NCBI GenBank assembly: GCA_021778515.1 | Contig: JAJYCJ010000001.1 | Span: 4,396 to 68,395, forward strand | Direction of reading: 5' to 3' | Length of the DNA stretch: 64,000 nt | From: Acidobacteriota bacterium | Lineage (GTDB): Bacteria; Acidobacteriota; UBA4820; DSQY01 | In this document: piece by piece, positions 1 to 64,000 of the stretch | Numbering within the stretch: position 1 is the first letter of the stretch | How the letters are laid out: the number at the start of each line of letters is the position of its first letter | Notes under the pieces: model-generated | Seen by the model: only the letters and a program-made list of their open reading frames with translations | The model's database searches: none | What the model was told of the DNA's origin: nothing | Position numbers and translations under genes: made by a program

Positions 1-567
1 ATGCAGGCCTTCGACCGGCGCACCCTCTTCCGCATCCTCCTCGAGGTCCGTTCGAGGGGCGAAATGGAGCAGGCCAAACGCGAGGTGGTGCGGCTCCTCG
101 CCGAGCGCCACCACACACAGGACGTGACGGTCATCACCCAGGACGCAGTCCTCTCGGCCTTCTCGGCCATCCTGAACGCGCTCACCCTGGCGCTGGCCGG
201 CATCGCGGCCATCTCCCTGGCCGTGGCGGGGGTGGGGATCATGAACGTCATGCTCGTCTCGGTCTCCGAGCGGAGGGCCGAGGTGGGGCTCCTGAAGGCG
301 CTGGGGGCCACGGACGGGCAGGTCCTCGCGGCCTTCCTGGCGGAGGCATCGCTTCTGACGGGCGCCGGGGGTTTGGCGGGTCTGGGGGCCGGGCTCGCCG
401 CGGTGAAGATTCTGACGGCCGTCTACCCGGCCTTTCCCGCCTCACCGCCGGCCTGGGCCGTCGGCGCCTCCCTGGCCGTCTCCGTCCTGGTGGGGCTGAC
501 CTTCGGCCTCTGGCCCGCCTACCGAGCCACCCGCCTGGACCCCGTGAACGCCCTGATGCGGAGGTAG
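1..567 (+). CDS. ABC transporter permease, FtsX family (C-terminal part; 5' end outside window)
   Basis: ORF runs from the window edge; four-TM FtsX C-terminal domain (GIMNVMLVSVSERRAEVGLLKALGA...LWPAYRATRLDP); stop at 565-567. Confidence 0.8.
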   Translation: MQAFDRRTLFRILLEVRSRGEMEQAKREVVRLLAERHHTQDVTVITQDAVLSAFSAILNALTLALAGIAAISLAVAGVGIMNVMLVSVSERRAEVGLLKALGATDGQVLAAFLAEASLLTGAGGLAGLGAGLAAVKILTAVYPAFPASPPAWAVGASLAVSVLVGLTFGLWPAYRATRLDPVNALMRR

Positions 568-568
568 C

Positions 569-1771
569 GTGCGGTTCCTCGACCTGGCCAGGTTCGTCGC
601 GGGCGCCCTCACCGGCCACCGGCTCCGGTCGGCCCTATCCGCCCTGGGGGTGGCCATCGGAGTCGCCGCCGTGGTCCTGCTGACCTCGCTGGGTGAGGGG
701 ACGCGGCAGTACATCGTCTCGCAGTTCTCCCAGTTCGGGACCTCGCTCATCGGCATCTCTCCGGGGAAGGTCAAGACCTTCGGCGTCCCGGGGGTCTTCG
801 GCGGCACGACCCACCAGCTCACGCTCTACGACGCCGACTCCCTCGAACACCTGCCCGGCATCCAGAAGGTGGTCCCGGTGGTCTTCGGCCAGGCCCGCGT
901 GGAGGCAGGGGGCCTGGGCCGGGACGTCTACATCTACGGGGTGACGCACGACGCCAGCGCCGCATGGAAGTTCCCCGTGGCCGAGGGGAGCTTCCTCCCC
1001 GAGATGGATCCAGACCGGCGGGCCTCCCTCTGCGTGCTGGGCCCCAAACTTGCCCGCGAGATCTTCCAGGGGACTTCGCCCCTGGGAAAGAGGGTCCGCA
1101 TCGGCGGAGCGGGATTTCTCGTGGTCGGCGTGATGGAGCCGAAGGGGCAGTTCGTGGGCTTCGACCTGGACGACTCGGCCTACATCCCCGTGGCCTCCGC
1201 CATGGACCTCTTCAACCTCACGGAGCTCAACGAAATAGACGTTCTCGCGGCCTCCACCGGGGCCATCCCCGGGGTGGTGGAGGAGGTCCGCTCCGTGCTC
1301 ACGGCGCGCCACCGCGGGAACGACGACTTCACCATCACCACCCAGACGGAGATGCTGGACGTCTTCGGCCGCGTCATGGACATCATCACCGCCGCCGTCT
1401 CGGCCATCGCCGGGATCTCCTTGCTCGTGGGGGCCATCGGCATCCTCACCATCATGTGGATTTCGGTGAACGAGCGCACCGCCGAGATCGGGCTCCTGAG
1501 GGCCCTCGGGCTGACGCGCCAGGGCGTGGAGAGGCTCTTCCTGCTGGAGTCGGCCCTCCTGGCGGGCGCGGGCGGGCTGCTGGGGCTCCTTTGCGGCCTC
1601 GGCCTCGGAGCGATCCTGACCGCCGCGTTGCCCGGCCTCCCCTTCAAGACCTCCGCGGGGGCCGCCGTCGCGGCGGTGGCCATGAGCCTCCTCGTCGGCC
1701 TGGCCAGCGGGTGGTTCCCCGCCAGGCGGGCCTCCGGCCTTGATCCCGTGGAGGCCCTGAGGGCGGAGTGA
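569..1771 (+). CDS. ABC transporter permease, FtsX/MacB family
   Basis: 400 aa; N-terminal TM, MacB-like periplasmic domain, C-terminal FtsX 4-TM domain (ISVNERTAEIGLLRALG); GTG start 2 nt after the upstream stop. Confidence 0.85.
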   Translation: MRFLDLARFVAGALTGHRLRSALSALGVAIGVAAVVLLTSLGEGTRQYIVSQFSQFGTSLIGISPGKVKTFGVPGVFGGTTHQLTLYDADSLEHLPGIQKVVPVVFGQARVEAGGLGRDVYIYGVTHDASAAWKFPVAEGSFLPEMDPDRRASLCVLGPKLAREIFQGTSPLGKRVRIGGAGFLVVGVMEPKGQFVGFDLDDSAYIPVASAMDLFNLTELNEIDVLAASTGAIPGVVEEVRSVLTARHRGNDDFTITTQTEMLDVFGRVMDIITAAVSAIAGISLLVGAIGILTIMWISVNERTAEIGLLRALGLTRQGVERLFLLESALLAGAGGLLGLLCGLGLGAILTAALPGLPFKTSAGAAVAAVAMSLLVGLASGWFPARRASGLDPVEALRAE

Positions 1772-1930
1772 GGGCGGCGGCCCGCGCGGCGACCGCCCTC
1801 CGGCGCCGGGCCCGCGTCCCATCCGGCAACCTTCGCGGCGGACGCTGCGTAGACCCATCCCGGGAAGCGGTTCCAGAGGGGAGCCGGGTTCCCCGATCCG
1901 TCCCTAACCGATTCGGATGCGAGGTGATCC

Positions 1931-3952
1931 ATGCGAAGAGCCTCAATCGCCCTGGCCCTGCTGGCGGTGTGCGTCCTGGCCCTGGGCCAGGCGCCCCCGA
2001 AGCATCCCGTCACGCCCGAGGACATCGTGAAGATGACGCAGTACCGCGGCGGGACCATCTCCCCCGATGGAGCGCGGTTTCTCTACATCACGGCCCGCAC
2101 GGACTACCCCGCCTCCGACAAGACGGTGAGTCACATCTACCTCGTCCCCACCGCCGGTGGCGCCTCGCGGCAGATGACCGCCAGCGAGGCGGGCGAGTCC
2201 TCGCCGGCCTGGGCGCCCGACAGCCGGTCCTTCGCCTTCGTCTCCCGGCGCAATGGCTCCCCGCAGATCTTCCTCATGCCCGTGGACGGTGGTGAGGGGA
2301 TCCAGGTGGGCAAGCTCAAGGTGGCCCCCGCCTCGCCCTTGCGCTTCTCGCCCGACGGCAAAAAGATCGCCTTCCTGGCCGTTCCAGAGCCCACGGCGGA
2401 GCAGAAGGACCGCGATGAGAAGACCGGCGGCGCCGAGGTCATGGAGGCCCCGCGCGACATGACCCAGCTCTTCACGCTGGGCGTGCCCGGCGGCACGCTG
2501 GCCCAGGTCACCCCCGGCAGCTACAACGTGGCCGAGTTCGACTGGGCCCCGGACGGCCGCTCTTTCGCCCTCGTCACCGCCGCGAGCCAGCTCCTCTACG
2601 ACAACATGACCGAGGCCTCCGTGCGCGTGGTCAACCTCAAGGGCGAGACCCTCGCCCGCCTTTCGCCGAAGGCGGGCCCCATCCAGGGTGCAGCGATCTT
2701 CTCCCCCGACGGCACGCGGGTGGCCTGGCGCTACGCCACCGAGGGGCTGAGCGACATGAACGGCGTGGCGGTGGCCTCGGCGGACGGCAAGAGCTTCACC
2801 AACGCCGCCGCGAAGGTGGACTACGGCTTCTTCCAGATCGCCTGGATGGCCGGCGGCAGGAGCCTCATGGCCCTCACCATGGAGGGCACGCGCTCCTGCC
2901 TGCGCCGCCTGGACCTGGCCTCGGGCGAGGCCCGCCTCGTCTACGCCCCCGCGGGCGTGATCTGGGGCTTCCAGATGGACCGCGCGCGCCGCCGCCTCGT
3001 CTTCGCCTTCACCGACCCCCGGACCCCGCGCGACCCCTGGAGCATGAACACCGACGGCACCGACCCCGTCCAGCTCGCCGACGTCAACCCTCAGGTGAAG
3101 GACTGGATCCTGCCCAGGACCGAGCGCTTCTTCTACGAGTCGGCGAAGGGCGTGAAGATCGAGGCGCTCTTCGACCCGGCGGCCATCCCTCCCAAGGCAG
3201 GCATCGCCCCACTCATGGTCATGCCCCACGGCGGCCCCGACTGGATGGACCAGGAGGGCTTCGACCCCTGGGTGGCCTACTTCGCCGGCCAGGGCTACGG
3301 CGTCCTGCGCGTGAACTTCAGGGGCAGCCTCGGCTACGGCATGGCCTTCTACGCCTCCAACCGCGGCAAGGAGGGCTTCGTGGACTACGACGACATCATG
3401 GCCGGCGTGGACACCCTCATCGCCCGCAAAATGGCCGACCCGCAGAAGCTCGTCATCGGCGGCTGGTCGTACGGCGGCTGCATGACCGAGTGGGCCATCT
3501 GCCGGACCGACCGCTTCAAGGCCGCCGTCGTGGGCGCGGGCGTGTCCGACTACATTTCCAACTACGCCCAGTCCGACGTCAACCACGGCCTGGCCGGCGA
3601 GTGGGAGTTCCTCGGCAATCCCTACGACGACCCCGAGGCCTACACGAAGGACTCGGCCGTATTCCACATCCGGTCCGTGAAGACCCCCGTCCTCATCCTC
3701 CACGGCACCGCCGACGAGCGCGTCCCCTACGCCCAGGGCCTCGAGCTCTACCGCGCGCTCAAGACCACGGGCAAGCAGGTGGAGATGGTCTCCTACCCTG
3801 GAGAGGGCCACGGCTTCCGCAAACCCGCCCACGATATCGACCGCCTCAACCGCTGGCTCGCCTTCTACAATAAGGCCCTGGGAATCGGCCCGAAGACGCC
3901 TGAGAAGCCGACCCCAGGTGGGGAGGAGGCATCCCCGCCGAACCCCAGGTAG
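1931..3952 (+). CDS. S9 family serine peptidase (prolyl oligopeptidase / acylaminoacyl-peptidase type) with N-terminal beta-propeller
   Basis: Signal peptide (MRRASIALALLAVCVLALG); repeated SPDG propeller motifs; nucleophile motif GGWSYGG and an alpha/beta-hydrolase C-terminus; RBS GAGGTGA before ATG 1931. Confidence 0.85.
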   Translation: MRRASIALALLAVCVLALGQAPPKHPVTPEDIVKMTQYRGGTISPDGARFLYITARTDYPASDKTVSHIYLVPTAGGASRQMTASEAGESSPAWAPDSRSFAFVSRRNGSPQIFLMPVDGGEGIQVGKLKVAPASPLRFSPDGKKIAFLAVPEPTAEQKDRDEKTGGAEVMEAPRDMTQLFTLGVPGGTLAQVTPGSYNVAEFDWAPDGRSFALVTAASQLLYDNMTEASVRVVNLKGETLARLSPKAGPIQGAAIFSPDGTRVAWRYATEGLSDMNGVAVASADGKSFTNAAAKVDYGFFQIAWMAGGRSLMALTMEGTRSCLRRLDLASGEARLVYAPAGVIWGFQMDRARRRLVFAFTDPRTPRDPWSMNTDGTDPVQLADVNPQVKDWILPRTERFFYESAKGVKIEALFDPAAIPPKAGIAPLMVMPHGGPDWMDQEGFDPWVAYFAGQGYGVLRVNFRGSLGYGMAFYASNRGKEGFVDYDDIMAGVDTLIARKMADPQKLVIGGWSYGGCMTEWAICRTDRFKAAVVGAGVSDYISNYAQSDVNHGLAGEWEFLGNPYDDPEAYTKDSAVFHIRSVKTPVLILHGTADERVPYAQGLELYRALKTTGKQVEMVSYPGEGHGFRKPAHDIDRLNRWLAFYNKALGIGPKTPEKPTPGGEEASPPNPR

Positions 3953-4057
3953 GGGCACGAGTTCCCCGTTGCAGATTGGAAGGTTGGAAGGTTGAAAGGA
4001 TGCGGACGCCCAAGCGTGACGCAGCTGAAGGTCCGTTGGCGGCGGCGCACCCCTGGA

Positions 4058-4134
4058 GGGCGACATTCTCGCCCCCCCGGGTGCTTTGCTCACCCCCCCG
4101 GCGGGGAGGGCCTAGAGGGGTGACATTTCTCGCC
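4058..4134 (+). promoter_or_regulatory. Duplicated 16-18-nt motif (GGGCGACATTCTCGCC / GGGGTGACATTTCTCGCC) upstream of slyD
   Basis: Two near-identical copies about 60 nt apart, each followed by a C7 tract, about 90-170 nt upstream of the slyD ATG; also a tandem ggaaggtt x3 at 3986-4008. Confidence 0.3.
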
Positions 4135-4223
4135 GGACGCGGTAAGGTTCCAACGTTGGGGTGCGGGGTCCCGGGGGTCCGGTGCCGTTGGTGCGCAAGC
4201 CCCGAGAAGGAGCGCGTCGCGCC

Positions 4224-4715
4224 ATGGCCGAACCCATGAAGATCTCCCAGAATTGCGTGGTGACCATCGACTACACCCTCACCGACGACGCCGGCGCCGT
4301 CATCGACAGCAGCTCGGACGGCGAGCCCCTCACCTACCTCCACGGCCACTCCCAGATCATCCCCGGCCTCGAAAAGGCGCTCGAGGGGAAGGTCAAGGGC
4401 GAGAAGCACAAGATGCACGTCCCGGCCGCCGAAGGTTACGGCGACCACGATCCCGAGAAGGTCTTCACCGAGCCGCGCGACCGCTTCGACTTCGAGGTGG
4501 AGCCCGGCCAGATCCTGCAGGCCCACAGCGAGGACGGCGAGACCCTCACCTTCCAGGTCGTCGAGGTCAGCGACCAGGGGGTGAAGCTCGACGGAAACCA
4601 TCCCCTGGCCGGCAAGAACCTCAACTTCGACGTGACCGTCATCGAGGTCCGCGCCGCCGCCGCCGAGGAGCTGGAGCACGGCCACGCCCACTCGGGCGAC
4701 GGCCACCACCACTGA
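4224..4715 (+). CDS. slyD: FKBP-type peptidyl-prolyl cis-trans isomerase SlyD
   Basis: MKISQNCVVTIDYTLTDD...IPGLEKALEGK..VTVIEV plus a His-rich C-terminal tail (HGHAHSGDGHHH) typical of SlyD; RBS GAAGGAG 12 nt upstream of ATG 4224. Confidence 0.85.
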   Translation: MAEPMKISQNCVVTIDYTLTDDAGAVIDSSSDGEPLTYLHGHSQIIPGLEKALEGKVKGEKHKMHVPAAEGYGDHDPEKVFTEPRDRFDFEVEPGQILQAHSEDGETLTFQVVEVSDQGVKLDGNHPLAGKNLNFDVTVIEVRAAAAEELEHGHAHSGDGHHH

Positions 4716-4726
4716 GGGAGCCCGCG

Positions 4727-5521
4727 ATGAGCGCCCCGCCTCTGCGCATCCCCTTCTACCAGGTGGACGCCTTCACGAGCCGCCTCTTCGGGGGCAACCC
4801 GGCGGGCGTCTGCCTGCTCGAGAACTGGCTCCCAGCGGAGGTCATGCAGGCCGTCGCCGCCGAGAACAACCTCTCGGAGACGGCCTTCCTCGTGAAGGAG
4901 GGCGACGGCTGGGGCCTGCGCTGGTTCACCCCCGAGGTGGAGGTGGACCTGTGCGGCCACGCCACCCTGGCGAGCGGATTCGTGCTGCTGAAGGCCCTGG
5001 GCGTGGCGGCGGGTACGGTCCGCTTCTCCACGCAGAGCGGCCCCCTCGCCGTGAACGAGGAGGGGAATCTCCTCTCCATGGACTTCCCCTCCCGGCCGGG
5101 CGAGCCCTGCCAGGCGCCCCCGAGCCTCCCGGAGGGGCTCGGCATCGCCGCCGCGGAGGTGAGGCGCTCGCGGGACTACCTGGTGGTGGTGGAGAGCGAG
5201 GAGCAGGTCCGCGCTCTGCGCCCGGACATGGGCCGACTGGCCGGTCTGGATGCCCTCGGAGTTATCGTGACGGCCCCGGGACGCACCTGCGACTTCGTCT
5301 CGCGCTTCTTCGCCCCCGGCGCGGGCGTCCCGGAGGACCCGGTCACCGGCTCGGCTCACTGCACCCTCGTCCCCTACTGGTCGCACCGCCTGGGGAAGAA
5401 GCGGCTGCACGCCCTCCAGGTCTCCGCCCGAGGCGGCGAGCTCTTCTGTGAAGACCGAGGCGACAGGGTCTCCATCGCAGGAACCGCCGCCCTCTACCTC
5501 CAGGGCCACATCCTGCTCTGA
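4727..5521 (+). CDS. PhzF family phenazine-biosynthesis-like isomerase
   Basis: MSAPPLRIPFYQVDAFT..GNPAGVC...ETAFL...LRWFTP..EVDLCGHATLAS...TGSAHC: PhzF/YddE fold signature; in-frame ATG 12 nt after the slyD stop. Confidence 0.8.
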   Translation: MSAPPLRIPFYQVDAFTSRLFGGNPAGVCLLENWLPAEVMQAVAAENNLSETAFLVKEGDGWGLRWFTPEVEVDLCGHATLASGFVLLKALGVAAGTVRFSTQSGPLAVNEEGNLLSMDFPSRPGEPCQAPPSLPEGLGIAAAEVRRSRDYLVVVESEEQVRALRPDMGRLAGLDALGVIVTAPGRTCDFVSRFFAPGAGVPEDPVTGSAHCTLVPYWSHRLGKKRLHALQVSARGGELFCEDRGDRVSIAGTAALYLQGHILL

Positions 5522-5550
5522 AGCCGAAGGGCGCCGGGGGTTGACCAATT

Positions 5551-5566
5551 GCGCTCCGCAGAGCGC
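5551..5566. terminator. Hairpin GCGCTC-cgca-GAGCGC between convergent PhzF-family and ALDH genes (possible bidirectional terminator)
   Basis: 6-bp perfect stem with 4-nt loop in a 100-nt convergent intergenic spacer; no strong U-tract. Confidence 0.3.
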
Positions 5567-5624
5567 TCCTACAGCTGTGGGACCCCGTGCCGGAAGCGAG
5601 CGGGATTGTAGGAACAGCCCCTCC

Positions 5625-7250
5625 CTACAAGATGAAGTCCGTGGAGATGAAGTTGGAGCGGTGGTCCCGCACGATATCCTCCACGATGGCCTTGTTAGGC
5701 TCCGTGGTCTTGGCCGCCACGATGGTTCGGATGGAGAAGACCCGCAGCGCGTCCGACACGGAGAGCGTCCCCTCCGCCGAATCCTTCCGGCCGCAGAACG
5801 GGAAGGTGTCCGGCCCCCTTTGGCACTGGCTGTTGATGTTCACCCGGCAGACCTGGTTCACCAGCGGGTCCACCAGCCTCCCGATGACCTCCGGGTCGCT
5901 GCCGAACAGGCTGACCTGCTGGCCGTAGTTCGAGTCGATGACGTAGCGGATGGGCCTCTCGATGTCGTCGAAGGAGGCCACCGGGATGATCGGCCCGAAC
6001 TGCTCCTCGTGATAGACGCGCATGGTCTCGTTCACCGGATAGAGCACGGCGGGATGGAAGAAGGTGCCCGCCACGGCGCCGCCTCCCGGGTTCATCACCT
6101 TGGCCCCCTTGGCTTCGGCGTCCTCCACCAGCTCGCGGAGGTAGCGCGTCTTGTCCAGCTCGGGCATGGGCGTCACCCTGACCCCCTCCTCCCAGGGCAT
6201 GCCCATCCTGAGGTCCGTCACGGCGCGGGAGAGCTTGTCCAGGAAGACGCCCGCGATCTCCGAGTGCACCCAGAGCATCTTGAGGGCCGTGCAGCGCTGG
6301 CCGTTGTAGGAGAGGGCGCCGAGCACGCACTCGGGAACGGTGAGATCCAGGTCGGCGTCCCTGAGGATGATGGCGGCGTTCTTCGCCTCCAGCCCCAGCA
6401 CGCTCCGGAGCCGGTGGGGCTTGGGATGCTGCTTCTTCAGCAGGTCCGCCGCCCTGCTGGAGCCTATGAAGGCCAGCACGTCCACCTTCCCCGTGCCCAT
6501 CAGGGGATGGACCACCTGCTGTCCACGCCCGAAGACCGTGTTCACGACGCCCCGGGGGAAGGAATCGCGGAAGGCCTCCAGCAGCGGGAAGTGCAGCAGG
6601 ACTCCCAGGCGCGGCGGCTTGAAGATCACCGCATTCCCCATGATGAGGGCCGGGATGAGCGTGGTGAAGGTCTCGTTGAGCGGGTAGTTGTGGGGTCCCA
6701 TGCAGAGCACGACGCCCAGGGGACCGCGTCGGATCTGGCCGATGATCCCCTTCTGGATCACGAAGCGGGAGGAGACCCGGTCCAGCTCCTTAAGGGCGTC
6801 CACCGTGTCGCGGATGTACTCGACCGTGCGGTCGAACTCGTTGGCGGCGTCCGCGTGGGTCTTGCCGATCTCCCACATGAGGAGCTTCACCACCTCGTCC
6901 CGCTTCTCGCGCATGCGGAAGGTGAAATCCTCCACGTACTTGATGCGCTGGCGCACGGACATGGTGGGCCAGAGGCCCCGCCCGTGGTCGTAGGCGCGCA
7001 CGGCCGCCTCCAGCGCCTCCAGCGAGGTCGGTTCGTCCATGAGCGGGTAGCGCCCCAGCAGCTTCTGGTCCAGCGCCTCGCCGTCCCGGGTGCAGACCGG
7101 CGAGAGGACGTCCCGCATCGGGCCCTCCCAGCGGCGAAGCTCGCCGTCCACCAGGTACCGGTCGCACACTACGGGGCCATCCAGGCTGAACTCCGCGGGC
7201 ACCTCGCCAGCGGCCGGAAACATCCGCCGGATTTTTTCTTCGAATTCCAT
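5625..7250 (-). CDS. Aldehyde dehydrogenase family protein, GapN-like (non-phosphorylating glyceraldehyde-3-phosphate dehydrogenase type)
   Basis: ALDH catalytic Cys motif YNGQRCTALK, Glu motif LGLEAKNA, C-terminal PFCGRKDSAEGT; start chosen at MEFEEKIRRMF with RBS AAAGGAGG 7 nt upstream (the ORF finder extends 18 aa further). Confidence 0.7.
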   Translation of the reverse strand: MEFEEKIRRMFPAAGEVPAEFSLDGPVVCDRYLVDGELRRWEGPMRDVLSPVCTRDGEALDQKLLGRYPLMDEPTSLEALEAAVRAYDHGRGLWPTMSVRQRIKYVEDFTFRMREKRDEVVKLLMWEIGKTHADAANEFDRTVEYIRDTVDALKELDRVSSRFVIQKGIIGQIRRGPLGVVLCMGPHNYPLNETFTTLIPALIMGNAVIFKPPRLGVLLHFPLLEAFRDSFPRGVVNTVFGRGQQVVHPLMGTGKVDVLAFIGSSRAADLLKKQHPKPHRLRSVLGLEAKNAAIILRDADLDLTVPECVLGALSYNGQRCTALKMLWVHSEIAGVFLDKLSRAVTDLRMGMPWEEGVRVTPMPELDKTRYLRELVEDAEAKGAKVMNPGGGAVAGTFFHPAVLYPVNETMRVYHEEQFGPIIPVASFDDIERPIRYVIDSNYGQQVSLFGSDPEVIGRLVDPLVNQVCRVNINSQCQRGPDTFPFCGRKDSAEGTLSVSDALRVFSIRTIVAAKTTEPNKAIVEDIVRDHRSNFISTDFIL

Positions 7251-7702
7251 GACCGTGGACCTCCTTTCAGGTTGTCCGTTCCCTTCCCTGTCGTCCTCCA
7301 CCATAGGTCATCGCCGCGCCCGCTTCCACACCCGGCCCCGCGCACAACCCCTCCTCTTCCTCCAAAGCCCTTCCCGCACGGCCCGCCGCGCCGCGGTTCC
7401 GATCCCACGGGAACGGGCCGGGGGGGCAGCCATCCTGTCACCAGATCGTTACAGGCTGTCTCTTGAAAGATCCAAACCAATGGGGCACCCGCTTCCCAGG
7501 AGAGCGGGGCCTGACGGAATCCAAGATCACGTTCTTCCTGTAAAGTTATGATCATTTTCCCCCACGTTCCGGACCCGTGCCGGCTTGGCAGGGCTCTTGC
7601 TGGTTGGTTGTTATTTCGTGTCGGCGGAGGTGTGCAGTGGTGCCCAGGCGGAAGGCCCAGGACTCGAAAGCCCGCGATGAAGGCGGCTTCGCCCGCCTGG
7701 CC

Positions 7703-10108
7703 ATGGAGCGCTCCCCGCTCTCCGCCATGGTGCTCGACGAAGAGGGACTCATCCTCTACGCCTCCCCCGGCGCGGCACGCCTATTCGGGCGCCCGGTGGA
7801 TGAGCTGCCGGGCCGGCGCTTCACCGATTTCCTACCGCCGGAGGACATCCTGGAGTGGATCCGCGTGACCGCGGAGGGCATCCCCGGCAGGTGCATCCGC
7901 CACCGGATCGTGGCGGCGGACCGCAAGCTGGTGGAGCTGGAGTCCACCCTCGCGGAAGCCGGCCCAGGCCAGGCAACCGCGCACGTCCTGGTCTTTTCGA
8001 GGGAGGCCCGGCCCTTGGCCGCGGCGCCCGGCGAGGGTCCGCAATGGCTCCTGAGCGCCATTGAGCAGTTGGAAGAGTCTGTCCTGATCACCGACCTCGA
8101 TGGCACCATCGAATACGTCAACGCCGCCTTCGAGCGGGTGACGGGCTACACGCGGCAGGAGGTCATCGGCAAGACCCCGAGGATCCTGAAGTCGGGCCAC
8201 CACGACGAGGCCCTGTACGACCAGCTCTGGCGGGCTCTGTTGACCGGCGATTCCTTCCGTGGGGTGATCATCAACCGGCGGAAGGACGGCACGCTCTACC
8301 ACGAGGAGAAGACCATCTCCCCGGTGCGGGACCGCTCGGGGGCCGTCCACCACTTCTTGGCCACGGGAGTGGACGTCACCCAGAGGCGGATCGCGGAGGA
8401 GCGGCTTGTTCAGGGGGCGGAGAGCTTCGCCCTCTCCATCCGGGGCGCCAACGACGGGCTCTGGGACTGGGATTTCCGCACCAACAAGCTCTCCCTCTCG
8501 CGCCGGTGGAAGGCCATGCTCGGCTACGACGACGACGACCTGGGCGACCGGCCCGACCATTGGTTCCGCCTGGTCCACCCCGACGATCTGGCCGAGCTGA
8601 AGAAGCGCATGCGCGCCCACGTGGAGGGCCGGGAAGCCCATTTCGAGTGCGAACACCGGATGCTCTGCAAGAGCGGGGAATACCGCTGGGTCCTCACCCG
8701 GGGCATGGCGGTCAGGGACGGCCGGGGCAAGACCTTCCGCATGGCCGGCTCGCAGACCGAGATCACCACCCGCAAGCTGGCCGAGGAGCAGCTCCAGCAC
8801 GACGCCCTCCACGATCCCCTCACCGGTCTGCCCAACCGCATCCTCTTCCTGGACCGGCTGGGGCTGGCCATGGCGAGAGCCCAGCGCTACGCGGAGTACC
8901 GGTTCGGCATCCTTTTCGTGGACCTGGACCGGTTCAAGCTCATCAACGACAGCATGGGCCACCTCTCGGGCGACGAACTCCTGATGGAGGTCTCCAACCG
9001 CCTGGTCCGCTGCCTGCGGTCCTCGGACACGGTGGCGCGGCTGGGAGGCGACGAGTTCGCCGTGCTCCTGGACAACATTCCCAACGTGGAGACGGCGGTG
9101 CGCTTCGCCGAGCGGATACAGGAGCAGATCGCCGAGCCCTGCCGGCTGAGCGGGCGCGAGGTGTACAGCAGCGGGAGCATCGGCGTCGCCTTCTGGGCGC
9201 CCCACTACGAGAGGCCCGACGAGATGATCCGGGACGCGGACACGGCCATGTACGAGGCCAAGCGCCAGGGGCGGGGCTGCCACGCGGTCTTCGACCACGC
9301 CATGCGCACGAAGGTTCTGCGGCTGCTCGAGATGGAGACGGACCTCCGCCAGGCGGTGGCGGACAAGCGCCTGGCCATGTTCTACCAGCCCATCGTGAAC
9401 CTGGGGTCGGGGAAACTCGTCGGCTTCGAGGCGCTCCTGAGGTGGCGGCACCCGGAGCACGGGGTGGTGACGCCGGGCGATTTCCTGGAGGTGGCCGAGG
9501 AGAACGGCCTGATCCTGCCCATCGGGCAGTTCACCATCCGGGAGGCGTCGCGGCACCTGCGGCTGTTGCAGGACCTGCGCCGCGGAGAGCCGCCCCTGGT
9601 CATGTGCATCAACCTCTCCACTTCGCAGTTCGCCCAGCGGGACCTTGCGGAGCAGCTCCGCCAGGCCGCCTCGGAATTCCGGCTCGATCCGAGCTGGCTG
9701 CGGCTGGAGATCACCGAGAGCACGCTCCTTCACCACAGCGACGTGGCGGACGCCACCCTCTCCCAGCTCAAGGCGCACAACCTGCGTCTCTGCGTCGACG
9801 ACTTCGGGACGGGCTACGCCTCGCTGAGCAACCTTCGCCGGTACCCCATCGATGCGGTAAAAATCGACCACTCCTTCGTGGGAACCATCTGCGAGGATGA
9901 GGGAAACCGCGACTTCGTCCGGACCACCATCGCCTTGGCGCAGACGCTCAAGTTGCAGGCGGTGGCCGTAGGCATCGAGAGGCCGGACCAGATCGAGATG
10001 CTGCGCTCCATGGGATGCCCGTACGGGCAGGGCTACTACTTCGCCCGGCCCATGGAGGAGGAGGACTCCGTGGCCTTCCTGCAGTCGTTTCCCGGCGCCC
10101 CTCACTAG
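7703..10108 (+). CDS. Sensory PAS/PAC-GGDEF-EAL protein (putative bifunctional diguanylate cyclase/phosphodiesterase)
   Basis: Three PAS/PAC-like repeats, GGDEF active site (RLGGDEFAVLL), EAL motifs (EALLRW, DDFGTGYASL); start set at MERSPLSAMVLDEEG, because the 42 aa upstream in the ORF are Arg/Cys-rich and not protein-like. Confidence 0.85.
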   Translation: MERSPLSAMVLDEEGLILYASPGAARLFGRPVDELPGRRFTDFLPPEDILEWIRVTAEGIPGRCIRHRIVAADRKLVELESTLAEAGPGQATAHVLVFSREARPLAAAPGEGPQWLLSAIEQLEESVLITDLDGTIEYVNAAFERVTGYTRQEVIGKTPRILKSGHHDEALYDQLWRALLTGDSFRGVIINRRKDGTLYHEEKTISPVRDRSGAVHHFLATGVDVTQRRIAEERLVQGAESFALSIRGANDGLWDWDFRTNKLSLSRRWKAMLGYDDDDLGDRPDHWFRLVHPDDLAELKKRMRAHVEGREAHFECEHRMLCKSGEYRWVLTRGMAVRDGRGKTFRMAGSQTEITTRKLAEEQLQHDALHDPLTGLPNRILFLDRLGLAMARAQRYAEYRFGILFVDLDRFKLINDSMGHLSGDELLMEVSNRLVRCLRSSDTVARLGGDEFAVLLDNIPNVETAVRFAERIQEQIAEPCRLSGREVYSSGSIGVAFWAPHYERPDEMIRDADTAMYEAKRQGRGCHAVFDHAMRTKVLRLLEMETDLRQAVADKRLAMFYQPIVNLGSGKLVGFEALLRWRHPEHGVVTPGDFLEVAEENGLILPIGQFTIREASRHLRLLQDLRRGEPPLVMCINLSTSQFAQRDLAEQLRQAASEFRLDPSWLRLEITESTLLHHSDVADATLSQLKAHNLRLCVDDFGTGYASLSNLRRYPIDAVKIDHSFVGTICEDEGNRDFVRTTIALAQTLKLQAVAVGIERPDQIEMLRSMGCPYGQGYYFARPMEEEDSVAFLQSFPGAPH

Positions 10109-10163
10109 AGCACAAGCACTCGCACGCCAGGGGCGAGCCGCACTCCGCCCCGGCCTGCCGCTC

Positions 10164-12878
10164 TCACATCGGCGCCCCCTCGGGGCTCACGAGTGCCGGC
10201 TCCGGAAATCCGGCCGCCCTGAGCTGCGGCAGAACCGCCGCCCTGTCGCCCACCAGCACCACCAGCAGCTTGCTCCAGTCGAAGAGCCCCGAGGACGCAA
10301 TCGCATTGACTCCGGAGAGATGCGCGCGGTCCAGTGCCGCGATCTCCCGTCCCACCGAATCCAGGGGGCGGCCCTCCGCGATGATCTCCCCGAGCGTGTC
10401 CGAAAGGCCCGAAGCGGTGGCCGCCGAGCTCACGAGGTCGAAGCGGACCGTCCGGGTGGCCTTCGCGAGCTCATCGGCGGTGACGTTGCCCGAGGCGATG
10501 GCGTCGAACTCGCGCTTGAACTCCGCCAGCGCCGCCCCCGTCACGGCGGTCTGAACCGACGACGAGGCTCCCAGCATGAATTGGTCGGCCTCCCGCCACA
10601 GGCTGCTGCGAGCGCCGTAGGAGTAGCCGTGCTTTTCACGGATGTTCTGCATGAGGCGGCTCGTGAAGGCGCCTCCGAAGAGGGTGTTGAGGCTGTCCCT
10701 CAGCGCCTCCCCATCGGGCCCGCCGGTAGCCTCCACCGGGCGCATCACGTAGAGGACCGTTTGGGGTGCCCCGGGGCGGTCCACCAGCACAAGCCTCCCG
10801 GGCGCCGGCTGGATCAGCGGTTCCAGAGGAGGCGGGAGGTTCTCGGCGGGAGGCCGCCAGCCGCCGAGGCGCCGGTCGAGGGCGGCCTTCAGCGCTTCAC
10901 ACTCGAAGTCTCCGACGAAGACGAGGCTCGCGCCGGCGGGACGGAGCAGGCGCGGCAGGCACTCTCTCACGTCTTTCAGCTCGATGGCCTGTACACTCGC
11001 CGCGTAGCCAGCCCGCGGACGCCCGCGGGGGTCGTCCCGGCCGAAGATCATGGCCCGCGACGCCATGACGGCCACGACCTCGGGCCGTTCCACCCTGGAT
11101 CGGATGCCGGCCAGGGCGAGCTCCTTCTCCCGCGAGAAGTCCTTCTCCGAGAGCGTGGGCCGGAGCACCGCGTCGGCGAAGAGATCGAGCGTGGGAGCGA
11201 GCTGGGAGGAGAGCCCGTCGACCCTCACGGTGAAGGCGTGCCAGCTGCTCCCCGCTTCGATGGACGCCCCGAGCGAGGCGGCGGCCTCGGCAAAGCCCTC
11301 GGCGTCCAGGGAGCCCGCGCCGTCGGTCAGGAGCGATGCGGTGAGGGCGGCGAGGCCGGCCTTCTCCTTGGTAACGAGCCTCTCCCCGCCGTCCACCACG
11401 AGCACTCCCGAGAAGAGGCCGGTCCCGGGGCGGCTCACCACGTAGAGCTTCATCCCGTTGGCGAGGGTCATGGCTTCTGGCACCGGGGGATGCACCGGGG
11501 CGGGCGGGAAATCGGCCGGGCGCCGGGAGAGGTCCGCGCCGGGGCTCGCCGCCCCCCCGGGCAGGATGCGCAGGTCCAGCCTGCCCTCCCCGAGCACCTT
11601 GCTGGCCCAGCTCTTCAGTGAATCGGCGCTCGCGGAGGTGGTGGCGGCGAGGTCGCGCCGGAAGCCGTCGGGATCGCCGAAGGCGTGGTAGTAGGCGTTG
11701 AGCATGTCCGCCCGCTCCTGCAGGTCTTCCACCCTCCGCAGAAAGTGCGACTGAGCCGAGGCCTTCACCCGCTTCAGCTCGGCCTCGCTCGGTCCCTCCC
11801 GTTTGTAGCGATCGATCTCCTCCAGGATGGTCCTCTTGATCCTCTCCAGGTCGGCCCCTTCGGCGGCCCGCACCTGCACCGTGAACTCGGAGCCGAGATC
11901 CCTGGAGTGCTGGTAGACCGCCACGCTCTGGGCGGTCCGGTCCTGAAGGACCAGCCTCTGGTACAGCCGGCCGGCGTTGTCGGCCGAGAGGATGGCGGCC
12001 GTCAGGTTCATCTCGGCGTCGCCTGGATCGAAGGCCCTGGGCGAGGGCCAGACCAGCCAGAGCATGGGGTAGCGGACCTTGTCCGTGGCCATGCGGCGGA
12101 TCTCCCGGTCCAGCACCACGGGGGCCGCCGAGCGGTGCTCGGGAAGCGGCTGGGCCGGCACCGCGCCGAAGGTCTCGGCGACGATCTTCTTCACGGCCGC
12201 CCGATCGAAGTCTCCGGCCACGACCAGGCTGGCGTTTCCCGGGACGTAATAGGCGGCGAAGAAGTCCTTGACGTCTTTCAAGGTGGCCGCCTCCAGGTCC
12301 TCGTGGCTCCCGATGACCGGGTGGTGGTAGGGGTGACCCTCTGGGTAGAGGGCCTCAGGGATCATGAGCCACGCCTTGGCGTACGGCTGGTTCTCGTAGC
12401 TCTGCCTGCGTTCGTTGCGGACCACGCTGCGCTGGAGGTCCAGCTTCTCCTGGGTCATGGCCTTGCCCAGGCCCTCCATGCGGTCCGCGTCCAGCCAGAG
12501 AAGAGTCGGAAGAAGGGTGCTCGGGCCCCAGCTGTAGTAATTGGTGCGGTCCTCGGCGGTGGAGGCGTTGTTGGCCCCGCCTCCGCCCTCCATGATCCGG
12601 TCGAACTGGCCCTGCGGCACCCGATCGGTGCCCATGAACATGAGGTGCTCGAAGAGGTGGGCGAAGCCCGTCCGGCCCTCCGCCTCGTCCTTGGCCCCCA
12701 CGGCGTACCAGAGGTTGACGGCCACCTGAGGCAGCCGGTGATCCTCATGGAGGATGACCGTGAGGCCGTTGGGCAGCGTGTAGGTCTCCGCCGGAACGTC
12801 CTGGGACCGAACCGGCAGGGCGATCCCCAGCACCACCATCACCAAGCCCGCGCAGAACAAGCCAAGGCGCTTGTGCAT
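10164..12878 (-). CDS. M16 family zinc peptidase (two fused M16 units, pitrilysin/PqqL-like), secreted
   Basis: Inverted zincin motif HLFEHLMFMGT...E; about 900 aa two-copy architecture; signal peptide MHKRLGLFCAGLVMVVLGIALP; RBS GGAGGAGGGGAAG before ATG at 12878. Confidence 0.85.
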   Translation of the reverse strand: MHKRLGLFCAGLVMVVLGIALPVRSQDVPAETYTLPNGLTVILHEDHRLPQVAVNLWYAVGAKDEAEGRTGFAHLFEHLMFMGTDRVPQGQFDRIMEGGGGANNASTAEDRTNYYSWGPSTLLPTLLWLDADRMEGLGKAMTQEKLDLQRSVVRNERRQSYENQPYAKAWLMIPEALYPEGHPYHHPVIGSHEDLEAATLKDVKDFFAAYYVPGNASLVVAGDFDRAAVKKIVAETFGAVPAQPLPEHRSAAPVVLDREIRRMATDKVRYPMLWLVWPSPRAFDPGDAEMNLTAAILSADNAGRLYQRLVLQDRTAQSVAVYQHSRDLGSEFTVQVRAAEGADLERIKRTILEEIDRYKREGPSEAELKRVKASAQSHFLRRVEDLQERADMLNAYYHAFGDPDGFRRDLAATTSASADSLKSWASKVLGEGRLDLRILPGGAASPGADLSRRPADFPPAPVHPPVPEAMTLANGMKLYVVSRPGTGLFSGVLVVDGGERLVTKEKAGLAALTASLLTDGAGSLDAEGFAEAAASLGASIEAGSSWHAFTVRVDGLSSQLAPTLDLFADAVLRPTLSEKDFSREKELALAGIRSRVERPEVVAVMASRAMIFGRDDPRGRPRAGYAASVQAIELKDVRECLPRLLRPAGASLVFVGDFECEALKAALDRRLGGWRPPAENLPPPLEPLIQPAPGRLVLVDRPGAPQTVLYVMRPVEATGGPDGEALRDSLNTLFGGAFTSRLMQNIREKHGYSYGARSSLWREADQFMLGASSSVQTAVTGAALAEFKREFDAIASGNVTADELAKATRTVRFDLVSSAATASGLSDTLGEIIAEGRPLDSVGREIAALDRAHLSGVNAIASSGLFDWSKLLVVLVGDRAAVLPQLRAAGFPEPALVSPEGAPM

Positions 12879-12998
12879 CTTCCCCTCCTCCCCTATCGGC
12901 ATGATGGGCATTCCCCCGTTTCCCGGGCCCCGAACCGGGACCAACCACCCCAGATGGCACGGCTACCCGGCGAGGGGCCGACCGCCTGGTTGAAGGCT

Positions 12999-13397
12999 TC
13001 ATACGGGACCGCGGCCTGCGGGGTTTATCCCCCCGATTCCCGCAGGCCCGATTTCTCGTTCGGCCGGCCGATCCTCCGGCGGCTGCAGAGCGATGCCCAG
13101 GGCATCCAGCTTGCGCGCCATCCCCTCCGGGGTGTTGAGCGTGTGGACCGCGGTTCCGTCCTCCCGCTCGTAGGCGATGAGGCCTCCGCCCTCCAAGAAC
13201 GCCACGGCCACCCCGTCGCGCAGGCCGGGCACGGTGACGCGAAGGACCCCCACACCCTCTCCCGCCAGCTCCTCCACCGTCAGCCTGCGGGGCCCTCCCG
13301 CGAGCACGAAGCGCCCAGGGCAGTGGCGGATGGGCCGCCAGGGCCACGACGCCAGGAGTTCCCGAACGCTCCGACCCGGCTCTCTGACCTCGGCCAC
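12999..13397 (-). CDS. Hypothetical protein (132 aa), translationally coupled to the upstream metallophosphoesterase
   Basis: GTG start 8 nt after the phosphoesterase stop, with GAAGGAG embedded in the upstream C-terminal codons; high GC3; no recognisable family. Confidence 0.45.
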   Translation of the reverse strand: MAEVREPGRSVRELLASWPWRPIRHCPGRFVLAGGPRRLTVEELAGEGVGVLRVTVPGLRDGVAVAFLEGGGLIAYEREDGTAVHTLNTPEGMARKLDALGIALQPPEDRPAEREIGPAGIGGINPAGRGPV

Positions 13398-13404
13398 GGG
13401 CCCG

Positions 13405-13875
13405 TCACTCCTTCAGTACCACCAGCCGGTGGCTCACCCGCCCACCCTCCACCGTCAGGACGGCCGCCGAGACGGGCAGGGAAAAGCGGCGAGGGCCGGC
13501 GCTCCCGGGGTTGAGGTGGAGGACACCGCGCCGCACCTCGGCCGATGGGCGGTGCGAGTGGCCGGAGACGATCACCCCCACGCCCGCGGCGGCAGGGTCC
13601 AGGTCCAGATCACCGATGTCGTGGATCAGGTAGATCAGCACACCCTCGACCTCGACGGCGTCGGTGAGGGGAAGGCCCTCGGCCCACTCTCCCCCGTCCA
13701 CGTTGCCGCGGACGGCCCGCACCGGCGCCATCGCCCCGAGCCCTTCCAGCACCGCGGGCGAGCCGACGTCCCCGGCGTGCAGGATGAGGCGGCTCCCCCG
13801 CATGGCCTCCAGGGCCTCCGGCCTCAGCAGGCCGTGGGTGTCGGAGAGGACTCCGATCCTGATCTTGCTTCCCAT
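13405..13875 (-). CDS. Metallophosphoesterase, YfcE/MJ0936 family
   Basis: MGSKIRIGVLSDTHG...ILHAGDVG...RGNVD...VSGHSHRP: calcineurin-like phosphoesterase motifs; start chosen at MGSKIRIG (the ORF finder extends 103 aa upstream with G/R-rich sequence). Confidence 0.8.
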   Translation of the reverse strand: MGSKIRIGVLSDTHGLLRPEALEAMRGSRLILHAGDVGSPAVLEGLGAMAPVRAVRGNVDGGEWAEGLPLTDAVEVEGVLIYLIHDIGDLDLDPAAAGVGVIVSGHSHRPSAEVRRGVLHLNPGSAGPRRFSLPVSAAVLTVEGGRVSHRLVVLKE

Positions 13876-14130
13876 GAACACCGCCTCGCCTTGGAGTTCA
13901 TCCCTTCCCCGTTCTTCAGGGGCCGGGTGGTCCGAGGCAGATTGTATCAGCACCACCGGCCGCGCGGCGCCCGAGGTTGTTCGGAAGGAGTCGAATAGTC
14001 CCGGCGCAAACGGGGTTAAAAGGTAGAGAGCGGGCCATCGTCCTGCCGCCCGAGGAGGAGTTCCCTGGACCCGATCGAAGCGCTGCTCAACCGTCTCATC
14101 GACTACGCCGGCCTCTTTCCGCCCGCCGGA

Positions 14131-14420
14131 TTGACCATGGCCGATGCCGTGTCGAACTACGCGGCCTACCTCCGCGGCCCTCATGCCTGGATGCTGGGCC
14201 GGTTCGTCGTTCCCGCGGCCCGCCTGCGGGAGCTGGAGGCCGCAGTGGCGGGACTGACGTCCGCTGAAAGCGCCGCTGTGTGGCGGTTGTGCGTGCTGGC
14301 CTCCCCGCCGTGGGAGGATGCATCCCGGAGAATTGGCGCCCTGGGCCCCGAGGAAGGTCAGCCACTCCGCCTTCTCGCGGTGGAGGCCGTGGACATAAGG
14401 GTGGAGCGGCCCGGAGGAGG
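14131..14420 (+). CDS. Hypothetical protein, 5' segment (frame 1); appears frameshifted into, or interrupted before, the downstream ORF
   Basis: High-GC3 protein-like reading (MADAVSNYAAYLRGPHAWMLGRFVVPAARLRELEAAV...) that becomes G/R/P-rich nonsense after about 14420 without a stop; frame 2 becomes the coding frame at 14423. Confidence 0.3.
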
Positions 14421-14422
14421 TA

Positions 14423-14959
14423 ATGACGGCGAGGGAGGCCTTTGCGCTAACGCCGGAGTTCTACGTGGAACCTCCCCTCCACGCTTCGCCGGAGCCTTTC
14501 CTGACGGCCATGGCGGCGGCCGGGGTGCGCGCCAAGATCCGCACCGGTGGAGTCTCTCCCGACCAGATCTCCGGAGCCGAGTCCCTCGTCTGGTTCATGA
14601 CGGCGGCCCGATCCGCCGGCGTCTCCTTCAAAGCCACGGCTGGCCTGCATCATGCGCTCCGCTCCGTGCGGCCCCTCACTTACGGACCCGACGCCCCCAC
14701 GGGATTGGTGCACGGCTTCCTCAACCTGTTCCTGGCCGCCGCGCTCATCCGAAGCCTCGACGCGGGAGCCGCGGAGGCCCTCCGCCTCATCGAGGAGCGG
14801 TCCTCCTCCGTCCTCCGCCTGGATTCCCGGGGAGTCTCCTGGTCAGGCCGCCGATTGGGTTCCGAGGAGCTCGCTCTTGGCCGGACCTTTGCCCTGTCCT
14901 TCGGCTCCTGCTCCTTCCTGGAGCCGGTGGCTGACCTGAAGGAGATGCGATGGCTGTGA
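14423..14959 (+). CDS. Hypothetical protein (178 aa), overlapping the fahA start by 10 nt
   Basis: ATG preceded by GGAGGAGG; protein-like composition (MTAREAFALTPEFYVEPPLHASPEPFLTAMAAAG...); the stop overlaps the fumarylacetoacetase start. Confidence 0.6.
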   Translation: MTAREAFALTPEFYVEPPLHASPEPFLTAMAAAGVRAKIRTGGVSPDQISGAESLVWFMTAARSAGVSFKATAGLHHALRSVRPLTYGPDAPTGLVHGFLNLFLAAALIRSLDAGAAEALRLIEERSSSVLRLDSRGVSWSGRRLGSEELALGRTFALSFGSCSFLEPVADLKEMRWL

Positions 14960-16290
14960 TTCGGATTGACGAGACCCACCGTCCTGATCTGCGCTCCTTC
15001 GTGGCGTCGGCCAATGAGGCCGGCTCCGACTTCCCAATCCAGAACCTTCCCTTCGGGGTCTTCAGGCGCCGGGGCTCGACCGGCGCCCCCAGGATCGGGG
15101 TCGCCATCGGGAACGAGATCCTGGACCTGTCCGCCTGCGCCGCCCTCGGGCTCCTCGATCCCGCGGGGCCCGCCGTGGCGGCCGCCTGCCTCGCGCCCGC
15201 CCTCAATCCCCTCATGGCCCTCGGCCGGGAAGCCTGGCGCGGCCTCCGCCTCGCGCTCAGCCACCTCCTCGCCGAGGATTCACCCGCCGTCCGCAGGGAT
15301 CCCGGGCTGAGGGAGCGGATCCTCCTGCCCATGACCGAGGCGGATCTCCTCCTGCCTGCCCAGGTGGGCGACTACACCGACTTCTACGCCTCCCTGCACC
15401 ATGCAACCAACGTGGGCAGTATGTTCCGGCCCGACAACCCCCTCCTGCCCAACTACAAACACGTACCCATCGGCTATCACGGCCGGGCCTCCTCGCTGGT
15501 GCCGAGCGGGACGCCCGTGCCCCGCCCCTCGGGACAAATCCTGCCGGAGGGCGCCTCCTCCCCCCGGTTCGAGCCCACGAGGCAGATGGATTACGAATGC
15601 GAGGTGGGTGCCTTCGTCGGAGCGGGCAACGTGCTGGGCCACCCCATCCCGCTCGCGGAGGCCGAGGAGCACCTCTTCGGCCTCTGTCTGGTGAACGACT
15701 GGTCCGCCCGGGACGTGCAGAGATGGGAGTATCAGCCCCTCGGGCCCTTCCTCGCCAAGAGCTTCGCCACGAGTCTCTCTCCCTGGGTTGTGACTTTCGA
15801 CGCCCTGGCCCCCTTCAGGGCTCCGCCTTCCGCGCGGGGGGAAGGCGATCCCCCTCTTCTTCCTTACCTGGACGCCGAGGAGGACCGGCTGAACGGCGCC
15901 ATCGACCTGACCGTGGAGGTCCACCTGAGCACGCGGCGGATGAGGGAGTCGGGAGCGGCACCCGTCAGGCTCAGCCGAGGCCGGTTCAGGGAGTTGTATT
16001 GGACCATGGCGCAGATGCTGGCCCACCACGCGAGCAACGGGTGCAACCTGAGGCCTGGCGACCTCCTGGCCAGCGGCACCCTTTCCGGCCCGGAACGGGA
16101 GAACCGCGGCTGCCTTCTGGAGCTGACCTGGCGGGGACGGGAGCCCGTCCCGCTTCCCACGGGGGAGAGCCGCACCTTCCTGGAGGACGGCGACGCGGTG
16201 ACCTTGCGGGGCGCCTGCGAACGGGAGGGTTTCGCGCGCATCGGCTTCGGCGAGTGCACGGGTACGATCGTCGCCGGTCAGACCCGTTGA
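14950..16290 (+). CDS. fahA: Fumarylacetoacetase (fumarylacetoacetate hydrolase, eukaryote-type, with N-terminal domain)
   Basis: 446 aa; FAH N-terminal domain plus catalytic domain with conserved motifs (YTDFYAS, HVPIGYHGRASS, DYECEVGAFVG, FGLCLVNDWSARD, LASGT.SGPE); RBS GAAGGAG before ATG. Confidence 0.85.
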   Translation: MAVIRIDETHRPDLRSFVASANEAGSDFPIQNLPFGVFRRRGSTGAPRIGVAIGNEILDLSACAALGLLDPAGPAVAAACLAPALNPLMALGREAWRGLRLALSHLLAEDSPAVRRDPGLRERILLPMTEADLLLPAQVGDYTDFYASLHHATNVGSMFRPDNPLLPNYKHVPIGYHGRASSLVPSGTPVPRPSGQILPEGASSPRFEPTRQMDYECEVGAFVGAGNVLGHPIPLAEAEEHLFGLCLVNDWSARDVQRWEYQPLGPFLAKSFATSLSPWVVTFDALAPFRAPPSARGEGDPPLLPYLDAEEDRLNGAIDLTVEVHLSTRRMRESGAAPVRLSRGRFRELYWTMAQMLAHHASNGCNLRPGDLLASGTLSGPERENRGCLLELTWRGREPVPLPTGESRTFLEDGDAVTLRGACEREGFARIGFGECTGTIVAGQTR

Positions 16291-16303
16291 GCCGGGAGCG
16301 GTC

Positions 16304-16741
16304 TCAGCCCCCCGGGGTTGCGCCGATGGGCTGGTCGTGTGTGACGGGGACGAAGGTGAAGGACAGGACCTCGCGCTCCTCCGCCAACGTGCTGAAGGTC
16401 AGGATGGCGTCCACGTATCCCTTCTCGAAGGTGCAGAGCACGTGGATGCGCCAATGCTCGCCCTCCAGGTCAGCGGCCGTATAGCGGCGGCCCTGGAACC
16501 GGCCGTATTTCCGCGTGAGATCGCCCCACCGCCGCTTGAGCTGCTCCACCGTGGCATCGCCGCGCTGATTGGCGGGAAGGCACTGGGCCGCCCTGAAGAA
16601 ATCCCCCGCCGCAAGAAGGTCCACAAAGTTGAGGGCCGCGTCGTAGGGCGCGTCCCCGAAGACGCCCGGAGCGGGCGGGAGCTGACTCGCCGCCGGAAGA
16701 GCAATCAAAAGCAGAATACCGAGACACCACCACCACCTCAC
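16304..16741 (-). CDS. Secreted hypothetical protein (145 aa) with signal peptide
   Basis: MRWWWCLGILLLIALPAASQ signal peptide; balanced composition; lies downstream of serC on the same strand. Confidence 0.6.
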   Translation of the reverse strand: MRWWWCLGILLLIALPAASQLPPAPGVFGDAPYDAALNFVDLLAAGDFFRAAQCLPANQRGDATVEQLKRRWGDLTRKYGRFQGRRYTAADLEGEHWRIHVLCTFEKGYVDAILTFSTLAEEREVLSFTFVPVTHDQPIGATPGG

Positions 16742-16857
16742 GTTCGGACTCCTTCTCTCGTTTCAACGTAATCCCCGGTGGGGCGTGCGGCAAGGGCCAG
16801 GAAAGGAAAAGGCCGCCCGCGCGGTTCAGCGGGCGGCCAAGGCATTCGTGAGCGGTA

Positions 16858-17955
16858 TCAGCCGTTGCGGCGAATGAACTCTTCCATGAAGGAGACGAGG
16901 GTCTCGATCTGCAGCACGGTGACGGCGTTGTACATGGAGACGCGGATCCCGCCCAGGTCGCGGTAGCCCTTGAGGCCCACCATGCCGTTCTGCTTGGCCT
17001 CGGCGATGAACTTCGCCGTGAGCTCCTCGGTGGGGAGGAAGAAGTCCACGTTCATGGCGGAGCGGTCCTCCTTGACGGTGACCCACGGCCTGTAGAAGCC
17101 CGAGTGCTGGTCGATGCACCCGTAGAGGAGCTCGGCCTTCTTGAGGTTGTTCTTGTGGATGACGCCGAGTCCGCCGATCTGCTTGTTGTAGCTGAGGACG
17201 TTGCGCAGGATGTAGATGGAGAAGCAGGGGGGGGTGTTGTAGAGGCTGTTCTTCTCGGCGTGGATCTTGTAGCGCAGCATGGTGGGCAGCTTGTCGCTGC
17301 ACATCTCCAGAAAATCGTCCCGGATGAGCGCCAGCACCAGGCCGGAGGGACCGAGGTTCTTCTGGGCTCCGGCGTAGATGAAGCCGAAGGGCTTCACGTC
17401 GAAGGGGCGCCACATGAAGTCGCTGGACATGTCGGCTACGAGCGGGATGTTCCCGGTCTGCGGGAAGGTCTTCCACTGGGTGCCGTAGATGGTGTTGTTT
17501 GAGCAGATGTGGACGTAGGCCGCGTGGGAGTTGACCTTGATCTCCTCGGGACGCGGCAGGCGGCAGAACCTCTCGCTCTCCGTGGAGGCGATGCAGCGGG
17601 CGTCCTCGCCGGCCACGATGACCGCCTCCTTGTAGGCCTTCTTGGCCCAAGAGCCCGTCACGATGTAGTCCGCCTTGCGCCCCGAGTGGAGGATGTTCAT
17701 GGGCAGCATGGCGAACTGCATGTTGCCCCCGCCCTGGAGGAAGAGAACCTTGTAGTTGTCGGGGACGTTGAGGAGCTCCTTCACGAGGGCGATGGCCTCG
17801 TTGTGCACCGCGTCGTACTCCTTGGCGCGGTGGGAGATCTCCATCACCGACATGCCCGTGCCTTCGAAGTCCAGCATCTCCGCCTGAGCCCGCTCGAGGG
17901 CCGGGAGCGGCAGGCCCGCAGGACCAGCGTAGAAGTTGATCACCCGTTTGGCCAT
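16858..17955 (-). CDS. serC: Phosphoserine aminotransferase
   Basis: 365 aa; INFYAGPAGLP, PLP-binding region and the class V aminotransferase fold typical of SerC. Confidence 0.9.
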   Translation of the reverse strand: MAKRVINFYAGPAGLPLPALERAQAEMLDFEGTGMSVMEISHRAKEYDAVHNEAIALVKELLNVPDNYKVLFLQGGGNMQFAMLPMNILHSGRKADYIVTGSWAKKAYKEAVIVAGEDARCIASTESERFCRLPRPEEIKVNSHAAYVHICSNNTIYGTQWKTFPQTGNIPLVADMSSDFMWRPFDVKPFGFIYAGAQKNLGPSGLVLALIRDDFLEMCSDKLPTMLRYKIHAEKNSLYNTPPCFSIYILRNVLSYNKQIGGLGVIHKNNLKKAELLYGCIDQHSGFYRPWVTVKEDRSAMNVDFFLPTEELTAKFIAEAKQNGMVGLKGYRDLGGIRVSMYNAVTVLQIETLVSFMEEFIRRNG

Positions 17956-18038
17956 GCATCTCTCCTTCGGGAAGTCGAAACCGGTCGGCCGCGGGGCGAG
18001 GTTTTTTCAGCTCGCCGCCGTGCCGTTGCCTCGTCTGT

Positions 18039-18911
18039 TCACCTTCTCTTTTCCAGAATCTCCACGACGATGTCGCCGATCCTCAGCAGGTTCTCTTTCG
18101 ACGAAGCCCCGATGTGGGGCGTCATGAGCACGTTCGGGGCGGAGAGGAGCGGGCTGGAGGGATCGGGCGGATCCGAAGCCCAGACGTCCGTGCCGTACGC
18201 GCGCACCTTGCCCGACCGGAGGGCTTCGGCCAGGTCCTCCTCGACCATGACCTTGCCGCGGCTCGTGTTGATGAGGATCACCCCGTCCTTCATCTTGGCG
18301 AAGGCCGCCTTGTTCAACATGCCGCGGGTCTGATCCGTCAGCGGGGTGTGGATGCTGAGGTAGTCGGCCTCCTTCAACACGTCGTCCACGGAGGGCTTGA
18401 GCTGGGCGAAGTCGTGGTTCAGCACGAAGGGGTCGTAGGCGATGACCTTCATGCCGAAGGCCTTCGCGCGCTTGGCCACCTCCGTACCGATGAGTCCGAT
18501 CCCCAGCAGGCCCAGGGTCTTCTCGAAGAGCTCGGTGCGCTTGAGCTCCTTCTTGAGCCACTTCCCCTCCTTCATGGAGGTGTGGGCCTCCACGAGGCGG
18601 TTGGGGATGGCGAGCATGAGGGCCATGGCGAGCTCGGCCACCGCCACGGAGGAGGCCTGGGGCGTGTTCCTGACCTCGATCCCCTTCGCCTTGCAGGCCT
18701 CCTTGTCGATGTTGTCGGTGCCCACCCCGCCCCGAATCACGAGCTTCAGGTTGGGGGCGCCATCGACCACCTCTCGCGTGACCTTGGTCTTGCTGCGGAC
18801 GAGCAGGACTTCGGCTTCGCCGAGCCTCCCCACGTCCTCGTACACCTCGCCGAAAGCGGCGAGCCGCTTGGGCAGGGACGCGTCGAAGGCGTCCGCGATC
18901 AGGATCTTCAT
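18039..18911 (-). CDS. serA: D-3-phosphoglycerate dehydrogenase-like 2-hydroxyacid dehydrogenase (short form, no ACT domain)
   Basis: 290 aa; Rossmann motif GLLGIGLIGTEVAKRA; catalytic R...E...H (MTPHIGASS); adjacent to serC; lacks a C-terminal regulatory ACT domain. Confidence 0.75.
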   Translation of the reverse strand: MKILIADAFDASLPKRLAAFGEVYEDVGRLGEAEVLLVRSKTKVTREVVDGAPNLKLVIRGGVGTDNIDKEACKAKGIEVRNTPQASSVAVAELAMALMLAIPNRLVEAHTSMKEGKWLKKELKRTELFEKTLGLLGIGLIGTEVAKRAKAFGMKVIAYDPFVLNHDFAQLKPSVDDVLKEADYLSIHTPLTDQTRGMLNKAAFAKMKDGVILINTSRGKVMVEEDLAEALRSGKVRAYGTDVWASDPPDPSSPLLSAPNVLMTPHIGASSKENLLRIGDIVVEILEKRR

Positions 18912-19007
18912 TGGGATTCCTCCTCTCGAAAGGGAGAATGACCGAAGGGGAAGAGCCGATCCACCGCCTGGCCCTGACTCTCTTGGCCCCCTCTCCTCCC
19001 TGAGTCC

Positions 19008-20246
19008 TCAGTCTTCAATCAACCTCACCAGCAGGCCCGACCGCAGCTTGGGCTCGAACCACGTGGATTTGGGCGGCATGACCTGACCGGCGTCCGCCAC
19101 GGCCATGAGCTGGGTCAGGGAGGTCGGATAGAGGGAGAAGGCCACCGCCCATCCCTGCCCCACCCTCTTTTCCAGCTCGGCGGTCCCGCGGATGCCGCCC
19201 ACGAAATCGATGCGCTTGTCGGTCCGGGGATCGGCGATGCCGAGAACCGGGCCGAGCAGGTTGTCTTGAAGGATGGAGACGTCCAGCCCCCTCACGGGGT
19301 CTTCGGCGGGGAAGGTCCCCGGCTTGGCCGTCAGCCGGTGCCACTTACCACCGAGAAACATGCCGAACTGCCGGGGCGCCGACGGTTTGGGGGCAGGCGC
19401 CGGAGCCACCTCGAAGGCCGCCCGAACCTTTTCGAGGAACGCCTCGGGAGTGAGGCCCTTCAAATCCTTTACCACCCGGTTGTAGTCCATGATCTGGAGC
19501 TGATCGTGGGGGAAGACCACGGCCATGAAGGATTCGAAGGGCTCTTCCCCGGTGTGGGTGGCGCTCTTGGCCCTCAGGGCCTGCCCCGTGCGGACCGCGG
19601 CCGCGGTCCGGTGGTGGCCGTCGGCGACGTAGAGGGCGGGAAGCTCACCGAAGAGCCGCGTGAGGTCGGCCATATCGTCCTGATCGGCAACCACCCAGAC
19701 CGTGTGGCCGATGCCGTCCTCCGTCACGATGTCGTAGACGGGATCGCAGGAGCGGACCTTCTCCACGATCTCATCGATTTCCGTGCGGGCCCTGTAGGCC
19801 AGGAAGACGGGTTCCGCGTTGGCGTTCTGTTCGGAGACGTGGCGGGTGCGGTCGTCCTCCTTGTCCTTGCGCGTGAATTCGTGACGCTTGATGAGGCCCT
19901 CCTCGTACTCCTTCACCGAACAGAGGCACACCAGGCCCGCCTGAACGTGCGAGCCCATGCGCTGCTGATAGACGTAATAGCAGGGCTGCGCCTCCTTGAG
20001 GAGGACGCCGTCCGCGATGTAACGCTGCAGGTTCTCTCTGCCCTTGGCGTAGACCCTGTCGTCGTAAAGCGGCACGGAGGGGTCCAGGTCGATCTCGGGT
20101 TTTCCCACGTGCAGGAAGGTGTACGGGTTTCCCTTCGCCAGCTCCCTGGCCTCTTCGGAACTGATGACGTCGTAAGGAAAGCTCGCCACCCGCGCGGCGA
20201 GGCCGGCCTCAGGACGATAGGCGCGAAACGGCTTGATCTTCGACAT
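19008..20246 (-). CDS. DUF1015 domain-containing protein
   Basis: 412 aa; MSKIKPFRAYRP...ADGHHR motif characteristic of DUF1015; this family is recurrently found beside serA/serC. Confidence 0.8.
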   Translation of the reverse strand: MSKIKPFRAYRPEAGLAARVASFPYDVISSEEARELAKGNPYTFLHVGKPEIDLDPSVPLYDDRVYAKGRENLQRYIADGVLLKEAQPCYYVYQQRMGSHVQAGLVCLCSVKEYEEGLIKRHEFTRKDKEDDRTRHVSEQNANAEPVFLAYRARTEIDEIVEKVRSCDPVYDIVTEDGIGHTVWVVADQDDMADLTRLFGELPALYVADGHHRTAAAVRTGQALRAKSATHTGEEPFESFMAVVFPHDQLQIMDYNRVVKDLKGLTPEAFLEKVRAAFEVAPAPAPKPSAPRQFGMFLGGKWHRLTAKPGTFPAEDPVRGLDVSILQDNLLGPVLGIADPRTDKRIDFVGGIRGTAELEKRVGQGWAVAFSLYPTSLTQLMAVADAGQVMPPKSTWFEPKLRSGLLVRLIED

Positions 20247-20870
20247 GTTGCCCCCTTCTCGAGATGAGACTGTTACCGGATGCCCTCGCCGCCTCCCCGC
20301 CCCCGTGAGGTGGCCTAAAGTTCAGCATAGTCCAAGGAAGGGACGCATTCAACACGGCTGGGGCCGCTTCGGCCTCTCCTTATCCCCAAATTCCGCGATT
20401 GAAATACGGGTGGCTTCGGCCAGGTTTCGGACACACGGGGGAAAGGCATTGTCTCTTGGACGGGGAGGGTCATGGGCTTCCTCCTGCGATTCGCAGGCCA
20501 AGCCTGACGAATCGTCGTGTTGCCCTCCGGGGCCCCGCCCCACGGGCAAAGCCCGTTGGGGCCCCACCCCACCCTTGGGGCTTCCTCGCCCGGCCTGGGC
20601 CGGGTTCGGAGGCCACCCAAATCCCTTCGCGGGTGAAGACCGTCTTTCACGGGAACTACCCTCCATCTGCCTTTCGGAGCCACTCCCATGTCCAATCGCG
20701 GGATTTGGGTTTTTGTTGCGGGCGCCCCGACAGAAACCGCAGCCGGCCATCCGAACCTTTCAGCGCACGGCACCGGTCGAGAGACGCGGGCGTGGTGGCC
20801 CGCTGGGCCATTTGGCTCATTCGGGAGGCACCGCGGCGGATGGGCCTGTTCCACTGCCCTTCCGAGGGGG

Positions 20871-20879
20871 TGCTATAAT
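20871..20879 (+). promoter_or_regulatory. Extended -10 promoter element TGCTATAAT upstream of the proline dehydrogenase gene
   Basis: Perfect TGnTATAAT about 45 nt upstream of the ATG; RBS GGAGGAG follows. Confidence 0.4.
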
Positions 20880-20923
20880 GCCGCCTCGCGGGCATCCGTC
20901 CGCGGTTCCTGGAGGAGCAGCTC

Positions 20924-21832
20924 ATGTCCATGCTTGCCGTGAGAAGGTCCGTGGCCAACGCCATCCCTGGCCGGCTGGTTCGGGTGTTCGCCTCCCCTTA
21001 CGTATCGGGGGATTCGATGGAAAAGGGACTGCGCGCGGCCGACGAGCTTCACCAAATGAAGGGGATCGAATCCACGATGGACGTGTTGGGCGAGGCCGAA
21101 AAAACCGAGGCCAAGGTCCGTCACGCCGTCGATCTCTACCTGAAGACGCTGGACGCCCTGAAGGAGAGGCCCCACTGCACCATTTCGGTCAAGCCGGGCC
21201 ATTTCGGGTACTACGTGAACTCCGATCTTTGCCGGCGCAACATCGAGGAGATGGCCGCCGCATGCCAGAAGGCGGGCCGTGGCCTGACCATCGACATGGA
21301 GGACACGGACCTCACCGACTTCACCCTCCAGCTCTACAGGGAGCTCAAGCCCAAGTACCCCGTTCTGGGGACGGTCCTCCAGGCCCGCCTCCACCGCACC
21401 CTCGACGACATCGACAGCCTCGATGGCATGCAGGCCCATGTCCGCGCCTGCATCGGCATCTACAATGTCCCCGAACCGCTGGCGACCCAGAACCGTCGGG
21501 AGATGAAAGAAAATCTCCTCCGGATGATCCGCAAGCTGTTCGAGCGCGGCCACTACGTCTGCATCGCCACCCACGACGTGGAGTACATCGGCAAGGCCAG
21601 GGCCATCATCGCCGAGATGAAAATCCCCAGGGAGCGGTACGAATTTCAGATGCTCCTCGGCGTTCCGCGGGAAAAGATCCAGCGCGAGCTCGTGGCCGCC
21701 GGAGAAAAGGTGCGCCTCTACCTTCCCTTCGCCGTGGACTGGGACGACGCCATCGCCTACCTCAGGCGGCGCATGGTGGAAAGCCCGTCCATGACCGCCC
21801 TGGTCCTGAAGAATATCATCAAGCGGGGCTGA
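20924..21832 (+). CDS. Proline dehydrogenase (monofunctional PutA-like PRODH domain)
   Basis: 302 aa TIM-barrel PRODH family pattern (TISVKPGHFG...LTIDMEDTDLTD...CIATHD...YEFQMLLGV); RBS GGAGGAG before ATG; extended -10 TGCTATAAT at 20871-20879. Confidence 0.85.
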   Translation: MSMLAVRRSVANAIPGRLVRVFASPYVSGDSMEKGLRAADELHQMKGIESTMDVLGEAEKTEAKVRHAVDLYLKTLDALKERPHCTISVKPGHFGYYVNSDLCRRNIEEMAAACQKAGRGLTIDMEDTDLTDFTLQLYRELKPKYPVLGTVLQARLHRTLDDIDSLDGMQAHVRACIGIYNVPEPLATQNRREMKENLLRMIRKLFERGHYVCIATHDVEYIGKARAIIAEMKIPRERYEFQMLLGVPREKIQRELVAAGEKVRLYLPFAVDWDDAIAYLRRRMVESPSMTALVLKNIIKRG

Positions 21833-21922
21833 GGGGATCCCCACCGGCGAGGCCTCGGCGGCCTCTCCCGCGGCCGTGAGCGCCCCCCTCGTCCTCATGG
21901 TGGAGGGCGCTTACGCCGACAC

Positions 21923-21950
21923 TTGACGTTTGAGCAGCAAGGACTTATCT
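21923..21950 (+). promoter_or_regulatory. Sigma-70-like promoter candidate (TTGACG-16 nt-TTATCT) in an AT-rich island
   Basis: -35 TTGACG at 21923-21928, -10 TTATCT at 21945-21950; the only clearly AT-rich stretch in this intergenic region. Confidence 0.4.
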
Positions 21951-22113
21951 TACTTAAAGATGAATCGGTGGTAACGGACCTCGGGGAAGGTGGGCTTTGC
22001 CCGGCGGACCCCGTGGAGAGTGTACAGACGAGCGGGACGGGTGAGATTCAGTGCGGAAAAGCCCGTATCGTTCGCTGACCCTCCCTTACATCCATTTCCC
22101 CTCTTCACTCTAA

Positions 22114-22140
22114 GGGCCCAATCGGGCCCGCTTCTTTTGG
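22114..22140 (+). terminator. Intrinsic terminator / attenuator hairpin inside the leader upstream of the Xaa-Pro aminopeptidase gene
   Basis: GGGCCC-aatc-GGGCCC followed by GCTTCTTTTGG; lies about 165 nt downstream of a sigma-70-like promoter and about 105 nt upstream of the start codon. Confidence 0.5.
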
Positions 22141-22244
22141 CGGTAGGCGGTTCCGGCGTGATAGACTTCGGTCGTGCGGGGCCAGCATCCGCACACCCCA
22201 TGGGCACGGGCGCACGAAGCGCCCTCCACGAAAGGAGTCCAGCC

Positions 22245-23447
22245 ATGGCCCACGACCTCGCTCCCAAAGAGATCATCGCCGAGAAGCTCGACCAGGCGGC
22301 GCGGAAGATTAAGGAGCAAGCCATCGACCTGTGGGTGACCTTCGTCCAGGAGACGAGCGCCGGGGTGGAGCGAGTCTTCTCCTATGTTTCTCCCGGCCAC
22401 CTGACCTGGGAGAGCGTGATCGCCGTAACCCCCGGGGGGGAACGGTTCGTCATCTGCGGGAAGTTCGACCAGCAGGACTTCGAGGAGTCAGGCCTTTTCA
22501 CCGAGGTCTACACCTACGTGGAGGATTTCAAGGAGCCCTTTGGGCGCCTCCTCCAGCGGGTGAAGCCCGGCAGGGTCGCCCTCAACTTCTCGTTCAACGA
22601 CCCCACGGCGGACGGCATCAGCCACGGCAAGTTCGTCTTTCTTCAGGGGCTCCTCAAGGAAATGGTTCCAACCGCGCAGGTGGTCTCGGCCGAGGCGGTG
22701 GTCCTCTCGCTCATCTCCAGCAAGAGCCCCATCGAGCGCTCCGCCATCCAGGAGGGGGTGGATCTCACCGTCAAGATCTTCGGAGAGATCGACGCCTTCC
22801 TCAGGCCGGGCCTGACGGAGAAAGAGATCTACGGCTTCATCCAGGAGCGCATCCTATCCTACGGCGTCACCCCGAGCTTCCAGACCCTCGTCTTCACGGG
22901 CGACCGAGGGGCCGGATCGGGCCACGGCAGCGCGACCGAGAACCCGGTGCAGCCGGGCGATCTGGTGCACGTCGATATGGGCGTCTTCGTGCGAGGGTAC
23001 GCCTCTGACATGCAGCGCACCTGGTATGTGCTCAAGCCAGGTGAGGACCGCGCACCCGAGCCGGCCCAGAAGGGCTTCGACACCATCGTCCTCTCCATCG
23101 AGGCCTCGGGCAGGGCCCTCAAGCCGGGAGCCAAGGGCATCGAACTGGACACCATCGCCCGCAAGGTGGTGACCGACGCCGGCTATCCCGAATATCCCCA
23201 CGCCCTCGGCCACCAGATCGGCCGGCACGTCCACGACGGTGGAGCGCTCCTGGGCCCCGCCTGGGCCCGCTACCGGAACACCCCCTTCCTGGTTCTGGAG
23301 GCGGGGCAGATCTTCACCCTGGAACCCTCGCTGACCGTTCCGGGCTTTGGAGCGGTAGGTATCGAGGAGGATGCGATCGTCACGCGGGATGGTGCGCGTT
23401 ACATGGCACCGCCCCAGCGCAAGCTCTGGATGGTGAGAGGGAAGTAG
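22245..23447 (+). CDS. M24 family Xaa-Pro aminopeptidase / prolidase
   Basis: 400 aa; creatinase N-domain plus M24 pita-bread domain with metal ligands (HVDMGV...DMQRT..., HALGHQIGRHVHD, LEPSLTVPGFGAVGIEED); RBS AAAGGAG before ATG 22245. Confidence 0.85.
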   Translation: MAHDLAPKEIIAEKLDQAARKIKEQAIDLWVTFVQETSAGVERVFSYVSPGHLTWESVIAVTPGGERFVICGKFDQQDFEESGLFTEVYTYVEDFKEPFGRLLQRVKPGRVALNFSFNDPTADGISHGKFVFLQGLLKEMVPTAQVVSAEAVVLSLISSKSPIERSAIQEGVDLTVKIFGEIDAFLRPGLTEKEIYGFIQERILSYGVTPSFQTLVFTGDRGAGSGHGSATENPVQPGDLVHVDMGVFVRGYASDMQRTWYVLKPGEDRAPEPAQKGFDTIVLSIEASGRALKPGAKGIELDTIARKVVTDAGYPEYPHALGHQIGRHVHDGGALLGPAWARYRNTPFLVLEAGQIFTLEPSLTVPGFGAVGIEEDAIVTRDGARYMAPPQRKLWMVRGK

Positions 23448-23504
23448 CGTTTTGCCGGACTGGAGCGGTCCTGCAGCCGCCCCGTTCCCGAGGAGGAATC
23501 CGCC

Positions 23505-24041
23505 ATGAGGCCGAGAGCCGTCCTTCTGCTGGTCGCCGCCCTTTCCTCGCTGCTCTTGGCGGCCTGCGGCCCCAGCAAGGCGGAGGTGGCCGCGCGCGAG
23601 GCCGCCCGAAAGGCGGCGGACCTGGCCGCCTTTCAGGCGCGCGTCAAGGCCATGGAGGAGGCGTCCAAGCCCCCCGTCCTCACGGCCCGAGACACCGTGG
23701 TCAAAGGCCCCAAGGGGCTTCAATTCGTGGACATGAAGATGGGGACGGGCAGGGAGGCTGCGGACGGGTGTACCGTCACGGTCGATTTCATCGGGTGGGC
23801 GGACGGCGTCAAGATCGACAGCTCATCGGACAGGGGCAAGCCCTTCTCCTTCGTGCTCGGCTCCGGCGCCGTCATTCCGGGTTGGAACGTCGGCATCCAG
23901 GGCATGCGCGAGGGGGGCACCCGCCTCCTGATCATCCCGCCCGGGTTGGCCTACGGGAAGCAGGGCAAACCGGGTTTCGTGGGGCCCGACAAGACCCTCT
24001 GGTACAGGATCGAACTGCTGAAGGTCTACCCACCGCTGTGA
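23505..24041 (+). CDS. FKBP-type peptidyl-prolyl cis-trans isomerase, lipoprotein
   Basis: Signal peptide with lipobox (LLLAAC); FKBP domain (GLQFVDMKMGTGREAADGCTVTVDFIGWADGVKIDSS...FVLGSGAVIPGWNVGIQGMREGGTRLLIIPPGLAYG). Confidence 0.85.
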   Translation: MRPRAVLLLVAALSSLLLAACGPSKAEVAAREAARKAADLAAFQARVKAMEEASKPPVLTARDTVVKGPKGLQFVDMKMGTGREAADGCTVTVDFIGWADGVKIDSSSDRGKPFSFVLGSGAVIPGWNVGIQGMREGGTRLLIIPPGLAYGKQGKPGFVGPDKTLWYRIELLKVYPPL

Positions 24042-24167
24042 GCCCGCCTGCAATAGGGCATCGGCGGGCGGCGTTTTTCCGGGTGTGTTGAATCGAGGCG
24101 ACCGACCAGTCCGGGCGGCGAGCAATGGCGCCAGCGCCGGGCGGGATGCCTTCTCTGGGAGGGTCTC

Positions 24168-24608
24168 ATGGATACCGTCAAGCGGATCTTGGAAGAAAAG
24201 GGCACGGAGGTTTTCTCCGTCTCTCCGGAGACCACGGTCATGGACGCCGCCCGCCTGATGTCGGAGCACCGCATCGGGGCCGTGTTGGTCATGGCTGCGG
24301 GCCACGTCCGCGGGATCTTCAGCGAGAGGGACCTCCTGCAGCGGGTCCTGTTGAGGGGAAGCAATTCCGAGTCCCTGCCCGTGAGCGAGGTGATGTCCAC
24401 GGACATGGTGTACGTGACGCCCGACACGCCGGTTCGCGAGGCCATGGCCGTCATGACCGAGCGCCGCTGCCGTCACCTTCCCGTGATGGAGGAGGGGCGC
24501 CTCTGCGGCATGGTCTCCATCGGGGACTGCACCCGCTGGGTCTCACACGATCAGGATTTCACCATCCGCCACCTGACGGACTACATCGCCAACAAGTATC
24601 CGGCGTAG
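24168..24608 (+). CDS. CBS domain pair protein
   Basis: 146 aa; two CBS motifs (VFSVSPETTVMDAARLMSEHRIGAVLV; VTPDTPVREAMAVMTERRCRHLPV). Confidence 0.8.
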   Translation: MDTVKRILEEKGTEVFSVSPETTVMDAARLMSEHRIGAVLVMAAGHVRGIFSERDLLQRVLLRGSNSESLPVSEVMSTDMVYVTPDTPVREAMAVMTERRCRHLPVMEEGRLCGMVSIGDCTRWVSHDQDFTIRHLTDYIANKYPA

Positions 24609-24691
24609 GGTGGAAGTGAGGAGGGAGAGACGCCGGAGGGCCGGCCACCGCCCCTGAGCTTGGGTTTCTTTCGTACCCCTTGCACATGCTG

Positions 24692-24745
24692 CTCTTCTGT
24701 CTCCCTGTTTCCCTGTCTCCCCGTCCCCCTGTCTCCATCTTTTCC
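24692..24745. repeat. Pyrimidine-rich degenerate tandem repeat (ctgtctcc-like units)
   Basis: ctgtctccctg tttccctg tctccccg tccccctg tctccatc: about 6 imperfect 8-9-nt units between convergent CBS and rtcB genes. Confidence 0.4.
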
Positions 24746-26218
24746 CTATCCCTTCAGCACCGCCAGCGGCCGCATCTTGGCCACCACCCTTGCAAGGCCT
24801 GAGGCCGTCACCGCCTCGATGACGGCTTCGATGTCCTTGTAGGCCTGCGGGGCCTCCTCCTTGATCGTGCGACGGTTCTCGCAGAGGAGAGTGATCCCCT
24901 CCATGGCCGCCCGGAACTCGTCGTCGGAGATCAGGCCCGGCCTGACGATCCTGCCGCCGCGGCGGTTCACCTTGCCGGCCGCCGCCGTTCGGCTCATCCG
25001 CCTCCCCGCACCGTGGTTGGCCGAGCAGAGCGCCCGCTCGTTCTCGGGAACGCCGGTGAGGATGTAGGAGGAGGACCCCATGGAGCCGGGGATGAGGACG
25101 GGCTGGCCCGTGTCCTCGAAGGGGCTCCCGGCCATGCGGTCCGAGGTGAAAGCCCTGGTGGCGCCCTTTCTGTGGACCCAGAGCAGTCGCCCGCCGTGGC
25201 GCTCCAGCTTGGCCATGTTGTGGGGCACGTCGTAGAGGAGCGTCAGGGCCGTGCCGGGGTAGTGGTAGAGCACGTTCTTGCACACCAGCGCCGCCATGAG
25301 GTGCCGATTGGCGAAGGCCAGGTTGGCTCCCGCGTGCATGGCGCCGAGGTAGGCGCGTCCCTCCCTGGAGTCCACGGGCATGTAGCAGAGCTCGCGCGAG
25401 GGGTGGGGCTCTGTGTAGGTGCGGGAGCGGGCCAGCGCCATGAATTCCTCCCCCACCTGGTGGCCGAAGCCCCTGCTGCCCGAGTGGATCATGATCACCA
25501 GCTGACCATCAAAGAGCCCCCATGACGCGGCGCGCAGAGGGTCTTCGATACCGACCACCTCCTGGAGCTCGATGAAGTGGTTGCCGCCTCCCAGCGTGCC
25601 GAGCTGATATTGGCCGCGCTCGATGGCGCGTGCCGAGAGGACGGCTGGATCGCCCGGCATGGAGCCCCCCTCCTCGATGTGGCTCCAGGTCTCCGGTTCC
25701 TGCACGGGGTTAAGGTAGTCCCACACGGGATGGTCCCGCCGATGGATGTCACCAAGGGCCGGAACACCTCGGGCGAGCACCGCCATGAACTCCTCCCCGC
25801 TGAGGGGGACGTTGCGCTTCCCCTCGCCCAGCGGGATGTCGCGGCGTATGGATCCCGCGAGGAGGGCCGCGTCCGTGTCAATCGCCCGGCGGCCCGTGGT
25901 CAGCAGCCGCATGCCGCAGTTGATGTCGTACCCGACGGCGGCGGGGATGATGACGTCCGAGGTCGCCACCACGCTTCCGATGGGGACGCCATACCCCACG
26001 TGGATGTCCGGTGTCGCGATGACCCGCTCGACGCTCGGGATGCGACAGGCGTCCCTGAGCTGCCTGAGGGCGCCGGCCTCCACCGGAAGGCCGGGGTGGG
26101 TGAAGAGGGTCGCGCCGACCCTCATGCCGCCTTCCCGCGAAAGCTCCCGCACAAAGCCAGCCACGGCGGCCCTCCCTGACCAAAACGTAGGATTGCTGGG
26201 ATTGCGCCGCAAGTCCAT
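24746..26218 (-). CDS. rtcB: RtcB family RNA 3'-phosphate ligase
   Basis: 490 aa; conserved RtcB motifs (DIHVGYGVPIGSV, GYDINCGMR, HSGSRGFGHQV, NHGAGR). Confidence 0.9.
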   Translation of the reverse strand: MDLRRNPSNPTFWSGRAAVAGFVRELSREGGMRVGATLFTHPGLPVEAGALRQLRDACRIPSVERVIATPDIHVGYGVPIGSVVATSDVIIPAAVGYDINCGMRLLTTGRRAIDTDAALLAGSIRRDIPLGEGKRNVPLSGEEFMAVLARGVPALGDIHRRDHPVWDYLNPVQEPETWSHIEEGGSMPGDPAVLSARAIERGQYQLGTLGGGNHFIELQEVVGIEDPLRAASWGLFDGQLVIMIHSGSRGFGHQVGEEFMALARSRTYTEPHPSRELCYMPVDSREGRAYLGAMHAGANLAFANRHLMAALVCKNVLYHYPGTALTLLYDVPHNMAKLERHGGRLLWVHRKGATRAFTSDRMAGSPFEDTGQPVLIPGSMGSSSYILTGVPENERALCSANHGAGRRMSRTAAAGKVNRRGGRIVRPGLISDDEFRAAMEGITLLCENRRTIKEEAPQAYKDIEAVIEAVTASGLARVVAKMRPLAVLKG

Positions 26219-26284
26219 CGCAAAGCCTCCAGACCCCCTCTTTCCTCGGTCACCCTCCTGCCGGGAGCCTTTTCCTCCTCCCGA

Positions 26285-26312
26285 AGGAAAGCGGCCGCCC
26301 TTGGGCGGCCGC
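26285..26312 (-). terminator. Putative intrinsic terminator after cydB
   Basis: Palindrome GCGGCCGCCC-ttg-GGCGGCCGC about 60 nt downstream of the cydB stop, followed on the minus strand by TTTCCTT. Confidence 0.45.
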
Positions 26313-26369
26313 CGTTGTCATCCCGAAATCCCGTCCCCAGAGGGAGGGAGGAAGGACGCGCTGCTCCCC

Positions 26370-27392
26370 TCAGTAGCTGTGGGCGTCCAGCCTCACCCTG
26401 CCCCTGAAGACCCAGTAGATGCTGGCGGTGTAGGCCAGCACCAGGGGCACTCCGATGCACGCGATGATCAGCATGATGCCGAGCGTCTTCTGCGAGGAGG
26501 CCGCGTTGTAGAGCGTGAGGCTGTTGGCGGGGTTGGGCCTGGAGAAGACGATGTTCGGAAAGAGCCCCACGCCGAAGAGCGCCATGAGGGCCGCCATGGA
26601 GGCGCAGGAGGAGAGGAAGGCCCGCAGGTCCCGGCCGTGGTAGATCTCGCGGGGGATGTTGGCGATGGCCAGCATGTTGAGGACCGGCAGCAGGAAGAAG
26701 ATGGGGTGGGCCTTGATGGTCTCGGTCATGTGGGGCACGTAGAGCAGCGTCGTGAAGGTCGTGAGGGCGTAGCAGATGATGAAGAAGATGATCGCGTTGT
26801 TCACCCAGCCGCGCACCTTGTTGTGCATGGCCCCCTCCGTCTTCAGGACCATGTAGATCGAGCCGTGCATCATGAAGAGGGCGAGCGTCGTCACGCCCAC
26901 GAGCAGGGGGTAGGGGTGGAGCAGCCCGAGAAAGGTGCCGGCGAATTCATAGTGGGCGTCCAGCGGTACGCCCCAGGCGATGTTGCCCAGGGCGGCGCCG
27001 AGCAGGAGGCTCGACAGGATGCTGGATGCCGAAAAGCTGACGTCCCACATCTGGCGCCACCACGCGTGCTCCTGTTTGCTCCGGAACTCGATGGCCACGG
27101 CCCTGAAGATCAGCCCCACCAGGAGGAGCACCAACGCCAGATAGAAGCCCGAGAAGACGGTGGCATAGACCATGGGGAAGGCCGCGAAGAGGGCGCCGCC
27201 GCCCGTGACCAGCCAGACCTCGTTGCCGTCCCAGACGGGGCCGATGGCGTTGATCATGGTGCGGCGCTCCTCGTCCGTGCGGGTCAGGAGGTGGAGCGCG
27301 CCCACGCCGAGGTCGAAGCCGTCCAGCATGGCGTAGCCCGTGAGCAGGACCCCCACCAGCAGAAACCAGATCACGTTCAGGTCGATGTTCAT
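26370..27392 (-). CDS. cydB: Cytochrome bd ubiquinol oxidase subunit II
   Basis: [31 protein letters not shown]... typical CydB; ATGA start/stop overlap with cydA; the ORF finder fused it with upstream nonsense because no in-frame stop intervenes. Confidence 0.9.
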   Translation of the reverse strand: MNIDLNVIWFLLVGVLLTGYAMLDGFDLGVGALHLLTRTDEERRTMINAIGPVWDGNEVWLVTGGGALFAAFPMVYATVFSGFYLALVLLLVGLIFRAVAIEFRSKQEHAWWRQMWDVSFSASSILSSLLLGAALGNIAWGVPLDAHYEFAGTFLGLLHPYPLLVGVTTLALFMMHGSIYMVLKTEGAMHNKVRGWVNNAIIFFIICYALTTFTTLLYVPHMTETIKAHPIFFLLPVLNMLAIANIPREIYHGRDLRAFLSSCASMAALMALFGVGLFPNIVFSRPNPANSLTLYNAASSQKTLGIMLIIACIGVPLVLAYTASIYWVFRGRVRLDAHSY

Positions 27393-28741
27393 GCCCTGTG
27401 TCCCTCCCCGATCACGTCCGCGTCCACCGGACCTTTCTTGATCTTCTGGTCCAGGAGATAGATGAACAGCGCGAAGAGCAGGATGTAGACGAAGGTGAAG
27501 AGGATGAGGGAGGCCAGCGTCTCCCCCGCAGTCACCACGGGCGACAGGGCGTCCTTCGTCCGGAGGAGCCCGTAGACGATCCACGGCTGGCGCCCCACCT
27601 CCGCCGATACCCAGCCGAGCTGGTTCGCCAGTTCCGGGAGCACCACGGCCACCACCAGGATCTTGAGGAACCAGCCCTTCTCGAAGAGGGTCTTTCGCCA
27701 CCAGAAAAAGACCCCGAGCACGCTGATGAGAATGAGCGCCATGCCGATGCCCACCATGGCGTGGTAGGTCTGGAAGACGATGTTGACGGGAGGGCGGTCC
27801 TCCGGCTTGAAGGCGTCGAGCCCCGTCACCGGCTTGCTGGCATCGCCGTAGACCAGCCAGCTCAACATGCCGGGCAGGGCCACCGAGAAGTCCACCTTCT
27901 GGCCCGATTCGTTGACCCAGCCGAAGAGGCTGAGGGGGGCGCGGGGTTCGGCCGCCGGAAAGATCCCCTCGTAGGCCGCCAGCTTGGCCGGCTGATATCG
28001 GGCCACGAGCCTCGCGCTGGTATCGCCGGTCACGAGCTGCAGCAGCGAGGCCACGATCGCCACCACCAGGGCGATTTTCATGGAGGCCTTGGCGAAATCC
28101 GTATGGCGCTTCTTCAACAGGTAGAAGGCGCTCACGCTGATGACGAGGAAGGCGCCCGTCTGAAAGGCCGCCACGAGCACGTGGCTCAACCGGTCCACGG
28201 TGGAGGGGTTGAAGACGACCTGCCAGAAATCGGTCACCTCCGCCCTTGTCCCGACGGCCGTCTGGACGATGTGGAATCCCGCCGGCGTCTGTTGCCAGGA
28301 GTTGGCCACGATGATCCAGAGGGCGCTGAAGATGGAGCCGAGCGACACCATCACGGTGGAGAAGAAGTGCATCCTCGGACTCACCCGGTCCCATCCGAAG
28401 AGGAGGATCGCCAGGAACCCCGATTCCAGGAAGAAGGCGAAGATTCCCTCCGCCGCCAGGGCGCTCCCGAAGACGTCGCCCACGTACCGGGAGTAAGCGG
28501 CCCAGTTCGTGCCGAACTGGAACTCCATCACGATGCCGGAGGCCACGCCGATGGCGAAGATCAGGCCGAAGACGCGGACCCAGAAGCGGGTCATCGCGTG
28601 GTAGACCGGACTGCGCGTCTTCAGGTACATCCCCTCCATGACCACCAGGATCAGCCCCAGGCCGATGGTGAGCGGAGGGAAGATGTAATGAAACGAGATC
28701 GTCCAGGCGAATTGGAGACGTCCCAGGGTCAAGACATCCAT
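27389..28741 (-). CDS. cydA: Cytochrome bd ubiquinol oxidase subunit I (short Q-loop)
   Basis: 450 aa; heme-ligand and Q-loop motifs ([31 protein letters not shown]). Confidence 0.9.
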
Positions 28742-28750
28742 CCAGACCTC

Positions 28751-29260
28751 CTATGTGATCTTCTGATCCTTCCCCGATCGGGCTGACCCGCCCTTCTCCG
28801 CGAGTTTCCGCCCACTCCTCGTTGGGCCGTGCTTTCCTCCGCCTCGCTGATTTCGGATGCTGGCTGCCAGGGCATCGAATCGGACGCCGTCCAGGTACTG
28901 GGACAGGTGCTGGGTCGCGCCGGCCCAGGACGCCTGCACGGGGCAGAGTTCGGCCAGCGGGCATGCACCAGCCTGCGTCAGGCAGGTGTTCATGGCGATG
29001 GGACCTTCCATCGCCTCGATCACCTCCCTGAGCGACACCCGCGACGGCGGCCTGGCCAGCGTCACCCCGCCCTTGTTGCCCCGCACGGTGATGAGGAGGC
29101 CCGCCGCCGAAAGCCGGCTCACGATGCGGCGGATGAAGGCGGGGGGGATGAGCCGGCTGGCGGCGATTTCGCGCGCCGTCACGCGGGTCCCCTCCTCCAG
29201 CGAAGCCAGGTGCAGCACGATACGCGCCGCGTAGTCCGTCTGCCGACCGATGACGATCAT
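28751..29260 (-). CDS. Rrf2 family transcriptional regulator (IscR/NsrR-like, three-Cys cluster motif)
   Basis: wHTH N-terminus (GRQTDYAARIVLHLAS...TAREIAASRLIPPAFIRRIVSRLSAAGLL) and Cys triad C-x6-C-x5-C (CLTQAGACPLAELC); its stop overlaps the cydA start by 11 nt. Confidence 0.85.
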   Translation of the reverse strand: MIVIGRQTDYAARIVLHLASLEEGTRVTAREIAASRLIPPAFIRRIVSRLSAAGLLITVRGNKGGVTLARPPSRVSLREVIEAMEGPIAMNTCLTQAGACPLAELCPVQASWAGATQHLSQYLDGVRFDALAASIRNQRGGGKHGPTRSGRKLAEKGGSARSGKDQKIT

Positions 29261-29626
29261 GAATCCCCCATGGTGCGAGATAGTAATGTTCCGCCTGGAG
29301 TCTCATTTGTCAAGTCCCCGGCGGGTGGAGCGTGGAGGGTGGGGCAGGCCGCCCGGGACGGTTCCACTCCCGCGCCGTGAGGTCCGCCTTCGGGAGAGAG
29401 CCTGAGGAAGGCGCGAGAGAGATCAGGCCAGCGTTTTCGGTTGATGATCAGGTCGCTTTCGGGCGGGAGGAGAGCCCAGCAGGAAGTGCGAAGGGAGGAA
29501 TGGGAGCGCGCCGGGCGGGAGGCGGCGGCGGGCGGCTCGCGATCCGGGAGGATCCACAGCCGTTCCGCCGTGTTAGACTGCGCCCTGCCCGGCCGACGGT
29601 CGGGCGTCTTTTTGGGAGTCTGCCCC

Positions 29627-30160
29627 ATGAACACTCGCCCCCTCCTGCTGGCGCTCTGCCTCCTCTTCCTGCCGATCGCCTCCATCCCGCTTCGCTCCGC
29701 CGCCGTGCCGCAGGACCGTCTCCCCGCGGCGATCCGCGGCCAGCTTGACGGGGCTTACCCGGGCTGGCGTCCGGCCACGGTTTCGGAGGAGGTCCGGGCC
29801 TTCTTCAAGGACGTGCGCCCCGACGCGGAGCCCTGGTGGATCGCCGGGGATTTCACGGGTTCCGGCCGGGAGGATTTCGCCGTGCAGATCGTAGTCCCGC
29901 TCGAGGGTCACGAGCGGCGCATCGTGGCCGCCTTTCTGGCGGACGGCGGGGAGGGGTACAGGCGCGTGGAACTGGAGAACGGGCAACCGGACCCGCGCGT
30001 CTATCTGTGGCTGCTGAAGCGGGGCCACGAGGACGTGGTGGCGCAGACGGGCAAGGCCATCACCTTCCCCCGCGACTCCGTCGGGGTGGAGAGCTCCGGC
30101 CCGAGCGTGGCCTACCTGTTCGAGCACGGCTCCTTCAAGCGGATCTGGCTCGGCATCTGA
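29627..30160 (+). CDS. Secreted hypothetical protein (177 aa)
   Basis: Signal peptide MNTRPLLLALCLLFLPIASIPLRSAAVP; RBS GGGAG before ATG; protein-like composition. Confidence 0.6.
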   Translation: MNTRPLLLALCLLFLPIASIPLRSAAVPQDRLPAAIRGQLDGAYPGWRPATVSEEVRAFFKDVRPDAEPWWIAGDFTGSGREDFAVQIVVPLEGHERRIVAAFLADGGEGYRRVELENGQPDPRVYLWLLKRGHEDVVAQTGKAITFPRDSVGVESSGPSVAYLFEHGSFKRIWLGI

Positions 30161-30192
30161 GCGGACCGGCCGGCTTGCGCCTGGACGATGCC

Positions 30193-30208
30193 GGCGAAGT
30201 CCTTCGCC
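30193..30208. terminator. Hairpin GGCGAAG-tcc-CTTCGCC between convergent secreted-protein gene and glyS
   Basis: 7-bp stem immediately adjacent to the glyS stop and 33 nt after the plus-strand gene stop. Confidence 0.3.
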
Positions 30209-32383
30209 CTACTTCCCGGCCTCTTTCTCCCGCGGCACGATCTCCGAGAAGTCCGCCACCCGGTCGAAGAGCGCCACGAGGCGCTGGAGGAGCGCCAGCC
30301 GGTTCTGCTGGAGCGCGGTCTTCTTCGGGTCCTTGCCCTGGGGATCGCACATCACCAGCACGTCGTCGAAAAAGCGGTCCACCGCGGGGCGCACCGTGGC
30401 CAAGCGGCGCAGGGCGCCGGCATAGTCCCGCCTATCCAGGAGGCGGCCCGCCTCGTCCTTGACGGCTTCGTAGGCTGCATACAGCAGCCGCTCGCCCGCC
30501 CCCTCCTTTTGGTCCTCGGACAAAAAGAGTTCGGGGGCCAATTCGTAGCGAGGGATGCCTTTCAGGATGTTCCGGACGCGCTTGAAGGCCACCGAGAGGT
30601 GGTCGAAATCCTCCGCGAACTCGTTGCGGATCGTGTGCAGGGCCGCGATCTTCCGGTGCGCTTCGGCGGGGTCGCCCAGACCGAATGCCAGCAAGGCGTT
30701 GGCTTCGTCATAGCCGTAGCCATGAACCTCCCAAAGGAAGCGCAGCCGGCCAGCAAGAAAATCCATCAGCCCTTCGGGGACTCCGCCCATCTCCTGGAGA
30801 AACGAGGGCAGATCCAGGGGACGCGCCTTCTCCGTGAGGATTCGCAGCAGGGCGACGGCCGCCCTCCTAAGGGCGAAGGGGTCTTTGGATCCCGTCGGGG
30901 CCTGGCCGGCAGTAAACATCTCGGACAGGGTGTCGAGCCGGTCGGCCACCGCCACGCAATCGCCCAGGACGCCTCGGGGGAGGGCATCCTCCGTGAAGAG
31001 CGGTCGGTAGTGGTCGTAGATCGCCTCGGCCACCTCGGCGGGCTGCCCTTGGGCTGCCGCGTAGAGGCCGCCGGCGATTCCCTGGAGCGTCGTGAACTCC
31101 TTCTCCTGGACGAGCAGTGAGACGAGGTCGCACTTGCAGTGCAGCGCGGCCCAGGCGGCGCCCTCGGCATTGGCGCCCCACAGGTCTGCCAGCCTCTTGG
31201 CCGTCCGCTCCAGCCGCTCCGACTTGTCGTAGTAGCTCCCCGCCTTGGCCTGGAACACAACTCCCTTCAGCGCCTCCAGCCGCTCTTCGATGGGCACCTT
31301 CACGTCCTGCTCGTAAAAGAACCGGGCATCGGAGAGGCGGGAGCGGGAGACGTTTTCGAGGCCTCTCCGGATGAAGCCCCTGGGATCGTCGGGGCCGTCC
31401 GTGACGGACAGAAAATGCGGCAGCACCGAGTCCTCGGCCCCTCGCACCACGAAGAAATTCTGGTGCTCCCTCAGGCAGGTCACCAAAATCTCAGAGGGAA
31501 GAGCCAGATACTCGGCGGGTATGCCGCCCGCGAGAACGGCGGGGAACTCGCACAGGTAGACCAGCTTCTCCAGGAGCTCGGGGTCGCCGGGCACGTGGCC
31601 GCCGAGGGCGGTCGCGCGCTGGCCGAGCTCGTCCTCGATCTTCCGTTTTCGGTCGGCCGGATCGGCCAGGACGCGCTCCCGCCGAAGCGTCTGGAAGTAA
31701 GCCAGGGCCGACGCGATCTCGACCTCCGCCGCCCCGTGGATCCTGTGGCCGCGGCTGATCCGCCCCGCCGCCACGCCTTTGATGGAGAGGGTCACGACCT
31801 GGTCATCGAGGAGCGCCACGACCCATCGCACGGGACGGACGAAGGTCTGGCTCCCGTTCCCCCAGTGCATGGCCTTGGGGAGGTAGAGGGCATCCACGGC
31901 CGCGGGAACGATCTCCGAGAGAATCTCCTCGGTGGGCCTGCCCTTGACCGTGCGCTCGAAGCCCACGCAGGGTCCCTTGGGGCCCTGGACCTGCCGGCAG
32001 TCGTCCAGGTCCACCCCCTGCTTGCGGGCGAATCCCTCGGCGGCCTTGGTCCACTGCCCGCCGGCATCGCGGGCCACGGCCATGGCGGGGCCCACCACCG
32101 TCTCGCTGCGATCGTCCTGGCGGGCGGGCAAGCCCGGAAGAAGGAAGCCGATGCGGCGCGGCGCGGCGATCATTTTCCCGCCGGGGATCTCTGAGAAAGG
32201 GTCGTGATCCGGATCAGGATCCAGATCGGCTCCGTTCCACAGATGATGTTCTCTAAGTGCTTCGATGATGCTCTGTGCGAGCCTCCACGGAAGGTCTTGT
32301 CTATTACCACCCATTCCGGAACGAAAGGAGAGCATCCCCGCCGGGATCTCCTCGGTGCCGATCTCCAGGAGGAAGTCAGCCAC
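30209..32383 (-). CDS. glyS: Glycine--tRNA ligase beta subunit
   Basis: 724 aa; N-terminal [12 protein letters not shown] and overall GlyS architecture; overlaps glyQ by 8 nt. Confidence 0.9.
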
Positions 32384-33245
32384 GGGCCACCTCCTGTGCG
32401 GGCTCGAACTGCTTCATGTAGGCCGCGGCGCAGGCGCAGGCCAGGCGGCGCACCCGCTTGATGTAGTCGGCGCGGGCCGCCACCGAGATGGCCCCCCGCG
32501 CGTCCAGGATGTTGAAGGCGTGGCTGGCCTTCAGGCAGAAGTCGTAGGCAGGGAGGTAGAGCTCTTTCTCCACCAGGCGCCGGCTCTCGGCCTCGTACTG
32601 GTCGAACCAGGCGGCCGTCAGGTCGGTCCTGGCCTCCTCGAAGTCGTAGACGGAGAACTGGCGCTCCGCCTCCCTCCGCATGTCCCCGTAGCTGAAATGC
32701 TCGTTCCACGGGATCTCGTAGACGTTCCCGATGTCGTTGAGGAACATGCAGAGCCGCTCGATGCCGTAGGTGATCTCCACCGTGATGGGCTTGAGCTCGA
32801 AGCCTCCCGCCTGCTGGAAGTAGGTGAACTGCGTGATTTCGGTGCCGTCCAGCATGACCTGCCAGCCCACGCCCCAGGCGCCGAGCGTGGGGGCCTCCCA
32901 GTTGTCCTCCTCGAACTTCAGGTCGTGCTCCCCGAGCACGATGCCGAAGGACTCCAAGCTCCGCAGGTAGCGCTCCTGGATGTCGTCGGGGCTGGGCTTC
33001 ATGATGACCTGGAACTGGTGGTGCTTCTCGACCCGCTGGGGATTCTCGCCGTAGCGCCCGTCCCGCGGCCGCCGGCACGGCTCCACGTAGGCGCTGGCGT
33101 AGGGCTGAGGCCCGAGCACGCGGAGGAAGGTCTCGGGGTTCATGGTCCCGGCCCCCTTCTCCAGGTCGTACGGCTCGGCGATGAGGCATCCCTCGCCGGC
33201 CCAGAAGTGCTTCATCCTCTCGATGAGTTCCTGCATGCTGACCAT
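32376..33245 (-). CDS. glyQ: Glycine--tRNA ligase alpha subunit
   Basis: Start chosen at [16 protein letters not shown] with RBS GGAAGCGGAGA; class II GlyQ motifs ([30 protein letters not shown]); the 85 upstream codons in the ORF are R/P/G-rich. Confidence 0.9.
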
Positions 33246-33300
33246 GGTCGTCTCCGCTTCCTTCCCGCGGTCCTGTCCCGTGGATCCCGCCGGCCACGGC

Positions 33301-34074
33301 TCAAGGCCCGGCCGCGCCCCCGAGGCTCTCGAGCGCCGGCCAGGTGGCCAACGGCCGTCCCAGATAGGCGGCGAGCGCCCAATATACCATACCCGACAGG
33401 GCTGAGAGGGCCTCCCGCGGGAACTCCCGCCGGGCCAGAGAAGCCAGGGGCGTCCGGAAGATCGCCTCCAGAAGGGAGGCCATGGGGCCCGTGAGAGCAC
33501 GTGCCTCGGCCGGCCGCGGCCGTTGGCAGCCGGGGCAGCGCCACTCCCCAGCCCCCAGGTCCAGCAGGAGCGGGTAGCTCTGGGCGCCGCAGGTCACGCA
33601 CCCCTCCGGCCTCGGGAAGACCCCGTGCAGCCGGAGAAGCCAGGCGGAGAAGTAGACCCAGGCCAGCAGGGGCGGCGCGCCAGCCCGCAGTCCCGCCAGC
33701 ACGGCGCCCAGGAGCCGGTAGCTCTCCTCCTCCGCGGCATGGGCGGGCAGGGCGCGCTCCAGGGTCTCGCCCAACCCCATGAGCACGACCGCCTCGGGCC
33801 AGCGGCCGTGGAGGTCCAGCGATCCCTCCAGCAGCTCGGCCGACCTGAGGGCTCCCAGCTCGCGCCCCTCCTTCAGCACCACCTCCACACGTACCCGGCT
33901 CAGCGGTTCGAGAGCACCGCGGAAGGGGGACGTGGTTCGCCTGGCCCCCTTGGCCACCGCCCGCACGACCCCCTCCTCGCGCGTGAAGAGGGTGACGATC
34001 CAGGAGGACTCGGTGAGAGGATGCCGCAGGAGGACGAAGGCCTCGCAAGTCACAAAGGGCATGAGACGGTGCAC
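33301..34074 (-). CDS. recO: DNA repair protein RecO
   Basis: 257 aa; OB-fold N-terminus and C4 zinc finger (CVTCG...CPGC); conserved recO-glyQ-glyS synteny. Confidence 0.85.
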
Positions 34075-35421
34075 TTACCCGGGCGCGTGCGATGGAGGCT
34101 GGGCTTCTCCCTGTTGGTTCAGGGCCAGTCCCACCAGGAAGAAGATGAGGGTCGCCACCTCGGCGTCCCCCACGTTGAATTCGAAGAAACCTCCCACGAG
34201 GATCGCTGTCAGGGCCGCCATGGCCCCATATCGCAAGACGGAGTCTGGCTGGGCAGCAATCCTGCGGAAAGCCGCTACCACGAAGGCGAAAAAGAGTATC
34301 AGCCCCAGAAGCCCCGACTGAATAGCGACCATAAGGTATATGTTGTGGGCGTGGCTCACGGTCTGAAACCCGATGTGGGTGGGGTAATGGATGAAGTGGG
34401 CATAGGGTGCCTTGTAGGGGCCGGCGGTCTCCTTGTAAATGCCGGGGCCCCATCCGATGAGGGGTTTGTCCTGCCACATGTGGAAGCCCGAAATCCACAA
34501 GTAGATACGTTCGGCAACGCTAGGGTTCCTCAGATTCCAGGCGTCGGCCAGGCGCTCTCGGACCCCAGGAGGCCCGGCCAGGAGCGTCACGACTCCTCCT
34601 ACCAACACCGCCACCACCACCGCCAGCACCGCCTTTTTCCCCTTCTTCCAGAATAGAACAGCCAAGGCCGGCAAGGCCGCCACAAAGTAGGTGCGGGCCA
34701 GGCTGAAAAAGAGACCCAGCGTCGAGAACCCGGCGGCCAGCCACCAAAACCAGGAGATCCGGAGAGAGGGCAAGAGCGAACCCAAGATGGATATTCCCCT
34801 CCGCGCCGGGGGAACCGGGTCCTTCAAGCCCGAAGACGACCTGATCGGATCCTTCCACGCGGCTTCTCCTCCGGCTTCCACCGCTTCGGTTCCGTTTCCG
34901 TAAAGGGCCCTGGCTCCGAAGAGGCAGAGGCAGACCGTGATGACCCCGGCGTAAGTCAAATGGGTGCTGAAGTAGCCGTAGGCATTGACTTGGCCGAAGG
35001 GGACGCGCTGGGAAAGGAGATGATGGTGAAAGTCGGTTCCCAGGAAGAATTCCGCAGCGGCCATGGGCACCGTCAGGAGGGCACCGGCGGCCAGGAAATC
35101 GATGTAGCGGCGGAAGTGTCTGCGCACCGCCCACGGCAGAGAGGCCCCCACGAAAAGGGCCGACCAGGACCAGTGGTTGAGAACACCCACGAGGGCCTCG
35201 TGGCGCAGGGGGCTGAAGAGCGCCGAGAGAACGTTGGTCGCCAGGTAGGCGATCAAAAGCCACTCAGGCGTGGTCGGCCGCCACCGGCCGCGGACCATCC
35301 GCCAGAGAAAGAAGAGGCTTAGCCCTCCCTGCCCCGCGTTGATGGCCGCCAGACTTAGGCAGGAGGCGGCTCCGAGAAAATAGAAAAAGAAGAGCTCAAG
35401 GGCTATCACGAAAGGCCTCAT
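34075..35421 (-). CDS. O-antigen ligase / Wzy_C family polytopic membrane protein
   Basis: 448 aa, about 11 TM helices, a periplasmic loop with conserved H/R (WGPGIYKE..HAHNIYLMVAIQSG) typical of the O-antigen ligase domain. Confidence 0.8.
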   Translation of the reverse strand: MRPFVIALELFFFYFLGAASCLSLAAINAGQGGLSLFFLWRMVRGRWRPTTPEWLLIAYLATNVLSALFSPLRHEALVGVLNHWSWSALFVGASLPWAVRRHFRRYIDFLAAGALLTVPMAAAEFFLGTDFHHHLLSQRVPFGQVNAYGYFSTHLTYAGVITVCLCLFGARALYGNGTEAVEAGGEAAWKDPIRSSSGLKDPVPPARRGISILGSLLPSLRISWFWWLAAGFSTLGLFFSLARTYFVAALPALAVLFWKKGKKAVLAVVVAVLVGGVVTLLAGPPGVRERLADAWNLRNPSVAERIYLWISGFHMWQDKPLIGWGPGIYKETAGPYKAPYAHFIHYPTHIGFQTVSHAHNIYLMVAIQSGLLGLILFFAFVVAAFRRIAAQPDSVLRYGAMAALTAILVGGFFEFNVGDAEVATLIFFLVGLALNQQGEAQPPSHAPG

Positions 35422-36538
35422 AGCGGGTCACGACGAACTCCTTCATCTCGCGGACGTACCGGTCGGCGTTGAAGCGCGCGGCCTTGGCGGTCATGGCGCT
35501 GGTCTGGAAGAGGTGCTGCTTGCGATCAAACTCGGCCATGGCCTGGGCCAGCGACTCCGCCGAGGGTTCTTCAAAGAAGAGTCCGGTCGCGGCGCCGAAA
35601 TCGGCTCCCTCGGGCGGGACCACGGTCTCCAGGGCGCCGCCCCTGGCGTAGGCGATCACCGGCGTCCCCGCCGCCTGCGCCTCCACGGGTGCGATGCCGA
35701 AATCCTCCTCGCCGCAGAAGAGCAGGGCCCTGGCTTGGGCCATCTCCTCGGCCACGGCCGCGTCCGGAAGGCGACCCAGGAAGGACACGGTGGGGCCGGC
35801 CAGCCGCTTCAGCCGCTCCATCTCGGGCCCGTCGCCCACCACGCGGAGCGGCAGCCCCAGCCGCGTGCAGGCCACGACGGCGAGATCCGTCCTCTTGTAC
35901 GGCACCATGCGCCCCACGACGAGGAAGGACTCACTCCGCCTCTCCGCGGGAGAGAAGCGCTCCACCTCCACGGGCGGGTAGATCACCGTCGCCTCCTTGT
36001 CGTAGATGCGCCGGATGCGGCGCGCCACGTTCCGCGAGTTCGCCGCATAGGCGTCCACCCTCCGGCCCGCCAGTGCGTCCCACTGGCGGATGTAGTGGAG
36101 CACGGCCCGGGCGGCCCACGACCGGGCACCTGTCGTTAGACCGCTCAGACGGAGGTATGGTTTATACAGATCCCAGGCGTAGCGCATAGGCGTGTGGCAA
36201 TAGCAGAGATGGAGGGCGTCGGAGCGCACCAGGGCCCCGTGGGCCACGCTGTGCGAGAAGGAGAGGACCACCTCCGCCTCGTCCAGATCGAGCTGCTCGA
36301 CGGCGAACGGGAAGAGGGCCAGGAAGGTCCGATACCGCTTCCGGAAGAGGGGCCGGTTCAGGAAGGTGGTGTGGATGATGCGGTCCCCGATGACCGAATT
36401 CTCGAACTGTCCGGGGTCATAGAAGAGCGTGTGGACCGGGGCCGCCGGGAAAAGGGTGCAGAGGAGTTCCAGGCAGCGCTCGGCCCCGCCGTAATCCACC
36501 AGCCAGTCCTGGACGAAGGCGATCTTCGGCTCAGTCAA
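35396..36538 (-). CDS. Glycosyltransferase family 4 (GT-B, WbuB-like)
   Basis: IAFVQDWLVDYGGAERCLELL N-terminus and an EX7E-type C-terminal GT4 domain; proposed TTG start overlaps the upstream GT4 stop by 8 nt (the ORF finder start at 36661 is preceded by non-protein-like sequence). Confidence 0.75.
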   Translation of the reverse strand: MTEPKIAFVQDWLVDYGGAERCLELLCTLFPAAPVHTLFYDPGQFENSVIGDRIIHTTFLNRPLFRKRYRTFLALFPFAVEQLDLDEAEVVLSFSHSVAHGALVRSDALHLCYCHTPMRYAWDLYKPYLRLSGLTTGARSWAARAVLHYIRQWDALAGRRVDAYAANSRNVARRIRRIYDKEATVIYPPVEVERFSPAERRSESFLVVGRMVPYKRTDLAVVACTRLGLPLRVVGDGPEMERLKRLAGPTVSFLGRLPDAAVAEEMAQARALLFCGEEDFGIAPVEAQAAGTPVIAYARGGALETVVPPEGADFGAATGLFFEEPSAESLAQAMAEFDRKQHLFQTSAMTAKAARFNADRYVREMKEFVVTRYEAFRDSP

Positions 36539-37667
36539 GGGCGAACTCCACGATCTCTCGGAGGCGGCGCTCCGGGTTGAAGAGCGTCTCCACCCGTCCC
36601 CGGCCCGCCTCTCCCATCCGCGCCCGGAGCACCGGGTCCGCCAGCAGGGGCTCCACGGCACCGCGAAGGGCCACGGCGTCCTTCTCCGCGTGGAAGCCGG
36701 TGACCCCGTGCTCCACGATCTCCGGCAGTCCGCCGCTCCGCGTGACCACCACCGGGAGGGTGCGGGCCATCCCCTCCACGGCCACCAGACCGAAGGGTTC
36801 CTCCCAGAGGGACGGTACCACCAAGACGTCCAGGGCGTCCAGAAAGGCCATGGATTCGACCATCCGCCCGGTGATGACCACCCTCGACGGGTCGGTGGCG
36901 GCCGCCGCCGCCCGCACCCGCGTCTCCTCGGCGGGGTCCTCGAAATCGGCCGCCCCGGCCACGAGCAGCTTGAGGCGGGGATAGGCCGGCAGCAGGGGAA
37001 GGAGGGCCTCCAGGAAGAGGCGCTGGCCCTTGGTCCGCGAGATACGCCCCAGGACGCCCACCGCCAGATCGTGCGGCAAGAGCCCGAAGCCCTGCCTGGC
37101 CGCGGCCCGCTCCGGGGGCTCCTTCAGGAACCGCGGGCTCACCCAGTAGAAGATGGTCCTGCCCTTGTCTCCGCAGAGGGCCCGAAAGGGGGCGGCCACC
37201 GCCGAGGAGCAGAAGACCACGTGGCGCACCTCGGGCCGCCCAAAGCACCAGTTCAGCAACCGGTGCTCCAGCCCCCGCTCGAAGATGAGGTGGAGGCCGC
37301 AGGTCACGGGCGTCCGGGTGTGCCGCGCGGCCAGCACGGCGGGGAGGAAGGTCCTGGGCGCGTTGGCGTAGATCAGGTCGGCCGCGTCAGCTTCCAGAAA
37401 TCGCCGCAGCACCTTCGCCGCCCGTCGGGCATGGATCGGATAGGCGAGCTTTTGTGAGATCGGCTTTCGGCCGGGTGTCATGTCGGGAATGGGAAGGGGC
37501 CGCACGGGAAATCCCGCCGATTCCAGGCTCTCCGACGCAGTGCCCCGCCCCGGAAGAAACACCGTGACCCGATGGCCGCCCTGGCGGAAGGCCTCGGCCA
37601 GGTCCATCAGGATGCGCTGCCCGCCGCCGAGACCTGCATACTGGTCCAGCAAGACCACGTGAGCCAT
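36531..37667 (-). CDS. Glycosyltransferase family 4
   Basis: Start chosen at MAHVVLLDQYAGLGGGQRIL; GT4 C-terminal domain (VVPSLWEEPFGLVAVEGMARTLPVVVTRSGGLPEIV); the 121 upstream codons in the ORF are not protein-like. Confidence 0.8.
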   Translation of the reverse strand: MAHVVLLDQYAGLGGGQRILMDLAEAFRQGGHRVTVFLPGRGTASESLESAGFPVRPLPIPDMTPGRKPISQKLAYPIHARRAAKVLRRFLEADAADLIYANAPRTFLPAVLAARHTRTPVTCGLHLIFERGLEHRLLNWCFGRPEVRHVVFCSSAVAAPFRALCGDKGRTIFYWVSPRFLKEPPERAAARQGFGLLPHDLAVGVLGRISRTKGQRLFLEALLPLLPAYPRLKLLVAGAADFEDPAEETRVRAAAAATDPSRVVITGRMVESMAFLDALDVLVVPSLWEEPFGLVAVEGMARTLPVVVTRSGGLPEIVEHGVTGFHAEKDAVALRGAVEPLLADPVLRARMGEAGRGRVETLFNPERRLREIVEFALD

Positions 37668-37902
37668 GGGTCCTAGGATACCCTGGCGGCAGGGCTCAGA
37701 ACAAGCACCCTGGGCGCCCCGATCCCGCGATGGCGCGCAGAAGGCGGTGGTGGGCGGAGGTGCAGGAGAACGGCAGATTCGGCGCCCGGGAGGCACTCGA
37801 CCTCTTCCATTCGAACGGAGCATGGCGCCCCCCCGGCCGCCGGGGGAACCAATCGGCCTCTTGCCGGTCTGACGATCCAGGTCAGGAGAAAGGAGGTGGC
37901 CC

Positions 37903-38604
37903 ATGTTCGAAACCGTCGTGGAGAGACCGAAGGGAGCCGTGACGAGGGGCATGAAGGCACTGCCCGCGGCGGTCATGGTCCACATGGCGCTGGCGGCCGC
38001 GCTTCTGCTCGCCGCCCTCCTGGCGCCCATCCACCTTCAGCCGCCGCCCTTCCAGTTGACGGGAGTCATCATCCCCGTGACGCTCGCGCCCGTGGGGAGC
38101 GCCAAGGCGCCTCCCGAGCGGCCGGCGATCCGCAAACCGGTCACCGAACCCCATGGGCTCACCGCCCCCGCCGAAGTCCCCAAGGGATTGTCCAAGGGCC
38201 TTGCCCCGGCGGATGAGGCCCCCGTCCAGGCCGGACAGGGCATCCCCGGTGGAGTGCCCGTCGAGTTTCTGGGCCAGGGCGGCCCTCCCGCCACGGCGCA
38301 ACCTCAAGCCCCCAAGATCCTGCCCGCCTGGGCCGTTACGGCGCCGCACCTGATCCGCCAGGTGCAGCCCCTCTACCCCGAAGCCGCGCGGGCCATGGGC
38401 TTGACGGGCAAGGTCCTGTTGCAAATCGTCGTGAACCAGGATGGACGGGTGGTGAGCGTGGAGGTCATGCAGACGAGCAACCCCATCTTCATCGATCCCG
38501 CCGTCGCCGCCGTGAAGCAGTGGCGCTACAGCCGGCCCATCGACGCCGGAGGCCAGTCCGTCGCCTGCTACGTCACCGTGCTGGTGAGCTTCACGATGGG
38601 CTGA
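37903..38604 (+). CDS. TonB family protein (energy transducer, C-terminal TonB domain)
   Basis: N-terminal TM, Pro-rich spacer, TonB_C motif (YPEAARAMGLTGKVLLQIVVNQDGRVVSVEVMQTS); RBS AAAGGAGGTG before ATG. Confidence 0.8.
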   Translation: MFETVVERPKGAVTRGMKALPAAVMVHMALAAALLLAALLAPIHLQPPPFQLTGVIIPVTLAPVGSAKAPPERPAIRKPVTEPHGLTAPAEVPKGLSKGLAPADEAPVQAGQGIPGGVPVEFLGQGGPPATAQPQAPKILPAWAVTAPHLIRQVQPLYPEAARAMGLTGKVLLQIVVNQDGRVVSVEVMQTSNPIFIDPAVAAVKQWRYSRPIDAGGQSVACYVTVLVSFTMG

Positions 38605-38659
38605 CGCCTGCCCTCCTCTGGATCCAGGCAGGGCCGGGGATTCTGGCGGCGGTTCTTCC

Positions 38660-39652
38660 TCAGTGGGCCAGGAGCGGGTCGAGACCGCAGGCGAGCATGA
38701 CGGCGAGGGCGAAGAGGTTGATCTGCATGAAGGCCCGACCGGGCGAGAAGCCCTCCCCTGCCGCGAGCAGTTTGCGCGAGGCCCACGCCAGCCAGGCGGC
38801 GCAGAGCACGAGCGCCACGACCGATGGGAGGGAGCGGACAACGCCGAAGAGGGGCAGGAGCAGGCTCGAAAAGGCGGTGGCCATCATCCAGACGCACGTG
38901 ATCCGCGAGAGCTGCCCCGGAGAAAACACCTGGGTGAGGGTGGGAAAGCCGGCCTGCTCGTACTGATCGCCGTACTTGAGCAACAGGAGCCAGAAGTGCG
39001 GGATCTGCCAGACGAAAAAGAAGAAGCTGAGCGCCAACAGACCGCCGTCCTCCAGGCGCCCGCCGCCGGCCACCCAGCCGATGGCCGGGGGGATGGCTCC
39101 GATGATGGAACCCGGAACCACCGCGAAGGCGGTGACCCTCTTGAGGGGCGTGTAGAGAAGATTGTAGGAGGCCACGGCGGCGGCTCCCAGGAGCGCGCAG
39201 AGAGCGCCGACTCCCAGCAGCAGGACCGCCTCGCCCCCCACCAGCAGAAGGAGCGAGACCAGGAGTCCGCCCGAGGGCGTGATCAGGCCCGCCGGGATGG
39301 GCCTCCTCCGCGTGCGCGCCATGAGTGCGTCGGTCTTCCACTCCTGCACCTCGTTGAGCGCCCCCGCTCCGCAGGAGAGCAGGAGGGTCCCCGCGAGGGC
39401 CACGAACATCTCCCAGTGGAGGGAGCGGGCCGCCAGCAGGTACCCCGTGGCCGCCGAGAAGGTGGAGAGGACGGCGATGTTGAACTTGGTCAGGACGCGG
39501 AGCAGGCCAAGGGAGCCCCGGACGTCCCGCGTCCGGCTGCTGGGCTGGCCCAGGCCCATCGCATCCGAAGGCCGAGCGGCATCCCTTCTGGGCGCCGCGG
39601 GAAGCGCCACCTCCCGGCTCCAGATCGCTGCCCTCGTCCTCACGTCGGCCAT
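38660..39652 (-). CDS. ctaB: Protoheme IX farnesyltransferase (heme O synthase), UbiA family
   Basis: Nine TM helices; UbiA Asp-rich region (NEVQEWKTDALMARTRRRP); RBS GGGAG before ATG; directly downstream of cox subunit II. Confidence 0.85.
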   Translation of the reverse strand: MADVRTRAAIWSREVALPAAPRRDAARPSDAMGLGQPSSRTRDVRGSLGLLRVLTKFNIAVLSTFSAATGYLLAARSLHWEMFVALAGTLLLSCGAGALNEVQEWKTDALMARTRRRPIPAGLITPSGGLLVSLLLLVGGEAVLLLGVGALCALLGAAAVASYNLLYTPLKRVTAFAVVPGSIIGAIPPAIGWVAGGGRLEDGGLLALSFFFFVWQIPHFWLLLLKYGDQYEQAGFPTLTQVFSPGQLSRITCVWMMATAFSSLLLPLFGVVRSLPSVVALVLCAAWLAWASRKLLAAGEGFSPGRAFMQINLFALAVMLACGLDPLLAH

Positions 39653-39663
39653 CGTGGCTCCCG

Positions 39664-40572
39664 CTACTTCAGGGTCTTGATATAGGCGATGAGGTCGTTC
39701 ACGTCCTGGGGCGTCAGGTCTTTCTGCACCGGCATGACGCTGGCGGGATAGCTCTGCACGATATCCGCGTTGGGGTCGAGGATGGACCGCTTCAGGTAGT
39801 CGTCATCGGCCTTGACGGTGCGCGTCTTGCCGTTGGTTGTCACGGTCACCTCGGAGTCGTAGAGCCCCTTCCAGGTGGGGCCCACGATCCTGATCCCGGT
39901 GATGCTGTGGCAACCGATGCAGCCCTTGGTCTTGTACAGGAGCTCGCCGTGGGCCGGACCTGTGGCGGCCTCCTGGGTGCTGTACCACTCCTTGAACTTG
40001 TCACCCGGCATGATGACCACGTTGGCCATCATCAGGGGGTGCCCCTGGCCGCAGTAGCTGGAACAGAGCAGGTCGTAGGTGCCCAGCTCGGTGGGGTCGA
40101 ACCAGGCGAAGTTGTGCTTGCCCGGCACCACGTCCTCCTTCACGCCGAAGGCCGGAATGAAGAAGCCGTGGATCACGTCCAGCGAGTGGAGGTCGCAGCG
40201 CACGGGGGTGTCGATGGGGAGCCGCAGCTCGCTGCTCACCTTGCCGTTCGGGTACTTGAACGACCAGGACCACTGACGCCCCGTCACCTCCACCTGCATG
40301 GCGTCGCGGGGCACCTCCCGCATCTGCTCCCAGCGCGTCCATCCGAAGTAGAACATGGAGAGGAACAGGAGGGTGGGGATGATGGTCCAGGTGGCCTCCA
40401 GGGCCACGTTGCCGTGGATGTCCTTGGGCTTGGGGTTCCTGCTCCGGCTGTAGCGGACGACGAAATAGATCATCGTCGCCGTGATGCCCACCAGGAAAAG
40501 GGCGGAGAGAGCTACGATGTAGATGAAGACGTGAGTGACGCTCTCGGTCAGGCTCGTGCTGGCTGGATTCAT
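39664..40572 (-). CDS. ctaC: Cytochrome c oxidase subunit II with C-terminal cytochrome c domain (caa3-type)
   Basis: Two N-terminal TMs; QWSWSFKYP; CuA site CSSYCGQGHPLM; C-terminal CIGCH heme c motif. Confidence 0.9.
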   Translation of the reverse strand: MNPASTSLTESVTHVFIYIVALSALFLVGITATMIYFVVRYSRSRNPKPKDIHGNVALEATWTIIPTLLFLSMFYFGWTRWEQMREVPRDAMQVEVTGRQWSWSFKYPNGKVSSELRLPIDTPVRCDLHSLDVIHGFFIPAFGVKEDVVPGKHNFAWFDPTELGTYDLLCSSYCGQGHPLMMANVVIMPGDKFKEWYSTQEAATGPAHGELLYKTKGCIGCHSITGIRIVGPTWKGLYDSEVTVTTNGKTRTVKADDDYLKRSILDPNADIVQSYPASVMPVQKDLTPQDVNDLIAYIKTLK

Positions 40573-40578
40573 GGACCG

Positions 40579-40884
40579 CTACCTCAAAGCCACGTCGAGA
40601 AAGGTCAGTCCGAGGAAGATGATGATGATGCACAGCGTCACCATCAGCATGATCCTGAAGAGGGTCTTCTCGTACTTCAGGTGCATGAAGAAGAAGACCA
40701 CGAGAGCCGCCTTGAGCGGGCTGATGATGAAGGCCGCCAAGGAGTTCCATCGCCCCCCGCCCATGTGGAGCAGGGAGATGGAGGAGAGCAGGAGCGTGAG
40801 CCCCACCAGGGCCGCCCACACCAGGGTGTAGGTGGTGTAGCTGACGACGTGGATCTCTTCGGTCGCTTCGTGAGCCACGGCCAT
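40579..40884 (-). CDS. Cytochrome c oxidase subunit IV (bacterial caa3-type small subunit)
   Basis: 101 aa, three predicted TM helices, positioned between subunits III and II. Confidence 0.7.
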   Translation of the reverse strand: MAVAHEATEEIHVVSYTTYTLVWAALVGLTLLLSSISLLHMGGGRWNSLAAFIISPLKAALVVFFFMHLKYEKTLFRIMLMVTLCIIIIFLGLTFLDVALR

Positions 40885-40890
40885 CCCCCC

Positions 40891-41526
40891 TTACGCCGCC
40901 AAATAGAAGAGCGGAAGCAGGAAGATCCAGATGATGTCCACGAGGTGCCAGTAAAGCGCGGCGTTCTCCAGGAAGACGAAGTGCTCCTGGGTGACCTTTC
41001 CGCGCGCCATCAGAATGAGCGCGGCGGTGAGCACGGCGATGCCGGCGATGACGTGCAGGCCGTGCAGTCCCGTCATGACATAGTAGAGCGAGAAGAAGAG
41101 CTGTTCCCCCGGCTTGCCCTGGAGCAGATGGGAATGCGGGAAGTAGCCTTGGCGGATGTGGCCGCTCCACTCCACGGCCTTGACAATCATGAAGGCCACG
41201 CCGGTCAGAATGGTCGTCCCCACGAGCCCCATGGCCAGCTTCCTTCTGCCCCGCTGGAGGGCCGTGATGGAGCTGGCCACGGCGAAGCTGCCCGTGAGCA
41301 GGACCAGCGTGTTGGCCACCCCCAGGATGGCGTCCATGTGGCTGCCGCCCGCGCTGAAGGCTCGCGGATGATCGGCCCTGTACATGGCGTACAGGACGAA
41401 CAGCCCGCCGAAGAGCATGCACTCCGAGAGGAGGAAGAGCCACATGCCGAGCTTGGCGCCCTCGTAGTCCCTGTGTTCCTCGTGGGCGTGTTCGGCCCGC
41501 CCCGCTTCCGCAGCCACGTCGCTCAT
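40891..41526 (-). CDS. ctaE: Cytochrome c oxidase subunit III
   Basis: 211 aa; conserved subunit III helices (GMWLFLLSECMLFGGLF...HGLHVIAG...LYWHLVD). Confidence 0.85.
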   Translation of the reverse strand: MSDVAAEAGRAEHAHEEHRDYEGAKLGMWLFLLSECMLFGGLFVLYAMYRADHPRAFSAGGSHMDAILGVANTLVLLTGSFAVASSITALQRGRRKLAMGLVGTTILTGVAFMIVKAVEWSGHIRQGYFPHSHLLQGKPGEQLFFSLYYVMTGLHGLHVIAGIAVLTAALILMARGKVTQEHFVFLENAALYWHLVDIIWIFLLPLFYLAA

Positions 41527-43154
41527 GATGCGAACGCTCCTTCGAAGTCATAGGCCTTTTCGGGGATCGTGGGGGGTTCCAGGAAGTTCTCGGTGGGCGG
41601 AGGCGAGGGGATCTGCCATTCGAGCGTCACGCCGCCCCACGGGTTGTCGCCGGCCTTTTCGCCCTTGAACACGGACACGATCAGGTTGGTGAAGACCACC
41701 AGGATACCCGCGATCATGATCCAGGAGCCCACCGTGGCGATCACCTGGGGCGTCTGAAACCGCGGGAGGTAGAAGGCATAGCGGCGGGGCATTCCCATGA
41801 CGCCGAGCACGAACATGGTGAAGTAGAGGAGGTTGAAGCCCGTGAACAGGAGGGCCCAGCCGATGTACGCCGCGCTCCGGTTGTACATCCGGCCGAACAT
41901 CTTGGGCAGCCAGTAGTGCAGGGCGCCGAAAAAGGCGAAGGCCGCCCCGCCGAAGATCACGTAATGGAAGTGGGCCACCACGAAGTAGGTATCGTGGAGC
42001 ATGACGTTCAAGGCCAGGGCGCCGAGAATCAACCCGGTGAGGCCGCCCACGGAAAAGAGAAAGATGAAGCTCAGGGCGTAGAGCATGGGCGGTTCGAGCG
42101 CGATGGAGCCCTTGTAGAGCGTCGCCGTCCAGTTGAAGACCTTGATGGCGCTGGGCACGGCGACCAGGAAGGTGAGGAGCGAGAAGACCGTGGCCGCCGC
42201 GTCGCTGAGGCCCGAGGTGAACATGTGGTGGGCCCAGACCAGGGAGCCCAGGAGCGCGATGCCCATGGAGGACCACACGATGGCGCCGTAGCCGAAGATG
42301 GTCCTGTGCGCGAAGGTGGGGATCATCTCCGAGATGAGGCCCATGGCGGGCAGGATCATGATGTAGACAGCGGGGTGGGAGTACATCCAGAACAGGTGCT
42401 GGTAGAGGAGCGGGTCGCCTCCCATGGCCGGGTTGAAGATCCCCACGTGAAAGATCCTCTCCACGAAGATCAGCAGCATGGTGATGCCGAGGACCGGCGT
42501 AGCCAGGACCTGCACCCACGAGGTGGCGTAGAGCGCCCACGGGAAGAGGGGCATCTTGAACCAGCCCATGCCCGGCGCCCGCATCCTGTGCATGGTCGTG
42601 ATGAAGTTGATTCCCGTGAGGATCGAGGAGAACCCCAGCACGAAGACGCCGAAGACCGCCATGGGGATGTCGGCGTGCGTCCTCAGGCTGTAGGGGGCGT
42701 AGAAGGTCCAGCCCGTGTCCGGCAGGCCGCTCCCGAAGAGGGAGGCGAGGGCGATGACGGCCCCGGTCACGTAGAGCCACCAGGAGAGCAGGTTGAGCCT
42801 CGGGAAGGCCACGTCCTTGGCGCCGATCATGATGGGCATGAAGAAGTTGCCCAGGGATCCGGGGACGGCCGGAATGATGAAGAGGAAGATCATGATCACG
42901 CCGTGCAGCGTGAACAGGGCGTTGTAGTAGTCCGCGTTCTTGAAGAGCTCGCCGTGGGGCGAGAGCATCTGCAAGCGCATGAGGAAGCCCAGCGACATCC
43001 CCACGAAGAAGAAGAACAGCGTGGAGACCAGGTAGAGGATTCCGATCCGCTTGTGGTCGGTGGAAAAGATCCAGCCGAAGATGCCGCTGAACCGGCCGTG
43101 ATCCTCAAGGTAGCTCGCCGCGCCCGCGCGCGGCGGCGCTTCGGAAGTCGTCAT
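41523..43154 (-). CDS. ctaD: Cytochrome c oxidase subunit I
   Basis: 543 aa from MTTSEAPP; heme/CuB ligand motifs (WFFGHPEVY-type region HPAVYIMILPAMG, HHMFTSG, VAHFHYV); 4-nt overlap with subunit III; the ORF finder fused it with SCO1-antisense sequence. Confidence 0.9.
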   Translation of the reverse strand: MTTSEAPPRAGAASYLEDHGRFSGIFGWIFSTDHKRIGILYLVSTLFFFFVGMSLGFLMRLQMLSPHGELFKNADYYNALFTLHGVIMIFLFIIPAVPGSLGNFFMPIMIGAKDVAFPRLNLLSWWLYVTGAVIALASLFGSGLPDTGWTFYAPYSLRTHADIPMAVFGVFVLGFSSILTGINFITTMHRMRAPGMGWFKMPLFPWALYATSWVQVLATPVLGITMLLIFVERIFHVGIFNPAMGGDPLLYQHLFWMYSHPAVYIMILPAMGLISEMIPTFAHRTIFGYGAIVWSSMGIALLGSLVWAHHMFTSGLSDAAATVFSLLTFLVAVPSAIKVFNWTATLYKGSIALEPPMLYALSFIFLFSVGGLTGLILGALALNVMLHDTYFVVAHFHYVIFGGAAFAFFGALHYWLPKMFGRMYNRSAAYIGWALLFTGFNLLYFTMFVLGVMGMPRRYAFYLPRFQTPQVIATVGSWIMIAGILVVFTNLIVSVFKGEKAGDNPWGGVTLEWQIPSPPPTENFLEPPTIPEKAYDFEGAFAS

Positions 43155-43156
43155 GT

Positions 43157-43990
43157 TCAGGACCTCGCCTCTCCATGCTTGGCCTTGCGGTTGGGGTTCG
43201 TGAACACCAGGAACGCCACGAAAGCGAGCGCTGACAAGATGACCGCCACGCCCGAGAGGGCCATGACCCTCGAAACGAGCACGCTGCCCTTGGGCCGGAT
43301 GCTGAAGCAGGAGAGGAGCTCGCCCACGATCCTGCCGCCCGTCTTCTCCTTGGCCGCGTCGGCGAGGGCCATCTGGAGGGCCGAGGGCACGTAACTGACG
43401 CCGTAGAGGTACTGGACCACCTTGCCCTTCGGGCTGAGCACGATGAGGGTGGCGGGGTGGATGTACATGTCCTCGTCCTTCTGGTAGCTGAAGCCCACCG
43501 CGTCGGTGACCTTGTCGATGTCGGCCTTGTCGCCGGAGAGGAAGAGCCAGTCCTGCGGCTGGATGGGCCTTTTGACGAGGGCCATGTAGTTGCGCTTCTT
43601 GTCCGCCAGGATCTGCGGGGTGTCCGTGGGGTCGAAGCTGATGGAGATGATCTGGTAGTCCTTGCCGGGATCGAGGGGCATCCGGTTCACAACGCCCGCC
43701 ACCCCCTCCAGCAGGCGCGGGCATATGCCGGCGCACCGAGAGTAGAAGAGGGCCAGGACCGTGGGCTTGGTCATGACCTGCCCGAGGGTGACCTCGCGGC
43801 CCTGCGAATCCGTGAACTTGGCGTCCAGGGGAACCTGGGCGCCCAGCTTCTCGGTCACGCCCTCGACGGTGATCTTGCCGGGGGTCTGGGCCATGACCGC
43901 GGCCGCCATCATGAGCCCGAGGCCCGCCGTCCATATCACCCGCAAGGCACCTCGGCCCGAACGCACCAATTTCCGTTCTTCTCTCTTCAT
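43157..43990 (-). CDS. SCO1/SenC family copper chaperone
   Basis: N-terminal TM, thioredoxin-like domain with CxxxC (CAGICP) and the conserved His region; immediately upstream of cox subunit I. Confidence 0.85.
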   Translation of the reverse strand: MKREERKLVRSGRGALRVIWTAGLGLMMAAAVMAQTPGKITVEGVTEKLGAQVPLDAKFTDSQGREVTLGQVMTKPTVLALFYSRCAGICPRLLEGVAGVVNRMPLDPGKDYQIISISFDPTDTPQILADKKRNYMALVKRPIQPQDWLFLSGDKADIDKVTDAVGFSYQKDEDMYIHPATLIVLSPKGKVVQYLYGVSYVPSALQMALADAAKEKTGGRIVGELLSCFSIRPKGSVLVSRVMALSGVAVILSALAFVAFLVFTNPNRKAKHGEARS

Positions 43991-44261
43991 GGTCCCAAAT
44001 CACCCAGGAATCACGCGTACGTCTCGTATATTTGGGGGACGGGCCGCCGCCGCCGGCGCCTCTTCGGGAAGGTCCGTTCTTCCCGCCCTGCCGTCCGATT
44101 CAACTCCCCGCGCCTGCGCTTGCGGGCCCGTTCCACTCCCTCTCCAATGCTTCAGGAGCGGCTCCCTCACCCTCCGCGGGGCTCGCATGGATAGTGAAAC
44201 AGCCGATGAACGAGATTATTCGCCCGCAGGGGGACAAAGGCGATCGCGCGCAGCCCCGCCC

Positions 44262-45194
44262 TCAAGTCCCCTCCCGGCGGGCCTGCGGCGGGGACCCCGC
44301 TCCCGTCGGGCCGGCCAGGCCCGCCAGCTCTTGCTGGAAGAGCTTCCACTGCCGGGCATCGAGCCCCGCCACGCCCGGGTCCAGGCCGTTGTTCGGCGGG
44401 TCCGCCACGGCCACGCGAACGAGGGCATCCAGATCGCTCTGCCAATCGGGGACCTGGGCCAGGACCCGCGCCGTGCGGCCCGGGTCCTTCACGAGCCGCC
44501 TGACGAGCCGCGCCCCCTGGCTGTCGTCTCCGGGAGGAGGCATGGGGATCGCGGGGGGCCGCTTGTAGTCGGCCGCCATGTGCTTCATGACCGTCGGGAC
44601 CGCCACCTTGCTGGGCGTCTCGCTCCCCTTCGAGAGGTTGAACTCCTTGTCCAGCGCCGCGATCTGCTGCGGCGTATCCTGGCCGTGGTCGAAGTGGCCG
44701 AGGGACTGCACGTAGTGGGCGAGAGCGAATCGGTCCATGGGCGTCAGGGTGTCGTAGGAGGCCATGCCCGTCCCCGCCACCCCTTTCGAGAGGGTCCGGT
44801 AGATGTCGGCGATGGTGTAGCCGTTGGTCCAGCCGTTGGGGCTCGTAAAATTGCGCGGCTTCGGATTGAAGGCCACGGCGGCCGGCCCGTTTCCCTGGCC
44901 AGCCGGGCCGTGGCAGGCCACGCAGTTGGCCTGGAAGAGCTTCTCTCCCTGGGCCACCGCCTTGGGCGTGGATTGGAAAGCGTCGTCCAGATCTACCCCA
45001 GGCTTCTGGTTGCCTTTCACGGTGGGAAAGATCGTGGGGTCCGAGGGGACCGCCGTGGCCTCCCTCCACTCCTTCTGCTGCTTGGAGATGAGGCCGCCCT
45101 TGGGCAGGAGCATGAAACCGAGGATCGCATAGAGGCCGGCCAGCACGAGGACCAGCGCTACCACGGAAAGGGCCTGCTGCTGCTTCTTGTTCAT
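44262..45194 (-). CDS. Membrane-anchored monoheme cytochrome c with about 130-aa C-terminal extension
   Basis: Start at MNKKQQQALSVVALVLVLAGLYAILG (TM anchor); class I cytochrome c domain with CVACHG; 16 nt downstream of actF. Confidence 0.75.
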   Translation of the reverse strand: MNKKQQQALSVVALVLVLAGLYAILGFMLLPKGGLISKQQKEWREATAVPSDPTIFPTVKGNQKPGVDLDDAFQSTPKAVAQGEKLFQANCVACHGPAGQGNGPAAVAFNPKPRNFTSPNGWTNGYTIADIYRTLSKGVAGTGMASYDTLTPMDRFALAHYVQSLGHFDHGQDTPQQIAALDKEFNLSKGSETPSKVAVPTVMKHMAADYKRPPAIPMPPPGDDSQGARLVRRLVKDPGRTARVLAQVPDWQSDLDALVRVAVADPPNNGLDPGVAGLDARQWKLFQQELAGLAGPTGAGSPPQARREGT

Positions 45195-45210
45195 CGGTCG
45201 CGCCTTTCGC

Positions 45211-46362
45211 TCAAAGCCTGAATTCCAGGCCCTCTTGCAGGAAGGGGTCGCCCACCGGTGTGTCCTCGCCCTTGGCCATGGCTGCACGGGCGGCGAGCAG
45301 GCCCAGCGGCAGGAAGAGGAGGGCGAAGGAGAGCTCGGGCCACCCCAGCCGGACCTTCGCACCCACCGCCGGGAAGATGAGCCAGTAGAGGTCGATCAGC
45401 ATGAAGGCCAGAACCCAGAGGGAGACCCACCGCAGGCGCTTGGGATTGGTCTTGGCCTTCCGGCTCACGAGAGCGAGGAACGGGACGAAGAAGTGGCCGA
45501 TGCCCAGGATGAGCGACAGCGCCAGCCAGCCCCCGGTGGTCCGCTGCTTGAACCAGAAGACCTCCTCCGGCATGTCCCCGTACCACATGAGCATGTACTG
45601 GGCGAAGGCGATGTAGCCCCAGAAGACCGTGAAGGCGAAGAGAAAGCCGCCCAGGTTGTAGAGATGGTCCTTCGTGATCCCGGGCAGTCGTCCGCGATTG
45701 TAAAGGTACAGCGTGCCCAGCGTGGTGGCGGCGAGTCCCGACAGGAAGGTCCCCGCGAAGAGGTAGACGCCGAAGATGTCGCTGTACCAGACGGGCTCCA
45801 GGCTGGAGATCCAGTCGAAGGCCACCGTGGTCAGCGTGAGGGCGAAGATGGCCAACACCAGGGGCGCGTAGCGCCGGAGGCGAACGGTGATCATGGGGTC
45901 CCTGCTTCGGTCCTGCTCGAAGGAGCGCTTCACCACGAGCCGGTAGGCGAGGAACCAGAGAGCCACGCAGGCCAGGGTCCGAATGATGAAAAACGGCGTA
46001 TTGAGCCATGCCGACTTGAGGACCACCGCCGGCACCGACGCGCCCTCGGGCCTCGCCCACGGATAGAGCACGGGCAGGCACAGGAGGGCAGCCACCACCA
46101 GGGGCGTGACCCACAGGGCCAGGCTGGAGAGGCGTTCGGGCACGCGCCTGAGAGGCACGCTCCAGACGGACTGGACCTGGTGCTCCAGGGCCACGATGAA
46201 GAGGCAGCCCAGGCCCACGGCGATGCCGAAGACCATCCAGACGAGCCAGTTGGCCCAGAAGCGCGCCGGCCCCTCGACGAAGTAGGTGGCCGCCGCTCCC
46301 GACAGGCCCACGGCGGAAAGAAGGAGGAGGTTTCTGACCATGGTCCCGCTTCCGCTGCTCAT
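45211..46362 (-). CDS. actF: Alternative Complex III subunit ActF (NrfD-like polytopic membrane subunit)
   Basis: 383 aa, about 10 TM helices, homologous in architecture to ActC; ATGA overlap with the actDE stop; the ORF finder fused it with upstream sequence. Confidence 0.8.
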   Translation of the reverse strand: MSSGSGTMVRNLLLLSAVGLSGAAATYFVEGPARFWANWLVWMVFGIAVGLGCLFIVALEHQVQSVWSVPLRRVPERLSSLALWVTPLVVAALLCLPVLYPWARPEGASVPAVVLKSAWLNTPFFIIRTLACVALWFLAYRLVVKRSFEQDRSRDPMITVRLRRYAPLVLAIFALTLTTVAFDWISSLEPVWYSDIFGVYLFAGTFLSGLAATTLGTLYLYNRGRLPGITKDHLYNLGGFLFAFTVFWGYIAFAQYMLMWYGDMPEEVFWFKQRTTGGWLALSLILGIGHFFVPFLALVSRKAKTNPKRLRWVSLWVLAFMLIDLYWLIFPAVGAKVRLGWPELSFALLFLPLGLLAARAAMAKGEDTPVGDPFLQEGLEFRL

Positions 46363-47489
46363 TGCACGTCCTCCGGCTCTGCGTGCTGGGAGCGCTGCAA
46401 GGCCCTGACGTAATCCACGATGGCCCACCGGTCGTTGGCCGACAGGTCCGCGGCGTAGCTGGGCATGGCTCCCTTTCCCGCGGCAATGACGTAGTAGATG
46501 TAGCCGTCGGGCGCCTCGCGGTAGGTGGAGGCCTGGAGGTCGGCCGGCTTGGCCGTGTAGGCCGAGGTCAGCCACGGCTTGCCCGTCCCCAGGCGGTCGT
46601 GGCAGACGGCGCAGTGGTTGTTGAACAGGTCGCGCCCGGCCTGAAGGACGGCCGGCGTGACCGGGAGGGGGTTGATCAGCTCCTTCCCCGCCTCCTCCGG
46701 GCTCTTGGCCAGCAGCGGCATGTACCCTCGGGCCACGGTCCCGACGGGGGGGAGCTGCATGCCGTGGCCGTCCGCGAAGAAGGAGTCGGCCTTCTGCGCG
46801 TCGAGCCTGGGCTGCACCTCCATGTGGACCATGGGCGGAAGGGTCGGGTAGATCTTGATGGCCCAGGCGGTGCCGAAGCCCGTCACCACGCAGGCGGCGG
46901 TGATGCCGGAGAGGGTCTTGAGCCACCAGCCCAGGCCGGGAGGCGTCGAATCGGGAGCCGCCAGCACCTCCACCTCGGAGCCGCCCGTCTCCAGGAGCGC
47001 CGCGCTCGCCGCCTCCACGTCCAGCACCCCTGCCTCCGGCATGATGAGGAGGCCGAACCTGTCCTTGGTGGTCCCGCGGATGGCCTTGGAACCGAGGATG
47101 GGACTGCCGAAGAAGGGCAGCTTGTTGAAGAGGAAGAGCATGGCCAGCCCGGCGGTGAAGGTGGCGAAGAGCACCGTCACCTCGAACATGACCGGGACGA
47201 AGGCCTGCCAGGAGTTGAAGGGCTTGCCGCCGATCACCAGCGGGTAGTCCACGGCGCTCGTCCACCATTCGAAGAGGAAGCCGCTCACGGCCCCCAGAAC
47301 GGCCATGATGAAGACCAGCGTGCCCAGCCGCGATTTCTTCAGGCCCAGCGCCGCTTCCATCCCGTGGACGGGGAAAGGCGTGTAGGCCTCCAGGCTGGAG
47401 AAACCCCTGGCCTTGATCCCGGGGATCGCATCCAGGAGGGCCTGCGCGGTGGGATAGAGGGCGAGGACTCCGAAGGGCGCCTCAGGCAT
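46359..47489 (-). CDS. Alternative Complex III ActD-ActE fusion (DUF3341 membrane subunit plus monoheme cytochrome c)
   Basis: N-terminal ActD-like domain with TM helices (about 170 aa), and a C-terminal class I cytochrome c with CAVCHD...MPSY; a single 376-aa ORF. Confidence 0.8.
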   Translation of the reverse strand: MPEAPFGVLALYPTAQALLDAIPGIKARGFSSLEAYTPFPVHGMEAALGLKKSRLGTLVFIMAVLGAVSGFLFEWWTSAVDYPLVIGGKPFNSWQAFVPVMFEVTVLFATFTAGLAMLFLFNKLPFFGSPILGSKAIRGTTKDRFGLLIMPEAGVLDVEAASAALLETGGSEVEVLAAPDSTPPGLGWWLKTLSGITAACVVTGFGTAWAIKIYPTLPPMVHMEVQPRLDAQKADSFFADGHGMQLPPVGTVARGYMPLLAKSPEEAGKELINPLPVTPAVLQAGRDLFNNHCAVCHDRLGTGKPWLTSAYTAKPADLQASTYREAPDGYIYYVIAAGKGAMPSYAADLSANDRWAIVDYVRALQRSQHAEPEDVQ

Positions 47490-48870
47490 GGCCCACCTCC
47501 GCTGCGTGTTCGGGCTGGGCGTGGGGCACGTCCATCTTCACCTCGCTCGTGGCGATGACCGGTAGCACGCGTGCGAACAGCAGCACCAGCGTGAAGAAGA
47601 GACCGAAGGAGCCCAGCAGGATTCCGAAGTCCACCAGGGTGGGGATGAACACCCCCCACGACGAGGGCAGGAAGCTGCGGTGGAGTGAGAGGACGATGAT
47701 GGTGTACCGCTCGAACCACATGCCCACCGTGACGCACGACGAGACGAACAACATCACGGGGAAGGAGCGCCTGAACCGGGGCACCCAGAGGAGCTGGGGA
47801 ATGATCACGTTGCAGGTGATGGTGATCCATCCCGCCCACCACTGGTCGCCGAAGACGTAGTTGTAGAAGGTGTACCGGATGTAGGTGTTGGAGCTGTACC
47901 AGGCCGTGAAGCCCTCCATCAGGTAGGAGTAGCCCATCAGGCAGGACATGGTGAGGATCATCTTGTTCATCATGTCCATGTGGGTCATGGTGATGAGGTT
48001 CTCCATGTGCATGGTCTTGCGCACCACGGAGAGCACCAGCACCACCATGGCGAAGCCCGCGAAGATGGCCCCCGCCACGAAGTAGGGCGGGAAGATGGTC
48101 ATGTGCCAGCCCGGCACCAGGGAGACGGCGAAGTCGAAGGAGACCACGCTGTGCACGCTCAGCACGAGGCCGGTGGCGAGGCCCGCCAGCAGGAGGTAGG
48201 CCCTCTCGTAGTGGAGCCAATTCCTCGCGGAGCCCACCCAACCGAGGCTGAGGACCCGATAGATGCCCTTCCGGAGCCTGCTCGTGGTCCGCTCGCGCAT
48301 GGAGGCCAGATCGGGCATGAGCCCCAGGTACCAGAAGAGCAGCGACACGCTGAAGTAGGTGCTGACGGCGAAGACGTCCCAGACCAGCGGGGAGCGGAAG
48401 TTGATCCAGAGGTCCCGCACGTTGGGATAGGGAAACAGCCAGTAGCCGAACCAGGGGCGGCCCACGTGGATCAGGGGGAAGATGCCCGCGCAGCAGAGGG
48501 CGAAGATGGTCATGGCCTCGGCCGCCCTGGATATGGCGTTGCGCCAGCGCTTCCTGAACATGAAGAGGATGGCTGAGATGAGGGTCCCGGCGTGGCCGAT
48601 CCCCACCCAGAAGACGAAGTTGATGATGGGGAAGCCCCATGCCACGGGGACGTTGTTGCCCAGCGTCCCGATGCCCTCGTAAACCAGATAGCCGATGCAC
48701 CCGAATCCCATGAGCATGATGAGGCTCGTGATGGTGATGGCGATGAACCATCCCCGGCCCGGCTTGGTCTCCGGCCACGCCAGCACCTGATCATCGAGGC
48801 TGCCGACGGTGACCGGCCCCTCCATCAGCGGCTGGTGGCGGATCGCTTCGGGAAGCAGAGCCTCAGGCAT
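47482..48870 (-). CDS. actC: Alternative Complex III subunit ActC (NrfD/PsrC-like quinol-interacting membrane subunit)
   Basis: 462 aa, about 10 TM helices, typical ActC N-terminus; 8-nt overlap with the actB stop. Confidence 0.85.
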   Translation of the reverse strand: MPEALLPEAIRHQPLMEGPVTVGSLDDQVLAWPETKPGRGWFIAITITSLIMLMGFGCIGYLVYEGIGTLGNNVPVAWGFPIINFVFWVGIGHAGTLISAILFMFRKRWRNAISRAAEAMTIFALCCAGIFPLIHVGRPWFGYWLFPYPNVRDLWINFRSPLVWDVFAVSTYFSVSLLFWYLGLMPDLASMRERTTSRLRKGIYRVLSLGWVGSARNWLHYERAYLLLAGLATGLVLSVHSVVSFDFAVSLVPGWHMTIFPPYFVAGAIFAGFAMVVLVLSVVRKTMHMENLITMTHMDMMNKMILTMSCLMGYSYLMEGFTAWYSSNTYIRYTFYNYVFGDQWWAGWITITCNVIIPQLLWVPRFRRSFPVMLFVSSCVTVGMWFERYTIIVLSLHRSFLPSSWGVFIPTLVDFGILLGSFGLFFTLVLLFARVLPVIATSEVKMDVPHAQPEHAAEVGHA

Positions 48871-51747
48871 TCTTGTCCTCCCCTGGGACGGCGGGGTTCT
48901 TGAGCTCGGCCATGTAGGTGATGGCCGGCCGCGTGCCCAGCTCCTCCAGAACCTTGAAGCGGCGGTCGCTGCGGGAGAGGTGGGCCACCCGGCTGTCCTT
49001 GTCGTTGAGGTCGCCGAAGACGATGGCGCTCGCGGGACAGGCCGCCTGGCAGGCCGGCACGATCTCCCCGTCGCGGAGCGGGCGGTGCTCGTCCTGGGCC
49101 ACGCGCCTGCCGTTGACGATGCGCTGCACGCAGAAGGTGCACTTCTCCATGACGCCCCGCGGCCTCACCGTGACCTCGGGATTGAAGGCCAGGTCCAGCG
49201 GGTCCTTGATGAAGCTCGTGTAGTCCAGGAAGTTGAAGCGGCGCACCTTGTAGGGGCAGTTGTTGGAGCAGTACCTCGTGCCGACGCAGCGGTTGTACAC
49301 CATCTGGTTCAGGCCGTCGGGGCTGTGGGTCGTGGCCGCCACGGGACAGACGTTCTCGCAGGGGGCGTCGTCGCACTGCTGGCAGAGCATGGGCTGGTGG
49401 ACCACCTTCGGGTTGCCCGCGTCCCCTTCGTAGTACTTGTCGATCCGGATCCACTGCATCTCCCGCCCCCTCGACACCTGCTCGGGGCCCACCACGGGGA
49501 TGTTGTTCTCGGACTGGCAGGCGATGACGCAGCCGTTGCACCCCACGCAAGCCGACATGTCGATGGCCATGCCCCACTTCTCTCCCGTGTAGGGGTGGCC
49601 CTTGTAGAGGGTCACCTCCTGCTCGCCCTGGGGGTGTGCCGCCTCCTTCTTGTACTCGTCGAGGTCCCACAGCCTGACGATGTCGCGGCCCTCCAGGGAG
49701 AAGTGTTTTTGAGTCCTGCACAGCTCGCGATGGCCTCTGGTCGGGATCACGGCCGCATCCGTGCGAAGGAACGGGGAGCCCCCGGAGGCCATGAGGGGGA
49801 AGGCGTTGACGCCGATTCCCGATGCGACCCTGCCCTCCGTGCGCCCGTACCCCAGGGGAAGGGTGAGGACTCCTTGGGCCTGGCCCGGCTGGACCAGCGC
49901 GGGTACCTCCAGGCTCTTGCCGCCCACCTCGATGCGCAGCAGATCTCCGTCCTGCACGCTCAGCCTCTGGGCATCGGCCGCCGAGATCAGCGCGGCGCAG
50001 CCCCAGGTGAGGTCGGTGACGGGTTCGGGCAGCTCCTGGAGCCAGCCGATGTTGGCGTAGCGTCCATCCCACAGCTTCAGGTCGCGCACGAGCACGAGGT
50101 CCATGCCTTGGCCCGCGGGAACCTTCGCCCTGTCAATCGCTTCGACCAGGGCCGCGCTCTTGGGCTGGCGGGGCGCCCTGGGCTCCACATCCAGCCTGAG
50201 CACGCCATCGTGCACCGCCCCGTTCCAGTAGGCCTCGAAGGGCACTGGCGAGGCGGCCGGGTAGACCTCCCTCCGCCAGCGCCCCATGACGTAGAGCCTG
50301 TAGTCCGTCTCCACGGGTGCGCCTATGGCCTTGGCCCACCGCAGCAGGACCTCCTCCGCCTGACGGGTCTGGTAGAGCGGGCGGATGAGGGGCTGCTGGA
50401 GGCTCAGCAGATCCGTTCCCGCCTCGAAGTCCCCCCAGGACTCCATCCAGTGATTCACGGGAAGGACCACCTGGCAGGTCTTGGCCGTCTCGTCTTCCCG
50501 GAGGCCCAGCCGCACCCTGAGGGGCACGCGGGAGAGACCCTGGACGAAGGAGCCCGCGTCGGGCTGGTCGTAGGCCGGGTTCGCACCCCATACAATGGCC
50601 GCCGCGTACACACCGGAGGCGAGGTCCTTGGCGAGTACGGCCATGTCCTCAGGGGCCGCGAGCTGCACGGGCGCAGGCGCGAAGCCGGCGTCCACCGTGC
50701 TGCCCTCGGCGCCCAGCATGGCGTTGAGCAGCGAGACGGCGGCGTGCGCCTCGTAGGGAAGGCTCGGCCCGGCTGCCACGAGGGCCGCAGGACCCGCCTT
50801 GGCGAGGTCGTCCACCATGACCCCGAGGAGATGGAGGTCCAGCCCCTGCGCCCTGGCCACCTCCTTGAGCGCGAAGGGCGCCAGGGTGCTCGACGCCAAT
50901 CCGTCCGGAAGGGCCAGATGGTGGCGCTCGTGGAGCTCCAGCGCCAGGGCGAAAGCCACCGCGGCCGCCGCGGAGGGACGCATGGGAAGGCGGTGGTCCG
51001 CCTTCGTACCCGTGAGCGTCAGCGTGCCCTCCAAGGCGTAGAGCCGGTTCATCGGCTCCGTCGGCGAGGAGAGCCGCCGGTTCGCGGCGAAGCCCCGGAT
51101 GGCCGGGACGGCCTGGTCCATCGTGCCCAGCAGGTCCGCCTCCAGCGCCACGATCACCTTGGCCTTTTCCAGGTGGTAACGCGGGCAGAGGGCCTCGCCG
51201 AACACGGCCTGGGCCGCCGCGCGCCCCGCATGGTCCGCCGCGGGCTCCCACGCGACGTGCCGAAGCGTGGGCAGCACCGATTTCAGGTCGTTCAGGACCG
51301 CCCGCTGGCTCGGGGAGATCACCGCGGGCGTCACCAGGAGCAAGGCCTTGCCGCCCGAGGCGGCCGCCTTCAGGGCCGCAACCACTCGGCTGTCCACCGC
51401 GGCCCAGTCGGCGGGGTGTCCGTCCATCACGGGCTGCCTGAGCCGGTCCGGGTCGTAGAGGCCGATCACCTCCGCCATGATCCGCGGCGAGGTCTTGCCC
51501 TCGAAGAGGGGGTGCTCGTCGTTGCCGTCGATGTGGATGGGCCTGCCCTCGCGGGTCTTGACCAGCACGCCGTAGGGCACGAGCCCCTCCTGGACGGTGC
51601 TGGCGTAGTAGTTGGCCACGCCGGGGATCACCTCCGAAGGCTTCTTGGTGTAGGGAACGATGGTGTCGCCTTCGGGCGCTTGACAGGCGGCCGTGGCGGC
51701 GAGGGCCGCCGAGGCCCCCATGAGGCCCAGGAAGCGCCGCCTGGCCA
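48863..51747 (-). CDS. actB: Alternative Complex III subunit ActB (fused molybdopterin-oxidoreductase-like B1 and 4Fe-4S ferredoxin B2 domains), Tat-exported
   Basis: Tat motif MARRRFLGLMGASAALAATAA with RBS AGGGAG 5 nt upstream of ATG 51747; C-terminal Cys clusters (CVGCNGCVIACQSENN, CQQCDDAPC, CPYKVRRFN); the ORF finder offers an alternative GTG start at 51889 that adds 47 aa. Confidence 0.85.
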
Positions 51748-51881
51748 TGGGCTCCCTGGGCGGCTCCATGGGAGTGAGACCGTTCGGGCTCTCACTGCCA
51801 TCCCATCCGCCCGGGGTCACCGCCGCGGCCTTTGGCGGGAGGACCTTCCAGAAGGCCCTCCGCTTTTCGTCCCTCTCCTCG

Positions 51882-52091
51882 TTAGCCACGGCGTTTCACC
51901 GAGTGGAGCGGGCCGGCCACCCTTCTCGATGGCAGCGGGCCCCTCTGAGCGGCTTCCTCGCCGGCACCGGCCGGTGCGGCCGGGCGGGGGTACTCCCCAC
52001 CCCGCCCCCAGAACCTGCGCCCCAGGGCGAGGTTCCCCAGGAAGGCCGCGAGCATGCCCGCCAGGACCTTTCGACGACTCGTACCGGTCAT
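51882..52091 (-). CDS. Small hypothetical membrane/Tat-like protein (69 aa) between actA and actB
   Basis: ATG 33 nt after the actA stop with RBS GGAGAG; MTGTSRRKVLAGMLAAFLGNLALG hydrophobic N-terminus with an SRRxxL Tat-like motif; high GC3; the upstream part of the listed ORF 51882..52712 is the alternate frame of actA. Confidence 0.3.
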   Translation of the reverse strand: MTGTSRRKVLAGMLAAFLGNLALGRRFWGRGGEYPRPAAPAGAGEEAAQRGPLPSRRVAGPLHSVKRRG

Positions 52092-52123
52092 GGACACTCT
52101 CCTCTGCATCCTTGCCTCGGCTC

Positions 52124-52687
52124 TCATCGGTGACAGGCGTTGCAGTTGGTGGGTCCGGCCTGGATCGGCGAGCCCGGCGGGAGATAGCGCCTCGGGTCCC
52201 GGTGGCAGGCCAGGCAGTGGCCCATCCGCATGTTCATGACGCGCCTCACCCGGTCCATGTCCTGCACGTCGCCGTGGCAGCTCTGGCATGCGATGCCTGA
52301 GTTCACGTGCGGCCGGTGGTCGAAATAGACGTGGTCGGGGAGCTCGTAGATCCGCTTCCAGAGCAGCGGCTTGTTCGATTCGTAGATGGCCGTGAGCTCT
52401 TTGATGTACACGTTGTTGGTCTTGGCATAGCGATGACAGTTCATGCAGGTCTGGACCGCCGGAACGGTGGCGTGCCGAGAGCGCGTCGCGTTCGTATGGC
52501 AGTAGAGGCAGGGGATCCTCATCTGTCCGGCGTGAAGGCGGTGAGAGAAGGGGATGGGCTGTTTCGGGGCATAGCCAAGGACGAATCGGTCCGGCTCCGC
52601 GACCCATCCCACCGTGATCATGGTGATGAGGACGGCCGTTGCGCCGATGGGAATCGCGAACCGGAACAGACGGTCTAGCGGATGCAT
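52124..52687 (-). CDS. actA: Alternative Complex III subunit ActA (pentaheme cytochrome c)
   Basis: Five CxxCH motifs (CLYCH, CMNCH, CQSCH, CLACH, CNACH); N-terminal TM; start at MHPLDRLF with RBS GGGAGGAGG. Confidence 0.85.
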   Translation of the reverse strand: MHPLDRLFRFAIPIGATAVLITMITVGWVAEPDRFVLGYAPKQPIPFSHRLHAGQMRIPCLYCHTNATRSRHATVPAVQTCMNCHRYAKTNNVYIKELTAIYESNKPLLWKRIYELPDHVYFDHRPHVNSGIACQSCHGDVQDMDRVRRVMNMRMGHCLACHRDPRRYLPPGSPIQAGPTNCNACHR

Positions 52688-52960
52688 AAACCTCCTCCCA
52701 ATGGGGCCGCACAATTCTCTCTGCCTGGTTCCATCACGGCCTACTATCCCACAAGACTATCGTGAAATGGAATGTGAACGTGCCTCATCCATCCAAATCC
52801 TCTCGTGTAACCGGGCCCCGTTTTCGATTATTCCCCGCCGCCGCGGCCGTCCGTGAGGGGCCGATAGGGCCACGCGGTCCGTCGGCCACGGCAAGAAGAA
52901 AGCGCGCCTCGCGCGCGGGGTGGCTCGGCGTGCGGCCTGAGCCGGCGCCGGGGCCCGTCG

Positions 52961-54256
52961 TTACGGATAGAGCCGGTAGAGCATGCGCGGATAGGGAATG
53001 GTCTCCCGGACGTGGTTCAGGCCACAGAGCCAGGCCACCGTCCGCTCGAGGCCGATTCCGAAACCGCCGTGCTTCACGGTTCCGTACCTGCGGATGTCCA
53101 GGTACCACTGGAAGGCCTCTACCGGGAGGCCGTGCTCCTGGATGCGCGAGAGGAGCAGGTCGTGGTCGTGGATGCGCTCCGAGCCGCCGACGATCTCGCC
53201 GTAGCCCTCCGGGGCGAGCACGTCCACGCAGAGGGCGAGGCTCGGGTCTTCGGGATCGGGCTCCATGTAGAAGGCCTTCACCGACGCCGGGTAGCGGTGG
53301 ACCATGATGGGCCGGTCGTACTGCTGGGTGAGGATGGTCTCGTCGTCGCCGCCGAAGTCGTCGCCGTACTTCAGGTCGCTGCCCAGCTCGTGGAGCTGCC
53401 GCACGGCGTCCTTGTACTGCACGCGAGGGAAGGGCTTCTGCACCTTCTCCAGCTTGCTTGTGTCCCGCTCCAGGATCTTCAACTCCTCGGGGCAGCGGTC
53501 CAGGATCCGCGAGACGACGCTGACGAGGAAGTCCTCCGAAAGGGCCATCACGTCGTCGAGGCCCGCGAAGGCCATCTCCGGTTCGAGCATCCAGAATTCC
53601 ATGAGGTGCCGGCGCGTCTTGCTCTTCTCGGCCCGGAAGGTGGGGCCGAAACAGTAGACCTTCCCCAGCGCCATGCAGGCGGGCTCGAGGTAGAGCTGGC
53701 CGGACTGGCTGAGGTAGGCCTTCTCTCCGAAGTAGTCGGTCTCGAAGAGCGTGGTCGTCCCCTCGCAGGCCGCCGGCGTCAGGATGGGGCTGTCGATGAG
53801 GGTGAAGCCGCTCTCGTAGAAGTAGTCCCGGAAGGCCTGTTCGATCTCGGAGCGCACCCGCAGGATGGCCACCTGCCGGGAGGAGCGCAGCCACAGGTGC
53901 CGGTTCTCCATGAGGAAGCCCGTGCCGTGCTCCTTCTTGCCGATGGGGTACTCCTCGGCCATGTGGTGCAGAACCAGGCCGGAGAGGGAGAGCTCCACCC
54001 CGCCTGGCGCCCGCTGGTCGATCCGCACCGTTCCCTCCACCGTGACGGAGGACTCCAGGGTCGCGCGGTCCATGAGCTCGAAGACCTCGGGCGGAACATC
54101 CCGGACGAAGGCCACGCACTGGAGGTAGCCCGAGCCGTCCCGCAGGATGAGGAACCGGACCTTGCCGGAGGAGCGCTTGTTGTAGACCCAGCCGTCGAGG
54201 GTCACCTTCTCCCCGTCGTGGGCCGCCAGTTCCTTCACGGTGAGCTTGTGCAGCAT
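52961..54256 (-). CDS. asnS: Class IIb aminoacyl-tRNA synthetase, asparagine--tRNA ligase type
   Basis: 431 aa; N-terminal OB anticodon-binding domain; class II motifs ([33 protein letters not shown]-terminus); start at [11 protein letters not shown] with RBS AGGAG; archaeal-type AspRS cannot be fully excluded. Confidence 0.8.
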
Positions 54257-54409
54257 GGGGGCATCTCCTGACCGAGGGCTGGAATTATAGACAATTCGGG
54301 GCTTCCGGGCAATAGGGGGCGGTCGAAATGGCGAAATCAGGGAACCGCGCCGGGCCCGGCCCACCATCCAGTCGCGGCTGCCTCTCGCCTCGCGCCACTC
54401 TTGCCCGGC

Positions 54410-55690
54410 TCAATTCAGCCGCTTCTGCTCCCTGCGGAACTGGAACTCGCACTGGCCGGCCCTGATGGTCGACCCGGCCTTGAGCTCCTTGAGAGTGACG
54501 CGCTCGCCGTCCAGGAAGGTTCCGTTGGTGGACTGGAGGTCGGCGAGGTAGTAGGTGCCCTCCTTGGGGACGATCCGGAAGTGCTGTCCCGAGAGGGTCT
54601 GGTCGGCGATGCAGAGCGTGTTCACCTTGTCGCGTCCCACGGAGACCACCTGGTCAGGCGGGAGCTGGAAGACGCGCGGGGGATTTTTGCCGCGATGCAG
54701 AACCAGCACCGGGACCTCGTCCAGGACGAGGGTGTGCTCCAGGGCGTCCGAGCTGGGCCCCTTCTGGAGCAGGGCCGGATCGAGTTCGGGCACGGACTCG
54801 GCGGCCACGGCCTGCGTCGCCGCGCCCAGGTTGGTGATGGAGAGCTTCTTGGCCAGGCACACGGGACATTCGGCCTCCCAGAGATTGAGCGGGCGTCCGC
54901 ACTGCTCGCACGCCCGCGCCTCCTGGACCTTCGTCCGCTTCAACAGGACCACGACCCCGTAGGCCACGACGGCCAGCCCCGCGGCCAGCGCCAGGAAAAG
55001 GACCCACACCCATGCCCTGGAGGCCGGCGGCGGAGGAGGGGGGGGCTGGGGTTTGGCTTGAGGCGGCGCCGCCGGTTGGAGCTGCGGCGGAGCGGGCGGG
55101 CGCATGGGCGCCAGGGCGAGGCTGACCTTGGACCAATCGCTTGCGACGTCCCCGGGCGTCACGCCCGAGAAGGGGCCGGCGTATTCCCCCCCCGTGAGCG
55201 CGGCGATGCGCCTGAGCACCTTCAGGTCCTCCGCGCCCATCCCCACGGCAACCACGGCCACGTGCGCCCGAGCGGCGCGCGAGGCCGCATCCTCCAGGGT
55301 CACCGCCGAGTTTTCGTCCTTCCCGTCCGTGAAGAGGAGGACCACGCCCTCGCTGTTCTGCCCTTCCACGGCCTTGACCGCGGAAAAGAGGCAATCGTAG
55401 AGCAGGGTGTAGCGTCCCCCCTGTTCCAGCTTACCGATGGCCGATTTCAGGGCCTCGGGGTCGCGGGTGAAGGCCTGAACCTCCACGGGTGCGTCGTTGA
55501 ACCCGTAGATGGCCACGGGCCCCTTCTCGGCCAGCGTGGGGGCGAGTCCCTCCAGCATGGACTTGGCCGCCTCGAACTGCGAGGGCGGTATGGACCGGCT
55601 GGTGTCCACCAGCACGGCCGTGGGCGAAGCCGACAGGACGACCGGCGCGAGGAGCACCGTCAGGACGATGGCAGCGGCGAATCGGCGCAT
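54410..55690 (-). CDS. Transmembrane signalling protein: signal peptide-vWA domain-Pro-rich linker-TM-zinc ribbon-FHA domain
   Basis: Start at MRRFAAAIVLTVLLAPVVLSASP with RBS GGAGGAGG; vWA/MIDAS-like motif (VLVDTSRS...LLFTDGKDENS); PPPPPPP linker; TM WVWVLFLALAAGLAVVAYGVVVLL; CEQCGRPLN...CPVC; FHA (VSVGRD..NTLCIAD.TLSGQHFRIV...YYLADLQSTNGTFLDGERV). Confidence 0.75.
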   Translation of the reverse strand: MRRFAAAIVLTVLLAPVVLSASPTAVLVDTSRSIPPSQFEAAKSMLEGLAPTLAEKGPVAIYGFNDAPVEVQAFTRDPEALKSAIGKLEQGGRYTLLYDCLFSAVKAVEGQNSEGVVLLFTDGKDENSAVTLEDAASRAARAHVAVVAVGMGAEDLKVLRRIAALTGGEYAGPFSGVTPGDVASDWSKVSLALAPMRPPAPPQLQPAAPPQAKPQPPPPPPPASRAWVWVLFLALAAGLAVVAYGVVVLLKRTKVQEARACEQCGRPLNLWEAECPVCLAKKLSITNLGAATQAVAAESVPELDPALLQKGPSSDALEHTLVLDEVPVLVLHRGKNPPRVFQLPPDQVVSVGRDKVNTLCIADQTLSGQHFRIVPKEGTYYLADLQSTNGTFLDGERVTLKELKAGSTIRAGQCEFQFRREQKRLN

Positions 55691-55853
55691 GGCAGCCTCC
55701 TCCCCTTCGGAACACCCGGTTATTATAAGGACTGATGCGCCGGCGCCGCAATAGACGGGGCCGCCACGTTGCCCGGCCCATGTCGCTGTGGGAGAATCTC
55801 CCGAGGCGGCGTCAGCCACAGGGCCGCGGTGCATCCCGGAAAGGAGTCCATGC

Positions 55854-57299
55854 ATGCTGAATCTGGAACCCAAGAAGGTGTGGGAACACTTCGAGAAGCT
55901 CAGCGCCATTCCTCGTCCCTCCAAGCACGAGAAGGCCGCCGGCGATTACGTGGTTTCGGTGGCGAAGGCCCGCGGAATGGAGTGGGAGCGGGACGAGGTC
56001 GGCAACATCGTGATCCGGGTCCCCGCCACGAAGGGCCGCGAGAAGGCCGCCATCACGATCCTTCAGGGCCACCTCGACATGGTGTGCGAGAAGAACTCGG
56101 GCACCGTGCACGATTTCTTGAAGGATCCCATCCGCCTGCGAGTCGAGGGAAAGGTCGTCAAGGCCGATGGCACGACCCTCGGGGCCGATAACGGAATCGG
56201 CGTGGCCATGAGCCTGGCCCTCCTGGATGAGCCCCAATCGGTCCACGGCCCCCTGGAACTGCTCTTCACGATCGACGAGGAGACGGGCCTGAACGGCGCC
56301 AACAACCTCAAGCCGGGCTTCGTGAAGGGGCTGCGGATGTTGAACCTCGACACGGAGGAGGACGCCCAGCTCTACGTCGGCTGCGCCGGGGGCATCGACA
56401 CCCTCATGGACCTGCGGGTGGGGCGCCGGCGCCAGAAGAGCCGCCAGCCGGCCTTCAGGGTCTCTGTCACCGGTCTGCGCGGAGGCCATTCGGGCGGCGA
56501 CATCCACGAGGGCCGCGGCAACGCGAACCGGATCCTCGTCCGCCTCCTCCAGGAGATGGACCGCCTGTCCCTCGGCTACGAGCTGGTGGCCTTCCAGGGC
56601 GGCTCCAAGCGCAACGCCATACCCCGGGAGGCCTTCGCGCTCCTGCACCTGAAGAAGGCGGTCGTGGCGGAGGCCTTCGACTCAGTGAAAGCGTTCCAGG
56701 ACATGATCCGAGAGGAGCTCAGGGGGCTGGAGGACGGCGTGACGGTCACCCTGGAGGAGGCCCGAAGCGACATGGCTCCCCTCTCCCCCGGCAGCCAGAA
56801 GAAGACCGTGCGGCTTTTGGGAGCCGTGCCCCACGGCCTCATCGCCTACAGCCGTGAGATCCACGGCCTCGTGGAGACCTCCACCAATTTCGCCATCGTG
56901 ACCACGACCCAGGGCAAGGTCCAGGTGGCGACCTCCCAGCGCTCCAGCGTGGCCTCGCAGCTCGCCTGGGCGGCCCAGTGGGTGGCCAATGTGGGACTCC
57001 TGGCGGGTGCCCGGATCGTCCAGTCCGACGGCTATCCGGGATGGAAGCCCGACCTGGACTCCCCCATCCTGAAGGCCGCGCAGAAGACCTTCCTGCGGGT
57101 CACCGGCGAGGAGCCTCAGCCCAAGGCGATCCACGCCGGGCTTGAGTGCGGCATCATCGGCGCCAAGTACCCCGGCATGGATATGGTCTCCCTCGGACCG
57201 GAAATCCGCAACGCGCACTCGCCCGACGAGGAGGTCCACATCGACTCGGTCAAGAGGACCTATTCCGTCCTCCTGGAGCTGCTGAAGGACCTGGCCTAG
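55854..57299 (+). CDS. pepD: Aminoacyl-histidine dipeptidase (Xaa-His dipeptidase, M20C family)
   Basis: 481 aa; MLNLEPKKVWEHFEKLSAIPRPSKHEK typical PepD N-terminus; metal ligands in M20 motifs (GHLDMV, ADNGIG, TIDEETG); RBS AAGGAG. Confidence 0.85.
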   Translation: MLNLEPKKVWEHFEKLSAIPRPSKHEKAAGDYVVSVAKARGMEWERDEVGNIVIRVPATKGREKAAITILQGHLDMVCEKNSGTVHDFLKDPIRLRVEGKVVKADGTTLGADNGIGVAMSLALLDEPQSVHGPLELLFTIDEETGLNGANNLKPGFVKGLRMLNLDTEEDAQLYVGCAGGIDTLMDLRVGRRRQKSRQPAFRVSVTGLRGGHSGGDIHEGRGNANRILVRLLQEMDRLSLGYELVAFQGGSKRNAIPREAFALLHLKKAVVAEAFDSVKAFQDMIREELRGLEDGVTVTLEEARSDMAPLSPGSQKKTVRLLGAVPHGLIAYSREIHGLVETSTNFAIVTTTQGKVQVATSQRSSVASQLAWAAQWVANVGLLAGARIVQSDGYPGWKPDLDSPILKAAQKTFLRVTGEEPQPKAIHAGLECGIIGAKYPGMDMVSLGPEIRNAHSPDEEVHIDSVKRTYSVLLELLKDLA

Positions 57300-57444
57300 A
57301 GAGAACTTGGCTTGGGGATTTGGGGACTGGTGTATTGGGAAAGGTGGGAGTGGGAGGCGCCATGCGGCCTCCTGCTCTCCCCTACTCGAGAATCCCCATT
57401 CGAATCCCTGGCCCCATCAAGTAGAGTGGCCCCTCATACAACAC

Positions 57445-57490
57445 GGGCGGGGAGATCTCTTCAGCTCCCCGCCCCTTTCTCGCGTTTTCC
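57445..57490 (+). terminator. Rho-independent terminator downstream of pepD (may act bidirectionally for the convergent lipoprotein gene)
   Basis: Perfect 10-bp GC stem GGGCGGGGAG/CTCCCCGCCC with a 10-nt loop followed by CTTTCTCGCGTTTTCC. Confidence 0.6.
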
Positions 57491-57499
57491 TCTGGCTCC

Positions 57500-58315
57500 C
57501 TACTGCCGGATGTTGACCCAGTCCTTCTCGATCTTGTCGAAGAGCGCCCCCTCGTCCTTGCCCAGCCGTGGCAGCCAGTAGGCGTAGAAGAGCTGGAAGT
57601 CGGGGTTGCTCATCTTCTTCAGGAAGGTGACGAACTCCTCGTGGCCCCCCATCGGGTCCCCCTGCTTCCGTTTGATCTGGGCCATGTAGAACCAGGCGTC
57701 CCTCATGGTGTAGGGAGTGTCCCCAAGGAAATCGCTCCCCTTGTCGCACCTTGCGATGGCCGATTCGAAGGACTTCGCCGCCTCGGCGTAATTTCCCTGG
57801 TCGTAGAGGATCCGGCCCGTCAGGTAGTCGGCGATCTTGTCCCCGTCGATCCCCTTCTGGGTGCGGATCCAGCGGATCCAGGCCATGGCCGGCGGGTAGT
57901 CGCGCATCAGGCGGTACATGGTCACCTCGCCGATCACGTCCGCCAGCGGTCGGGCGGTTCGCGAGCGGGCGGCGTCGAAGTAACGCAAGGCCTCCTTGTA
58001 GTTGCCCTCGTCCCAGTAGGTCTGGGCGATGGCGGCCGGCGGTTCGTCGGATTCCGGGCGCAGGGCCCACGCCCGCAGCAGGTAGAAACGGCGGGCCTCG
58101 GGAAGGGTGGTCAGCTTGCTGGGGAGCGGCTCGCAGCAGAACATCCCCCGCTGCAGGATCTGGATGGACTTCTCGTCGGTCAGCCGTGTGGCGCAGTCCA
58201 TCTCCTTCTTGTAGTGCTCGGCCTTCGATTGGAAGGCTCCGCAGCAACCCCCGAGGGCGAGGAGCATGAGCGGCACAAGGATCCGAAAGGGTCTAGGCCT
58301 CACCTGAACCTCCAT
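57500..58315 (-). CDS. Hypothetical lipoprotein (about 270 aa), aromatic-rich
   Basis: Start chosen at MEVQVRPRPFRILVPLMLLALGGC (lipobox LALGGC); coordinates derived from ORF-table arithmetic; the 25 codons upstream in the ORF begin at a GTG. Confidence 0.55.
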   Translation of the reverse strand: MEVQVRPRPFRILVPLMLLALGGCCGAFQSKAEHYKKEMDCATRLTDEKSIQILQRGMFCCEPLPSKLTTLPEARRFYLLRAWALRPESDEPPAAIAQTYWDEGNYKEALRYFDAARSRTARPLADVIGEVTMYRLMRDYPPAMAWIRWIRTQKGIDGDKIADYLTGRILYDQGNYAEAAKSFESAIARCDKGSDFLGDTPYTMRDAWFYMAQIKRKQGDPMGGHEEFVTFLKKMSNPDFQLFYAYWLPRLGKDEGALFDKIEKDWVNIRQ

Positions 58316-58503
58316 GCAGCCATTGTAGGGACCCGACCCGTCCCCGGCAAGCGTCTTCACCTCGGCCGGCCTCCCGTGCGGCGACGGCACCTCGCCCCGC
58401 GCCCCGGCGGCCGTCGCCTGGCGCGGGACGTTGTGCTAGGATGACGGGCCGAACCCGAAAGCCGGACGGCTCGGGAGGGCATGCGCCCAGGGGGATCGTT
58501 TCA

Positions 58504-59601
58504 ATGGAACGCTATGACGTGGTCATTGTCGGGGCAGGATTCGCCGGGGCGGCCACGGCGTGGTGGCTCCGCCGGTTCGGCGTGGATAGCGTCCTCCTTC
58601 TCGAACAGGAGCAGGTCCCGGGCGCCCACGCCTCGGGAAAGAACGCGGGCATGGCCCGCCAGGCCGTCCCCGAACCCATCCAGTGCCTCCTGGCTGCCCG
58701 GAGCGTCTCCTTCTTCAAGGCGCCACCGGACGGCTTCACACAGACCCCCCTCTTCGCCGAGAACGGCGGCCTCTTCCTGGGTCCGGAACCGGACGATCCC
58801 AGGCTGGAGCAGCTCCGGCACAACGCCATGGCCTCAGGGGTCTTCACCTATTTCGGCGAGCGGCTGGAGGCCATCGAGAGGGCCCCCGTTCTCCAGGATG
58901 CGCCCTTTCATTCGGCTCTCATCTGCCCGACCGACGGCCTCGTGGACATCCACTCCCTGCTCTCGGCCTTTCTGCGGGGAAGCGCGTTGAGGACGGGCGT
59001 GCGGGTGCAAGGATTCGAGTCCTCGGGCGGAAGGCTTACGGCCGTGAAGACGGGCGCTGGCTCCATCCGGTGCGAGCACGTCGTCTTAGCGGCGGGTGCT
59101 TGGTCGCGCCAGCTCGGCGGCCTCGCCGGGGGGCTCCCCGTTCCCGTCACCCCCAGGCGGCGCCACCTCATCCACTCGGGCCCCATCCCATGGGCCGACC
59201 CCTTGTGGCCCTACGTCTGGTGCCTGAATCCCGAAGTCTACTTCCGGCCGGAGAGCGGCGGCTTTCTCCTCTCCCCCTGCGACGAGGCGGTCTTCCAGCC
59301 GGGATCGCCCCCAACCGATCCCGAGGCACCCCTCTGGCTCGCCTCCCGCCTCTCCGAGGCCGTTCCCCGCATGAGCTCCATCCCCGTGGCCCGGAGCTGG
59401 AGCGAGCTCCGCAGTTTCACGCCCGACGGCGAGTTCTGCATCGGTCCCGATCCGATGCGCCCCAACCTGTTCTGGGTCTGCGGCCTGGGCGGCCACGGCA
59501 TGACCACCTCGGCCGCCGTGGGCGAGCTGGCCGCCCAGCTCATCACGGGTTCCGATCCCTTCCTCGATCCGGTCCCCATGGCGCCGGGGCGATTCGCCTG
59601 A
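58504..59601 (+). CDS. FAD-dependent oxidoreductase (DAO/glycine oxidase-like family)
   Basis: Start at MERYDVVIVGAGFAGAATAW (GxGxxG dinucleotide motif); DAO-family C-terminal region (PDGEFCIGP...GLGGHGMT). Confidence 0.8.
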   Translation: MERYDVVIVGAGFAGAATAWWLRRFGVDSVLLLEQEQVPGAHASGKNAGMARQAVPEPIQCLLAARSVSFFKAPPDGFTQTPLFAENGGLFLGPEPDDPRLEQLRHNAMASGVFTYFGERLEAIERAPVLQDAPFHSALICPTDGLVDIHSLLSAFLRGSALRTGVRVQGFESSGGRLTAVKTGAGSIRCEHVVLAAGAWSRQLGGLAGGLPVPVTPRRRHLIHSGPIPWADPLWPYVWCLNPEVYFRPESGGFLLSPCDEAVFQPGSPPTDPEAPLWLASRLSEAVPRMSSIPVARSWSELRSFTPDGEFCIGPDPMRPNLFWVCGLGGHGMTTSAAVGELAAQLITGSDPFLDPVPMAPGRFA

Positions 59602-59625
59602 TCGGCGGGGGGAAGCGGTCGGGGG

Positions 59626-60168
59626 CTAGGGCTCTTCCCGAACGGGCGGTTGTTTCTGCGTCTGCTGGAGAAGGATGAGGCAGGATGGGGCTCCGCGTCC
59701 CATGGCCTCGCGGACTTCGGTGCTCCAGATGGTGCCCGGCAGGATGACCTCCAGCCACGAGGCCCAGACCTGCTGGCAGGCGACGCACGGCGTGTCGGGG
59801 CGCAGACCCGCCTTCGCCGCTCCCTCCTGGGGGAAGCATCGGGTGACGCGGACCTCCAGGCCCCACTCTCGAACGATCCACTGGGCCGCCATCCCCTCGT
59901 CGAGGAAAATGCGGTTGTAGCCGTCGAGGAGTTGGACGGCCTCCTCCACCGACGCCGCCGGAGGGCGGTCGAGGGCCTTCAGGTACTCCCGAATCTCGAT
60001 CCTCCCGAAGCTCGCCCTGACCCTCGCGTTGAGCTCCACGGCCTTGGGCAGCCCGCACGCCTGTGCGACCTTCAGGAACCATTGGCCGTCCCAGGCCAGC
60101 ATGAGCCGCCCCAGAAGGCGTCGCGCCTCTTCCTCGGAGAGCTGGATTTCGGGCCTGCGTTCTTTCAT
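59626..60168 (-). CDS. Hypothetical protein (180 aa)
   Basis: Protein-like composition (MKERRPEIQLSEEEARRLLGRLMLAWDGQWFLKVAQ...), CVAC pair; convergent with the FAD oxidoreductase; no family recognised. Confidence 0.55.
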   Translation of the reverse strand: MKERRPEIQLSEEEARRLLGRLMLAWDGQWFLKVAQACGLPKAVELNARVRASFGRIEIREYLKALDRPPAASVEEAVQLLDGYNRIFLDEGMAAQWIVREWGLEVRVTRCFPQEGAAKAGLRPDTPCVACQQVWASWLEVILPGTIWSTEVREAMGRGAPSCLILLQQTQKQPPVREEP

Positions 60169-60459
60169 GGTCCTCTCCCGCCGGGCATTTTACAGCGCTC
60201 GGGTGCCCGCGTGAAGCGCAGAAGGAGGGCGGAGCCAACCCTGCAGCGGACCTTCGCAGGTGTGTCCCCCATGGCTGAGAGCCTCGGGAGAGGGCCGCGC
60301 AGGCCAGAAGCCGTGCCTCAGAAGGTTTCCGCCCGGCCATGATTCCGATCCCGCGTTGACAGGGGATCGCCGCTGTGGCAAGGTCGGAGCAGAATTCTTC
60401 GCCGGTGCTGCCACGCGGCTTGGCGTGGCCCGCGAGGGAGGCTGCGGGAAGGGGAGAGG

Positions 60460-61833
60460 ATGGACGATTCGGGGGTTCTGCTATTTCGCTGTACCTCGTG
60501 TGGAAGGGAATACCAGCTGGCCCTGGCCAAGGTGCCTCCCGGCGGGGCCTCCGGCCCATGCAAGACCTGCGGACAGATCATCGGGGTCCATCCCGACGGC
60601 TCCCTCGCGGGGGCACGGCGGATCTCCACGCCGGCCGCCCCTGAACAGCACGCCGGCGCAGGCCCGCCAACCGCCCGGCCGGCGGTCGATCCCGGGGCGG
60701 CCCCCTGCCCCCCGGCCTGGGAGATCCAGACCGAAGGTCAGAGCCTGGGACCTTTCGGGCCCGACGAGATGCGCGAGCTGATCGCCTCCGGGCGGCTCTC
60801 CAAGGAGCGCTTGGTCCGTTCGCCGGGGGGGGAGTGGGCCCCCGCCGGCTCCCTGCCTGCCCTGGCGGGGTTCTTTCCCGCCGAGGCGCCGCTGCAGCCC
60901 GAGGCGGACGAGGGGCCCATCGGGAGCGAGGGGGGTTGTTATGCCCATCCCTCGGCCCCGCCTGCCTTTCAATGCTCGCAGTGCATGCGCTACCTGTGTG
61001 AATCTTGCGTGGTTCAGAAGGCCCTGACCAATGTGAACCAACCGGTCAAGGTCTGCAGAGCCTGCGGGGGGACGGTCACGGCCCTTCTGCGGAAACCCCG
61101 ATGGACTCCGTTCTACAGGGACATGCCCAGGGTCCTCACGGCCCCGCTGCGAGGCACCGACGGGCTTCTGGCGCTCGGTGTGATGGCCCTGCTCCAGGTG
61201 CTCAAGATCCCCTGCCGTATGGCGGGCATGGCCGGCCTGGCTGGGGTCCTCATCCTCACCGTCTTTCAAACGGCCTTTTACCTTCACCTGATCCGGGAGG
61301 TGGCGAACGGTTCCTACGACTTCCCGGAGTGGCCGGAGATGAGCCAGTTCCTGGACATGTTTTTCTCGTTCCTGAAGGTCCTCTTCGTGACCATCTACTC
61401 CCTGGTGCCAGCCTTCTGCCTCGTCCTGGTGCCCGGAGCCAGCGCCATGAATCTCCTGCTGGGGCCGCGGGGTATGGGACACGGGGCCGTGGCGGCTCCC
61501 GCCCTTGTCCTCGCCGGCGTCGTGATGCTCTGCTACGCCTTCTACCTGCCCATCTGCATCGCCATCGTGGCCGTCTTCGAGACGGTCCTGCCCGCCCTCA
61601 ATCCCGTCCTGATTGTCAGAATTATCGCCAGGATCGGGATGCCCTACCTGGCCGCCGTGGCCCTTTTCATCTCCCTCATGGTGATCGCCCGGGGCGTCAT
61701 AGCGGCGCTGGGACACCTCCCCATGGCCGGAGCGGTGAGCGAGGCCGTCCTCACGGTCTACGGAGAGCTCGTGAGCGCCTACATCCTGGGCAGGGTCATC
61801 TACGAAAACGAGGAGAGCATCGCCTGGCGGTGA
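60460..61833 (+). CDS. Multi-domain membrane protein: N-terminal zinc ribbon, GYF-like (DUF4339) domain, B-box-like Cys cluster, about 7-TM C-terminal domain
   Basis: CTSCGREYQ...CKTCGQ; GYF-like WEIQTEGQSLGPFGPDEMRELIASGRLSKERLVRSPGGEWAP; CSQCMRYLCESC...CRACGG; then hydrophobic helices to the C-terminus. Confidence 0.7.
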   Translation: MDDSGVLLFRCTSCGREYQLALAKVPPGGASGPCKTCGQIIGVHPDGSLAGARRISTPAAPEQHAGAGPPTARPAVDPGAAPCPPAWEIQTEGQSLGPFGPDEMRELIASGRLSKERLVRSPGGEWAPAGSLPALAGFFPAEAPLQPEADEGPIGSEGGCYAHPSAPPAFQCSQCMRYLCESCVVQKALTNVNQPVKVCRACGGTVTALLRKPRWTPFYRDMPRVLTAPLRGTDGLLALGVMALLQVLKIPCRMAGMAGLAGVLILTVFQTAFYLHLIREVANGSYDFPEWPEMSQFLDMFFSFLKVLFVTIYSLVPAFCLVLVPGASAMNLLLGPRGMGHGAVAAPALVLAGVVMLCYAFYLPICIAIVAVFETVLPALNPVLIVRIIARIGMPYLAAVALFISLMVIARGVIAALGHLPMAGAVSEAVLTVYGELVSAYILGRVIYENEESIAWR

Positions 61834-61921
61834 GCCCATCGTTCGCCCGCGGGACCCGGCGGACTGGACCTCGTCGGGCCGCCGTCCGCCATCATCCAAC
61901 AGGCGTCCGTGCGGCCCGCCC

Positions 61922-63340
61922 TCACACGTCGAAGTAGAGCGCCACCTCGTACGGGTGGGGCCTGTTTCTGACGCCGTAGTACTCCTCGTATTTGACCTTG
62001 ATCCACTCGGCGATCTGCCCCTCGTCGAAGACGCCGCCGGCCAGGAGGAAATCGTGGTCCCGCTCGAGGGCGTCGAGGGCCTCCCGCAGAGTCGAGGGCA
62101 GGGGCTTGACGGAGGCCCTGCGCTTCTCGTCCCAGGCGAAGATGTTCTCGTCGAAGGGGCCGAAGCCCAGGGCGCCGGGATCCAGCTTTCGGCGGATCCC
62201 GTCGAGGCCGGCCATGAGCTGCGCCGCGAGGGCCAGGTAGACGTTGCACGTGGCATCCGGCGGGCGGAACTCGAACCGCACGGTCTCGGGCTGGTCCGCG
62301 TACTTGGGGACCCTGATCGCCGCGCTGCGGTTGCCCAGCGAGAAGAACGTGTTCACGGGCGCCTCGAAGCCCGGCACCAGCCGGCGGTAGGAGTTGGAGG
62401 AGGGGTTGGTGAGAGCCAGGACGGCCGGCCCGTGCAGCAAGAGCCCGGCGATGTAAGAGAGCGCCGTACCGCTGAGGTGGCCGTAACCGTCGGGGTCGTA
62501 GAAGAGGTTCCGGTCCCCGTCGAAGAGGTGCTGGTGGAAGTGCATCCCGCTGCCCGCCTCGCCATAGAGCGGCTTGGGCATGAAGGTGGCGGTCTGATTT
62601 CGCGCGTGGGCCACCATCTTGGTCACGTACTTCACCATCTGCGTGACGTCCCCGCTGCGCACCAGGCCCATCATCGGGGTCTCGATCTCGCACTGCCCGG
62701 GACCGCCCACCTCGTGGTGGTGGTACTTGATGGGGATGCCCATCTCCTCCAGCACCACCGACATTTCGCTCCTGAGGTTGAAGAGCTGGTCCTTGGGCGG
62801 AATGACATGGTAGCCGCCGTGCAGCGGGATGAGGTGGCCGTGCCCCCCCTTGGCGCTCTGCCAATCGGCCTCCCGGCTGTCCAGCCTGTAGGAGGCCTCG
62901 TTCACTCCGTTCTGGAAGGCGACGCTGTCGAACACGTAGAACTCGAACTCCGGGCCCCACAGGCTCCGCTCTCCCGCCCCGAACTCGCGGAGGGTCTCCT
63001 CGGCTCTCAGCGCTATGTTTCGGGGATCGCGCATGAAGGGCTGTTTGCTGTCCGCCTCGAAGGCCGAGCAGATGAAGCTCAGCGTGGGGAAGTCCCAGAA
63101 GGGATCGCGGAAGGCGGTGGCGAGATCGGGGATCAGGACCATGTCGCCGGACTTGACCGACTTGAGCCCCACGGAGGAGCCGTCGAAGCCGACGCCGTCC
63201 CTCATGAGGCGCTCGTCGAACTGGCTGGCGGGCACCGTGACGTGGTGCCAGCGGCCCGCCAGGTCGGTGAACTTCAGGTCCACCATCCTGTAGCCCTTTT
63301 CCCGGATGTGGCTCTTCGCTTCTTCGATTCCACCGAGCAT
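61922..63340 (-). CDS. glnA: Glutamine synthetase, type I
   Basis: 472 aa from MLGGIEEAKSHIREKGYRMVDLKFTDLAGRWHH; GS motifs (KPLYGEAGSGMHFHQ, NPSSNSYRRL, SLGNRSAAIRVP); RBS AGGAGG 5 nt upstream. Confidence 0.9.
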   Translation of the reverse strand: MLGGIEEAKSHIREKGYRMVDLKFTDLAGRWHHVTVPASQFDERLMRDGVGFDGSSVGLKSVKSGDMVLIPDLATAFRDPFWDFPTLSFICSAFEADSKQPFMRDPRNIALRAEETLREFGAGERSLWGPEFEFYVFDSVAFQNGVNEASYRLDSREADWQSAKGGHGHLIPLHGGYHVIPPKDQLFNLRSEMSVVLEEMGIPIKYHHHEVGGPGQCEIETPMMGLVRSGDVTQMVKYVTKMVAHARNQTATFMPKPLYGEAGSGMHFHQHLFDGDRNLFYDPDGYGHLSGTALSYIAGLLLHGPAVLALTNPSSNSYRRLVPGFEAPVNTFFSLGNRSAAIRVPKYADQPETVRFEFRPPDATCNVYLALAAQLMAGLDGIRRKLDPGALGFGPFDENIFAWDEKRRASVKPLPSTLREALDALERDHDFLLAGGVFDEGQIAEWIKVKYEEYYGVRNRPHPYEVALYFDV

Positions 63341-63602
63341 GCCGCCCTCCTCATGAAGTGATGGCCGAGCGAATCGCAGCGTGAGCCCCGCCTGCAATCC
63401 CTCGTTGCGAACACCCGCGGCCCCATGAATCTCTGCCCTCGCACCATCCCGACCCGAAAAACCTCATCCGCCAATGTTTTCGGCCTCCACGCCACCCTGG
63501 AGAATTCATGCCATCTCCGCGGGCCCCGCACACCGAGCCACAAGGGGAAAAAGAAGGGGCCCTCGCGGGCCCCTCTCGTGTGTCAGGATCGCTGGGCTGG
63601 GC

Positions 63603-64000
63603 CTACGGCCACTGCCAGATGACGGTGAGCTCGCTGCCGTCCGGGTTTACGAAGCGGAATTGCGTGGGCACGTTCATGGGGACCACCGTCTGGAGCGAGT
63701 TTCCGCCGTTGAGGATCAGCTTGTAGGTGTTCTTCCAGGTGATGTTCCCCCACTGCATACCGTTGATGTACACCTGCACGCCGTACTGCAAATTGGTGCC
63801 GTGCACCACGATGCGGAAGGGGCTTCCCATCTTCTTGATCCAGGCGAGGGTGATGGGCTTGACGCCGATGGCGATGCTGCCGCTGCGCGTGCAGGTCAGG
63901 CCGGCCGCCGACACCGTCATGGTCCAGGTGTAGGTTCCGGCCTTGGCGTAGACGTGGGTCGGGTACTGGCTGGTTGAGGTGGACCCGTCTCCAAAGGCCC
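63603..64000 (-). CDS. PKD-domain-containing secreted protein, C-terminal part (5' end beyond window)
   Basis: Reading frame open to the window edge; AGTYTWTMTVSAAGLTCT matches the PKD-domain core; stop at 63603. Confidence 0.55.
   Translation of the reverse strand, partial: AFGDGSTSTSQYPTHVYAKAGTYTWTMTVSAAGLTCTRSGSIAIGVKPITLAWIKKMGSPFRIVVHGTNLQYGVQVYINGMQWGNITWKNTYKLILNGGNSLQTVVPMNVPTQFRFVNPDGSELTVIWQWP

Follow-up and report, generated by a model that had tools for sequence, protein, structure and literature searches.

The question raised by this locus is whether the two halves of an interrupted reading frame, located directly upstream of a fumarylacetoacetase gene, belong to a single gene, how the interruption came about, and which reaction the intact product would catalyze. 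The window (i.e., the whole stretch of 64,000 nucleotides that was analyzed) was read at sequence level, and every feature reported in a preliminary description of the locus was present, with all coordinates correct. Positions 14065-14959 of the forward strand contain one gene of about 297 codons, here called gene X, that is broken by the insertion of one nucleotide. Frame 1 reads as protein (LDPIEALLNRLIDYAGLFPP...AVEAVDIRVERP), then becomes G/R/P-rich, and meets its first stop only at TGA 14932-14934 (+), which closes the out-of-frame reading (ORF 14131-14934) after about 174 nonsense codons and lies 15 nt 5' of the fahA ATG. Frame 2 contains a TAA at 14396-14398, followed by GGAGGAGG at 14413-14420 and by an ATG at 14423, from which a 178-aa ORF runs to TGA 14957-14959. 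This ORF overlaps the ATG of fahA (14950) by 10 nt, and through this overlap gene X is translationally coupled to fahA. The fahA gene (14950-16290, +) encodes a fumarylacetoacetase of 446 aa, is preceded by AAGGAG at 14939-14944, and gives a single HSP with 94% identity in tblastn; the orthologue carries the domains PF09298 and PF01557. The change of coding signal between the frames, previously placed at about 14420, was refined to 14412/14413.

That a +1 shift joins the two halves into one protein had been proposed before, and the homologues bear this out. After removal of one G, the joined translation matches over 7,800 proteins, each about 300 aa long, which span both halves with a coverage of 97-100% and E-values from 1e-163 to 1e-63, a signal far above chance; pairs of small genes, the arrangement that would have spoken for two genes, were not what the homologues showed. 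In a tblastn search with an orthologue of 85% identity, in which the halves are fused, the match splits at 14411-14412 and passes from frame 1 (HSP 14065-14412) to frame 2 (HSP 14411-14956). Codons 1-116 of gene X are thus assigned to 14065-14412 (+, frame 1), and codons 117-297 together with the stop codon to 14414-14959 (+, frame 2). The motifs IDYAGLFPP, AKxRTGG, FKATAGLHH and FGSCSFxEP, which are invariant or nearly so in an alignment of 34 sequences, are all found in the window translation, the last three (the first of them as AKIRTGG) in the part encoded by 14414-14959. Invariant residues are Glu135, Lys157, Arg159, Thr160, Lys189, Thr191, His195-His196, Asn220 and Ser281-Cys282-Ser283. 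The uninterrupted reading frame typical of the family is lost in the window through the extra G within 14408-14414. The internal ATG (14423-14425, +), the apparent start of the 178-aa ORF behind GGAGGAGG, corresponds to Met120 of the intact protein; its start-like context is regarded as incidental, because this methionine is absent in the relative with 85% identity (PEDVAAARE).

Translation of gene X very probably starts at a non-canonical CTG (14065-14067, +). No ATG, GTG or TTG occurs between the in-frame TAA at 14017-14019 and a TTG at 14131, and the latter is located after the near-invariant IDYAGLFPP motif. The Shine-Dalgarno sequence GAGGAGGAG (14052-14060, +) has its GGAGG core at 14054-14058, 6 nt 5' of the CTG, and is kept in every close relative although the upstream frame varies; neighboring genes have similar AGGAG or GGAGG sites 5-9 nt ahead of their starts. 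A run of C residues touching the CTG (14063-14065, +) consists of three C in the window and of four in L002, L003 and L179. The sequence 5' of the CTG is therefore read as non-coding, since this indel alters the upstream frame. In the alignment, about 10 of 33 homologues have their Met1 at the position of the CTG, and the starts in the family cluster at offsets from -5 to 0 relative to this codon. The non-canonical start, only hinted at in the earlier reading, thereby gained strong support from the alignment, the clustering of starts and the absence of a canonical start codon. A CTG start conserved in this lineage is missed by gene callers, with truncations to 273 aa or an extension to 324 aa as the outcome.

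Judged by its sequence, gene X is a member of a very large, unnamed and uncharacterized family. At 50% identity the family falls into 5,763 clusters, whose members are all named 'hypothetical protein' at the source, and it spans at least seven phyla, with members in Acidobacteriota, Gemmatimonadota, Planctomycetota, Cyanobacteria, Bacteroidota and Verrucomicrobiota. An intact orthologue is present in Chlorogloeopsis fritschii PCC 6912 (L041). No match at E ≤ 1 was obtained when each half and the fusion were scanned against Pfam and NCBIfam, and a profile search of the PDB gave only noise (best E 0.046). The earlier statement that no family is recognizable accordingly holds for the curated libraries and fails for sequence space at large. 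In open-access full text no description of the family was found, a search that a characterization in a subscription journal would escape.

The AlphaFold2 model of the corrected protein (pLDDT 92.7, pTM 0.91) is confidently predicted to be a (beta/alpha)8 TIM barrel, with beta1-beta4 encoded before the frame break and alpha4 to alpha8 after it. Its closest fold neighbors are class I aldolases of the DERA type, a match that is generic for TIM barrels and was made with a predicted model; Foldseek against the PDB returned nothing at E ≤ 0.001. The two invariant lysines K157 and K189 lie in the predicted strands 155-159 and 188-191, respectively.

The gene neighborhood provides the main indication of function. 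A fumarylacetoacetase (FAH) gene is located directly downstream of X on the same strand in 63 of 80 genome loci and in 46 of 51 metagenome loci, and in most of these pairs the genes overlap or are less than 30 nt apart. In two samples, X is fused to the N-terminal part of FAH as one ORF. The homogentisate dioxygenase gene, HgmA, is found directly upstream of X in about a quarter of the loci (23/80 and 9/41). The order at locus L004 is AsnC-type regulator, aminotransferase, HPPD, HgmA, X and FAH. Eight genome loci lack an adjacent FAH, and no informative alternative neighbor was seen at them. A scan of the divergent intergenic region detected no promoter.

Since X is located between HgmA and FAH wherever the full cluster is present, and since the isomerase is the only step of the pathway without a gene there, the product of gene X is probably a maleylacetoacetate isomerase unrelated to glutathione S-transferases (GST), present in the window as a null or hypomorphic allele. 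The suggestion, made at first sight of the locus, that X substitutes for maleylacetoacetate isomerase fits the conserved HgmA-X-FAH order. For the family as a whole, the chances are about even that it represents a previously unrecognized, GST-unrelated TIM-barrel maleylacetoacetate isomerase that fills the annotation gap of the homogentisate pathway. The intact protein would convert maleylacetoacetate to fumarylacetoacetate by a GST-independent cis-trans isomerization and so feed FAH. In such a mechanism a nucleophile, probably Cys282, would add to the enone, possibly with the help of a lysine iminium or of His/Glu acid-base groups; the C2-C3 bond would then rotate, and the nucleophile would be eliminated. 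The catalytic roles given here to Cys282 and to the lysines are guesses.

The known enzyme for this step, the GST-zeta maleylacetoacetate isomerase (MaiA/HmgC/GSTZ1, EC 5.2.1.2), occupies the same slot between homogentisate 1,2-dioxygenase and fumarylacetoacetase, and catalyzes the reaction that is presumed for X. Its fold consists of a thioredoxin-like and a helical domain, whereas X is a predicted TIM barrel of unrelated sequence, with no match to GST_N or GST_C and no recognizable glutathione-binding motif. Cis-trans isomerization of maleyl compounds without glutathione has precedents, in which a cysteine of the enzyme or another small thiol adds to the double bond. They include maleate cis-trans isomerase (Asp/Glu racemase superfamily) and two maleylpyruvate isomerases, the mycothiol-dependent DinB-type and the L-cysteine-dependent BagL. 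X resembles these thiol-type enzymes in having one invariant cysteine, in FGSCSFxEP; it differs from the maleate and maleylpyruvate isomerases in the lack of any sequence-family match, in the fold, and in the substrate, which would be maleylacetoacetate. The family might underlie glutathione-independent isomerase activities that were described biochemically decades ago.

A different activity linked to FAH is a less favored, still appreciable possibility: X could act as an aldolase or lyase with acetoacetate, another beta-diketo acid or a side product as its substrate, or it could be a non-catalytic partner of FAH. Class I aldolases are the best structural neighbors, with which X shares the DERA-like (beta/alpha)8 fold in the model, and the two invariant lysines are placed on predicted strands beta6 and beta7. 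However, a relationship to the aldolases was detected neither by sequence nor by profile; when the family was compared with E. coli DeoC in hhalign, the probability was 0.6%. In the window and in most other loci, HgmA and HPPD are not neighbors of X-FAH, an arrangement that also suits an activity outside the isomerase step. Against this, X lies exactly between HgmA and FAH in the full clusters, with the isomerase as the sole missing step, and a search of 160 loci and of the 64-kb window, run without a positive control, revealed no GST-zeta-like gene.

If the assignment as an isomerase is true, a large share of the bacterial world relies for a textbook step of tyrosine and phenylalanine catabolism on a family that has no name, no Pfam entry and no solved structure. 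The isomerase gap would then be filled in Acidobacteriota, Gemmatimonadota, Planctomycetota, Bacteroidota, Cyanobacteria and others, which would remedy a systematic omission from the pathways reconstructed for soil and freshwater phyla, and a new fold with a possibly cofactor-free mechanism would be added to cis-trans isomerase chemistry.

The break itself is located at GGCCCGG (14408-14414, +), which contains one surplus G by comparison with L001/L002 and L178. The junction reads CGG CCC G|GAG, with the break after codon 116. The extra G is placed at 14413/14414 relative to L001/L002 (CGG CCC GAG) and at 14408/14409 relative to L178 (CGC CCG GAG). A relative with 99% identity has exactly one G fewer at the junction; the window has CGGCCCGGAGGAGG there, and L001, L002 and L003 have CGGCCCGAGGA. 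In total four alleles were observed at the site, CGGCCCGAG, CGGCCCGGAG, CGCCCGGAG and CGACCGGAG. The exact 178-aa ORF was recovered on 10 contigs, including ERZ27236866, ERZ27236874, GCA_027388675.1, SRR17201898, SRR13178630 and SRR13178628. Over the 895 nt of the gene, no difference from the window was seen in any contig examined for the broken allele (L170-L175); the flanking SNPs of these contigs differ. Intact alleles together with an identical FAH were found in GCA_027388645.1, GCA_027388695.1 and ERZ27236897. Neither allele was found by exact pattern in JGI metagenome contigs, and a subsequent scan at protein level gave only relatives at 47% identity or less.

Because at least six further assemblies, obtained from different runs, contain the same allele, the insertion is judged to be a genuine allele that segregates in natural populations of an uncultured acidobacterium. 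Of the three origins considered in the preliminary description, authentic mutation is thus upheld, sequencing error is practically excluded by the same assemblies, and a programmed event appears unlikely, since the frame is intact in orthologues and sister strains. The broken allele is most likely null or strongly hypomorphic. Its product would consist of an N-terminal half-barrel with a nonsense tail of about 174 residues, and a separately initiated 178-aa C-terminal fragment may also be made.

Expression of the broken allele by +1 slippage, either programmed or as a tolerated leak that leaves the allele partly functional, is improbable. Peptidyl-tRNA-Pro on CCC (14410-14412) would re-pair with CCG, and exactly the ancestral ...VERPEEVM... 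protein would be made, in smaller amounts. Proline codons in the context CCC-G are prone to +1 shifts (tRNA-Pro, m1G37, EF-P), and in wild-type cells slippage at CCC-N is held to about 1% or less. As in the programmed +1 frameshift of the prfB type, a +1 shift is needed and an SD-like GGAG (14403-14406) precedes the slippery P-site codon by 3 nt; in addition, the A-site codon in the 0 frame, GGA, is a minor one (12% of Gly codons), and the allele has been retained on several backgrounds and shows no additional lesions. Yet GGAG and CCC are ordinary coding sequence that the intact alleles have as well. Unlike prfB, the site has no in-frame stop, the allele is polymorphic within one population, and the shift is not conserved: L001, L002, L003, L178-L180 and about 160 more distant loci are all in frame there. 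A stimulatory RNA structure (z = -0.14) or an Rfam element was not detected at the site.

Still more doubtful is that the window carries two functional genes, each yielding one half-barrel, with the separate products combining into an active enzyme. Such assembly is possible for (beta/alpha)8 barrels that were split artificially; in the model, the frame break coincides with the half-barrel boundary between beta4 and alpha4, and an GGAGGAGG-ATG is available to the downstream half. Translation of the upstream part, however, meets no stop at the junction, and its product would carry the nonsense tail as far as 14934; moreover, all of the more than 160 homologous loci sampled are unsplit, and the internal methionine is not conserved. 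A sequencing or assembly error in an intact gene is the least probable account: the difference is a single base beside short runs of G and C in a gene that shows no other damage and otherwise matches the intact allele L178 exactly, but different pipelines arrived independently at the GG allele in at least six samples or runs, on backgrounds with different flanking SNPs, in-frame alleles with a different local sequence come from other samples of the same accession series, and no other split gene was found among the 19 genes checked in the window (9 syntenic genes and 10 further ORFs).

With the insertion accepted as a genuine allele, its history can be followed to some extent. Decay of the upstream half, as had been considered, is contradicted by its sequence, which equals that of intact sister alleles. 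A test for pseudogene decay was positive at first, with all six amino acid changes relative to L001 polarized to the window branch; the difference in dN/dS (1.15 versus 0.39) was not significant (p = 0.12-0.28), and the proposal was dropped, as the intact alleles L178-L180 share the six changes. None of the copies of the broken allele that were recovered shows any other damage, as expected for a recent mutation, and low-level recoding would be compatible with this as well. The nearest intact allele, L178, differs from the window within the gene only by the deletion of G 14408, 5 nt upstream of the insertion, which restores the frame and the same amino acids. This deletion looks like a compensating change, and since the closest intact allele thus carries a frame-restoring deletion of 1 nt nearby, the broken allele has the appearance of an evolutionary intermediate, repaired at a later time. 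The order from broken to repaired is the more parsimonious one (three versus four events), and metagenome contigs may be strain consensus sequences. On this reading, the locus offers a small and clean natural case of a gene that was broken and then repaired inside a wild population.

Gene X (14065-14959, + strand, about 297 codons) lies directly ahead of the fumarylacetoacetase (FAH) gene fahA (14950-16290, + strand) and is split between two reading frames. The frames are as given in the preliminary description. Frame 1 reads LDPIEALLNRLIDYAGLFPPAGLTMADAV...AVEAVDIRVERP from 14065, then turns Gly/Arg/Pro-rich and stays open to a TGA at 14932-14934. Frame 2 is closed by a TAA at 14396-14398, after which GGAGGAGG (14413-14420) precedes an ATG at 14423, opening a 178-aa ORF that extends to 14959 and overlaps the fahA ATG (14950) by 10 nt. 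The suggestion that a +1 shift joins the halves was borne out: the joined translation matches single proteins of about 300 aa (>7,800 matches, each covering 97-100% of the fusion). The best matches are P0001 (97% identity) and P0002 (85%, Acidobacteriota MAG), which read intact across the junction as ...VERPEEVM... and ...VERPEDVA..., respectively. At the DNA level, CGGCCCGGAGGAGG in the window is aligned with CGGCCCGAGGAGG in the related locus L001. A tblastn search with an orthologue as query gave a match split exactly at 14411-14412 (frame 1 / frame 2); 9 other syntenic genes gave one full-length HSP each. Ten more overlapping open-frame pairs in the window are separate complete genes according to Pfam, so the assembly is not riddled with frameshifts.

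The main value of the locus is its protein family. It has many members over a broad phylogenetic range, no name, a confidently predicted structure, and ties to FAH and homogentisate dioxygenase (HgmA). The gene X protein has no match in Pfam or NCBIfam and no sequence relative in the PDB, and all family members are named 'hypothetical protein' at source. The earlier statement that no family is recognisable holds for Pfam and NCBIfam only: a profile run against 1.84 billion cluster representatives matched 5,763 clusters at E <= 1e-3 (4,831 at E <= 1e-10). No description of the family was found in a literature search limited to open-access full text. For the corrected protein AlphaFold2 gave a confident model of alternating strands and helices (pLDDT 92.7, pTM 0.91), a predicted TIM barrel; the frameshift sits after beta4, at the half-barrel boundary. 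Foldseek matches to the model were weak only, and hhalign of the family against E. coli DeoC gave no match. Invariant residues are E135 (predicted beta5), K157/R159/T160 (beta6), K189/T191 and H195-H196 (beta7 and its loop), N220 (on or just after a predicted strand), and S281-C282-S283 with E286 (beta8 end). One family member, P0140 (545 aa), carries an N-terminal extension of 250 residues that matches the Rce1-like CAAX protease family and may come from a true fusion or from the merging of two gene calls.

The homogentisate pathway proceeds through HPPD, homogentisate dioxygenase, maleylacetoacetate isomerase and FAH. Among 80 loci from species-representative genomes, FAH was in the flank in 72; in 63 it directly followed X on the same strand, in most cases overlapping it or <30 nt away; HgmA was immediately upstream in 23/80 and HPPD in the flank in 21/80. 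An independent metagenome sample gave FAH in 46/51 and HgmA in 9/41. The order in locus L004 is AsnC-type regulator, aminotransferase, HPPD, HgmA, X, FAH. The window contains neither HgmA nor HPPD. No gene like GST-zeta, the classical glutathione-dependent isomerase class, was found in 160 loci or the window with a query run without a positive control. Gene X occupies the slot of the sole pathway step lacking a gene in these clusters, and we therefore lean slightly towards reading it as a non-GST maleylacetoacetate isomerase. It would then be a candidate for a known reaction performed by an unrelated protein family. In the proposed chemistry a nucleophile, probably Cys282, would attack the enone at C2, rotation about the C2-C3 bond would follow, and the nucleophile would then be eliminated; the lysines and histidines would polarise the 4-oxo group or serve as acid-base catalysts. 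The models are GST-zeta, with glutathione as nucleophile, and maleate isomerase, with its own cysteine.

Two arrangements among the relatives are recorded here. P0232, encoded at L184 3001-5414 and L185 (ERZ23486236, ERZ27283689), is a single ORF in which X (1-295) is joined to FAH 6-161 by an acidic, proline-rich linker of about 65 residues, and was seen in two samples. The rest of FAH (164-440) is the next ORF in another frame, so P0232 is an X-FAH fusion with FAH itself apparently frameshifted. Contig L036, labelled Candidatus Saccharimonadales, carries HPPD, HgmA, X and FAH; this set is unexpected in a reduced Saccharimonadia genome, and the contig is probably misbinned.

The upstream signals reported previously, GAGGAGGAG at 14052-14060 followed by an in-frame CTG at 14065, were confirmed. 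A TAA (14017-14019) closes the frame in the window, L001, L178 and L180, and these sequences have no ATG, GTG or TTG in frame upstream of TTG 14131 or ATG 14137; the ORF list accordingly begins frame 1 at TTG 14131. Both codons fall downstream of the near-invariant IDYAGLFPPAGL segment (strand beta1 in the model). CTG 14065 aligned exactly to Met1 in about 10 of 33 homologues, and candidate starts in 160 loci clustered at -5 to 0 from it. The C-run at 14063-14065, directly 5' of the CTG, varies among close strains, with 4 C in L002, L003 and L179 and 3 C in others. Its length changes the upstream frame, and that of L179 also reaches a stop without a canonical start. Only the Shine-Dalgarno (SD) sequence and the CTG are constant. 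Neighbour genes in the genome have strong AGGAG/GGAGG sites at 5-9 nt spacing; the GGAGG core of gene X is 6 nt before the CTG. Gene X thus probably starts at CTG 14065, although initiation may occur at ATC 14074 instead. The CTG start is in itself a minor oddity, but it matters for annotation. Public gene calls for this lineage give 273 aa from the internal ATG (window 14137; L001 394-1215; L178-L180 1189-2010), lacking strand beta1 and IDYAGLFPP, or, in L002 (8001-8975), 324 aa from an ATG that lies upstream and is unrelated. Neither fits the family N-termini. As no canonical start precedes TTG 14131 and SD and CTG are constant, both calls are probably wrong.

The frameshift is a real allele segregating in populations. 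Among the origins first considered, authentic mutation stands and sequencing error falls, because the allele recurs in other assemblies. The exact 178-aa product is recorded from 10 contigs, including ENA ERZ27236866 and ERZ27236874, NCBI GCA_027388675.1, and Logan contigs from SRR17201898, SRR13178630 and SRR13178628. All contigs examined (L170-L175) have GG at the site and match the window at every position of the 895-nt gene. Broken-allele contigs show 0-14 flanking SNPs against the window and among themselves; several are common to intact-allele strains, which suggests that the allele is long-lived or was transferred by recombination. When window 12423-18290 is compared with L170-L183, flanking SNPs such as 13911G>A, 15021C>T and 17526G>C prove to be shared mosaically by frameshift and intact contigs, which suggests within-population recombination or strain-consensus assemblies.

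Identical FAH with in-frame X occurs in L178 (GCA_027388645.1), L179 (GCA_027388695.1) and L180 (ERZ27236897). The site has four local alleles: ancestral CGG CCC GAG (L001, L002, L003), broken CGG CCC GGAG (window, L170-L177, L181, L182), and intact CGC CCG GAG (L178) and CGA CCG GAG (L179, L180). Within gene X, L178 differs from the window solely by the missing G 14408. The shortest path takes 3 events (ancestral, +G, broken, -G, L178, C>A, L179/L180), whereas paths bypassing the broken allele take 4. From this parsimony, applied to metagenome consensus sequences, we infer that the broken allele was a transitional state, compensated afterwards. Because both affected codons are four-fold degenerate, Arg-Pro-Glu is restored by the repair. 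The frameshift is ordinary biology, yet an unusually well documented natural polymorphism with apparent repair. Decay of the window copy was rejected: its branch has 6 amino acid changes (dN/dS 1.15, not significant), and the intact L178-L180 carry the same changes. Gene X is changing more rapidly than the genes around it, with a dN/dS of 0.39-0.43 (14065-14959 vs L002), compared with 0.07-0.22 for fahA and the serC-like, 2-hydroxyacid dehydrogenase and DUF1015 genes. An alignment of 5.3 kb contains just two indels, the frameshift site and the C-run. Both fall within gene X or its leader, perhaps because the region is prone to indels or because the SD-to-start spacing is being tuned.

Read without a frame change, the window copy of gene X yields residues 1-116 and then about 174 residues of nonsense tail, and the 178-aa C-terminal fragment may also be made from the incidental GGAGGAGG-ATG. 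The frame 1 stop is 15 nt upstream of the fahA start and frame 2 runs 10 nt past it; with both ends so near, coupling can persist, which may explain why the broken allele is tolerated. In Gstz1-null mice isomerase loss is survivable because isomerisation also proceeds without the enzyme. If ribosomes slipped +1 at CCC-G at a low rate, the wild-type protein would be made exactly, and the local geometry (GGAG, 3 nt, CCC, minor GGA codon) resembles that of prfB. Such slippage is very improbable, as the shift is not conserved and the site has no stop, no RNA structure and no Rfam match; nothing shows it to be under selection.

A gene for a 156-aa Metallophos_2 phosphoesterase (13405-13875, - strand) is divergent to X, and the 188 nt between the two (13876-14064) gave no match to a sigma-70-like promoter. 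The ORF lister over-extends the phosphoesterase gene to 259 aa, across the gene X start. Genes at 32376-38036 comprise glyQ, recO, an O-antigen-ligase-like gene and two GT4 glycosyltransferase genes. A respiratory cluster (38660-51895, - strand) encodes a UbiA-family prenyltransferase, cytochrome oxidase subunit I, SCO1/SenC, an NrfD-like membrane protein, and a molybdopterin/4Fe-4S protein resembling alternative complex III.

Follow-up and report, generated by a model that had tools for sequence, protein, structure and literature searches.

A candidate genus-restricted small RNA with an invariant C/U-rich tract between a proline dehydrogenase gene and pepP in uncultured Acidobacteriota

The DNA analyzed here (hereafter the window) is a 64,000-nt stretch of the forward strand of contig JAJYCJ010000001.1 from an Acidobacteriota bacterium (GCA_021778515.1). 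In the window, an intergenic region lies between the genes for a proline dehydrogenase (Pro_dh) and an M24 Xaa-Pro-type aminopeptidase (pepP), both on the same strand (Table 1). Genes for an FKBP isomerase, a CBS-domain protein, and RtcB, assigned with Pfam, are located further downstream of pepP. An earlier annotation made without database searches (hereafter the sequence-only reading) had described a TTGACG-16-TTATCT promoter at 21923-21950 within an AT-rich island, a GC-rich stem in the RNA that follows, a terminator at 22114, and the pepP start codon about 105 nt past that terminator. All of these features are present. The GC content falls to 0.53 at 21900-21999, compared with about 0.65 in the flanks, and the stem GGGCTTTGCCC occupies 21994-22004. 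The terminator hairpin GGGCCC-AATC-GGGCCC spans 22114-22129 with GCTTCTTTTG directly 3' of it in the DNA, and it is the only terminator-like site within 20500-23800. The pepP ATG is located at 22245 and is preceded by the ribosome-binding site (RBS) AAGGAG at 22232-22237. The -10 hexamer of the promoter can be read equally well as TTATCT (21945-21950, spacer 16) or as TATCTT with a spacer of 17 nt; the scanner prefers TATCTT, which has the canonical A2 and T6 of a -10 element. The start of the predicted transcript was placed about 7 nt past the -10 hexamer and its end in the U-run.

Table 1 Features of the Pro_dh-pepP intergenic region and the genes on either side, in window coordinates.
Feature	Coordinates	Strand	Basis and remarks
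Pro_dh, proline dehydrogenase, 302 aa	20924..21832	+	Pfam PF01619, E=1e-28
-35 hexamer TTGACG (TTGACC in relatives)	21923..21928	+	Promoter scan; TTGAC invariant in the window, L002, L003, L038, and L113
-10 hexamer TATCTT, 17-nt spacer	21946..21951	+	Promoter scan; invariant in all 5 sequences covering the site
Predicted non-coding transcript, ~180 nt	21958..22138	+	Ends inferred from promoter and terminator
Predicted hairpin 1, CGGGG...CCCCG around GGGC-UUU-GCCC	21983..22012	+	RNAalifold; in single-sequence folds of all 4 homologues
GUGGAGAG, invariant octamer resembling a Shine-Dalgarno sequence	22013..22020	+	Predicted pairing with CUCUUCAC at 22101-22108
Predicted hairpin 2, imperfect 15-bp stem with variable apical part	22027..22076	+	RNAalifold
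C/U-rich tract GACCCUCCCUUACAUCCAUUUCCCCUCUUCACUCUAA	22077..22113	+	Motifs CCCUCCC, UUUCCCCUCUUC, and two CAU triplets
Intrinsic terminator GGGCCC-AAUC-GGGCCC followed by GCUUCUUUU	22114..22138	+	Terminator scan; stem and U-run invariant
Predicted pepP extended -10 element TGATAGACT	22159..22167	+	TGnTAnAnT conserved upstream of pepP; outside the RNA
pepP 5' UTR with hairpins GTGCGG..CCGCAC and GGGCGC-acgaa-GCGCCC and RBS AAGGAG	22168..22244	+	93-94% identity among the window, L002, and L003
pepP, M24 Xaa-Pro-type aminopeptidase, 400 aa	22245..23447	+	Pfam PF00557, E=1e-39; homologues align from residue 1

As patterns in a lone sequence, the promoter and the terminator are no rarer than in shuffled DNA. 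In 60 kb, the promoter scan returned 4 sites and the terminator scan 32, where shuffled sequence would give about 3.6 and about 27. The fold z-scores, -2.25 for the + strand and -1.87 for the - strand, are modest. Since the single-sequence patterns are at chance level, the case for an element rests on comparison with relatives.

A PepP-based synteny search of GTDB genomes yielded 35 loci, the distant ones being labelled Thermoanaerobaculia or Thermoanaerobaculaceae, and the RNA is carried by only two of them, L002 and L003. Their PepP proteins are 93-95% identical to that of the window, and the element region shows 88-89% nucleotide identity. A metagenome scan with the 18-mer TCCATTTCCCCTCTTCAC returned 75 loci, one of which (L038) is a homologue. 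The other matches to the 18-mer were rejected. Most of them read, on the opposite strand, as a conserved coding motif of transporter type (translated GEEGKWMG), which we take to be from an MFS transporter; they are located on unrelated lower-GC contigs, and their similarity stops at the edges of the pattern. Two scans of viral contigs gave chance matches or none. Four distinct homologues are thereby available (the window, L002, L003, and L038), which are 83-91% identical in the RNA and are each located immediately downstream of Pro_dh. L114-L116 belong to the same species as the window and add no variation (99.8-100% identity over the RNA region), and L113 ends at the 5' end of the RNA and shows the same promoter.

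Neither BLAST nor a covariance model detected a homologue in L111 and L112, where Pro_dh is 77% identical, or in L004-L021, where PepP is 59-68% identical. The leader in L111 and L112 is a different one, about 300 nt long; when it is compared with the RNA, the promoters align, and no significant similarity was found past them. Covariance model R1, which was built from the four homologues and searched against the window and 25 loci, recovered just its four source sequences, with no paralogues or distant homologues in that set. MITEs have inserted next to the element twice: L002 has a 155-nt MITE in the spacer between the Pro_dh stop codon and the promoter, and L038 has a MITE directly after the terminator, with the RNA intact. 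So far, the element has been seen in a single genus of uncultured Acidobacteriota, represented by Thermoanaerobaculia-like MAGs.

Conservation was scored as the proportion of invariant columns in the four-way alignment of the window, L002, L003, and L038, and it is unevenly distributed along the element. Two stretches serve as neutral benchmarks, namely the third codon positions of Pro_dh (175/302 invariant, 58%) and the 90-nt spacer after the Pro_dh stop codon (45/90, 50%). The 5' 57 nt of the RNA are neutral-like with 61% invariant columns, and the middle of the RNA reaches 73%. The promoter is invariant at 23 of 29 positions (79%), including all of both hexamers apart from the last position of the -35 hexamer noted in Table 1. 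The C/U-rich tract at 22078-22113 is invariant at 35 of 36 positions (97%), with P=8e-8 against the third-codon-position rate and P=5e-10 against the spacer rate, and the terminator stem is invariant at 12 of 12. The terminator loop varies (AATC, GATC, or GACC), and the homologues diverge right past the U-run. This pattern argues that both promoter hexamers, the C/U-rich tract, and the terminator are selectively conserved and that the 5' third evolves approximately neutrally.

Substitutions at the three codon positions number 9/15/9 in the RNA region versus 23/18/101 in pepP, so that the RNA region has no 3-periodicity. Three coding readings were rejected because the start was not conserved, codon periodicity was absent, or the length was inconsistent: an in-frame upstream extension of pepP from GTG 21990, whose start codon is not conserved; a 4-codon mini-ORF at 21961 (AUG-N3-stop), whose AUG is lost in L002; and an antisense ORF of 15 aa. 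Since there is neither codon periodicity nor a conserved start, we consider the region non-coding. Rfam was searched at the gathering threshold with the complete window, and at E<=10 with slices of 261-501 nt taken from the window, L038, and L111. The element matched no family at the gathering threshold and gave no credible match at E<=10. The sequence-only reading, for its part, had found no fit by eye to the TPP, glycine, SAM, FMN, cobalamin, ZTP, and fluoride riboswitches. An 18-bit SAM-riboswitch match, located mostly upstream of the promoter, and matches to snoRNA, miRNA, and lncRNA models at E<=10 were discarded as noise. A sub-threshold match to RF00519 (suhB/mmgR) covers exactly the C/U-rich tract and the terminator, and it scores 14.5 bits in the window and 14.9 bits in L038 against a gathering threshold of 41.

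The consensus predicted by RNAalifold consists, in order, of hairpin 1, a long-range helix, hairpin 2, an unpaired C/U-rich stretch of about 24 nt, and the terminator. In hairpin 1, the four variable pairs change via G-U wobble only. The predicted long-range helix between GUGGAGAG and CUCUUCAC has 8/8 pairs and no variable ones, so it carries no information on pairing. The main stem of hairpin 2 shows two wobble-compatible changes and two breaks, and its apical part adds two wobble-compatible changes and one break. In the four sequences taken together, no pair shows a compensatory double change; 8 changes are wobble-compatible and 3 break a pair, a tally indistinguishable from chance. Outside the C/U-rich tract, variable columns make up 13% of the paired and 43% of the unpaired positions (Fisher P=7e-5), a contrast that uses a structure derived from the same four sequences. 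The RNA is G-rich in its 5' half (GC skew +0.3) and C/U-rich in its 3' half (-0.2), and rod-like folds are possible. The minimum free energy (MFE) folds of the single sequences differ in topology from one homologue to another, and in most of them parts of the C/U-rich tract are paired with the G-rich 5' half. Since the MFE folds behave in this way, the overall fold and the accessibility of the predicted seed are tentative. Taken individually, the predicted hairpins and terminator are plausible. Of the checks suggested by the sequence-only reading, the Rfam search gave no family, and the relatives show conservation but no compensatory changes among four close sequences.

Downstream of the terminator, pepP appears to have a promoter of its own. 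The predicted extended -10 element TGATAGACT lies 20 nt past the terminator U-run. The pattern TGnTAnAnT occurs 44-86 nt upstream of the pepP ATG in 17/21 acidobacterial loci, against a background of 0.037 per 200 nt, and most of these loci have no trace of the RNA. In each lineage, distant pepP loci included, the -10 element is followed by a GC-rich leader hairpin, whose sequence differs by lineage, and then by a conserved RBS. The predicted pepP -10 element marks the boundary of the next transcription unit.

We consider that the region 21923-22138 is best explained as a separate transcription unit encoding a genus-restricted, trans-acting small RNA (sRNA) of about 180 nt with a seed resembling an anti-Shine-Dalgarno (anti-SD) sequence, and we give this explanation about an even chance of being correct. 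It draws directly on the sequence features, the selective conservation, the absent coding signal, and the independence from pepP. At the sequence level, the element has what is expected of a trans-acting sRNA gene, namely its own promoter and terminator in intergenic DNA and no coding content. The sequence-only reading had offered an independent sRNA of about 180 nt as its alternative, and the conserved promoter and terminator, the non-coding nature, and the independence from pepP are consistent with that proposal.

For transcription, fold, trans action, and targets, we infer the following scheme. The sigma-70-type promoter TTGACG-17-TATCTT would start a transcript near 21958, which would fold into two GC-rich hairpins and end at the intrinsic terminator. 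The functional core would be the invariant 36-nt C/U-rich tract just 5' of the terminator, in which CCCUCCC, UUUCCCCUCUUC, and the two CAU triplets could complement a Shine-Dalgarno (SD) sequence plus a start codon. The RNA may then pair in trans with the ribosome-binding regions of at least one mRNA and thereby block translation and/or alter mRNA stability, and the internal octamer GUGGAGAG may mask the seed part CUCUUCAC. The C/U-rich tract contains anti-SD motifs of the CCUCC type, and its reverse complement reads GAGGGGAAAUGGAUG, which corresponds to an SD, a spacer, and AUG, and the neighbouring genes use strong SDs (AAGGAG, GGAGGAG, and GGGAGGG). The 36 invariant nucleotides exceed a typical seed, which might instead suggest that a protein binds the tract or that it has a single long, specific partner.

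Targets were sought by duplex energies in the whole 64-kb window and in six neighbouring ribosome-binding regions. No target rose above background in the 64-kb window, where 9-mer complements are as frequent as expected by chance. The best of the neighbouring ribosome-binding regions was that of the CBS-domain gene (24140-24170), in which GGGAGGGUC pairs with GACCCUCCC at a predicted -30.5 kcal/mol. This duplex lies at about the 1st-2nd percentile of the background, and the site is conserved in L001-L003. A further match at 34371-34410 was rejected as a target; it falls within long ORFs that overlap on opposite strands, at a position that is not a gene start.

The element could instead be a long 3' UTR of Pro_dh with its terminator and no independent regulatory role, a reading that we regard as unlikely. 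In this case, the conserved parts would serve the 3' end or the stability of the Pro_dh mRNA, and the promoter would be fortuitous or minor. The constant position of the element after Pro_dh, the chance-level frequency of promoter-like matches, and the lack of any terminator-like site in the scan from the Pro_dh stop codon (21832) to 22114 are consistent with such a UTR. However, both hexamers are invariant in five sequences, whereas the 90-nt spacer that precedes them is only half invariant and harbors the MITE of L002. A stability element would also leave the 36-nt invariant, unstructured pyrimidine tract unexplained, and Pro_dh genes at 66-77% identity have no such element beside them. Under the sRNA reading, the Pro_dh mRNA probably uses this 3' end as well, since no separate terminator follows the gene, and the sRNA could also come from processing of the Pro_dh 3' UTR.

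Also unlikely is that the conservation reflects an element acting at the DNA level, such as a site that serves the neighbouring promoters by binding a transcription factor or as a UP-type element, or nothing functional at all, with too little divergence time. In favor of these readings, only 50-85 bp separate the C/U-rich tract from the pepP -10 element downstream, and the sampling covers one genus. Against the latter, neutral sites in the same alignment show 15-35% pairwise divergence, and 42-50% of their columns vary. Since these sites have diverged, 35 invariant positions out of 36 are not explained by lack of time. Against a DNA-level site, the tract is invariant in L038 although the MITE separates it from the downstream DNA, and L001, which is identical to the window from the pepP -10 element onward, keeps the pepP promoter region with unrelated 48%-GC DNA directly upstream.

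We see little probability in an RNA that works by binding a protein, be it a 6S-like decoy of RNA polymerase, a CsrB-like sponge, or a binder of a pyrimidine-tract protein. The element resembles 6S RNA (RF00013) in its length, in being a stand-alone gene that runs from promoter to terminator, and in the complementary base composition of its halves, with a G-rich 5' half opposite a C/U-rich 3' half that would permit rod-like folds. The invariant tract also exceeds a usual seed in length, and three GGA motifs are conserved. Unlike 6S RNA, however, the element gave no match to the 6S covariance model, and no credible match to that of any other family, at E values up to 10 with queries of 261-501 nt. 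The 5' strand of a would-be closing stem varies at about 40% of its columns while its partner strand is invariant, so that no closing stem is being maintained. About five GGA motifs are present in the window copy, three of them common to all four homologues, versus many in Csr/Rsm sponges, and the restriction to one genus is unlike a housekeeping RNA.

We assign a similarly small probability to the possibility that the C/U-rich tract is no generic seed but mimics the 3' end of 16S rRNA or acts as a nearly complete anti-ribosome-binding-site, which would titrate one specific partner encoded elsewhere in the genome through an unusually long duplex or bind a pyrimidine-tract protein.

A cis-acting leader of pepP, in which the terminator at 22114 would stop or release transcription in response to a ligand, a tRNA, or a protein, is very unlikely, even though promoter, structured RNA, terminator, and gene follow one another on one strand and the neighbours share a proline theme (Pro_dh, the M24 Xaa-Pro-type peptidase, and the FKBP prolyl isomerase). 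This was the riboswitch or leader attenuator put forward by the sequence-only reading, and it is not supported, since pepP has its own conserved -10 element downstream of the terminator, mostly in loci without the RNA, and since the RNA of L038 is conserved in spite of the MITE after its terminator. In L004, L005, and L007, Pro_dh directly precedes pepP with no RNA between them. The aptamer of a riboswitch is expected to be its most conserved part; here the 5' part in the aptamer position is near-neutral and the tract adjacent to the terminator is invariant, which is the reverse of a riboswitch gradient. There is likewise no Rfam match, inspection of 21957-22113 revealed no complement to GGGCC/GGCCC and hence no antiterminator, and the mini-ORF AUG-N3-stop is without its AUG in L002. 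Given the conserved promoter and leader hairpin that belong to pepP itself, annotation of the element as a pepP riboswitch would be wrong.

The sRNA reading has counterparts of similar design in other phyla. RsaE/RoxS of Firmicutes target the G-rich SDs of several mRNAs with unpaired C-rich motifs and have a 3' terminator hairpin. The candidate described here differs from them in having no Rfam match to their family, in its architecture and lineage, and in its mixed C/U motif with anti-AUG triplets. In the rhizobial sRNAs AbcR, MmgR, and NfeR1, the conserved regulatory element consists of anti-SD motifs, rich in C and U, that are left unpaired (PMC7143759). The candidate shares with this alpha-proteobacterial group, which comprises MmgR (alpha-r8, RF00519), AbcR1/2 (alpha-r15), and NfeR1 (alpha-r14), the organization as a stand-alone intergenic gene with a sigma-70-type promoter and a Rho-independent terminator. 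It also shares a conserved C/U-rich anti-SD motif accompanied by variable stems, and pairing of this motif with the RBS is thought to be regulatory in the alpha-proteobacterial sRNAs (PMC7143759). In contrast, those sRNAs are 77-120 nt long, compared with about 180 nt here, and they repeat short motifs in hairpin loops, whereas the candidate has one invariant tract of 36 nt. The phylum is different and the RF00519 score is far below threshold, so the likeness is one of design and not of membership.

A further comparison is with 3'-UTR-type sRNAs that have their own promoter, such as MicL and DapZ, which share the terminator of the upstream mRNA (PMC4102768, PMC9438474). The candidate likewise directly follows a coding gene of the same orientation, with a terminator that would be shared and a predicted seed just 5' of it. 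It differs from MicL and DapZ in that its promoter is intergenic, 90 nt past the stop codon, rather than within the coding region.

The element is most likely a new lineage-restricted regulator of familiar design that lies outside any curated family. In the literature searched, we found no regulatory RNA described from Thermoanaerobaculia and no experimentally characterized sRNA from Acidobacteriota. Since the element is confined to one genus and its design is well known, its wider importance would be modest. Should the reading as an anti-ribosome-binding-site or rRNA mimic be true, the element would be the founding member of an uncharacterized class of riboregulators in Acidobacteriota. If the sRNA reading is true, the element would provide a concrete sRNA candidate to look for in metatranscriptomes, and it would suggest that SD-targeting riboregulators evolved independently in Acidobacteriota.

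A family of MITE-like elements is scattered around the predicted sRNA, the approximately 180-nt non-coding transcript encoded between the proline dehydrogenase gene (Pro_dh) and the M24 aminopeptidase gene (pepP). Copies were identified in the window and in two relatives carrying sRNA homologues, L038 and L002. The copy in L038 directly adjoins the sRNA terminator on its 3' side, and that in L002 starts directly past the Pro_dh stop codon. Since the window copy is missing at the corresponding site in L002 and in a third relative with the sRNA, L003, and copies lie elsewhere in L038 and L002, the family appears, from these sequence comparisons, to be mobile within the genus of the window.

Coordinates of the repeat, leader, promoter and ribosome-binding features
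Feature	Location	Details
MITE-like element	window 20385-20709	325 nt; 17-nt terminal inverted repeats CCCAAATTCCGCGATTG / CAATCGCGGGATTTGGG
MITE copy	L038, minus strand, from about 272 downward	same terminal sequence as window copy
MITE copy	L002 2436-2592	terminal sequence shared with window copy
Ribosome-binding region of CBS-domain gene	window 24140-24170	ATG at 24168
TTGACC promoter and conserved leader	L111 4030-4368; L112 4030-4362	about 300 nt; 3' of Pro_dh
Perfect extended -10, TGCTATAAT	window 20871-20879	45 nt upstream of Pro_dh ATG

Three contigs of the window's own species, L114, L115 and L116, are 99-100% identical to the window over 20378-23332 and show no similarity to it upstream of about 20378, at the MITE edge. 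There they have other genes, for a VTT-domain protein and an aconitase C-terminal domain, where the window has DUF1015. Either the strains differ by a rearrangement at this point, or the assemblies are chimeric at the repeat. In L001, the nearest relative by PepP (97% identical), positions 1-195, directly upstream of the pepP -10, are unrelated DNA with a GC content of just 48%, and the contig terminates there, which suggests that foreign DNA or an IS has inserted or that the contig end is chimeric.

In two loci whose Pro_dh is 77% identical, L111 and L112, a different leader follows this gene. The gene downstream of it encodes a long protein whose N-terminus resembles a signal peptide; in L111 this protein extends over 1299 aa and continues past the locus end. 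The leader had no Rfam match, and no relationship between it and the sRNA was detectable. The metagenome scan was run with an 18-mer and returned L038 as its only sRNA homologue; the 18-mer also occurs in L045, L070, L101, L103 and about 40 further loci. These contigs are unrelated, with lower GC. We consider the matches a coincidence of pattern choice, as similarity ends at the pattern edges. In these loci, the 18-mer lies antisense to a conserved, transporter-like coding motif (in translation, ...GDISPxGEEGKWMGYFNAAFF...), which we take to be that of an MFS transporter.

In the CBS-domain gene, the Shine-Dalgarno region GGGAGGGUC matches the complement of sRNA positions 22077-22085 perfectly over 9 nt, and this site is kept in L001-L003. 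A second block also pairs, and the total interaction energy is -30.5 kcal/mol, at about the 1st-2nd percentile of the background. We regard the gene as a candidate sRNA target only, and a statistically unconvincing one.

Upstream of pepP, an extended -10, TGnTAnAnT, is conserved family-wide, followed by a GC-rich 5'-UTR hairpin, the ribosome-binding site and ATGG; the region from the -10 through the UTR spans 22159-22244 in the window and was compared with L001-L020. The hairpin is constantly present, yet its sequence varies by lineage; within the genus of the window, UTR identity is 93-94%, and two hairpins are present. Judged from this pattern, the 5'-UTR may be a conserved leader with a stabilising or regulatory role. 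The pepP site and the perfect match upstream of Pro_dh together point to TG-extended -10 promoters being common in this organism.

Follow-up and report, generated by a model that had tools for sequence, protein, structure and literature searches.

A respiratory "superoperon", in which Alternative Complex III (ACIII) is followed directly downstream by a heme-copper cytochrome c oxidase (A2 type, caa3 architecture) with two of its assembly factors, very probably (probability about 0.9) accounts for the 13 co-oriented minus-strand genes at positions 38660–52687 of the window, the 64-kb stretch of Acidobacteriota DNA analyzed here. It is a well-preserved, ordinary aerobic respiratory cluster of a kind known from Acidobacteria and other phyla. 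Its only uncharacterized members are two small accessory genes, a small ORF between actA and actB and a membrane-anchored cytochrome c encoded after actF.

Menaquinol would be oxidized at a periplasm-facing site in ActC, and the electrons would pass via the ActB iron–sulfur clusters to ActA, with its five hemes, and to the ActE-domain heme. Their next station would be the cytochrome c domain that oxidase subunit II carries. They could enter it directly, as happens in the ACIII–caa3 supercomplex formed in Rhodothermus marinus (PMC5928083), or via the anchored cytochrome c, and would continue through CuA and the low-spin heme to the heme–CuB center, where O2 would be reduced. ActC/ActF and the oxidase are the expected sites of proton translocation. 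SCO1 would load CuA, and CtaB would make heme O. Judged by gene identities, this quinol-to-oxygen pathway of ACIII, c-type carrier, oxidase and biogenesis factors, which had been proposed in a first-pass annotation of the DNA, appears to hold.

Layout of the cluster

All of the genes were found at the coordinates given in the first-pass annotation (Table 1), and the same 13 were called independently for this sequence in the public MAG GCA_027388645.1. The assigned identities agree with Pfam, NCBIfam and solved-structure matches: the Act, Cox and SCO1 products were all placed, ActF through its structure matches only, and Pfam and NCBIfam together assigned every product of the cluster but ActF and the small ORF. 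Inside each half of the cluster, neighboring genes either overlap by 4–8 nt or are separated by gaps of 2–32 nt. The spacer between the halves has no Rfam family and an RNA fold z-score of 0.39; its identity to relatives, 87%, is the same as that of third codon positions in the neighboring genes. The genome has a GC content of 67%, and GC3 of the cluster reading frames is 0.85–0.94, a strong third-position bias as in real genes; the corresponding values are 0.81 for the small ORF and 0.59–0.72 for the three frames of the spacer. The upstream boundary is marked by a terminator-like hairpin after asnS, GCGCGC-GAG-GCGCGC followed by a T-rich tail (2 overlapping matches, compared with 0.3 expected). 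A cytochrome bd oxidase is encoded 10 kb from the cluster, and this uncultured lineage would have a branched aerobic chain made up of ACIII and the A2 oxidase, plus cytochrome bd.

Table 1. Features of the respiratory cluster, listed from its upstream boundary (positions in the window).
Feature	Position	Strand	Remark
Terminator-like hairpin after asnS	52902-52916	-	upstream boundary of cluster
ActA	52124-52687	-	stop codon included
Small ORF, 69 aa	51882-52091	-	stop codon included
ActB	48863-51889	-	stop codon included
ActC	47482-48870	-	stop codon included
ActD-ActE fusion	46359-47489	-	stop codon included
ActF	45211-46362	-	stop codon included
Membrane-anchored monoheme cytochrome c	44262-45194	-	stop codon included
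Spacer between ACIII half and oxidase half	43991-44261	no strand	271 nt
SCO1	43157-43990	-	stop codon included
CoxI	41523-43154	-	stop codon included
CoxIII	40891-41526	-	stop codon included
CoxIV	40579-40884	-	stop codon included
CoxII with cytochrome c domain	39664-40572	-	stop codon included
CtaB, heme O synthase	38660-39652	-	stop codon included

ACIII subunits and accessory genes

Each of the six Act subunits matched its counterpart among the chains of four solved ACIII structures, with E-values from 1e-29 to 1e-201. ActA is a pentaheme cytochrome c with five CxxCH motifs in its translation and an N-terminal hydrophobic membrane helix; at 187 aa, it has the short form seen in R. marinus. 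It matched Pfam Cytochrome_C7 (E = 1e-14) and the ACIII chains 8k9e_A (8e-40) and 6f0k_A (2e-38), and a GGAGG stands upstream of its ATG at 52687. In ActB, a molybdopterin-like domain (B1) is fused to a NrfC-like iron–sulfur domain with four clusters (B2), and Pfam detected Fer4_7/Fer4_11 and Molydop_binding domains. About 48 residues into the protein there is a twin-arginine signal (ARRRFLGL), residues 73–999 matched 6lod_B (3e-201), 8k9e_B and 6f0k_B (1e-192), and the GTG start codon lines up with the ATG of homologues. ActC and ActF are both NrfD-like membrane subunits. ActC, which has a predicted quinol site, matched Pfam NrfD and 6f0k_C (6e-162); ActF matched 6f0k_F (1e-55), 6lod_F, 6btm_F and 8k9e_F, and no Pfam or NCBIfam model.

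The fusion of actD and actE noted in the first pass was borne out, as both halves of a single 376-aa protein matched separate ACIII chains: 6f0k_D at residues 6–177 and 6f0k_E at residues 209–375 (each ≈2e-29). Pfam placed ActD (PF11821, DUF3341) at residues 7–174 (9e-53) and cytochrome c at residues 282–364. Two membrane helices belong to the ActD part, and a third helix, which replaces the lipoprotein signal of ActE, leads into the monoheme ActE domain (CAVCH). Residues of R. marinus ACIII that have been proposed to couple quinol oxidation and proton transfer (ActC Asp169 and Ser245, ActD Glu122 and ActF Tyr284; PMC5928083) align with Asp165 and Ser238 of ActC, Glu103 of the ActD part and the tyrosine of FWGYIAF in ActF, respectively.

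The 69-aa ORF between actA and actB starts with SRRK and a hydrophobic stretch, resembling a Tat signal or a single membrane helix, and has a basic tail ending in HSVKRRG; its stop codon overlaps the ActB start (GTGGCTAA). It had no family match in Pfam or NCBIfam and no match in the PDB. Two related Acidobacteriota loci (L003 and L004) preserve its frame, its length and the motifs at either end, and homologous ORFs occur at the same position in the Gemmatimonadaceae loci L006 and L007, as well as in L083, where the homologue is called as a gene of 67 aa, and L085. A 70-aa ORF called at this position in L087 is a candidate homologue by position and length, and the ORF is absent at the L084 and L088 loci. 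An all-against-all phmmer search returned only two short relatives. Among close relatives, the three codon positions differ little in identity, which points to weak constraint. The ORF recurs across the ACIII subfamily of the present locus.

The anchored cytochrome c (310 aa) consists of a helix at residues 3–29, a heme domain at approximately 75–165 (CVACH) that resembles ActE, and a conserved, cysteine-free and heme-less helical C-terminal domain at residues 175–294. A cytochrome c of ≈305 aa always follows ActF in this ACIII subfamily, in the place where other lineages have ActG. We took ActG, the optional seventh ACIII subunit, to be a small protein that has a single helix, is encoded after actF and bears G-x-V-x-I-P-I-x-x-A-M as its C-terminal motif. 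A profile of 28 ActG genes from other lineages matched the solved ActG (8k9e_G) at E = 0.009 and no ORF in loci L001–L005, the present locus included, in line with the earlier statement that actG is missing. The anchored cytochrome c, which has the N-terminal helix, gave a profile–profile match to the ActG motif over 23 columns (P = 8e-4, probability 24%), a score reached by 3 of 200 shuffles.

A rather speculative reading of these features is that the ACIII subfamily of this Acidobacteriota clade, the Gemmatimonadota and the Binatia has a subunit composition unlike any solved ACIII. Besides the ActD–ActE fusion, it would comprise perhaps one more subunit with a single helix, namely the product of the 69-aa ORF, whose translation would be coupled to that of actB, and, in place of ActG, a 305-aa anchored protein that keeps the ActG anchor and docking motif and has gained a heme domain like that of ActE as well as a heme-less domain resembling cytochrome c. 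Such an ACIII would carry a seventh heme, with a second exit for electrons built in. The small ORF and the anchored cytochrome c are reasonable targets for structural work on this subfamily.

The oxidase half and alternative readings of the cluster

The oxidase genes stand in the order I, III, IV, II, and subunit II bears a cytochrome c domain; here too, the earlier assignment agrees with Pfam, NCBIfam and matches to 2yev, the caa3 oxidase of Thermus thermophilus. CoxI matched Pfam COX1 (7e-148) and TIGR02891 (5e-197; score 655.6, just below the cutoff of 670.75), and its best PDB match was 2yev_A (2e-130). It carries WMYSHPAVY (YSHPAV, A2-type) where GHPEVY would stand; in the A2 subtype of the Pereira classification, a Tyr–Ser motif in helix VI replaces the D-channel glutamate. 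CoxIII is of the short form (211 aa; Pfam COX3, 1e-22), and CoxIV is of the caa3 type (TIGR02229 caa3_sub_IV, 68 bits, above the cutoff of 37; Pfam COX4_pro). CoxII has a CuA site and, at its C-terminus, a cytochrome c domain (CSSYCGQGHPLM and CIGCH in the translation), scored above the cutoff of TIGR02866 CoxB (183 bits) and matched Pfam COX2, COX2_TM and Cytochrom_C. It aligned with 2yev_B over its whole length (residues 7–302, 1e-36), including the fused cytochrome c domain. Unlike the Thermus enzyme, in which subunits I and III are fused, the present cluster encodes them separately. The A2 label is in use for acidobacterial oxidases (PMC8407424).

The two genes previously named as biogenesis factors agree with Pfam SCO1-SenC (8e-13) and UbiA (4e-43). 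The SCO1/SenC copper chaperone has a C-terminal membrane helix and a CAGIC motif in its translation, and its gene lies ahead of the oxidase genes, the same position as in many phyla. CtaB also matched TIGR01473 cyoE_ctaB (3e-55; 188 bits, just below the curated cutoff of 210). The name caa3 presupposes a heme A synthase, as heme A in both sites needs CtaA in addition to CtaB, and no COX15/CtaA was found within the 64-kb window. If the oxidase were not a heme-A enzyme, heme O synthase being present and heme A synthase lacking, it would be a cc(o/b)o3-type A2 oxidase like that of Melioribacter roseus, in which ACIII with a fused ActDE is clustered with an A2 oxidase of the cc(o/b)o3 type that supports aerobic respiration (PMC5492636), and the label caa3 would be wrong. 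However, CtaA is often encoded elsewhere in the genome, the scope here being 64 kb, and subunit IV passed the cutoff of a caa3-specific model. Furthermore, the A2 oxidases beside ACIII in cultured Acidobacteria have been treated as caa3 (PMC8407424). We consider a non-heme-A enzyme unlikely, and the oxidase is presumably of the caa3 type.

The ACIII identity and its link to the oxidase can be questioned as well. The best named NCBIfam matches of ActA and ActB are QrcA, QrcB and QrcC (1e-24, 3e-36 and 3e-60), as expected if the Act-like genes encoded a relative of Qrc or Dsr/Nrf-type complexes that reduces rather than oxidizes the quinone pool. These matches all fall far below the curated cutoffs, however, and ActB and ActC matched ACIII chains at 1e-160 to 1e-200, compared with 1e-17 to 1e-60 for Qrc/Dsr models. 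With ActD, ActE and ActF present and matching ACIII chains specifically, and with an oxygen reductase adjoining the cluster, this reading is highly improbable. A less remote, though still doubtful, proposition is that the two halves are separate units, adjacent by chance, with an oxidase promoter inside the spacer and with ACIII and the anchored cytochrome c serving as a general quinol:cytochrome c module for any cytochrome-c-dependent acceptor. The first-pass annotation had pointed to a lone long gap at this place; it measured 271 nt, and there is no other long spacer in the tightly packed cluster. Five loci of the same subfamily (L006, L007, L083, L086 and L087) carry ActA–ActF and the cytochrome c with no oxidase downstream; therefore, ACIII need not go together with this oxidase in the subfamily. 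In Flavobacterium johnsoniae, moreover, the electron path has been proposed to split at ActA/ActE (PMC8552683). Against this, the spacer contains no sigma-70-like promoter pattern and no intrinsic terminator pattern. In L084 and L088, it is missing altogether, and the equivalent genes abut or are fused (cytochrome c–SCO1, 488 aa). The order ACIII–SCO1–oxidase recurs in several phyla, and a functional link would survive separate transcription. A superoperon, whose halves may be co-transcribed, is the preferred reading.

Gene order in relatives and known systems

The same gene order was found in three related Acidobacteriota MAGs (L003–L005), a Binatia MAG (L084) and one further metagenome contig (L088). 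At least five phyla have ACIII with SCO1 and an oxidase behind it, and the linkage was seen in Bryobacter, Solibacteraceae, Planctomycetota, Fodinibius and Chloroflexia. That oxidase clusters frequently come after ACIII clusters has been stated as a generality (PMC5928083), cultured Acidobacteria have been shown to carry and express an "ACIII-A2 caa3 superoperon" (PMC8407424), and a fused ActDE has been reported in M. roseus (PMC5492636). The arrangement is therefore not unusual, and the earlier description of a non-textbook combination did not stand: the synteny recurs in relatives, where NCBI already annotates the fused protein, under the name "ActD". The cluster is one more instance of a respiratory module understood in outline, and it has small weight alone. 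Standard models cover the Gemmatimonadota/Binatia-type ACIII subfamily incompletely, as seen from ActF and the small ORF, which have no Pfam or NCBIfam model, and from the naming of the fused ActDE. This partial coverage may account for the small number of Gemmatimonadota genomes in which surveys have reported ACIII (PMC9426454).

Among known systems, the superoperon of Terriglobus roseus and Acidobacteriaceae KBS 83 (PMC8407424) is alike in phylum, concept and polarity, with an A2 caa3 oxidase directly downstream of ACIII; its gene-level layout was published as a figure, and the A2 caa3 superoperon of cultured Acidobacteria is transcribed down to nanomolar O2. The present Act proteins, however, are much closer to those of Gemmatimonadaceae (56–68% identity) than to those of other Acidobacteriota, such as Bryobacter and Solibacteraceae (33–57%). 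M. roseus is alike by description: it has a fused ActDE, which proteomics of aerobic cells detected and whose gene shares a cluster with an A2-type oxidase (PMC5492636), but it belongs to the phylum Ignavibacteriae, and its oxidase was reported with hemes o/b, not a.

Supercomplexes of ACIII with an oxidase are documented in R. marinus and F. johnsoniae (PMC5928083, PMC8552683), and one may form here. R. marinus ACIII–caa3 (PDB 6F0K; PMC5928083) shares the short pentaheme ActA, homologous ActB–ActF and the coupling residues. Its oxidase, encoded downstream, is likewise of A2 type, and subunit II again bears a cytochrome c domain, which would permit direct transfer from ActE to subunit II. In contrast to R. 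marinus, ActD and ActE form one polypeptide in the present cluster, no ActG or ActH homologue was detected in it, the 69-aa ORF and the 310-aa anchored cytochrome c are present, and the oxidase genes run I-III-IV-II. In F. johnsoniae ACIII–aa3 (PDB 6BTM; PMC8552683), homologous ActA–ActF feed an A-type oxidase encoded nearby; the present cluster differs in its short ActA and in a subunit II that keeps its own cytochrome c domain.

Identity of the cluster genes and their products

The first-pass annotation described thirteen co-oriented genes on the minus strand encoding an alternative complex III (ACIII), a caa3 oxidase and associated factors. The gene set and the named products were confirmed by matches to Pfam, NCBIfam and solved ACIII structures. 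Pfam and NCBIfam models identified ActA as a multiheme cytochrome, ActB as an Fe–S and molybdopterin-binding-like protein, ActC as NrfD, and the fused ActD-ActE as ActD (PF11821, 9e-53) plus cytochrome c, and also assigned SCO1, COX1, COX3 and heme O synthase. Oxidase subunit IV scored above the cutoff of the caa3-type model, as did CoxB above its own, with a cytochrome c domain on the same protein. ActF, which has no model in Pfam or NCBIfam, was placed instead by its match to the ActF chains of four solved ACIII structures (6f0k_F, 1e-55). The solved ACIII structures were also matched by ActA (8e-40), ActB (3e-201, residues 73–999), ActC (6e-162) and the fused protein, in which residues 6–177 correspond to ActD and residues 209–375 to ActE. 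In the structure-chain alignments, Asp165 and Ser238 of ActC, Glu103 of the ActD part and the tyrosine in the ActF sequence FWGYIAF align with Asp169(C), Ser245(C), Glu122(D) and Tyr284(F), respectively, which are located at the quinol site and proton half-channels in the R. marinus structure (PMC5928083). The best solved relative of both oxidase subunit I (2e-130) and subunit II, the latter over its full length including the cytochrome c domain, is the caa3 oxidase of Thermus thermophilus. Translation of subunit I gave the motif WMYSHPAVY in place of the GHPEVY of A1 enzymes, a mark of the A2 subtype.

An identical ActDE protein is found in a public Acidobacteriota MAG, GCA_027388645.1, for which an independent gene call recovered all thirteen genes in identical order. 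The GC content is 63–71% across the 64 kb of the window, while third-position GC is 0.85–0.94 in the assigned frames, 0.81 in the small ORF between actA and actB, and 0.59–0.72 in the three frames of the spacer. Gene junctions inside each half of the cluster either overlap by 4–8 nt or are 2–32 nt apart. The gene coordinates also bear out the earlier description of a single long spacer, 271 nt at 43991–44261, between the ACIII half, which runs through the cytochrome c gene, and the oxidase half, which starts with SCO1. A regulatory element in this spacer was not supported: no promoter-like or terminator-like pattern was found in it, Rfam returned no family in the whole window, spacer included, and there was no excess of RNA structure in the spacer (z = 0.39). 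At 87%, its identity to relatives is no different from that of third codon positions in the flanking genes, and the apparent conservation therefore reflects close relatedness alone. The window cluster may be transcribed as one unit or as two, and the spacer-free clusters of a Binatia MAG (L084) and a further relative (L088) show that a single unit does occur among related clusters. Upstream of the cluster, the hairpin listed in the table is likely to be an intrinsic terminator separating asnS from actA.

Coordinates of features in the window and in comparison loci
Feature	Position	Strand	Remarks
PAS-PAS-GGDEF-EAL signalling protein, 843 aa	7577–10108	+	unrelated to the respiratory cluster
CydB	26370–27392	-	
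CydA	27389–28741	-	
Rrf2-family regulator	28751–29260	-	
Respiratory cluster	38660–52687	-	thirteen genes
GC-rich hairpin with T-rich tail	52902–52916	-	directly after asnS (asparaginyl-tRNA synthetase), upstream of actA
Gene after actF in comparison loci	L008 12406–12927; L016 12475–12765; L071 8553–9047; 25 others		single-helix, C-terminal motif G-x-V-x-I-P-I-x-x-A-M

Neither heme A synthase nor bc1 complex genes were found in the 64-kb window. A cytochrome bd quinol oxidase operon with its Rrf2 regulator (26370–29260, minus strand) lies 10 kb from the ACIII–oxidase cluster. With this second quinol-to-oxygen route, the organism is predicted to have a branched aerobic chain, of which the ACIII–oxidase cluster would not be the sole branch.

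Distribution of the gene arrangement

The combination of components had been thought unusual, and this part of the first-pass annotation was not upheld. When the window proteins were used as tblastn queries against 82 loci, the order ActA-B-C-D/E-F followed by SCO1-CoxII-CoxI-CoxIII(-CoxIV) was found in Bryobacter, Solibacteraceae, many Phycisphaerales, other Planctomycetota, Engelhardtia, Fodinibius and a Chloroflexia MAG. Three Acidobacteriota MAGs share exactly the order seen in the window itself (ActF, cytochrome c, SCO1, CoxI, III, IV, II, CtaB), with protein identities of 90–98% (79–86% for the small ORF). It recurs without CtaB in the Binatia MAG, and with CtaB in L088, where the cytochrome c is fused to SCO1. 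Oxidase clusters often lie downstream of ACIII clusters, and an ACIII–caa3 supercomplex has been documented (PMC5928083); an "ACIII-A2 caa3 superoperon" is expressed in cultured Acidobacteria (PMC8407424), and Melioribacter roseus has a fused ActDE (PMC5492636). In relatives, the fused protein already carries the name ActD from the NCBI pipeline. Taken together, the recurring gene order, these precedents and the existing name show that the arrangement is already known and annotated. The cluster, although correctly and carefully observed, belongs to an ordinary type of respiratory gene cluster that has been described before, and only its accessory proteins, the 69-aa ORF and the 310-aa cytochrome, might repay further work.

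An initial genome-scan reading, according to which the ActD-ActE fusion was widespread across phyla, was ruled out by frame checking: a single ORF was present in just 9 of 80 loci, and in the rest ActD and ActE are adjacent separate genes. These nine loci are those of the window's clade, together with Engelhardtia, a Planctomycetaceae MAG and two Gemmatimonadaceae MAGs. In the window's ACIII subfamily, which is shared with Gemmatimonadota and Binatia, all of the 120 best protein clusters were ≈376 aa long and carried both domains. Only in this subfamily is the fusion the norm; the Planctomycetaceae MAG, Engelhardtia and Melioribacter (PMC5492636) are separate cases. Between the ActD and ActE parts, the lipoprotein signal of ActE is replaced by a hydrophobic segment, ITAACVVTGFGTAWAIKIY, so that the heme domain could still face the periplasm.

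In a comparison with loci L006–L008 and L024, the Act proteins of the window are 56–68% identical to those of Gemmatimonadaceae, compared to 33–57% for other Acidobacteriota (Bryobacter and Solibacteraceae), and the oxidase genes are ordered I-III-IV-II in the window, but II-I-III-IV in those other Acidobacteriota. These differences suggest horizontal transfer or old paralogy of the whole cluster.

Accessory proteins of the cluster

The family of the 310-aa cytochrome comprises 317 detected proteins, mostly ≈295–320 aa among the matches listed. In all subfamily loci examined, both with and without a downstream oxidase, the gene after actF encodes a family member or a protein of matching size and domains, which argues that this cytochrome goes with ACIII and not with the oxidase. 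In an AlphaFold2 model (pLDDT 90.7), a membrane helix at the N-terminus precedes a class I cytochrome c domain and a conserved helical domain that lacks cysteine; the closest solved relatives of the modeled heme domain include ActE from two ACIII structures. In L088, where ActDE is 59% identical, the gene call at 12291–13757 is a single 488-aa protein that contains both the cytochrome c domain found after ActF and the SCO1 domain, a fusion across the boundary between the ACIII half and the oxidase half. In L085, another relative (ActDE identity 68%), four cytochrome c genes (302, 460, 437 and 303 aa) rather than one lie between ActF and SCO1 (12063–17291).

Other lineages, including Planctomycetota, Bryobacter and Chloroflexia, encode a small single-helix protein after actF. 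A profile of 28 such genes matched the solved chain 8k9e_G of ActG, the optional seventh ACIII subunit, on the motif G-x-V-x-I-P-I-x-x-A-M; the family has no Pfam model. Profile–profile comparison aligned the motif weakly with residues 195–217 of the window cytochrome (P = 8e-4, probability 24%), 3 of 200 column shuffles equaled this score, and a plain search with the 28-gene profile did not recover the cytochrome family. In view of these scores, we regard the possible origin of the 310-aa cytochrome from ActG, by gain of a heme domain, as a lead, not a result.

In the 69-aa ORF between actA and actB, an SRRK motif and a hydrophobic stretch are accompanied by a basic tail with HSVKRRG at its end, and the stop codon of the ORF overlaps the ActB start. 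It is not a known protein, with no match in Pfam, NCBIfam or the PDB, and only two short relatives turned up among 1.8 billion representatives searched. Nor is it a frameshifted N-terminus of ActB, which begins at a separate start codon, in line with the ATG of its homologues, and has its own twin-arginine motif. Among close relatives, substitutions are spread near-evenly over codon positions, indicating that constraint on the ORF is weak. The ORF is absent from L084 and L088. In L087, a 70-aa ORF called in this position is a candidate counterpart. Frame, length and end motifs are retained in two close Acidobacteriota MAGs (L003 and L004), and recognizable homologues occupy the same position in two Gemmatimonadaceae (L006 and L007) and in L083 and L085, where the adjoining Act proteins are only ≈60–70% identical. 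We regard the ORF as a real, lineage-restricted, putative small membrane protein.

Follow-up and report, generated by a model that had tools for sequence, protein, structure and literature searches.

ActD and ActE are subunits of ACIII, a respiratory quinol:cytochrome c oxidoreductase, and their fusion into one polypeptide is not new. It has been reported since 2012, when IALB_1390 of Ignavibacterium album was described as an ActD-ActE fusion (PMC3362086), followed in 2013 by MROS_0042 of Melioribacter roseus, with three TM helices and one CXXCH (PMC3534657). A study of 2017 found the "fused ActDE" protein of M. roseus by proteomics in aerobically grown cells (PMC5492636). A cytochrome oxidase is linked to the act cluster of M. 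roseus (PMC3362086, PMC3534657, PMC5492636). Such fusions are common in uncultured soil and sediment bacteria, and the fused form is a genuine but ordinary variant.

In contrast, all four solved ACIIIs come from organisms with a separate, lipid-anchored ActE, namely R. marinus (6F0K), F. johnsoniae (6BTM), R. castenholzii (6LOD), and C. aurantiacus (8K9E). An earlier note on the DNA studied here had stated that ActD and ActE of characterised ACIIIs are separate and that ActE is lipid-anchored. Both statements agree with the structures, in which D and E are separate chains, and with the literature on the anchor (PMC5928083, PMC7439408, PMC8552683). The termini of ActD are cytoplasmic, and ActE is periplasmic (PMC5928083, PMC7439408). 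The second TM helix of ActD contains a conserved glutamate, Glu122 in R. marinus, with 98% conservation (PMC5928083). In F. johnsoniae, electrons can reach the oxidase even without ActE (PMC8552683).

We analyzed a stretch of 64,000 nucleotides (the window) that contains a gene of this kind, here called actDE. Very probably it genuinely encodes a fused ActD-ActE of respiratory ACIII, with the halves joined by a third TM helix (TM3), and belongs to an operon actA-B-C-DE-F that runs into a caa3-type oxidase cluster. The features are listed in Table 1.

Table 1. Features of the actDE gene and of its surroundings, in window coordinates
Feature	Position	Strand	Details and evidence
actDE, fused ActD-ActE	46359..47489	-	376 aa, ATG start, stop codon in range; ORF list and translation, Pfam, PDB phmmer
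ActD module, residues 7-174	46968..47471	-	cytoplasmic beta-alpha-beta, TM1, periplasmic loop, TM2, cytoplasmic beta-alpha-beta (predicted); Pfam, AF2, Foldseek
TM helix 1, residues ~54-79	47253..47330	-	Kyte-Doolittle peak 2.29; AF2 helix 54-79
TM helix 2, residues ~94-123	47121..47210	-	Kyte-Doolittle peak 1.90; AF2 helix 94-123; contains E103 (codon 47181-47183)
TM helix 3, residues ~186-213	46851..46934	-	AF2 helix 186-213, pLDDT ~70-77; Kyte-Doolittle 1.5; in the place of the ActE lipoprotein signal peptide
ActE-specific N-terminal arm, residues 214-278	46656..46850	-	conserved P215, P219, M223, Q226, FFxDGxGMQ/GTVxRG; low AF2 confidence
Class I cytochrome c fold, residues 279-367	46389..46655	-	CAVCH 293-297 at 46599-46613; distal M342 at 46464-46466; Pfam, Foldseek
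actA, pentahaem cytochrome c (five CxxCH)	52124..52714	-	translation; nearest NCBIfam model QrcA, E 1.6e-24, below cutoff; syntenic in related loci
actB, molybdopterin-like and 4Fe-4S subunit	48863..51889	-	Pfam Fer4, Molydop_binding; translation; synteny
actC, NrfD/PsrC-like quinol-binding membrane subunit	47482..48870	-	PF03916, E 9e-26; synteny
actF, 383 aa	45211..46362	-	gene call on the identical ENA contig, translation, synteny
cytc2, extra membrane-anchored monohaem cytochrome c, 310 aa	44262..45194	-	Pfam Cytochrom_C
caa3-type oxidase block	39664..43990	-	SCO1 43157-43990, CoxI 41523-43154, CoxIII 40891-41526, CoxII with C-terminal cytochrome c domain 39664-40572; translations, SCO1 Pfam

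Gene context of actDE

Translation of the actDE frame revealed no stop or frameshift anywhere. The earlier note had claimed a 376-aa ORF combining ActD with an ActE-type monohaem cytochrome c; its coordinates hold exactly, and Pfam and phmmer matches cover both halves, on a minus strand that the note left unsaid. The sequence GGAGGTG precedes the ATG at a distance of 4 nt. An overlap of 8 nt joins the start of actDE to the stop of actC, and the stop of actDE overlaps the start of actF as ATGA.

The gene occupies the position typical of actD, between actC and actE/actF in an act operon. The order actABC-DE-F is conserved in the other loci of the main fused clade as far as their flanks extend, and actF was found directly downstream of actDE, or of actD/actE, in all loci compared. 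Its product shows 48-61% identity within the main clade and 27-43% in more distant loci. At the N-terminus of the actB product, RRRFLG...ATAAC represents a twin-arginine motif and a lipobox. The gene cytc2 comes next after actF in every main-clade locus with a flank past actF (n = 54), and the order SCO1-CoxI-CoxIII-CoxII is the same in main-clade loci. We can add to the known picture that the main fused clade keeps one conserved ten-gene ACIII-caa3 oxidase cluster, including an extra membrane-anchored cytochrome c.

This arrangement is similar to that described for Ignavibacteria, where one gene between actC and actF likewise encodes ActD with a single C-terminal CXXCH cytochrome. As with actDE, three TM helices are predicted for the M. 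roseus protein, actF is followed there by another gene for a monohaem cytochrome c, and the act cluster is linked to an oxidase. The likeness is judged from published descriptions, and the lineages differ, the host of actDE being most likely Acidobacteriota-like.

The ActD half

The N-terminal half matched PF11821 (ActD, formerly DUF3341) at residues 7-174 with E 8.6e-53 and 178.9 bits against a cutoff of 25.7, covering profile positions 2-169 of 170. A phmmer search of the PDB matched residues 6-177 to R. marinus ActD (6f0k_D) at E 2e-29. The AF2 model gives the secondary structure E5-12/H15-27/E33-36, H54-79, H94-123, and E145-149/H158-167/E171-177, that is, two predicted TM helices between N- and C-terminal beta-alpha-beta elements, as described for ActD (PMC5928083). 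The two helices would be crossing, and the beta-alpha-beta elements would together make up the small domain on the cytoplasmic side. The TM helices that the earlier note had seen in this half are thus two in number, by both hydropathy and model. In Foldseek searches with the AF2 model, the module matched four ActD chains, with 8k9e_D and 6lod_D on top.

Glu103 in TM2 is invariant in 29 homologues, and the surrounding stretch FEVTVL aligns with FELTIL of 6f0k_D. From the offset of this alignment, E103 probably corresponds to Glu122 of R. marinus ActD. Homology to ActD reaches the ActD C-terminus, where E174 is invariant.

The ActE half

Residues 209-375 matched R. marinus ActE (6f0k_E), also at E 2e-29, with the alignment starting at query residue 209 and ActE residue 26. 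Both separate R. marinus subunits are thereby recovered from one ORF, and the two halves also match the D and E chains of the three other solved ACIIIs. The similarity includes the N-terminal arm, whose motif M-x-V-Q-P-R...FF-x-D...GTV-x-RG is common to actDE and separate ActE ORFs.

The C-terminal domain was assigned by Cytochrome_CBB3 (PF13442, residues 282-361, E 4e-13) and Cytochrom_C (PF00034, residues 283-364, E 3e-8), both above their cutoffs. It contains the only CxxCH of the protein, CAVCH at residues 293-297, and MPSY at 342-345; 29 homologues all retain C293, C296, H297, M342, and P343, pointing to a putative His/Met haem ligation. The class I cytochrome c domain that the earlier note had recognized from CAVCHD and MPSY is hence borne out by the profiles and by its ligand residues. 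Foldseek matched this domain to 6f0k_E, 8k9e_E, 6lod_E, and 6btm_E, and the eight best PDB matches of the whole AF2 model were all ActD or ActE chains. Among NCBIfam models, neither an ActD nor an ActE model matched, and generic cytochrome c models matched only below threshold.

M. roseus has the order actDE, actF, and then a gene labelled actE (PMC3534657), and one may ask whether the fused cytochrome is an add-on and cytc2 the real ActE. The gene cytc2, syntenic in every main-clade locus with a flank past actF, encodes a monohaem cytochrome c with a membrane anchor. However, the match of its product to ActE reached only E 1e-5 and was confined to the generic cytochrome fold, and the product came closer to 6h5l_B (E 2e-21, its best PDB match), whereas the fused domain matched R. 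marinus ActE much more strongly and together with the ActE-specific arm. In the NJ tree of the ActE half, the fused domains group with bona fide ActE. On this relative similarity we rejected cytc2 as the true ActE, an assignment that we hold to be very improbable.

A predicted third TM helix at the junction

The segment between the halves had been described as a linker. It does join ActD and the cytochrome, but it is not passive, consisting of a conserved third TM helix and the ActE-specific arm. In total, actDE has three hydrophobic segments, one more than ActD's own, and a hydrophobic 19-mer was present between the halves in 69/69 near-complete fused representatives from the best 150 50%-cluster representatives. 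TM3 itself is only moderately hydrophobic. Across 90 fused sequences, the column counts are R/K191 (78), I196 (76), C200 (79), G204 (80), and K/R212 (85), such that I196, C200 (codon 46890-46892), and G204 form an i/i+4/i+8 stripe with K191 and K212 at the ends. The AF2 model has a mean pLDDT of 65.7 and a pTM of 0.39, with arm residues 215-260 unmodelled.

Free-standing ActE starts with a lipoprotein signal peptide carrying the lipobox Cys, whereas the cytochrome domain of actDE lies within the chain. At the equivalent place, actDE has a hydrophobic stretch of 20 residues between K191 and K212, with a Cys mid-way and hydrophobic residues after it; separate ActEs have an L-[AS]-[GA]-C lipobox at this position, followed by polar residues. 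With the termini of ActD in the cytoplasm and ActE in the periplasm, a fusion needs an odd number of extra TM helices. TM3 would lead the chain out of the cytoplasm, where its ActD part would end, into the periplasm, where the ActE arm and then the class I cytochrome c domain with its single haem site (C293/C296/H297, M342) would follow. Since TM3 occupies the signal peptide site of free-standing ActE, the lipid anchor would be replaced by a permanent protein anchor.

We also considered that actDE may be a polyprotein precursor, in which TM3 is an internal signal peptide cut by lipoprotein signal peptidase at a lipidated C200 or by signal peptidase I after A-W-A210, freeing a separate ActE and leaving ActD with the extra helix or part of it. 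The predicted N-in/C-out orientation of TM3 is that of a signal peptide, and I-T-A-A-C at C200 resembles A-T-A-A-C, the ActB lipobox of the same operon. C200 occurs in 79/90 fused sequences, with small residues at -1; the gap between R/K191 and C200, however, is 8 residues, compared with 11-15 in the free ActE signal peptides counted (L059, L060, L075), and in the close homologue P0029 the Cys is replaced by Ser. A lipobox is always present at this position in the free-standing ActEs, and some other fused ORFs display an intact-looking lipoprotein signal peptide with polar residues after it (LGGC|GT, LGAC|DN, NGAC|NT, MASC|DR), but in actDE 11 hydrophobic residues lie between C200 and K212, where polar ones come after real ActE lipoboxes. 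For signal peptidase I, A-W-A stands just before I211 in the window's actDE, yet position -3 is mostly Tyr or Phe across the family. The spacing of I196, C200, and G204 suits a helix-packing face, and AF2 gives one continuous helix. A precedent exists in FbcH of Bradyrhizobium, a cytochrome b-c1 precursor that is cleaved after translation. Given the short preceding hydrophobic region, the hydrophobic residues after the Cys, and the helical periodicity of conservation, we judged from sequence and model that internal lipobox cleavage at C200 is unlikely, and we give the precursor as a whole a small probability. An uncleaved, TM3-joined ActDE is the reading that we favour.

Distribution of the fusion

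All of the best 120 homologues, from 100% down to 55% identity, are fused and contain both PF11821 and PF13442 (120/120); they are 368-410 aa long, mostly 374-377. Both halves were matched in 114/150 of the best 50%-cluster representatives, and among 80 genomic loci spread over many phyla, 63 encode ActD and CxxCH in one uninterrupted ORF. The cluster at >=90% identity comprises 12 sequences from NCBI, ENA, JGI, and Logan, 11 of them at 376-378 aa; one relative at >=90% identity, from an Acidobacteriota MAG, is already annotated as ActD by NCBI. The closest species-representative genome is a Thermoanaerobaculia MAG (65% identity), and the nearest relatives of actDE belong to Thermoanaerobaculia and Gemmatimonadota. 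Gemmatimonadota appear to have the fused form as a rule, and so do many Acidobacteriota, Myxococcota, Binatia, Methylomirabilota, and Planctomycetota. Among cultured bacteria, Geothrix, Holophaga foetida (L018, L033), and Gemmatimonas belong to the fused clade.

These homologues bear on whether actDE is an assembly or sequencing artefact, with a lost stop codon or a frameshift joining actD and actE. Such a case does exist: in L080, an apparent fusion results from a frameshift near the end of actD, and homology to unfused sister loci is lost past KKYD; TCGGAGGTGCCCAGCTAGATG is the same DNA, read in another frame. In contrast, actDE keeps its ActD homology through the C-terminus, including the invariant E174. 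Its junction aligns unbroken with 89 other fused sequences, and, near codons 170-200, where the earlier note proposed to check for a stop or frameshift, the frame is open and the alignment of homologues is continuous over residues 170-215. The 11 near-identical members of its cluster come from several public sources, and the fused state persists through all of the best 120 matches. A separate actE in the window ORF would be left without a lipoprotein signal peptide or a start codon context. With L080 as a positive control for a fusion made by a frameshift, an artefactual origin of actDE is effectively refuted by conservation and scarcely conceivable.

Six Planctomycete loci (L057, L066, L069, L071, L073, and L076) also encode ActD, a hydrophobic helix, and ActE in a single ORF, at 33-36% identity to actDE. 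Their TM3 is without Cys and usually has Pro-Pro, whereas that of actDE has C200, and their ActE arm is of the Rhodothermales type (HxNPNMDFQPK), unlike actDE. The loci are without the extra cytochrome c gene, and their oxidase order, CoxII-CoxI-CoxIII, differs from that of the main clade. In NJ trees of both the ActD and the ActE half, they form a separate clade. Planctomycete ActDE is thus most likely an independent fusion, which suggests that the ActD-ActE fusion arose at least twice; as the half-trees have no bootstrap support and carry MAG taxon labels, this count of independent fusions is indicative.

Discussion

By analogy with R. marinus, the haem of actDE would be expected to extend the haem wire of ActA, on which ActE would dock beside haem V. 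From there, electrons may go either to CoxII, into its cytochrome c domain, or to the membrane-anchored product of cytc2. A complex of the fused type would have 24 TM helices rather than 23, with the two halves presumably incorporated 1:1. The earlier note held that a fusion fixes the stoichiometry; this is overstated and adds little, as purified R. castenholzii ACIII already has one copy per subunit (PMC7439408).

The actDE fusion leaves the current picture of how ACIII works unchanged. The fused form is apparently common in many phyla, and this suggests that, compared with the structural models, much of the environmental ACIII contains an additional TM helix and an ActE that is tethered covalently. 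For annotation, genes labelled just "ActD" or "mono/diheme cytochrome c family protein" are in fact ActDE, and the fused clade helps in the choice of a structural target. We speculate, tentatively and with rather low confidence, that the main clade is a distinct ACIII subtype, in which the 24th TM helix would put the I196-x3-C200-x3-G204 face into a new intramembrane contact (e.g., with the TM anchor of cytc2 or with the oxidase). The complex would also include a seventh subunit with haem, and the ten genes of the fixed ACIII-caa3 cluster would have spread jointly from phylum to phylum, making up a hard-wired supercomplex module. In a less likely variant, the conserved Cys would still be lipidated and the protein split at TM3 after membrane insertion.

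The D and E chains of the four solved ACIIIs are homologues of the actDE halves, with which they share the two ActD TM helices, the glutamate of TMH2, the beta-alpha-beta elements, the ActE arm, and the His/Met ligation. They differ in having separate D and E genes and a lipoprotein ActE, whereas in actDE a third TM helix joins the halves covalently; the ActE lipobox, Leu21-Cys24 in R. marinus and M30-T-A-C33 in R. castenholzii, is replaced by TM3. Two unrelated proteins offer further parallels. The CoxII-cytochrome c of caa3 oxidases, encoded in this very window, also tethers a cytochrome c to its membrane partner, and FbcH is a fusion of a membrane protein with its cytochrome c partner, although cleavage, established there, is a minority hypothesis for actDE. 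In CoxII-cytochrome c, FbcH, and actDE, a cytochrome c is tethered to its partner, and therefore a separate anchor or diffusion is unneeded.

A single reading frame encodes both subunits

At the place where the earlier note had put an ActD-ActE fusion, we found one real ORF, actDE. It has a Shine-Dalgarno sequence (GGAGGTG) 4 nt ahead of its start codon. Its beginning overlaps the actC stop by 8 nt, and the actDE stop and the ATG of actF overlap as ATGA. Many long ORFs also occur on the opposite strand or in other frames across 38000-56000 of the window, including one antisense to actDE and one of 1163 aa antisense to actB. These are spurious and not genes, with Arg/Gly/Pro-rich translations as expected of high-GC DNA.

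Features of the act cluster and its surroundings (window positions)
Feature	Position	Strand	Remark
actA, pentahaem	52124-52714	minus	first gene of the act cluster
actB	48863-51889	minus	N-terminus RRRFLGLMGASAALAATAAC
actC	47482-48870		NrfD-like
actDE	46359-47489	minus	ATG start, 376 aa
actF	45211-46362		
membrane-anchored monohaem cytochrome c	44262-45194	minus	310 aa, directly after actF
SCO1-CoxI-CoxIII-CoxII oxidase genes	39664-43990	minus	CoxII with cytochrome c domain
antisense ORF at actDE	46362-47558	plus	398 aa, spurious

As claimed, one polypeptide carries both domains. Residues 7-174 match ActD (PF11821, E 8.6e-53) and residues 282-364 the cytochrome c families PF13442 and PF00034, all above the curated Pfam cutoffs. 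The haem motif CAVCH (293-297) and the MPSY stretch (342-345), both named in that note, are present, and the ligands C293, C296, H297, and M342 are invariant.

We compared ActDE with all PDB chains by phmmer, and obtained two equally strong, non-overlapping matches to the separate subunits of Rhodothermus marinus ACIII, each at E 2e-29: 6f0k_D (ActD) aligns with residues 6-177 and 6f0k_E (ActE) with residues 209-375. The next matches were the D and E chains of the Roseiflexus, Chloroflexus, and Flavobacterium complexes. The 6f0k_E alignment begins about 70 residues ahead of the haem site and spans the ActE-specific N-terminal arm, whose motif M-x-V-Q-P-R … FF-x-D … GTV-x-RG also occurs in free-standing ActE genes of other genomes. 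Judged from this alignment, the ActE match is more than a generic cytochrome fold. An AlphaFold2 model of modest quality (29 homologues as input, mean pLDDT 65.7) recovered the published ActD layout of beta-alpha-beta, two long helices, and beta-alpha-beta (PMC5928083), in line with the TM helices proposed for this half, and its eight best PDB matches in Foldseek were all ActD or ActE chains. In the alignment, the stretch with the invariant E103 corresponds to the TMH2 (second helix) region of R. marinus ActD, which contains the conserved Glu122 (PMC5928083).

The fusion is genuine

In a collection of 5.8 billion proteins, 1739 reached E ≤ 1e-10, and both Pfam domains were present in 120/120 of the best matches (55-100% identity, 368-410 aa, mostly 374-377). 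At ≥90% identity, NCBI, ENA, JGI, and Logan together contribute 11 cluster members of 376-378 aa. An exhaustive HMMER search found 131 of 1.84 billion 50%-cluster representatives at E ≤ 1e-30, and 114 of the 150 best representatives matched both halves. We also re-read the reading frames of 80 loci, taken from one genome per species: 64 have one uninterrupted ORF with ActD and CxxCH, and in the other 16 a stop separates actD from actE.

Among the 64, one probably reflects a mistake in assembly or else a pseudo-fusion of very recent origin. This ORF, from an Acidobacteriota MAG (L080:6001-7140), nests among unfused relatives and results from a frameshift close to the C-terminus of ActD: past 'KKYD' it is no longer homologous to its sister loci, the DNA being the same but the frame different. 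The ActE lipoprotein signal peptide (LTSAC|RLDMHVQPR) is still complete in it, and it is a picture of what an erroneous fusion looks like. Unlike L080, the window ORF is homologous to ActD as far as the ActD C-terminus and aligns without a break across the junction. A frameshift-made fusion is in effect ruled out here.

A predicted third helix joins the two halves

The junction had been taken for a linker, but is not a passive one: residues 186-213 form a predicted helix in the AlphaFold2 model (TM3), with a 20-residue hydrophobic core between K191 and K212. Among 90 fused sequences, the most conserved positions were R/K191 (78), I196 (76), C200 (79), G204 (80), and K/R212 (85). Three of these, I196, C200, and G204, line up as a stripe with i, i+4, i+8 spacing, a pattern typical of a helix-packing face.

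In solved ACIII complexes, both ActD termini are cytoplasmic, and ActE is periplasmic and lipid-held through a lipobox cysteine (Leu21-Cys24 in R. marinus, M30-T-A-C33 in R. castenholzii) (PMC5928083, PMC7439408); joining D to E therefore needs exactly one extra membrane crossing. TM3 stands at the position of the ActE lipoprotein signal peptide, and 15/16 unfused loci have a classical lipobox followed by polar residues there. In our reading, the lipid anchor was exchanged for a third TM helix: the signal peptide would have been retained and lengthened into a permanent anchor, its Cys being a relic or a packing residue, and an ACIII with ActDE would have 24 TM helices, not 23.

ActB of the same operon may be Tat-exported and lipid-anchored, as suggested by an N-terminal twin-arginine motif followed by the lipobox ATAAC; its translation probably begins further downstream than the first GTG, at 51889. 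The C200 context, I-T-A-A-C, is close to this lipobox, and A-W-A directly precedes I211, so we considered whether ActDE is cleaved at TM3 after translation. We regard this as unlikely. The stretch between the basic residue and the Cys is just 8 residues long in the window's clade, versus 11-15 in those genuine ActE signal peptides that we counted; the Cys is followed by eleven hydrophobic residues and is replaced by Ser in one close homologue, and the -3 position of the putative signal peptidase I site is mostly Tyr or Phe across the family. Five distant fused ORFs (P0160, P0164, P0183, P0206, P0226; 30-38% identity) have an intact-looking lipoprotein signal peptide, with polar residues after it, between the halves. 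These could be polyproteins split by lipoprotein signal peptidase, or metagenome-assembly frameshift artefacts.

Gene order and origins of the fusion

The window order is actA, actB, actC, actDE, actF, monohaem cytochrome c, SCO1, CoxI, CoxIII, CoxII. By tblastn of the ten proteins against the 80 loci, this order was the same throughout the window's clade (Thermoanaerobaculia, Holophagae with Geothrix and Holophaga foetida, Myxococcota, Binatia, NC10/Methylomirabilota, Elusimicrobia, Riflebacteria) wherever the flank was long enough. The exception was Gemmatimonadota, which share it up to the extra cytochrome c; their flanks, as retrieved, gave no SCO1/Cox matches. All main-clade fused loci with flank past actF have the extra cytochrome c in synteny; it was not found in unfused or Planctomycete fused loci, whose oxidase order is SCO1-CoxII-CoxI-CoxIII instead of SCO1-CoxI-CoxIII-CoxII. 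Its C-terminal extension of about 140 aa had no Pfam match. We rejected it as the true ActE, since its best PDB match was 6h5l_B (E 2e-21) and 6f0k_E reached only E 1e-5.

Neighbor-joining trees of the ActD and ActE halves, built separately and without support values, agree with each other, and the window's clade is monophyletic in both. Apart from it, beside an unfused Krumholzibacteriota locus, group the fusions from Planctomycetes (L057, L066, L069, L071, L073, L076). They have a Rhodothermales-type arm and a different TM3, usually with Pro-Pro and no Cys, and 4/6 have an A-R-A motif just past this helix. Their separate place in both trees, their TM3, and their arm point to an independent event, so that the fusion appears, on these trees without support values, to have arisen at least twice.

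Comparison with described complexes

The window gene is a genuine fused ActD-ActE subunit of a known, widespread type. An NCBI protein at ≥90% identity is labeled 'quinol:electron acceptor oxidoreductase subunit ActD [Acidobacteriota bacterium]'. Our additions are modest: the conserved face of TM3, two or more independent origins of the fusion, and the close association of the main fused clade with a single ten-gene ACIII-caa3 cluster that includes an extra cytochrome c. That the fusion 'fixes the stoichiometry' adds little, because purified R. castenholzii ACIII already has one copy of each subunit (PMC7439408).

The novelty implied earlier does not hold, as the fusion is already described in the literature. 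In M. roseus, Mros0042 has three TM helices and one C-terminal CXXCH; after it come actF and a further gene for a monohaem cytochrome (PMC3534657, 2013), and the window has this same arrangement. A proteomic study of M. roseus grown aerobically detected the 'fused ActDE' protein (PMC5492636, 2017). The subunits are indeed separate in the characterized complexes: no solved ACIII structure contains the fusion.
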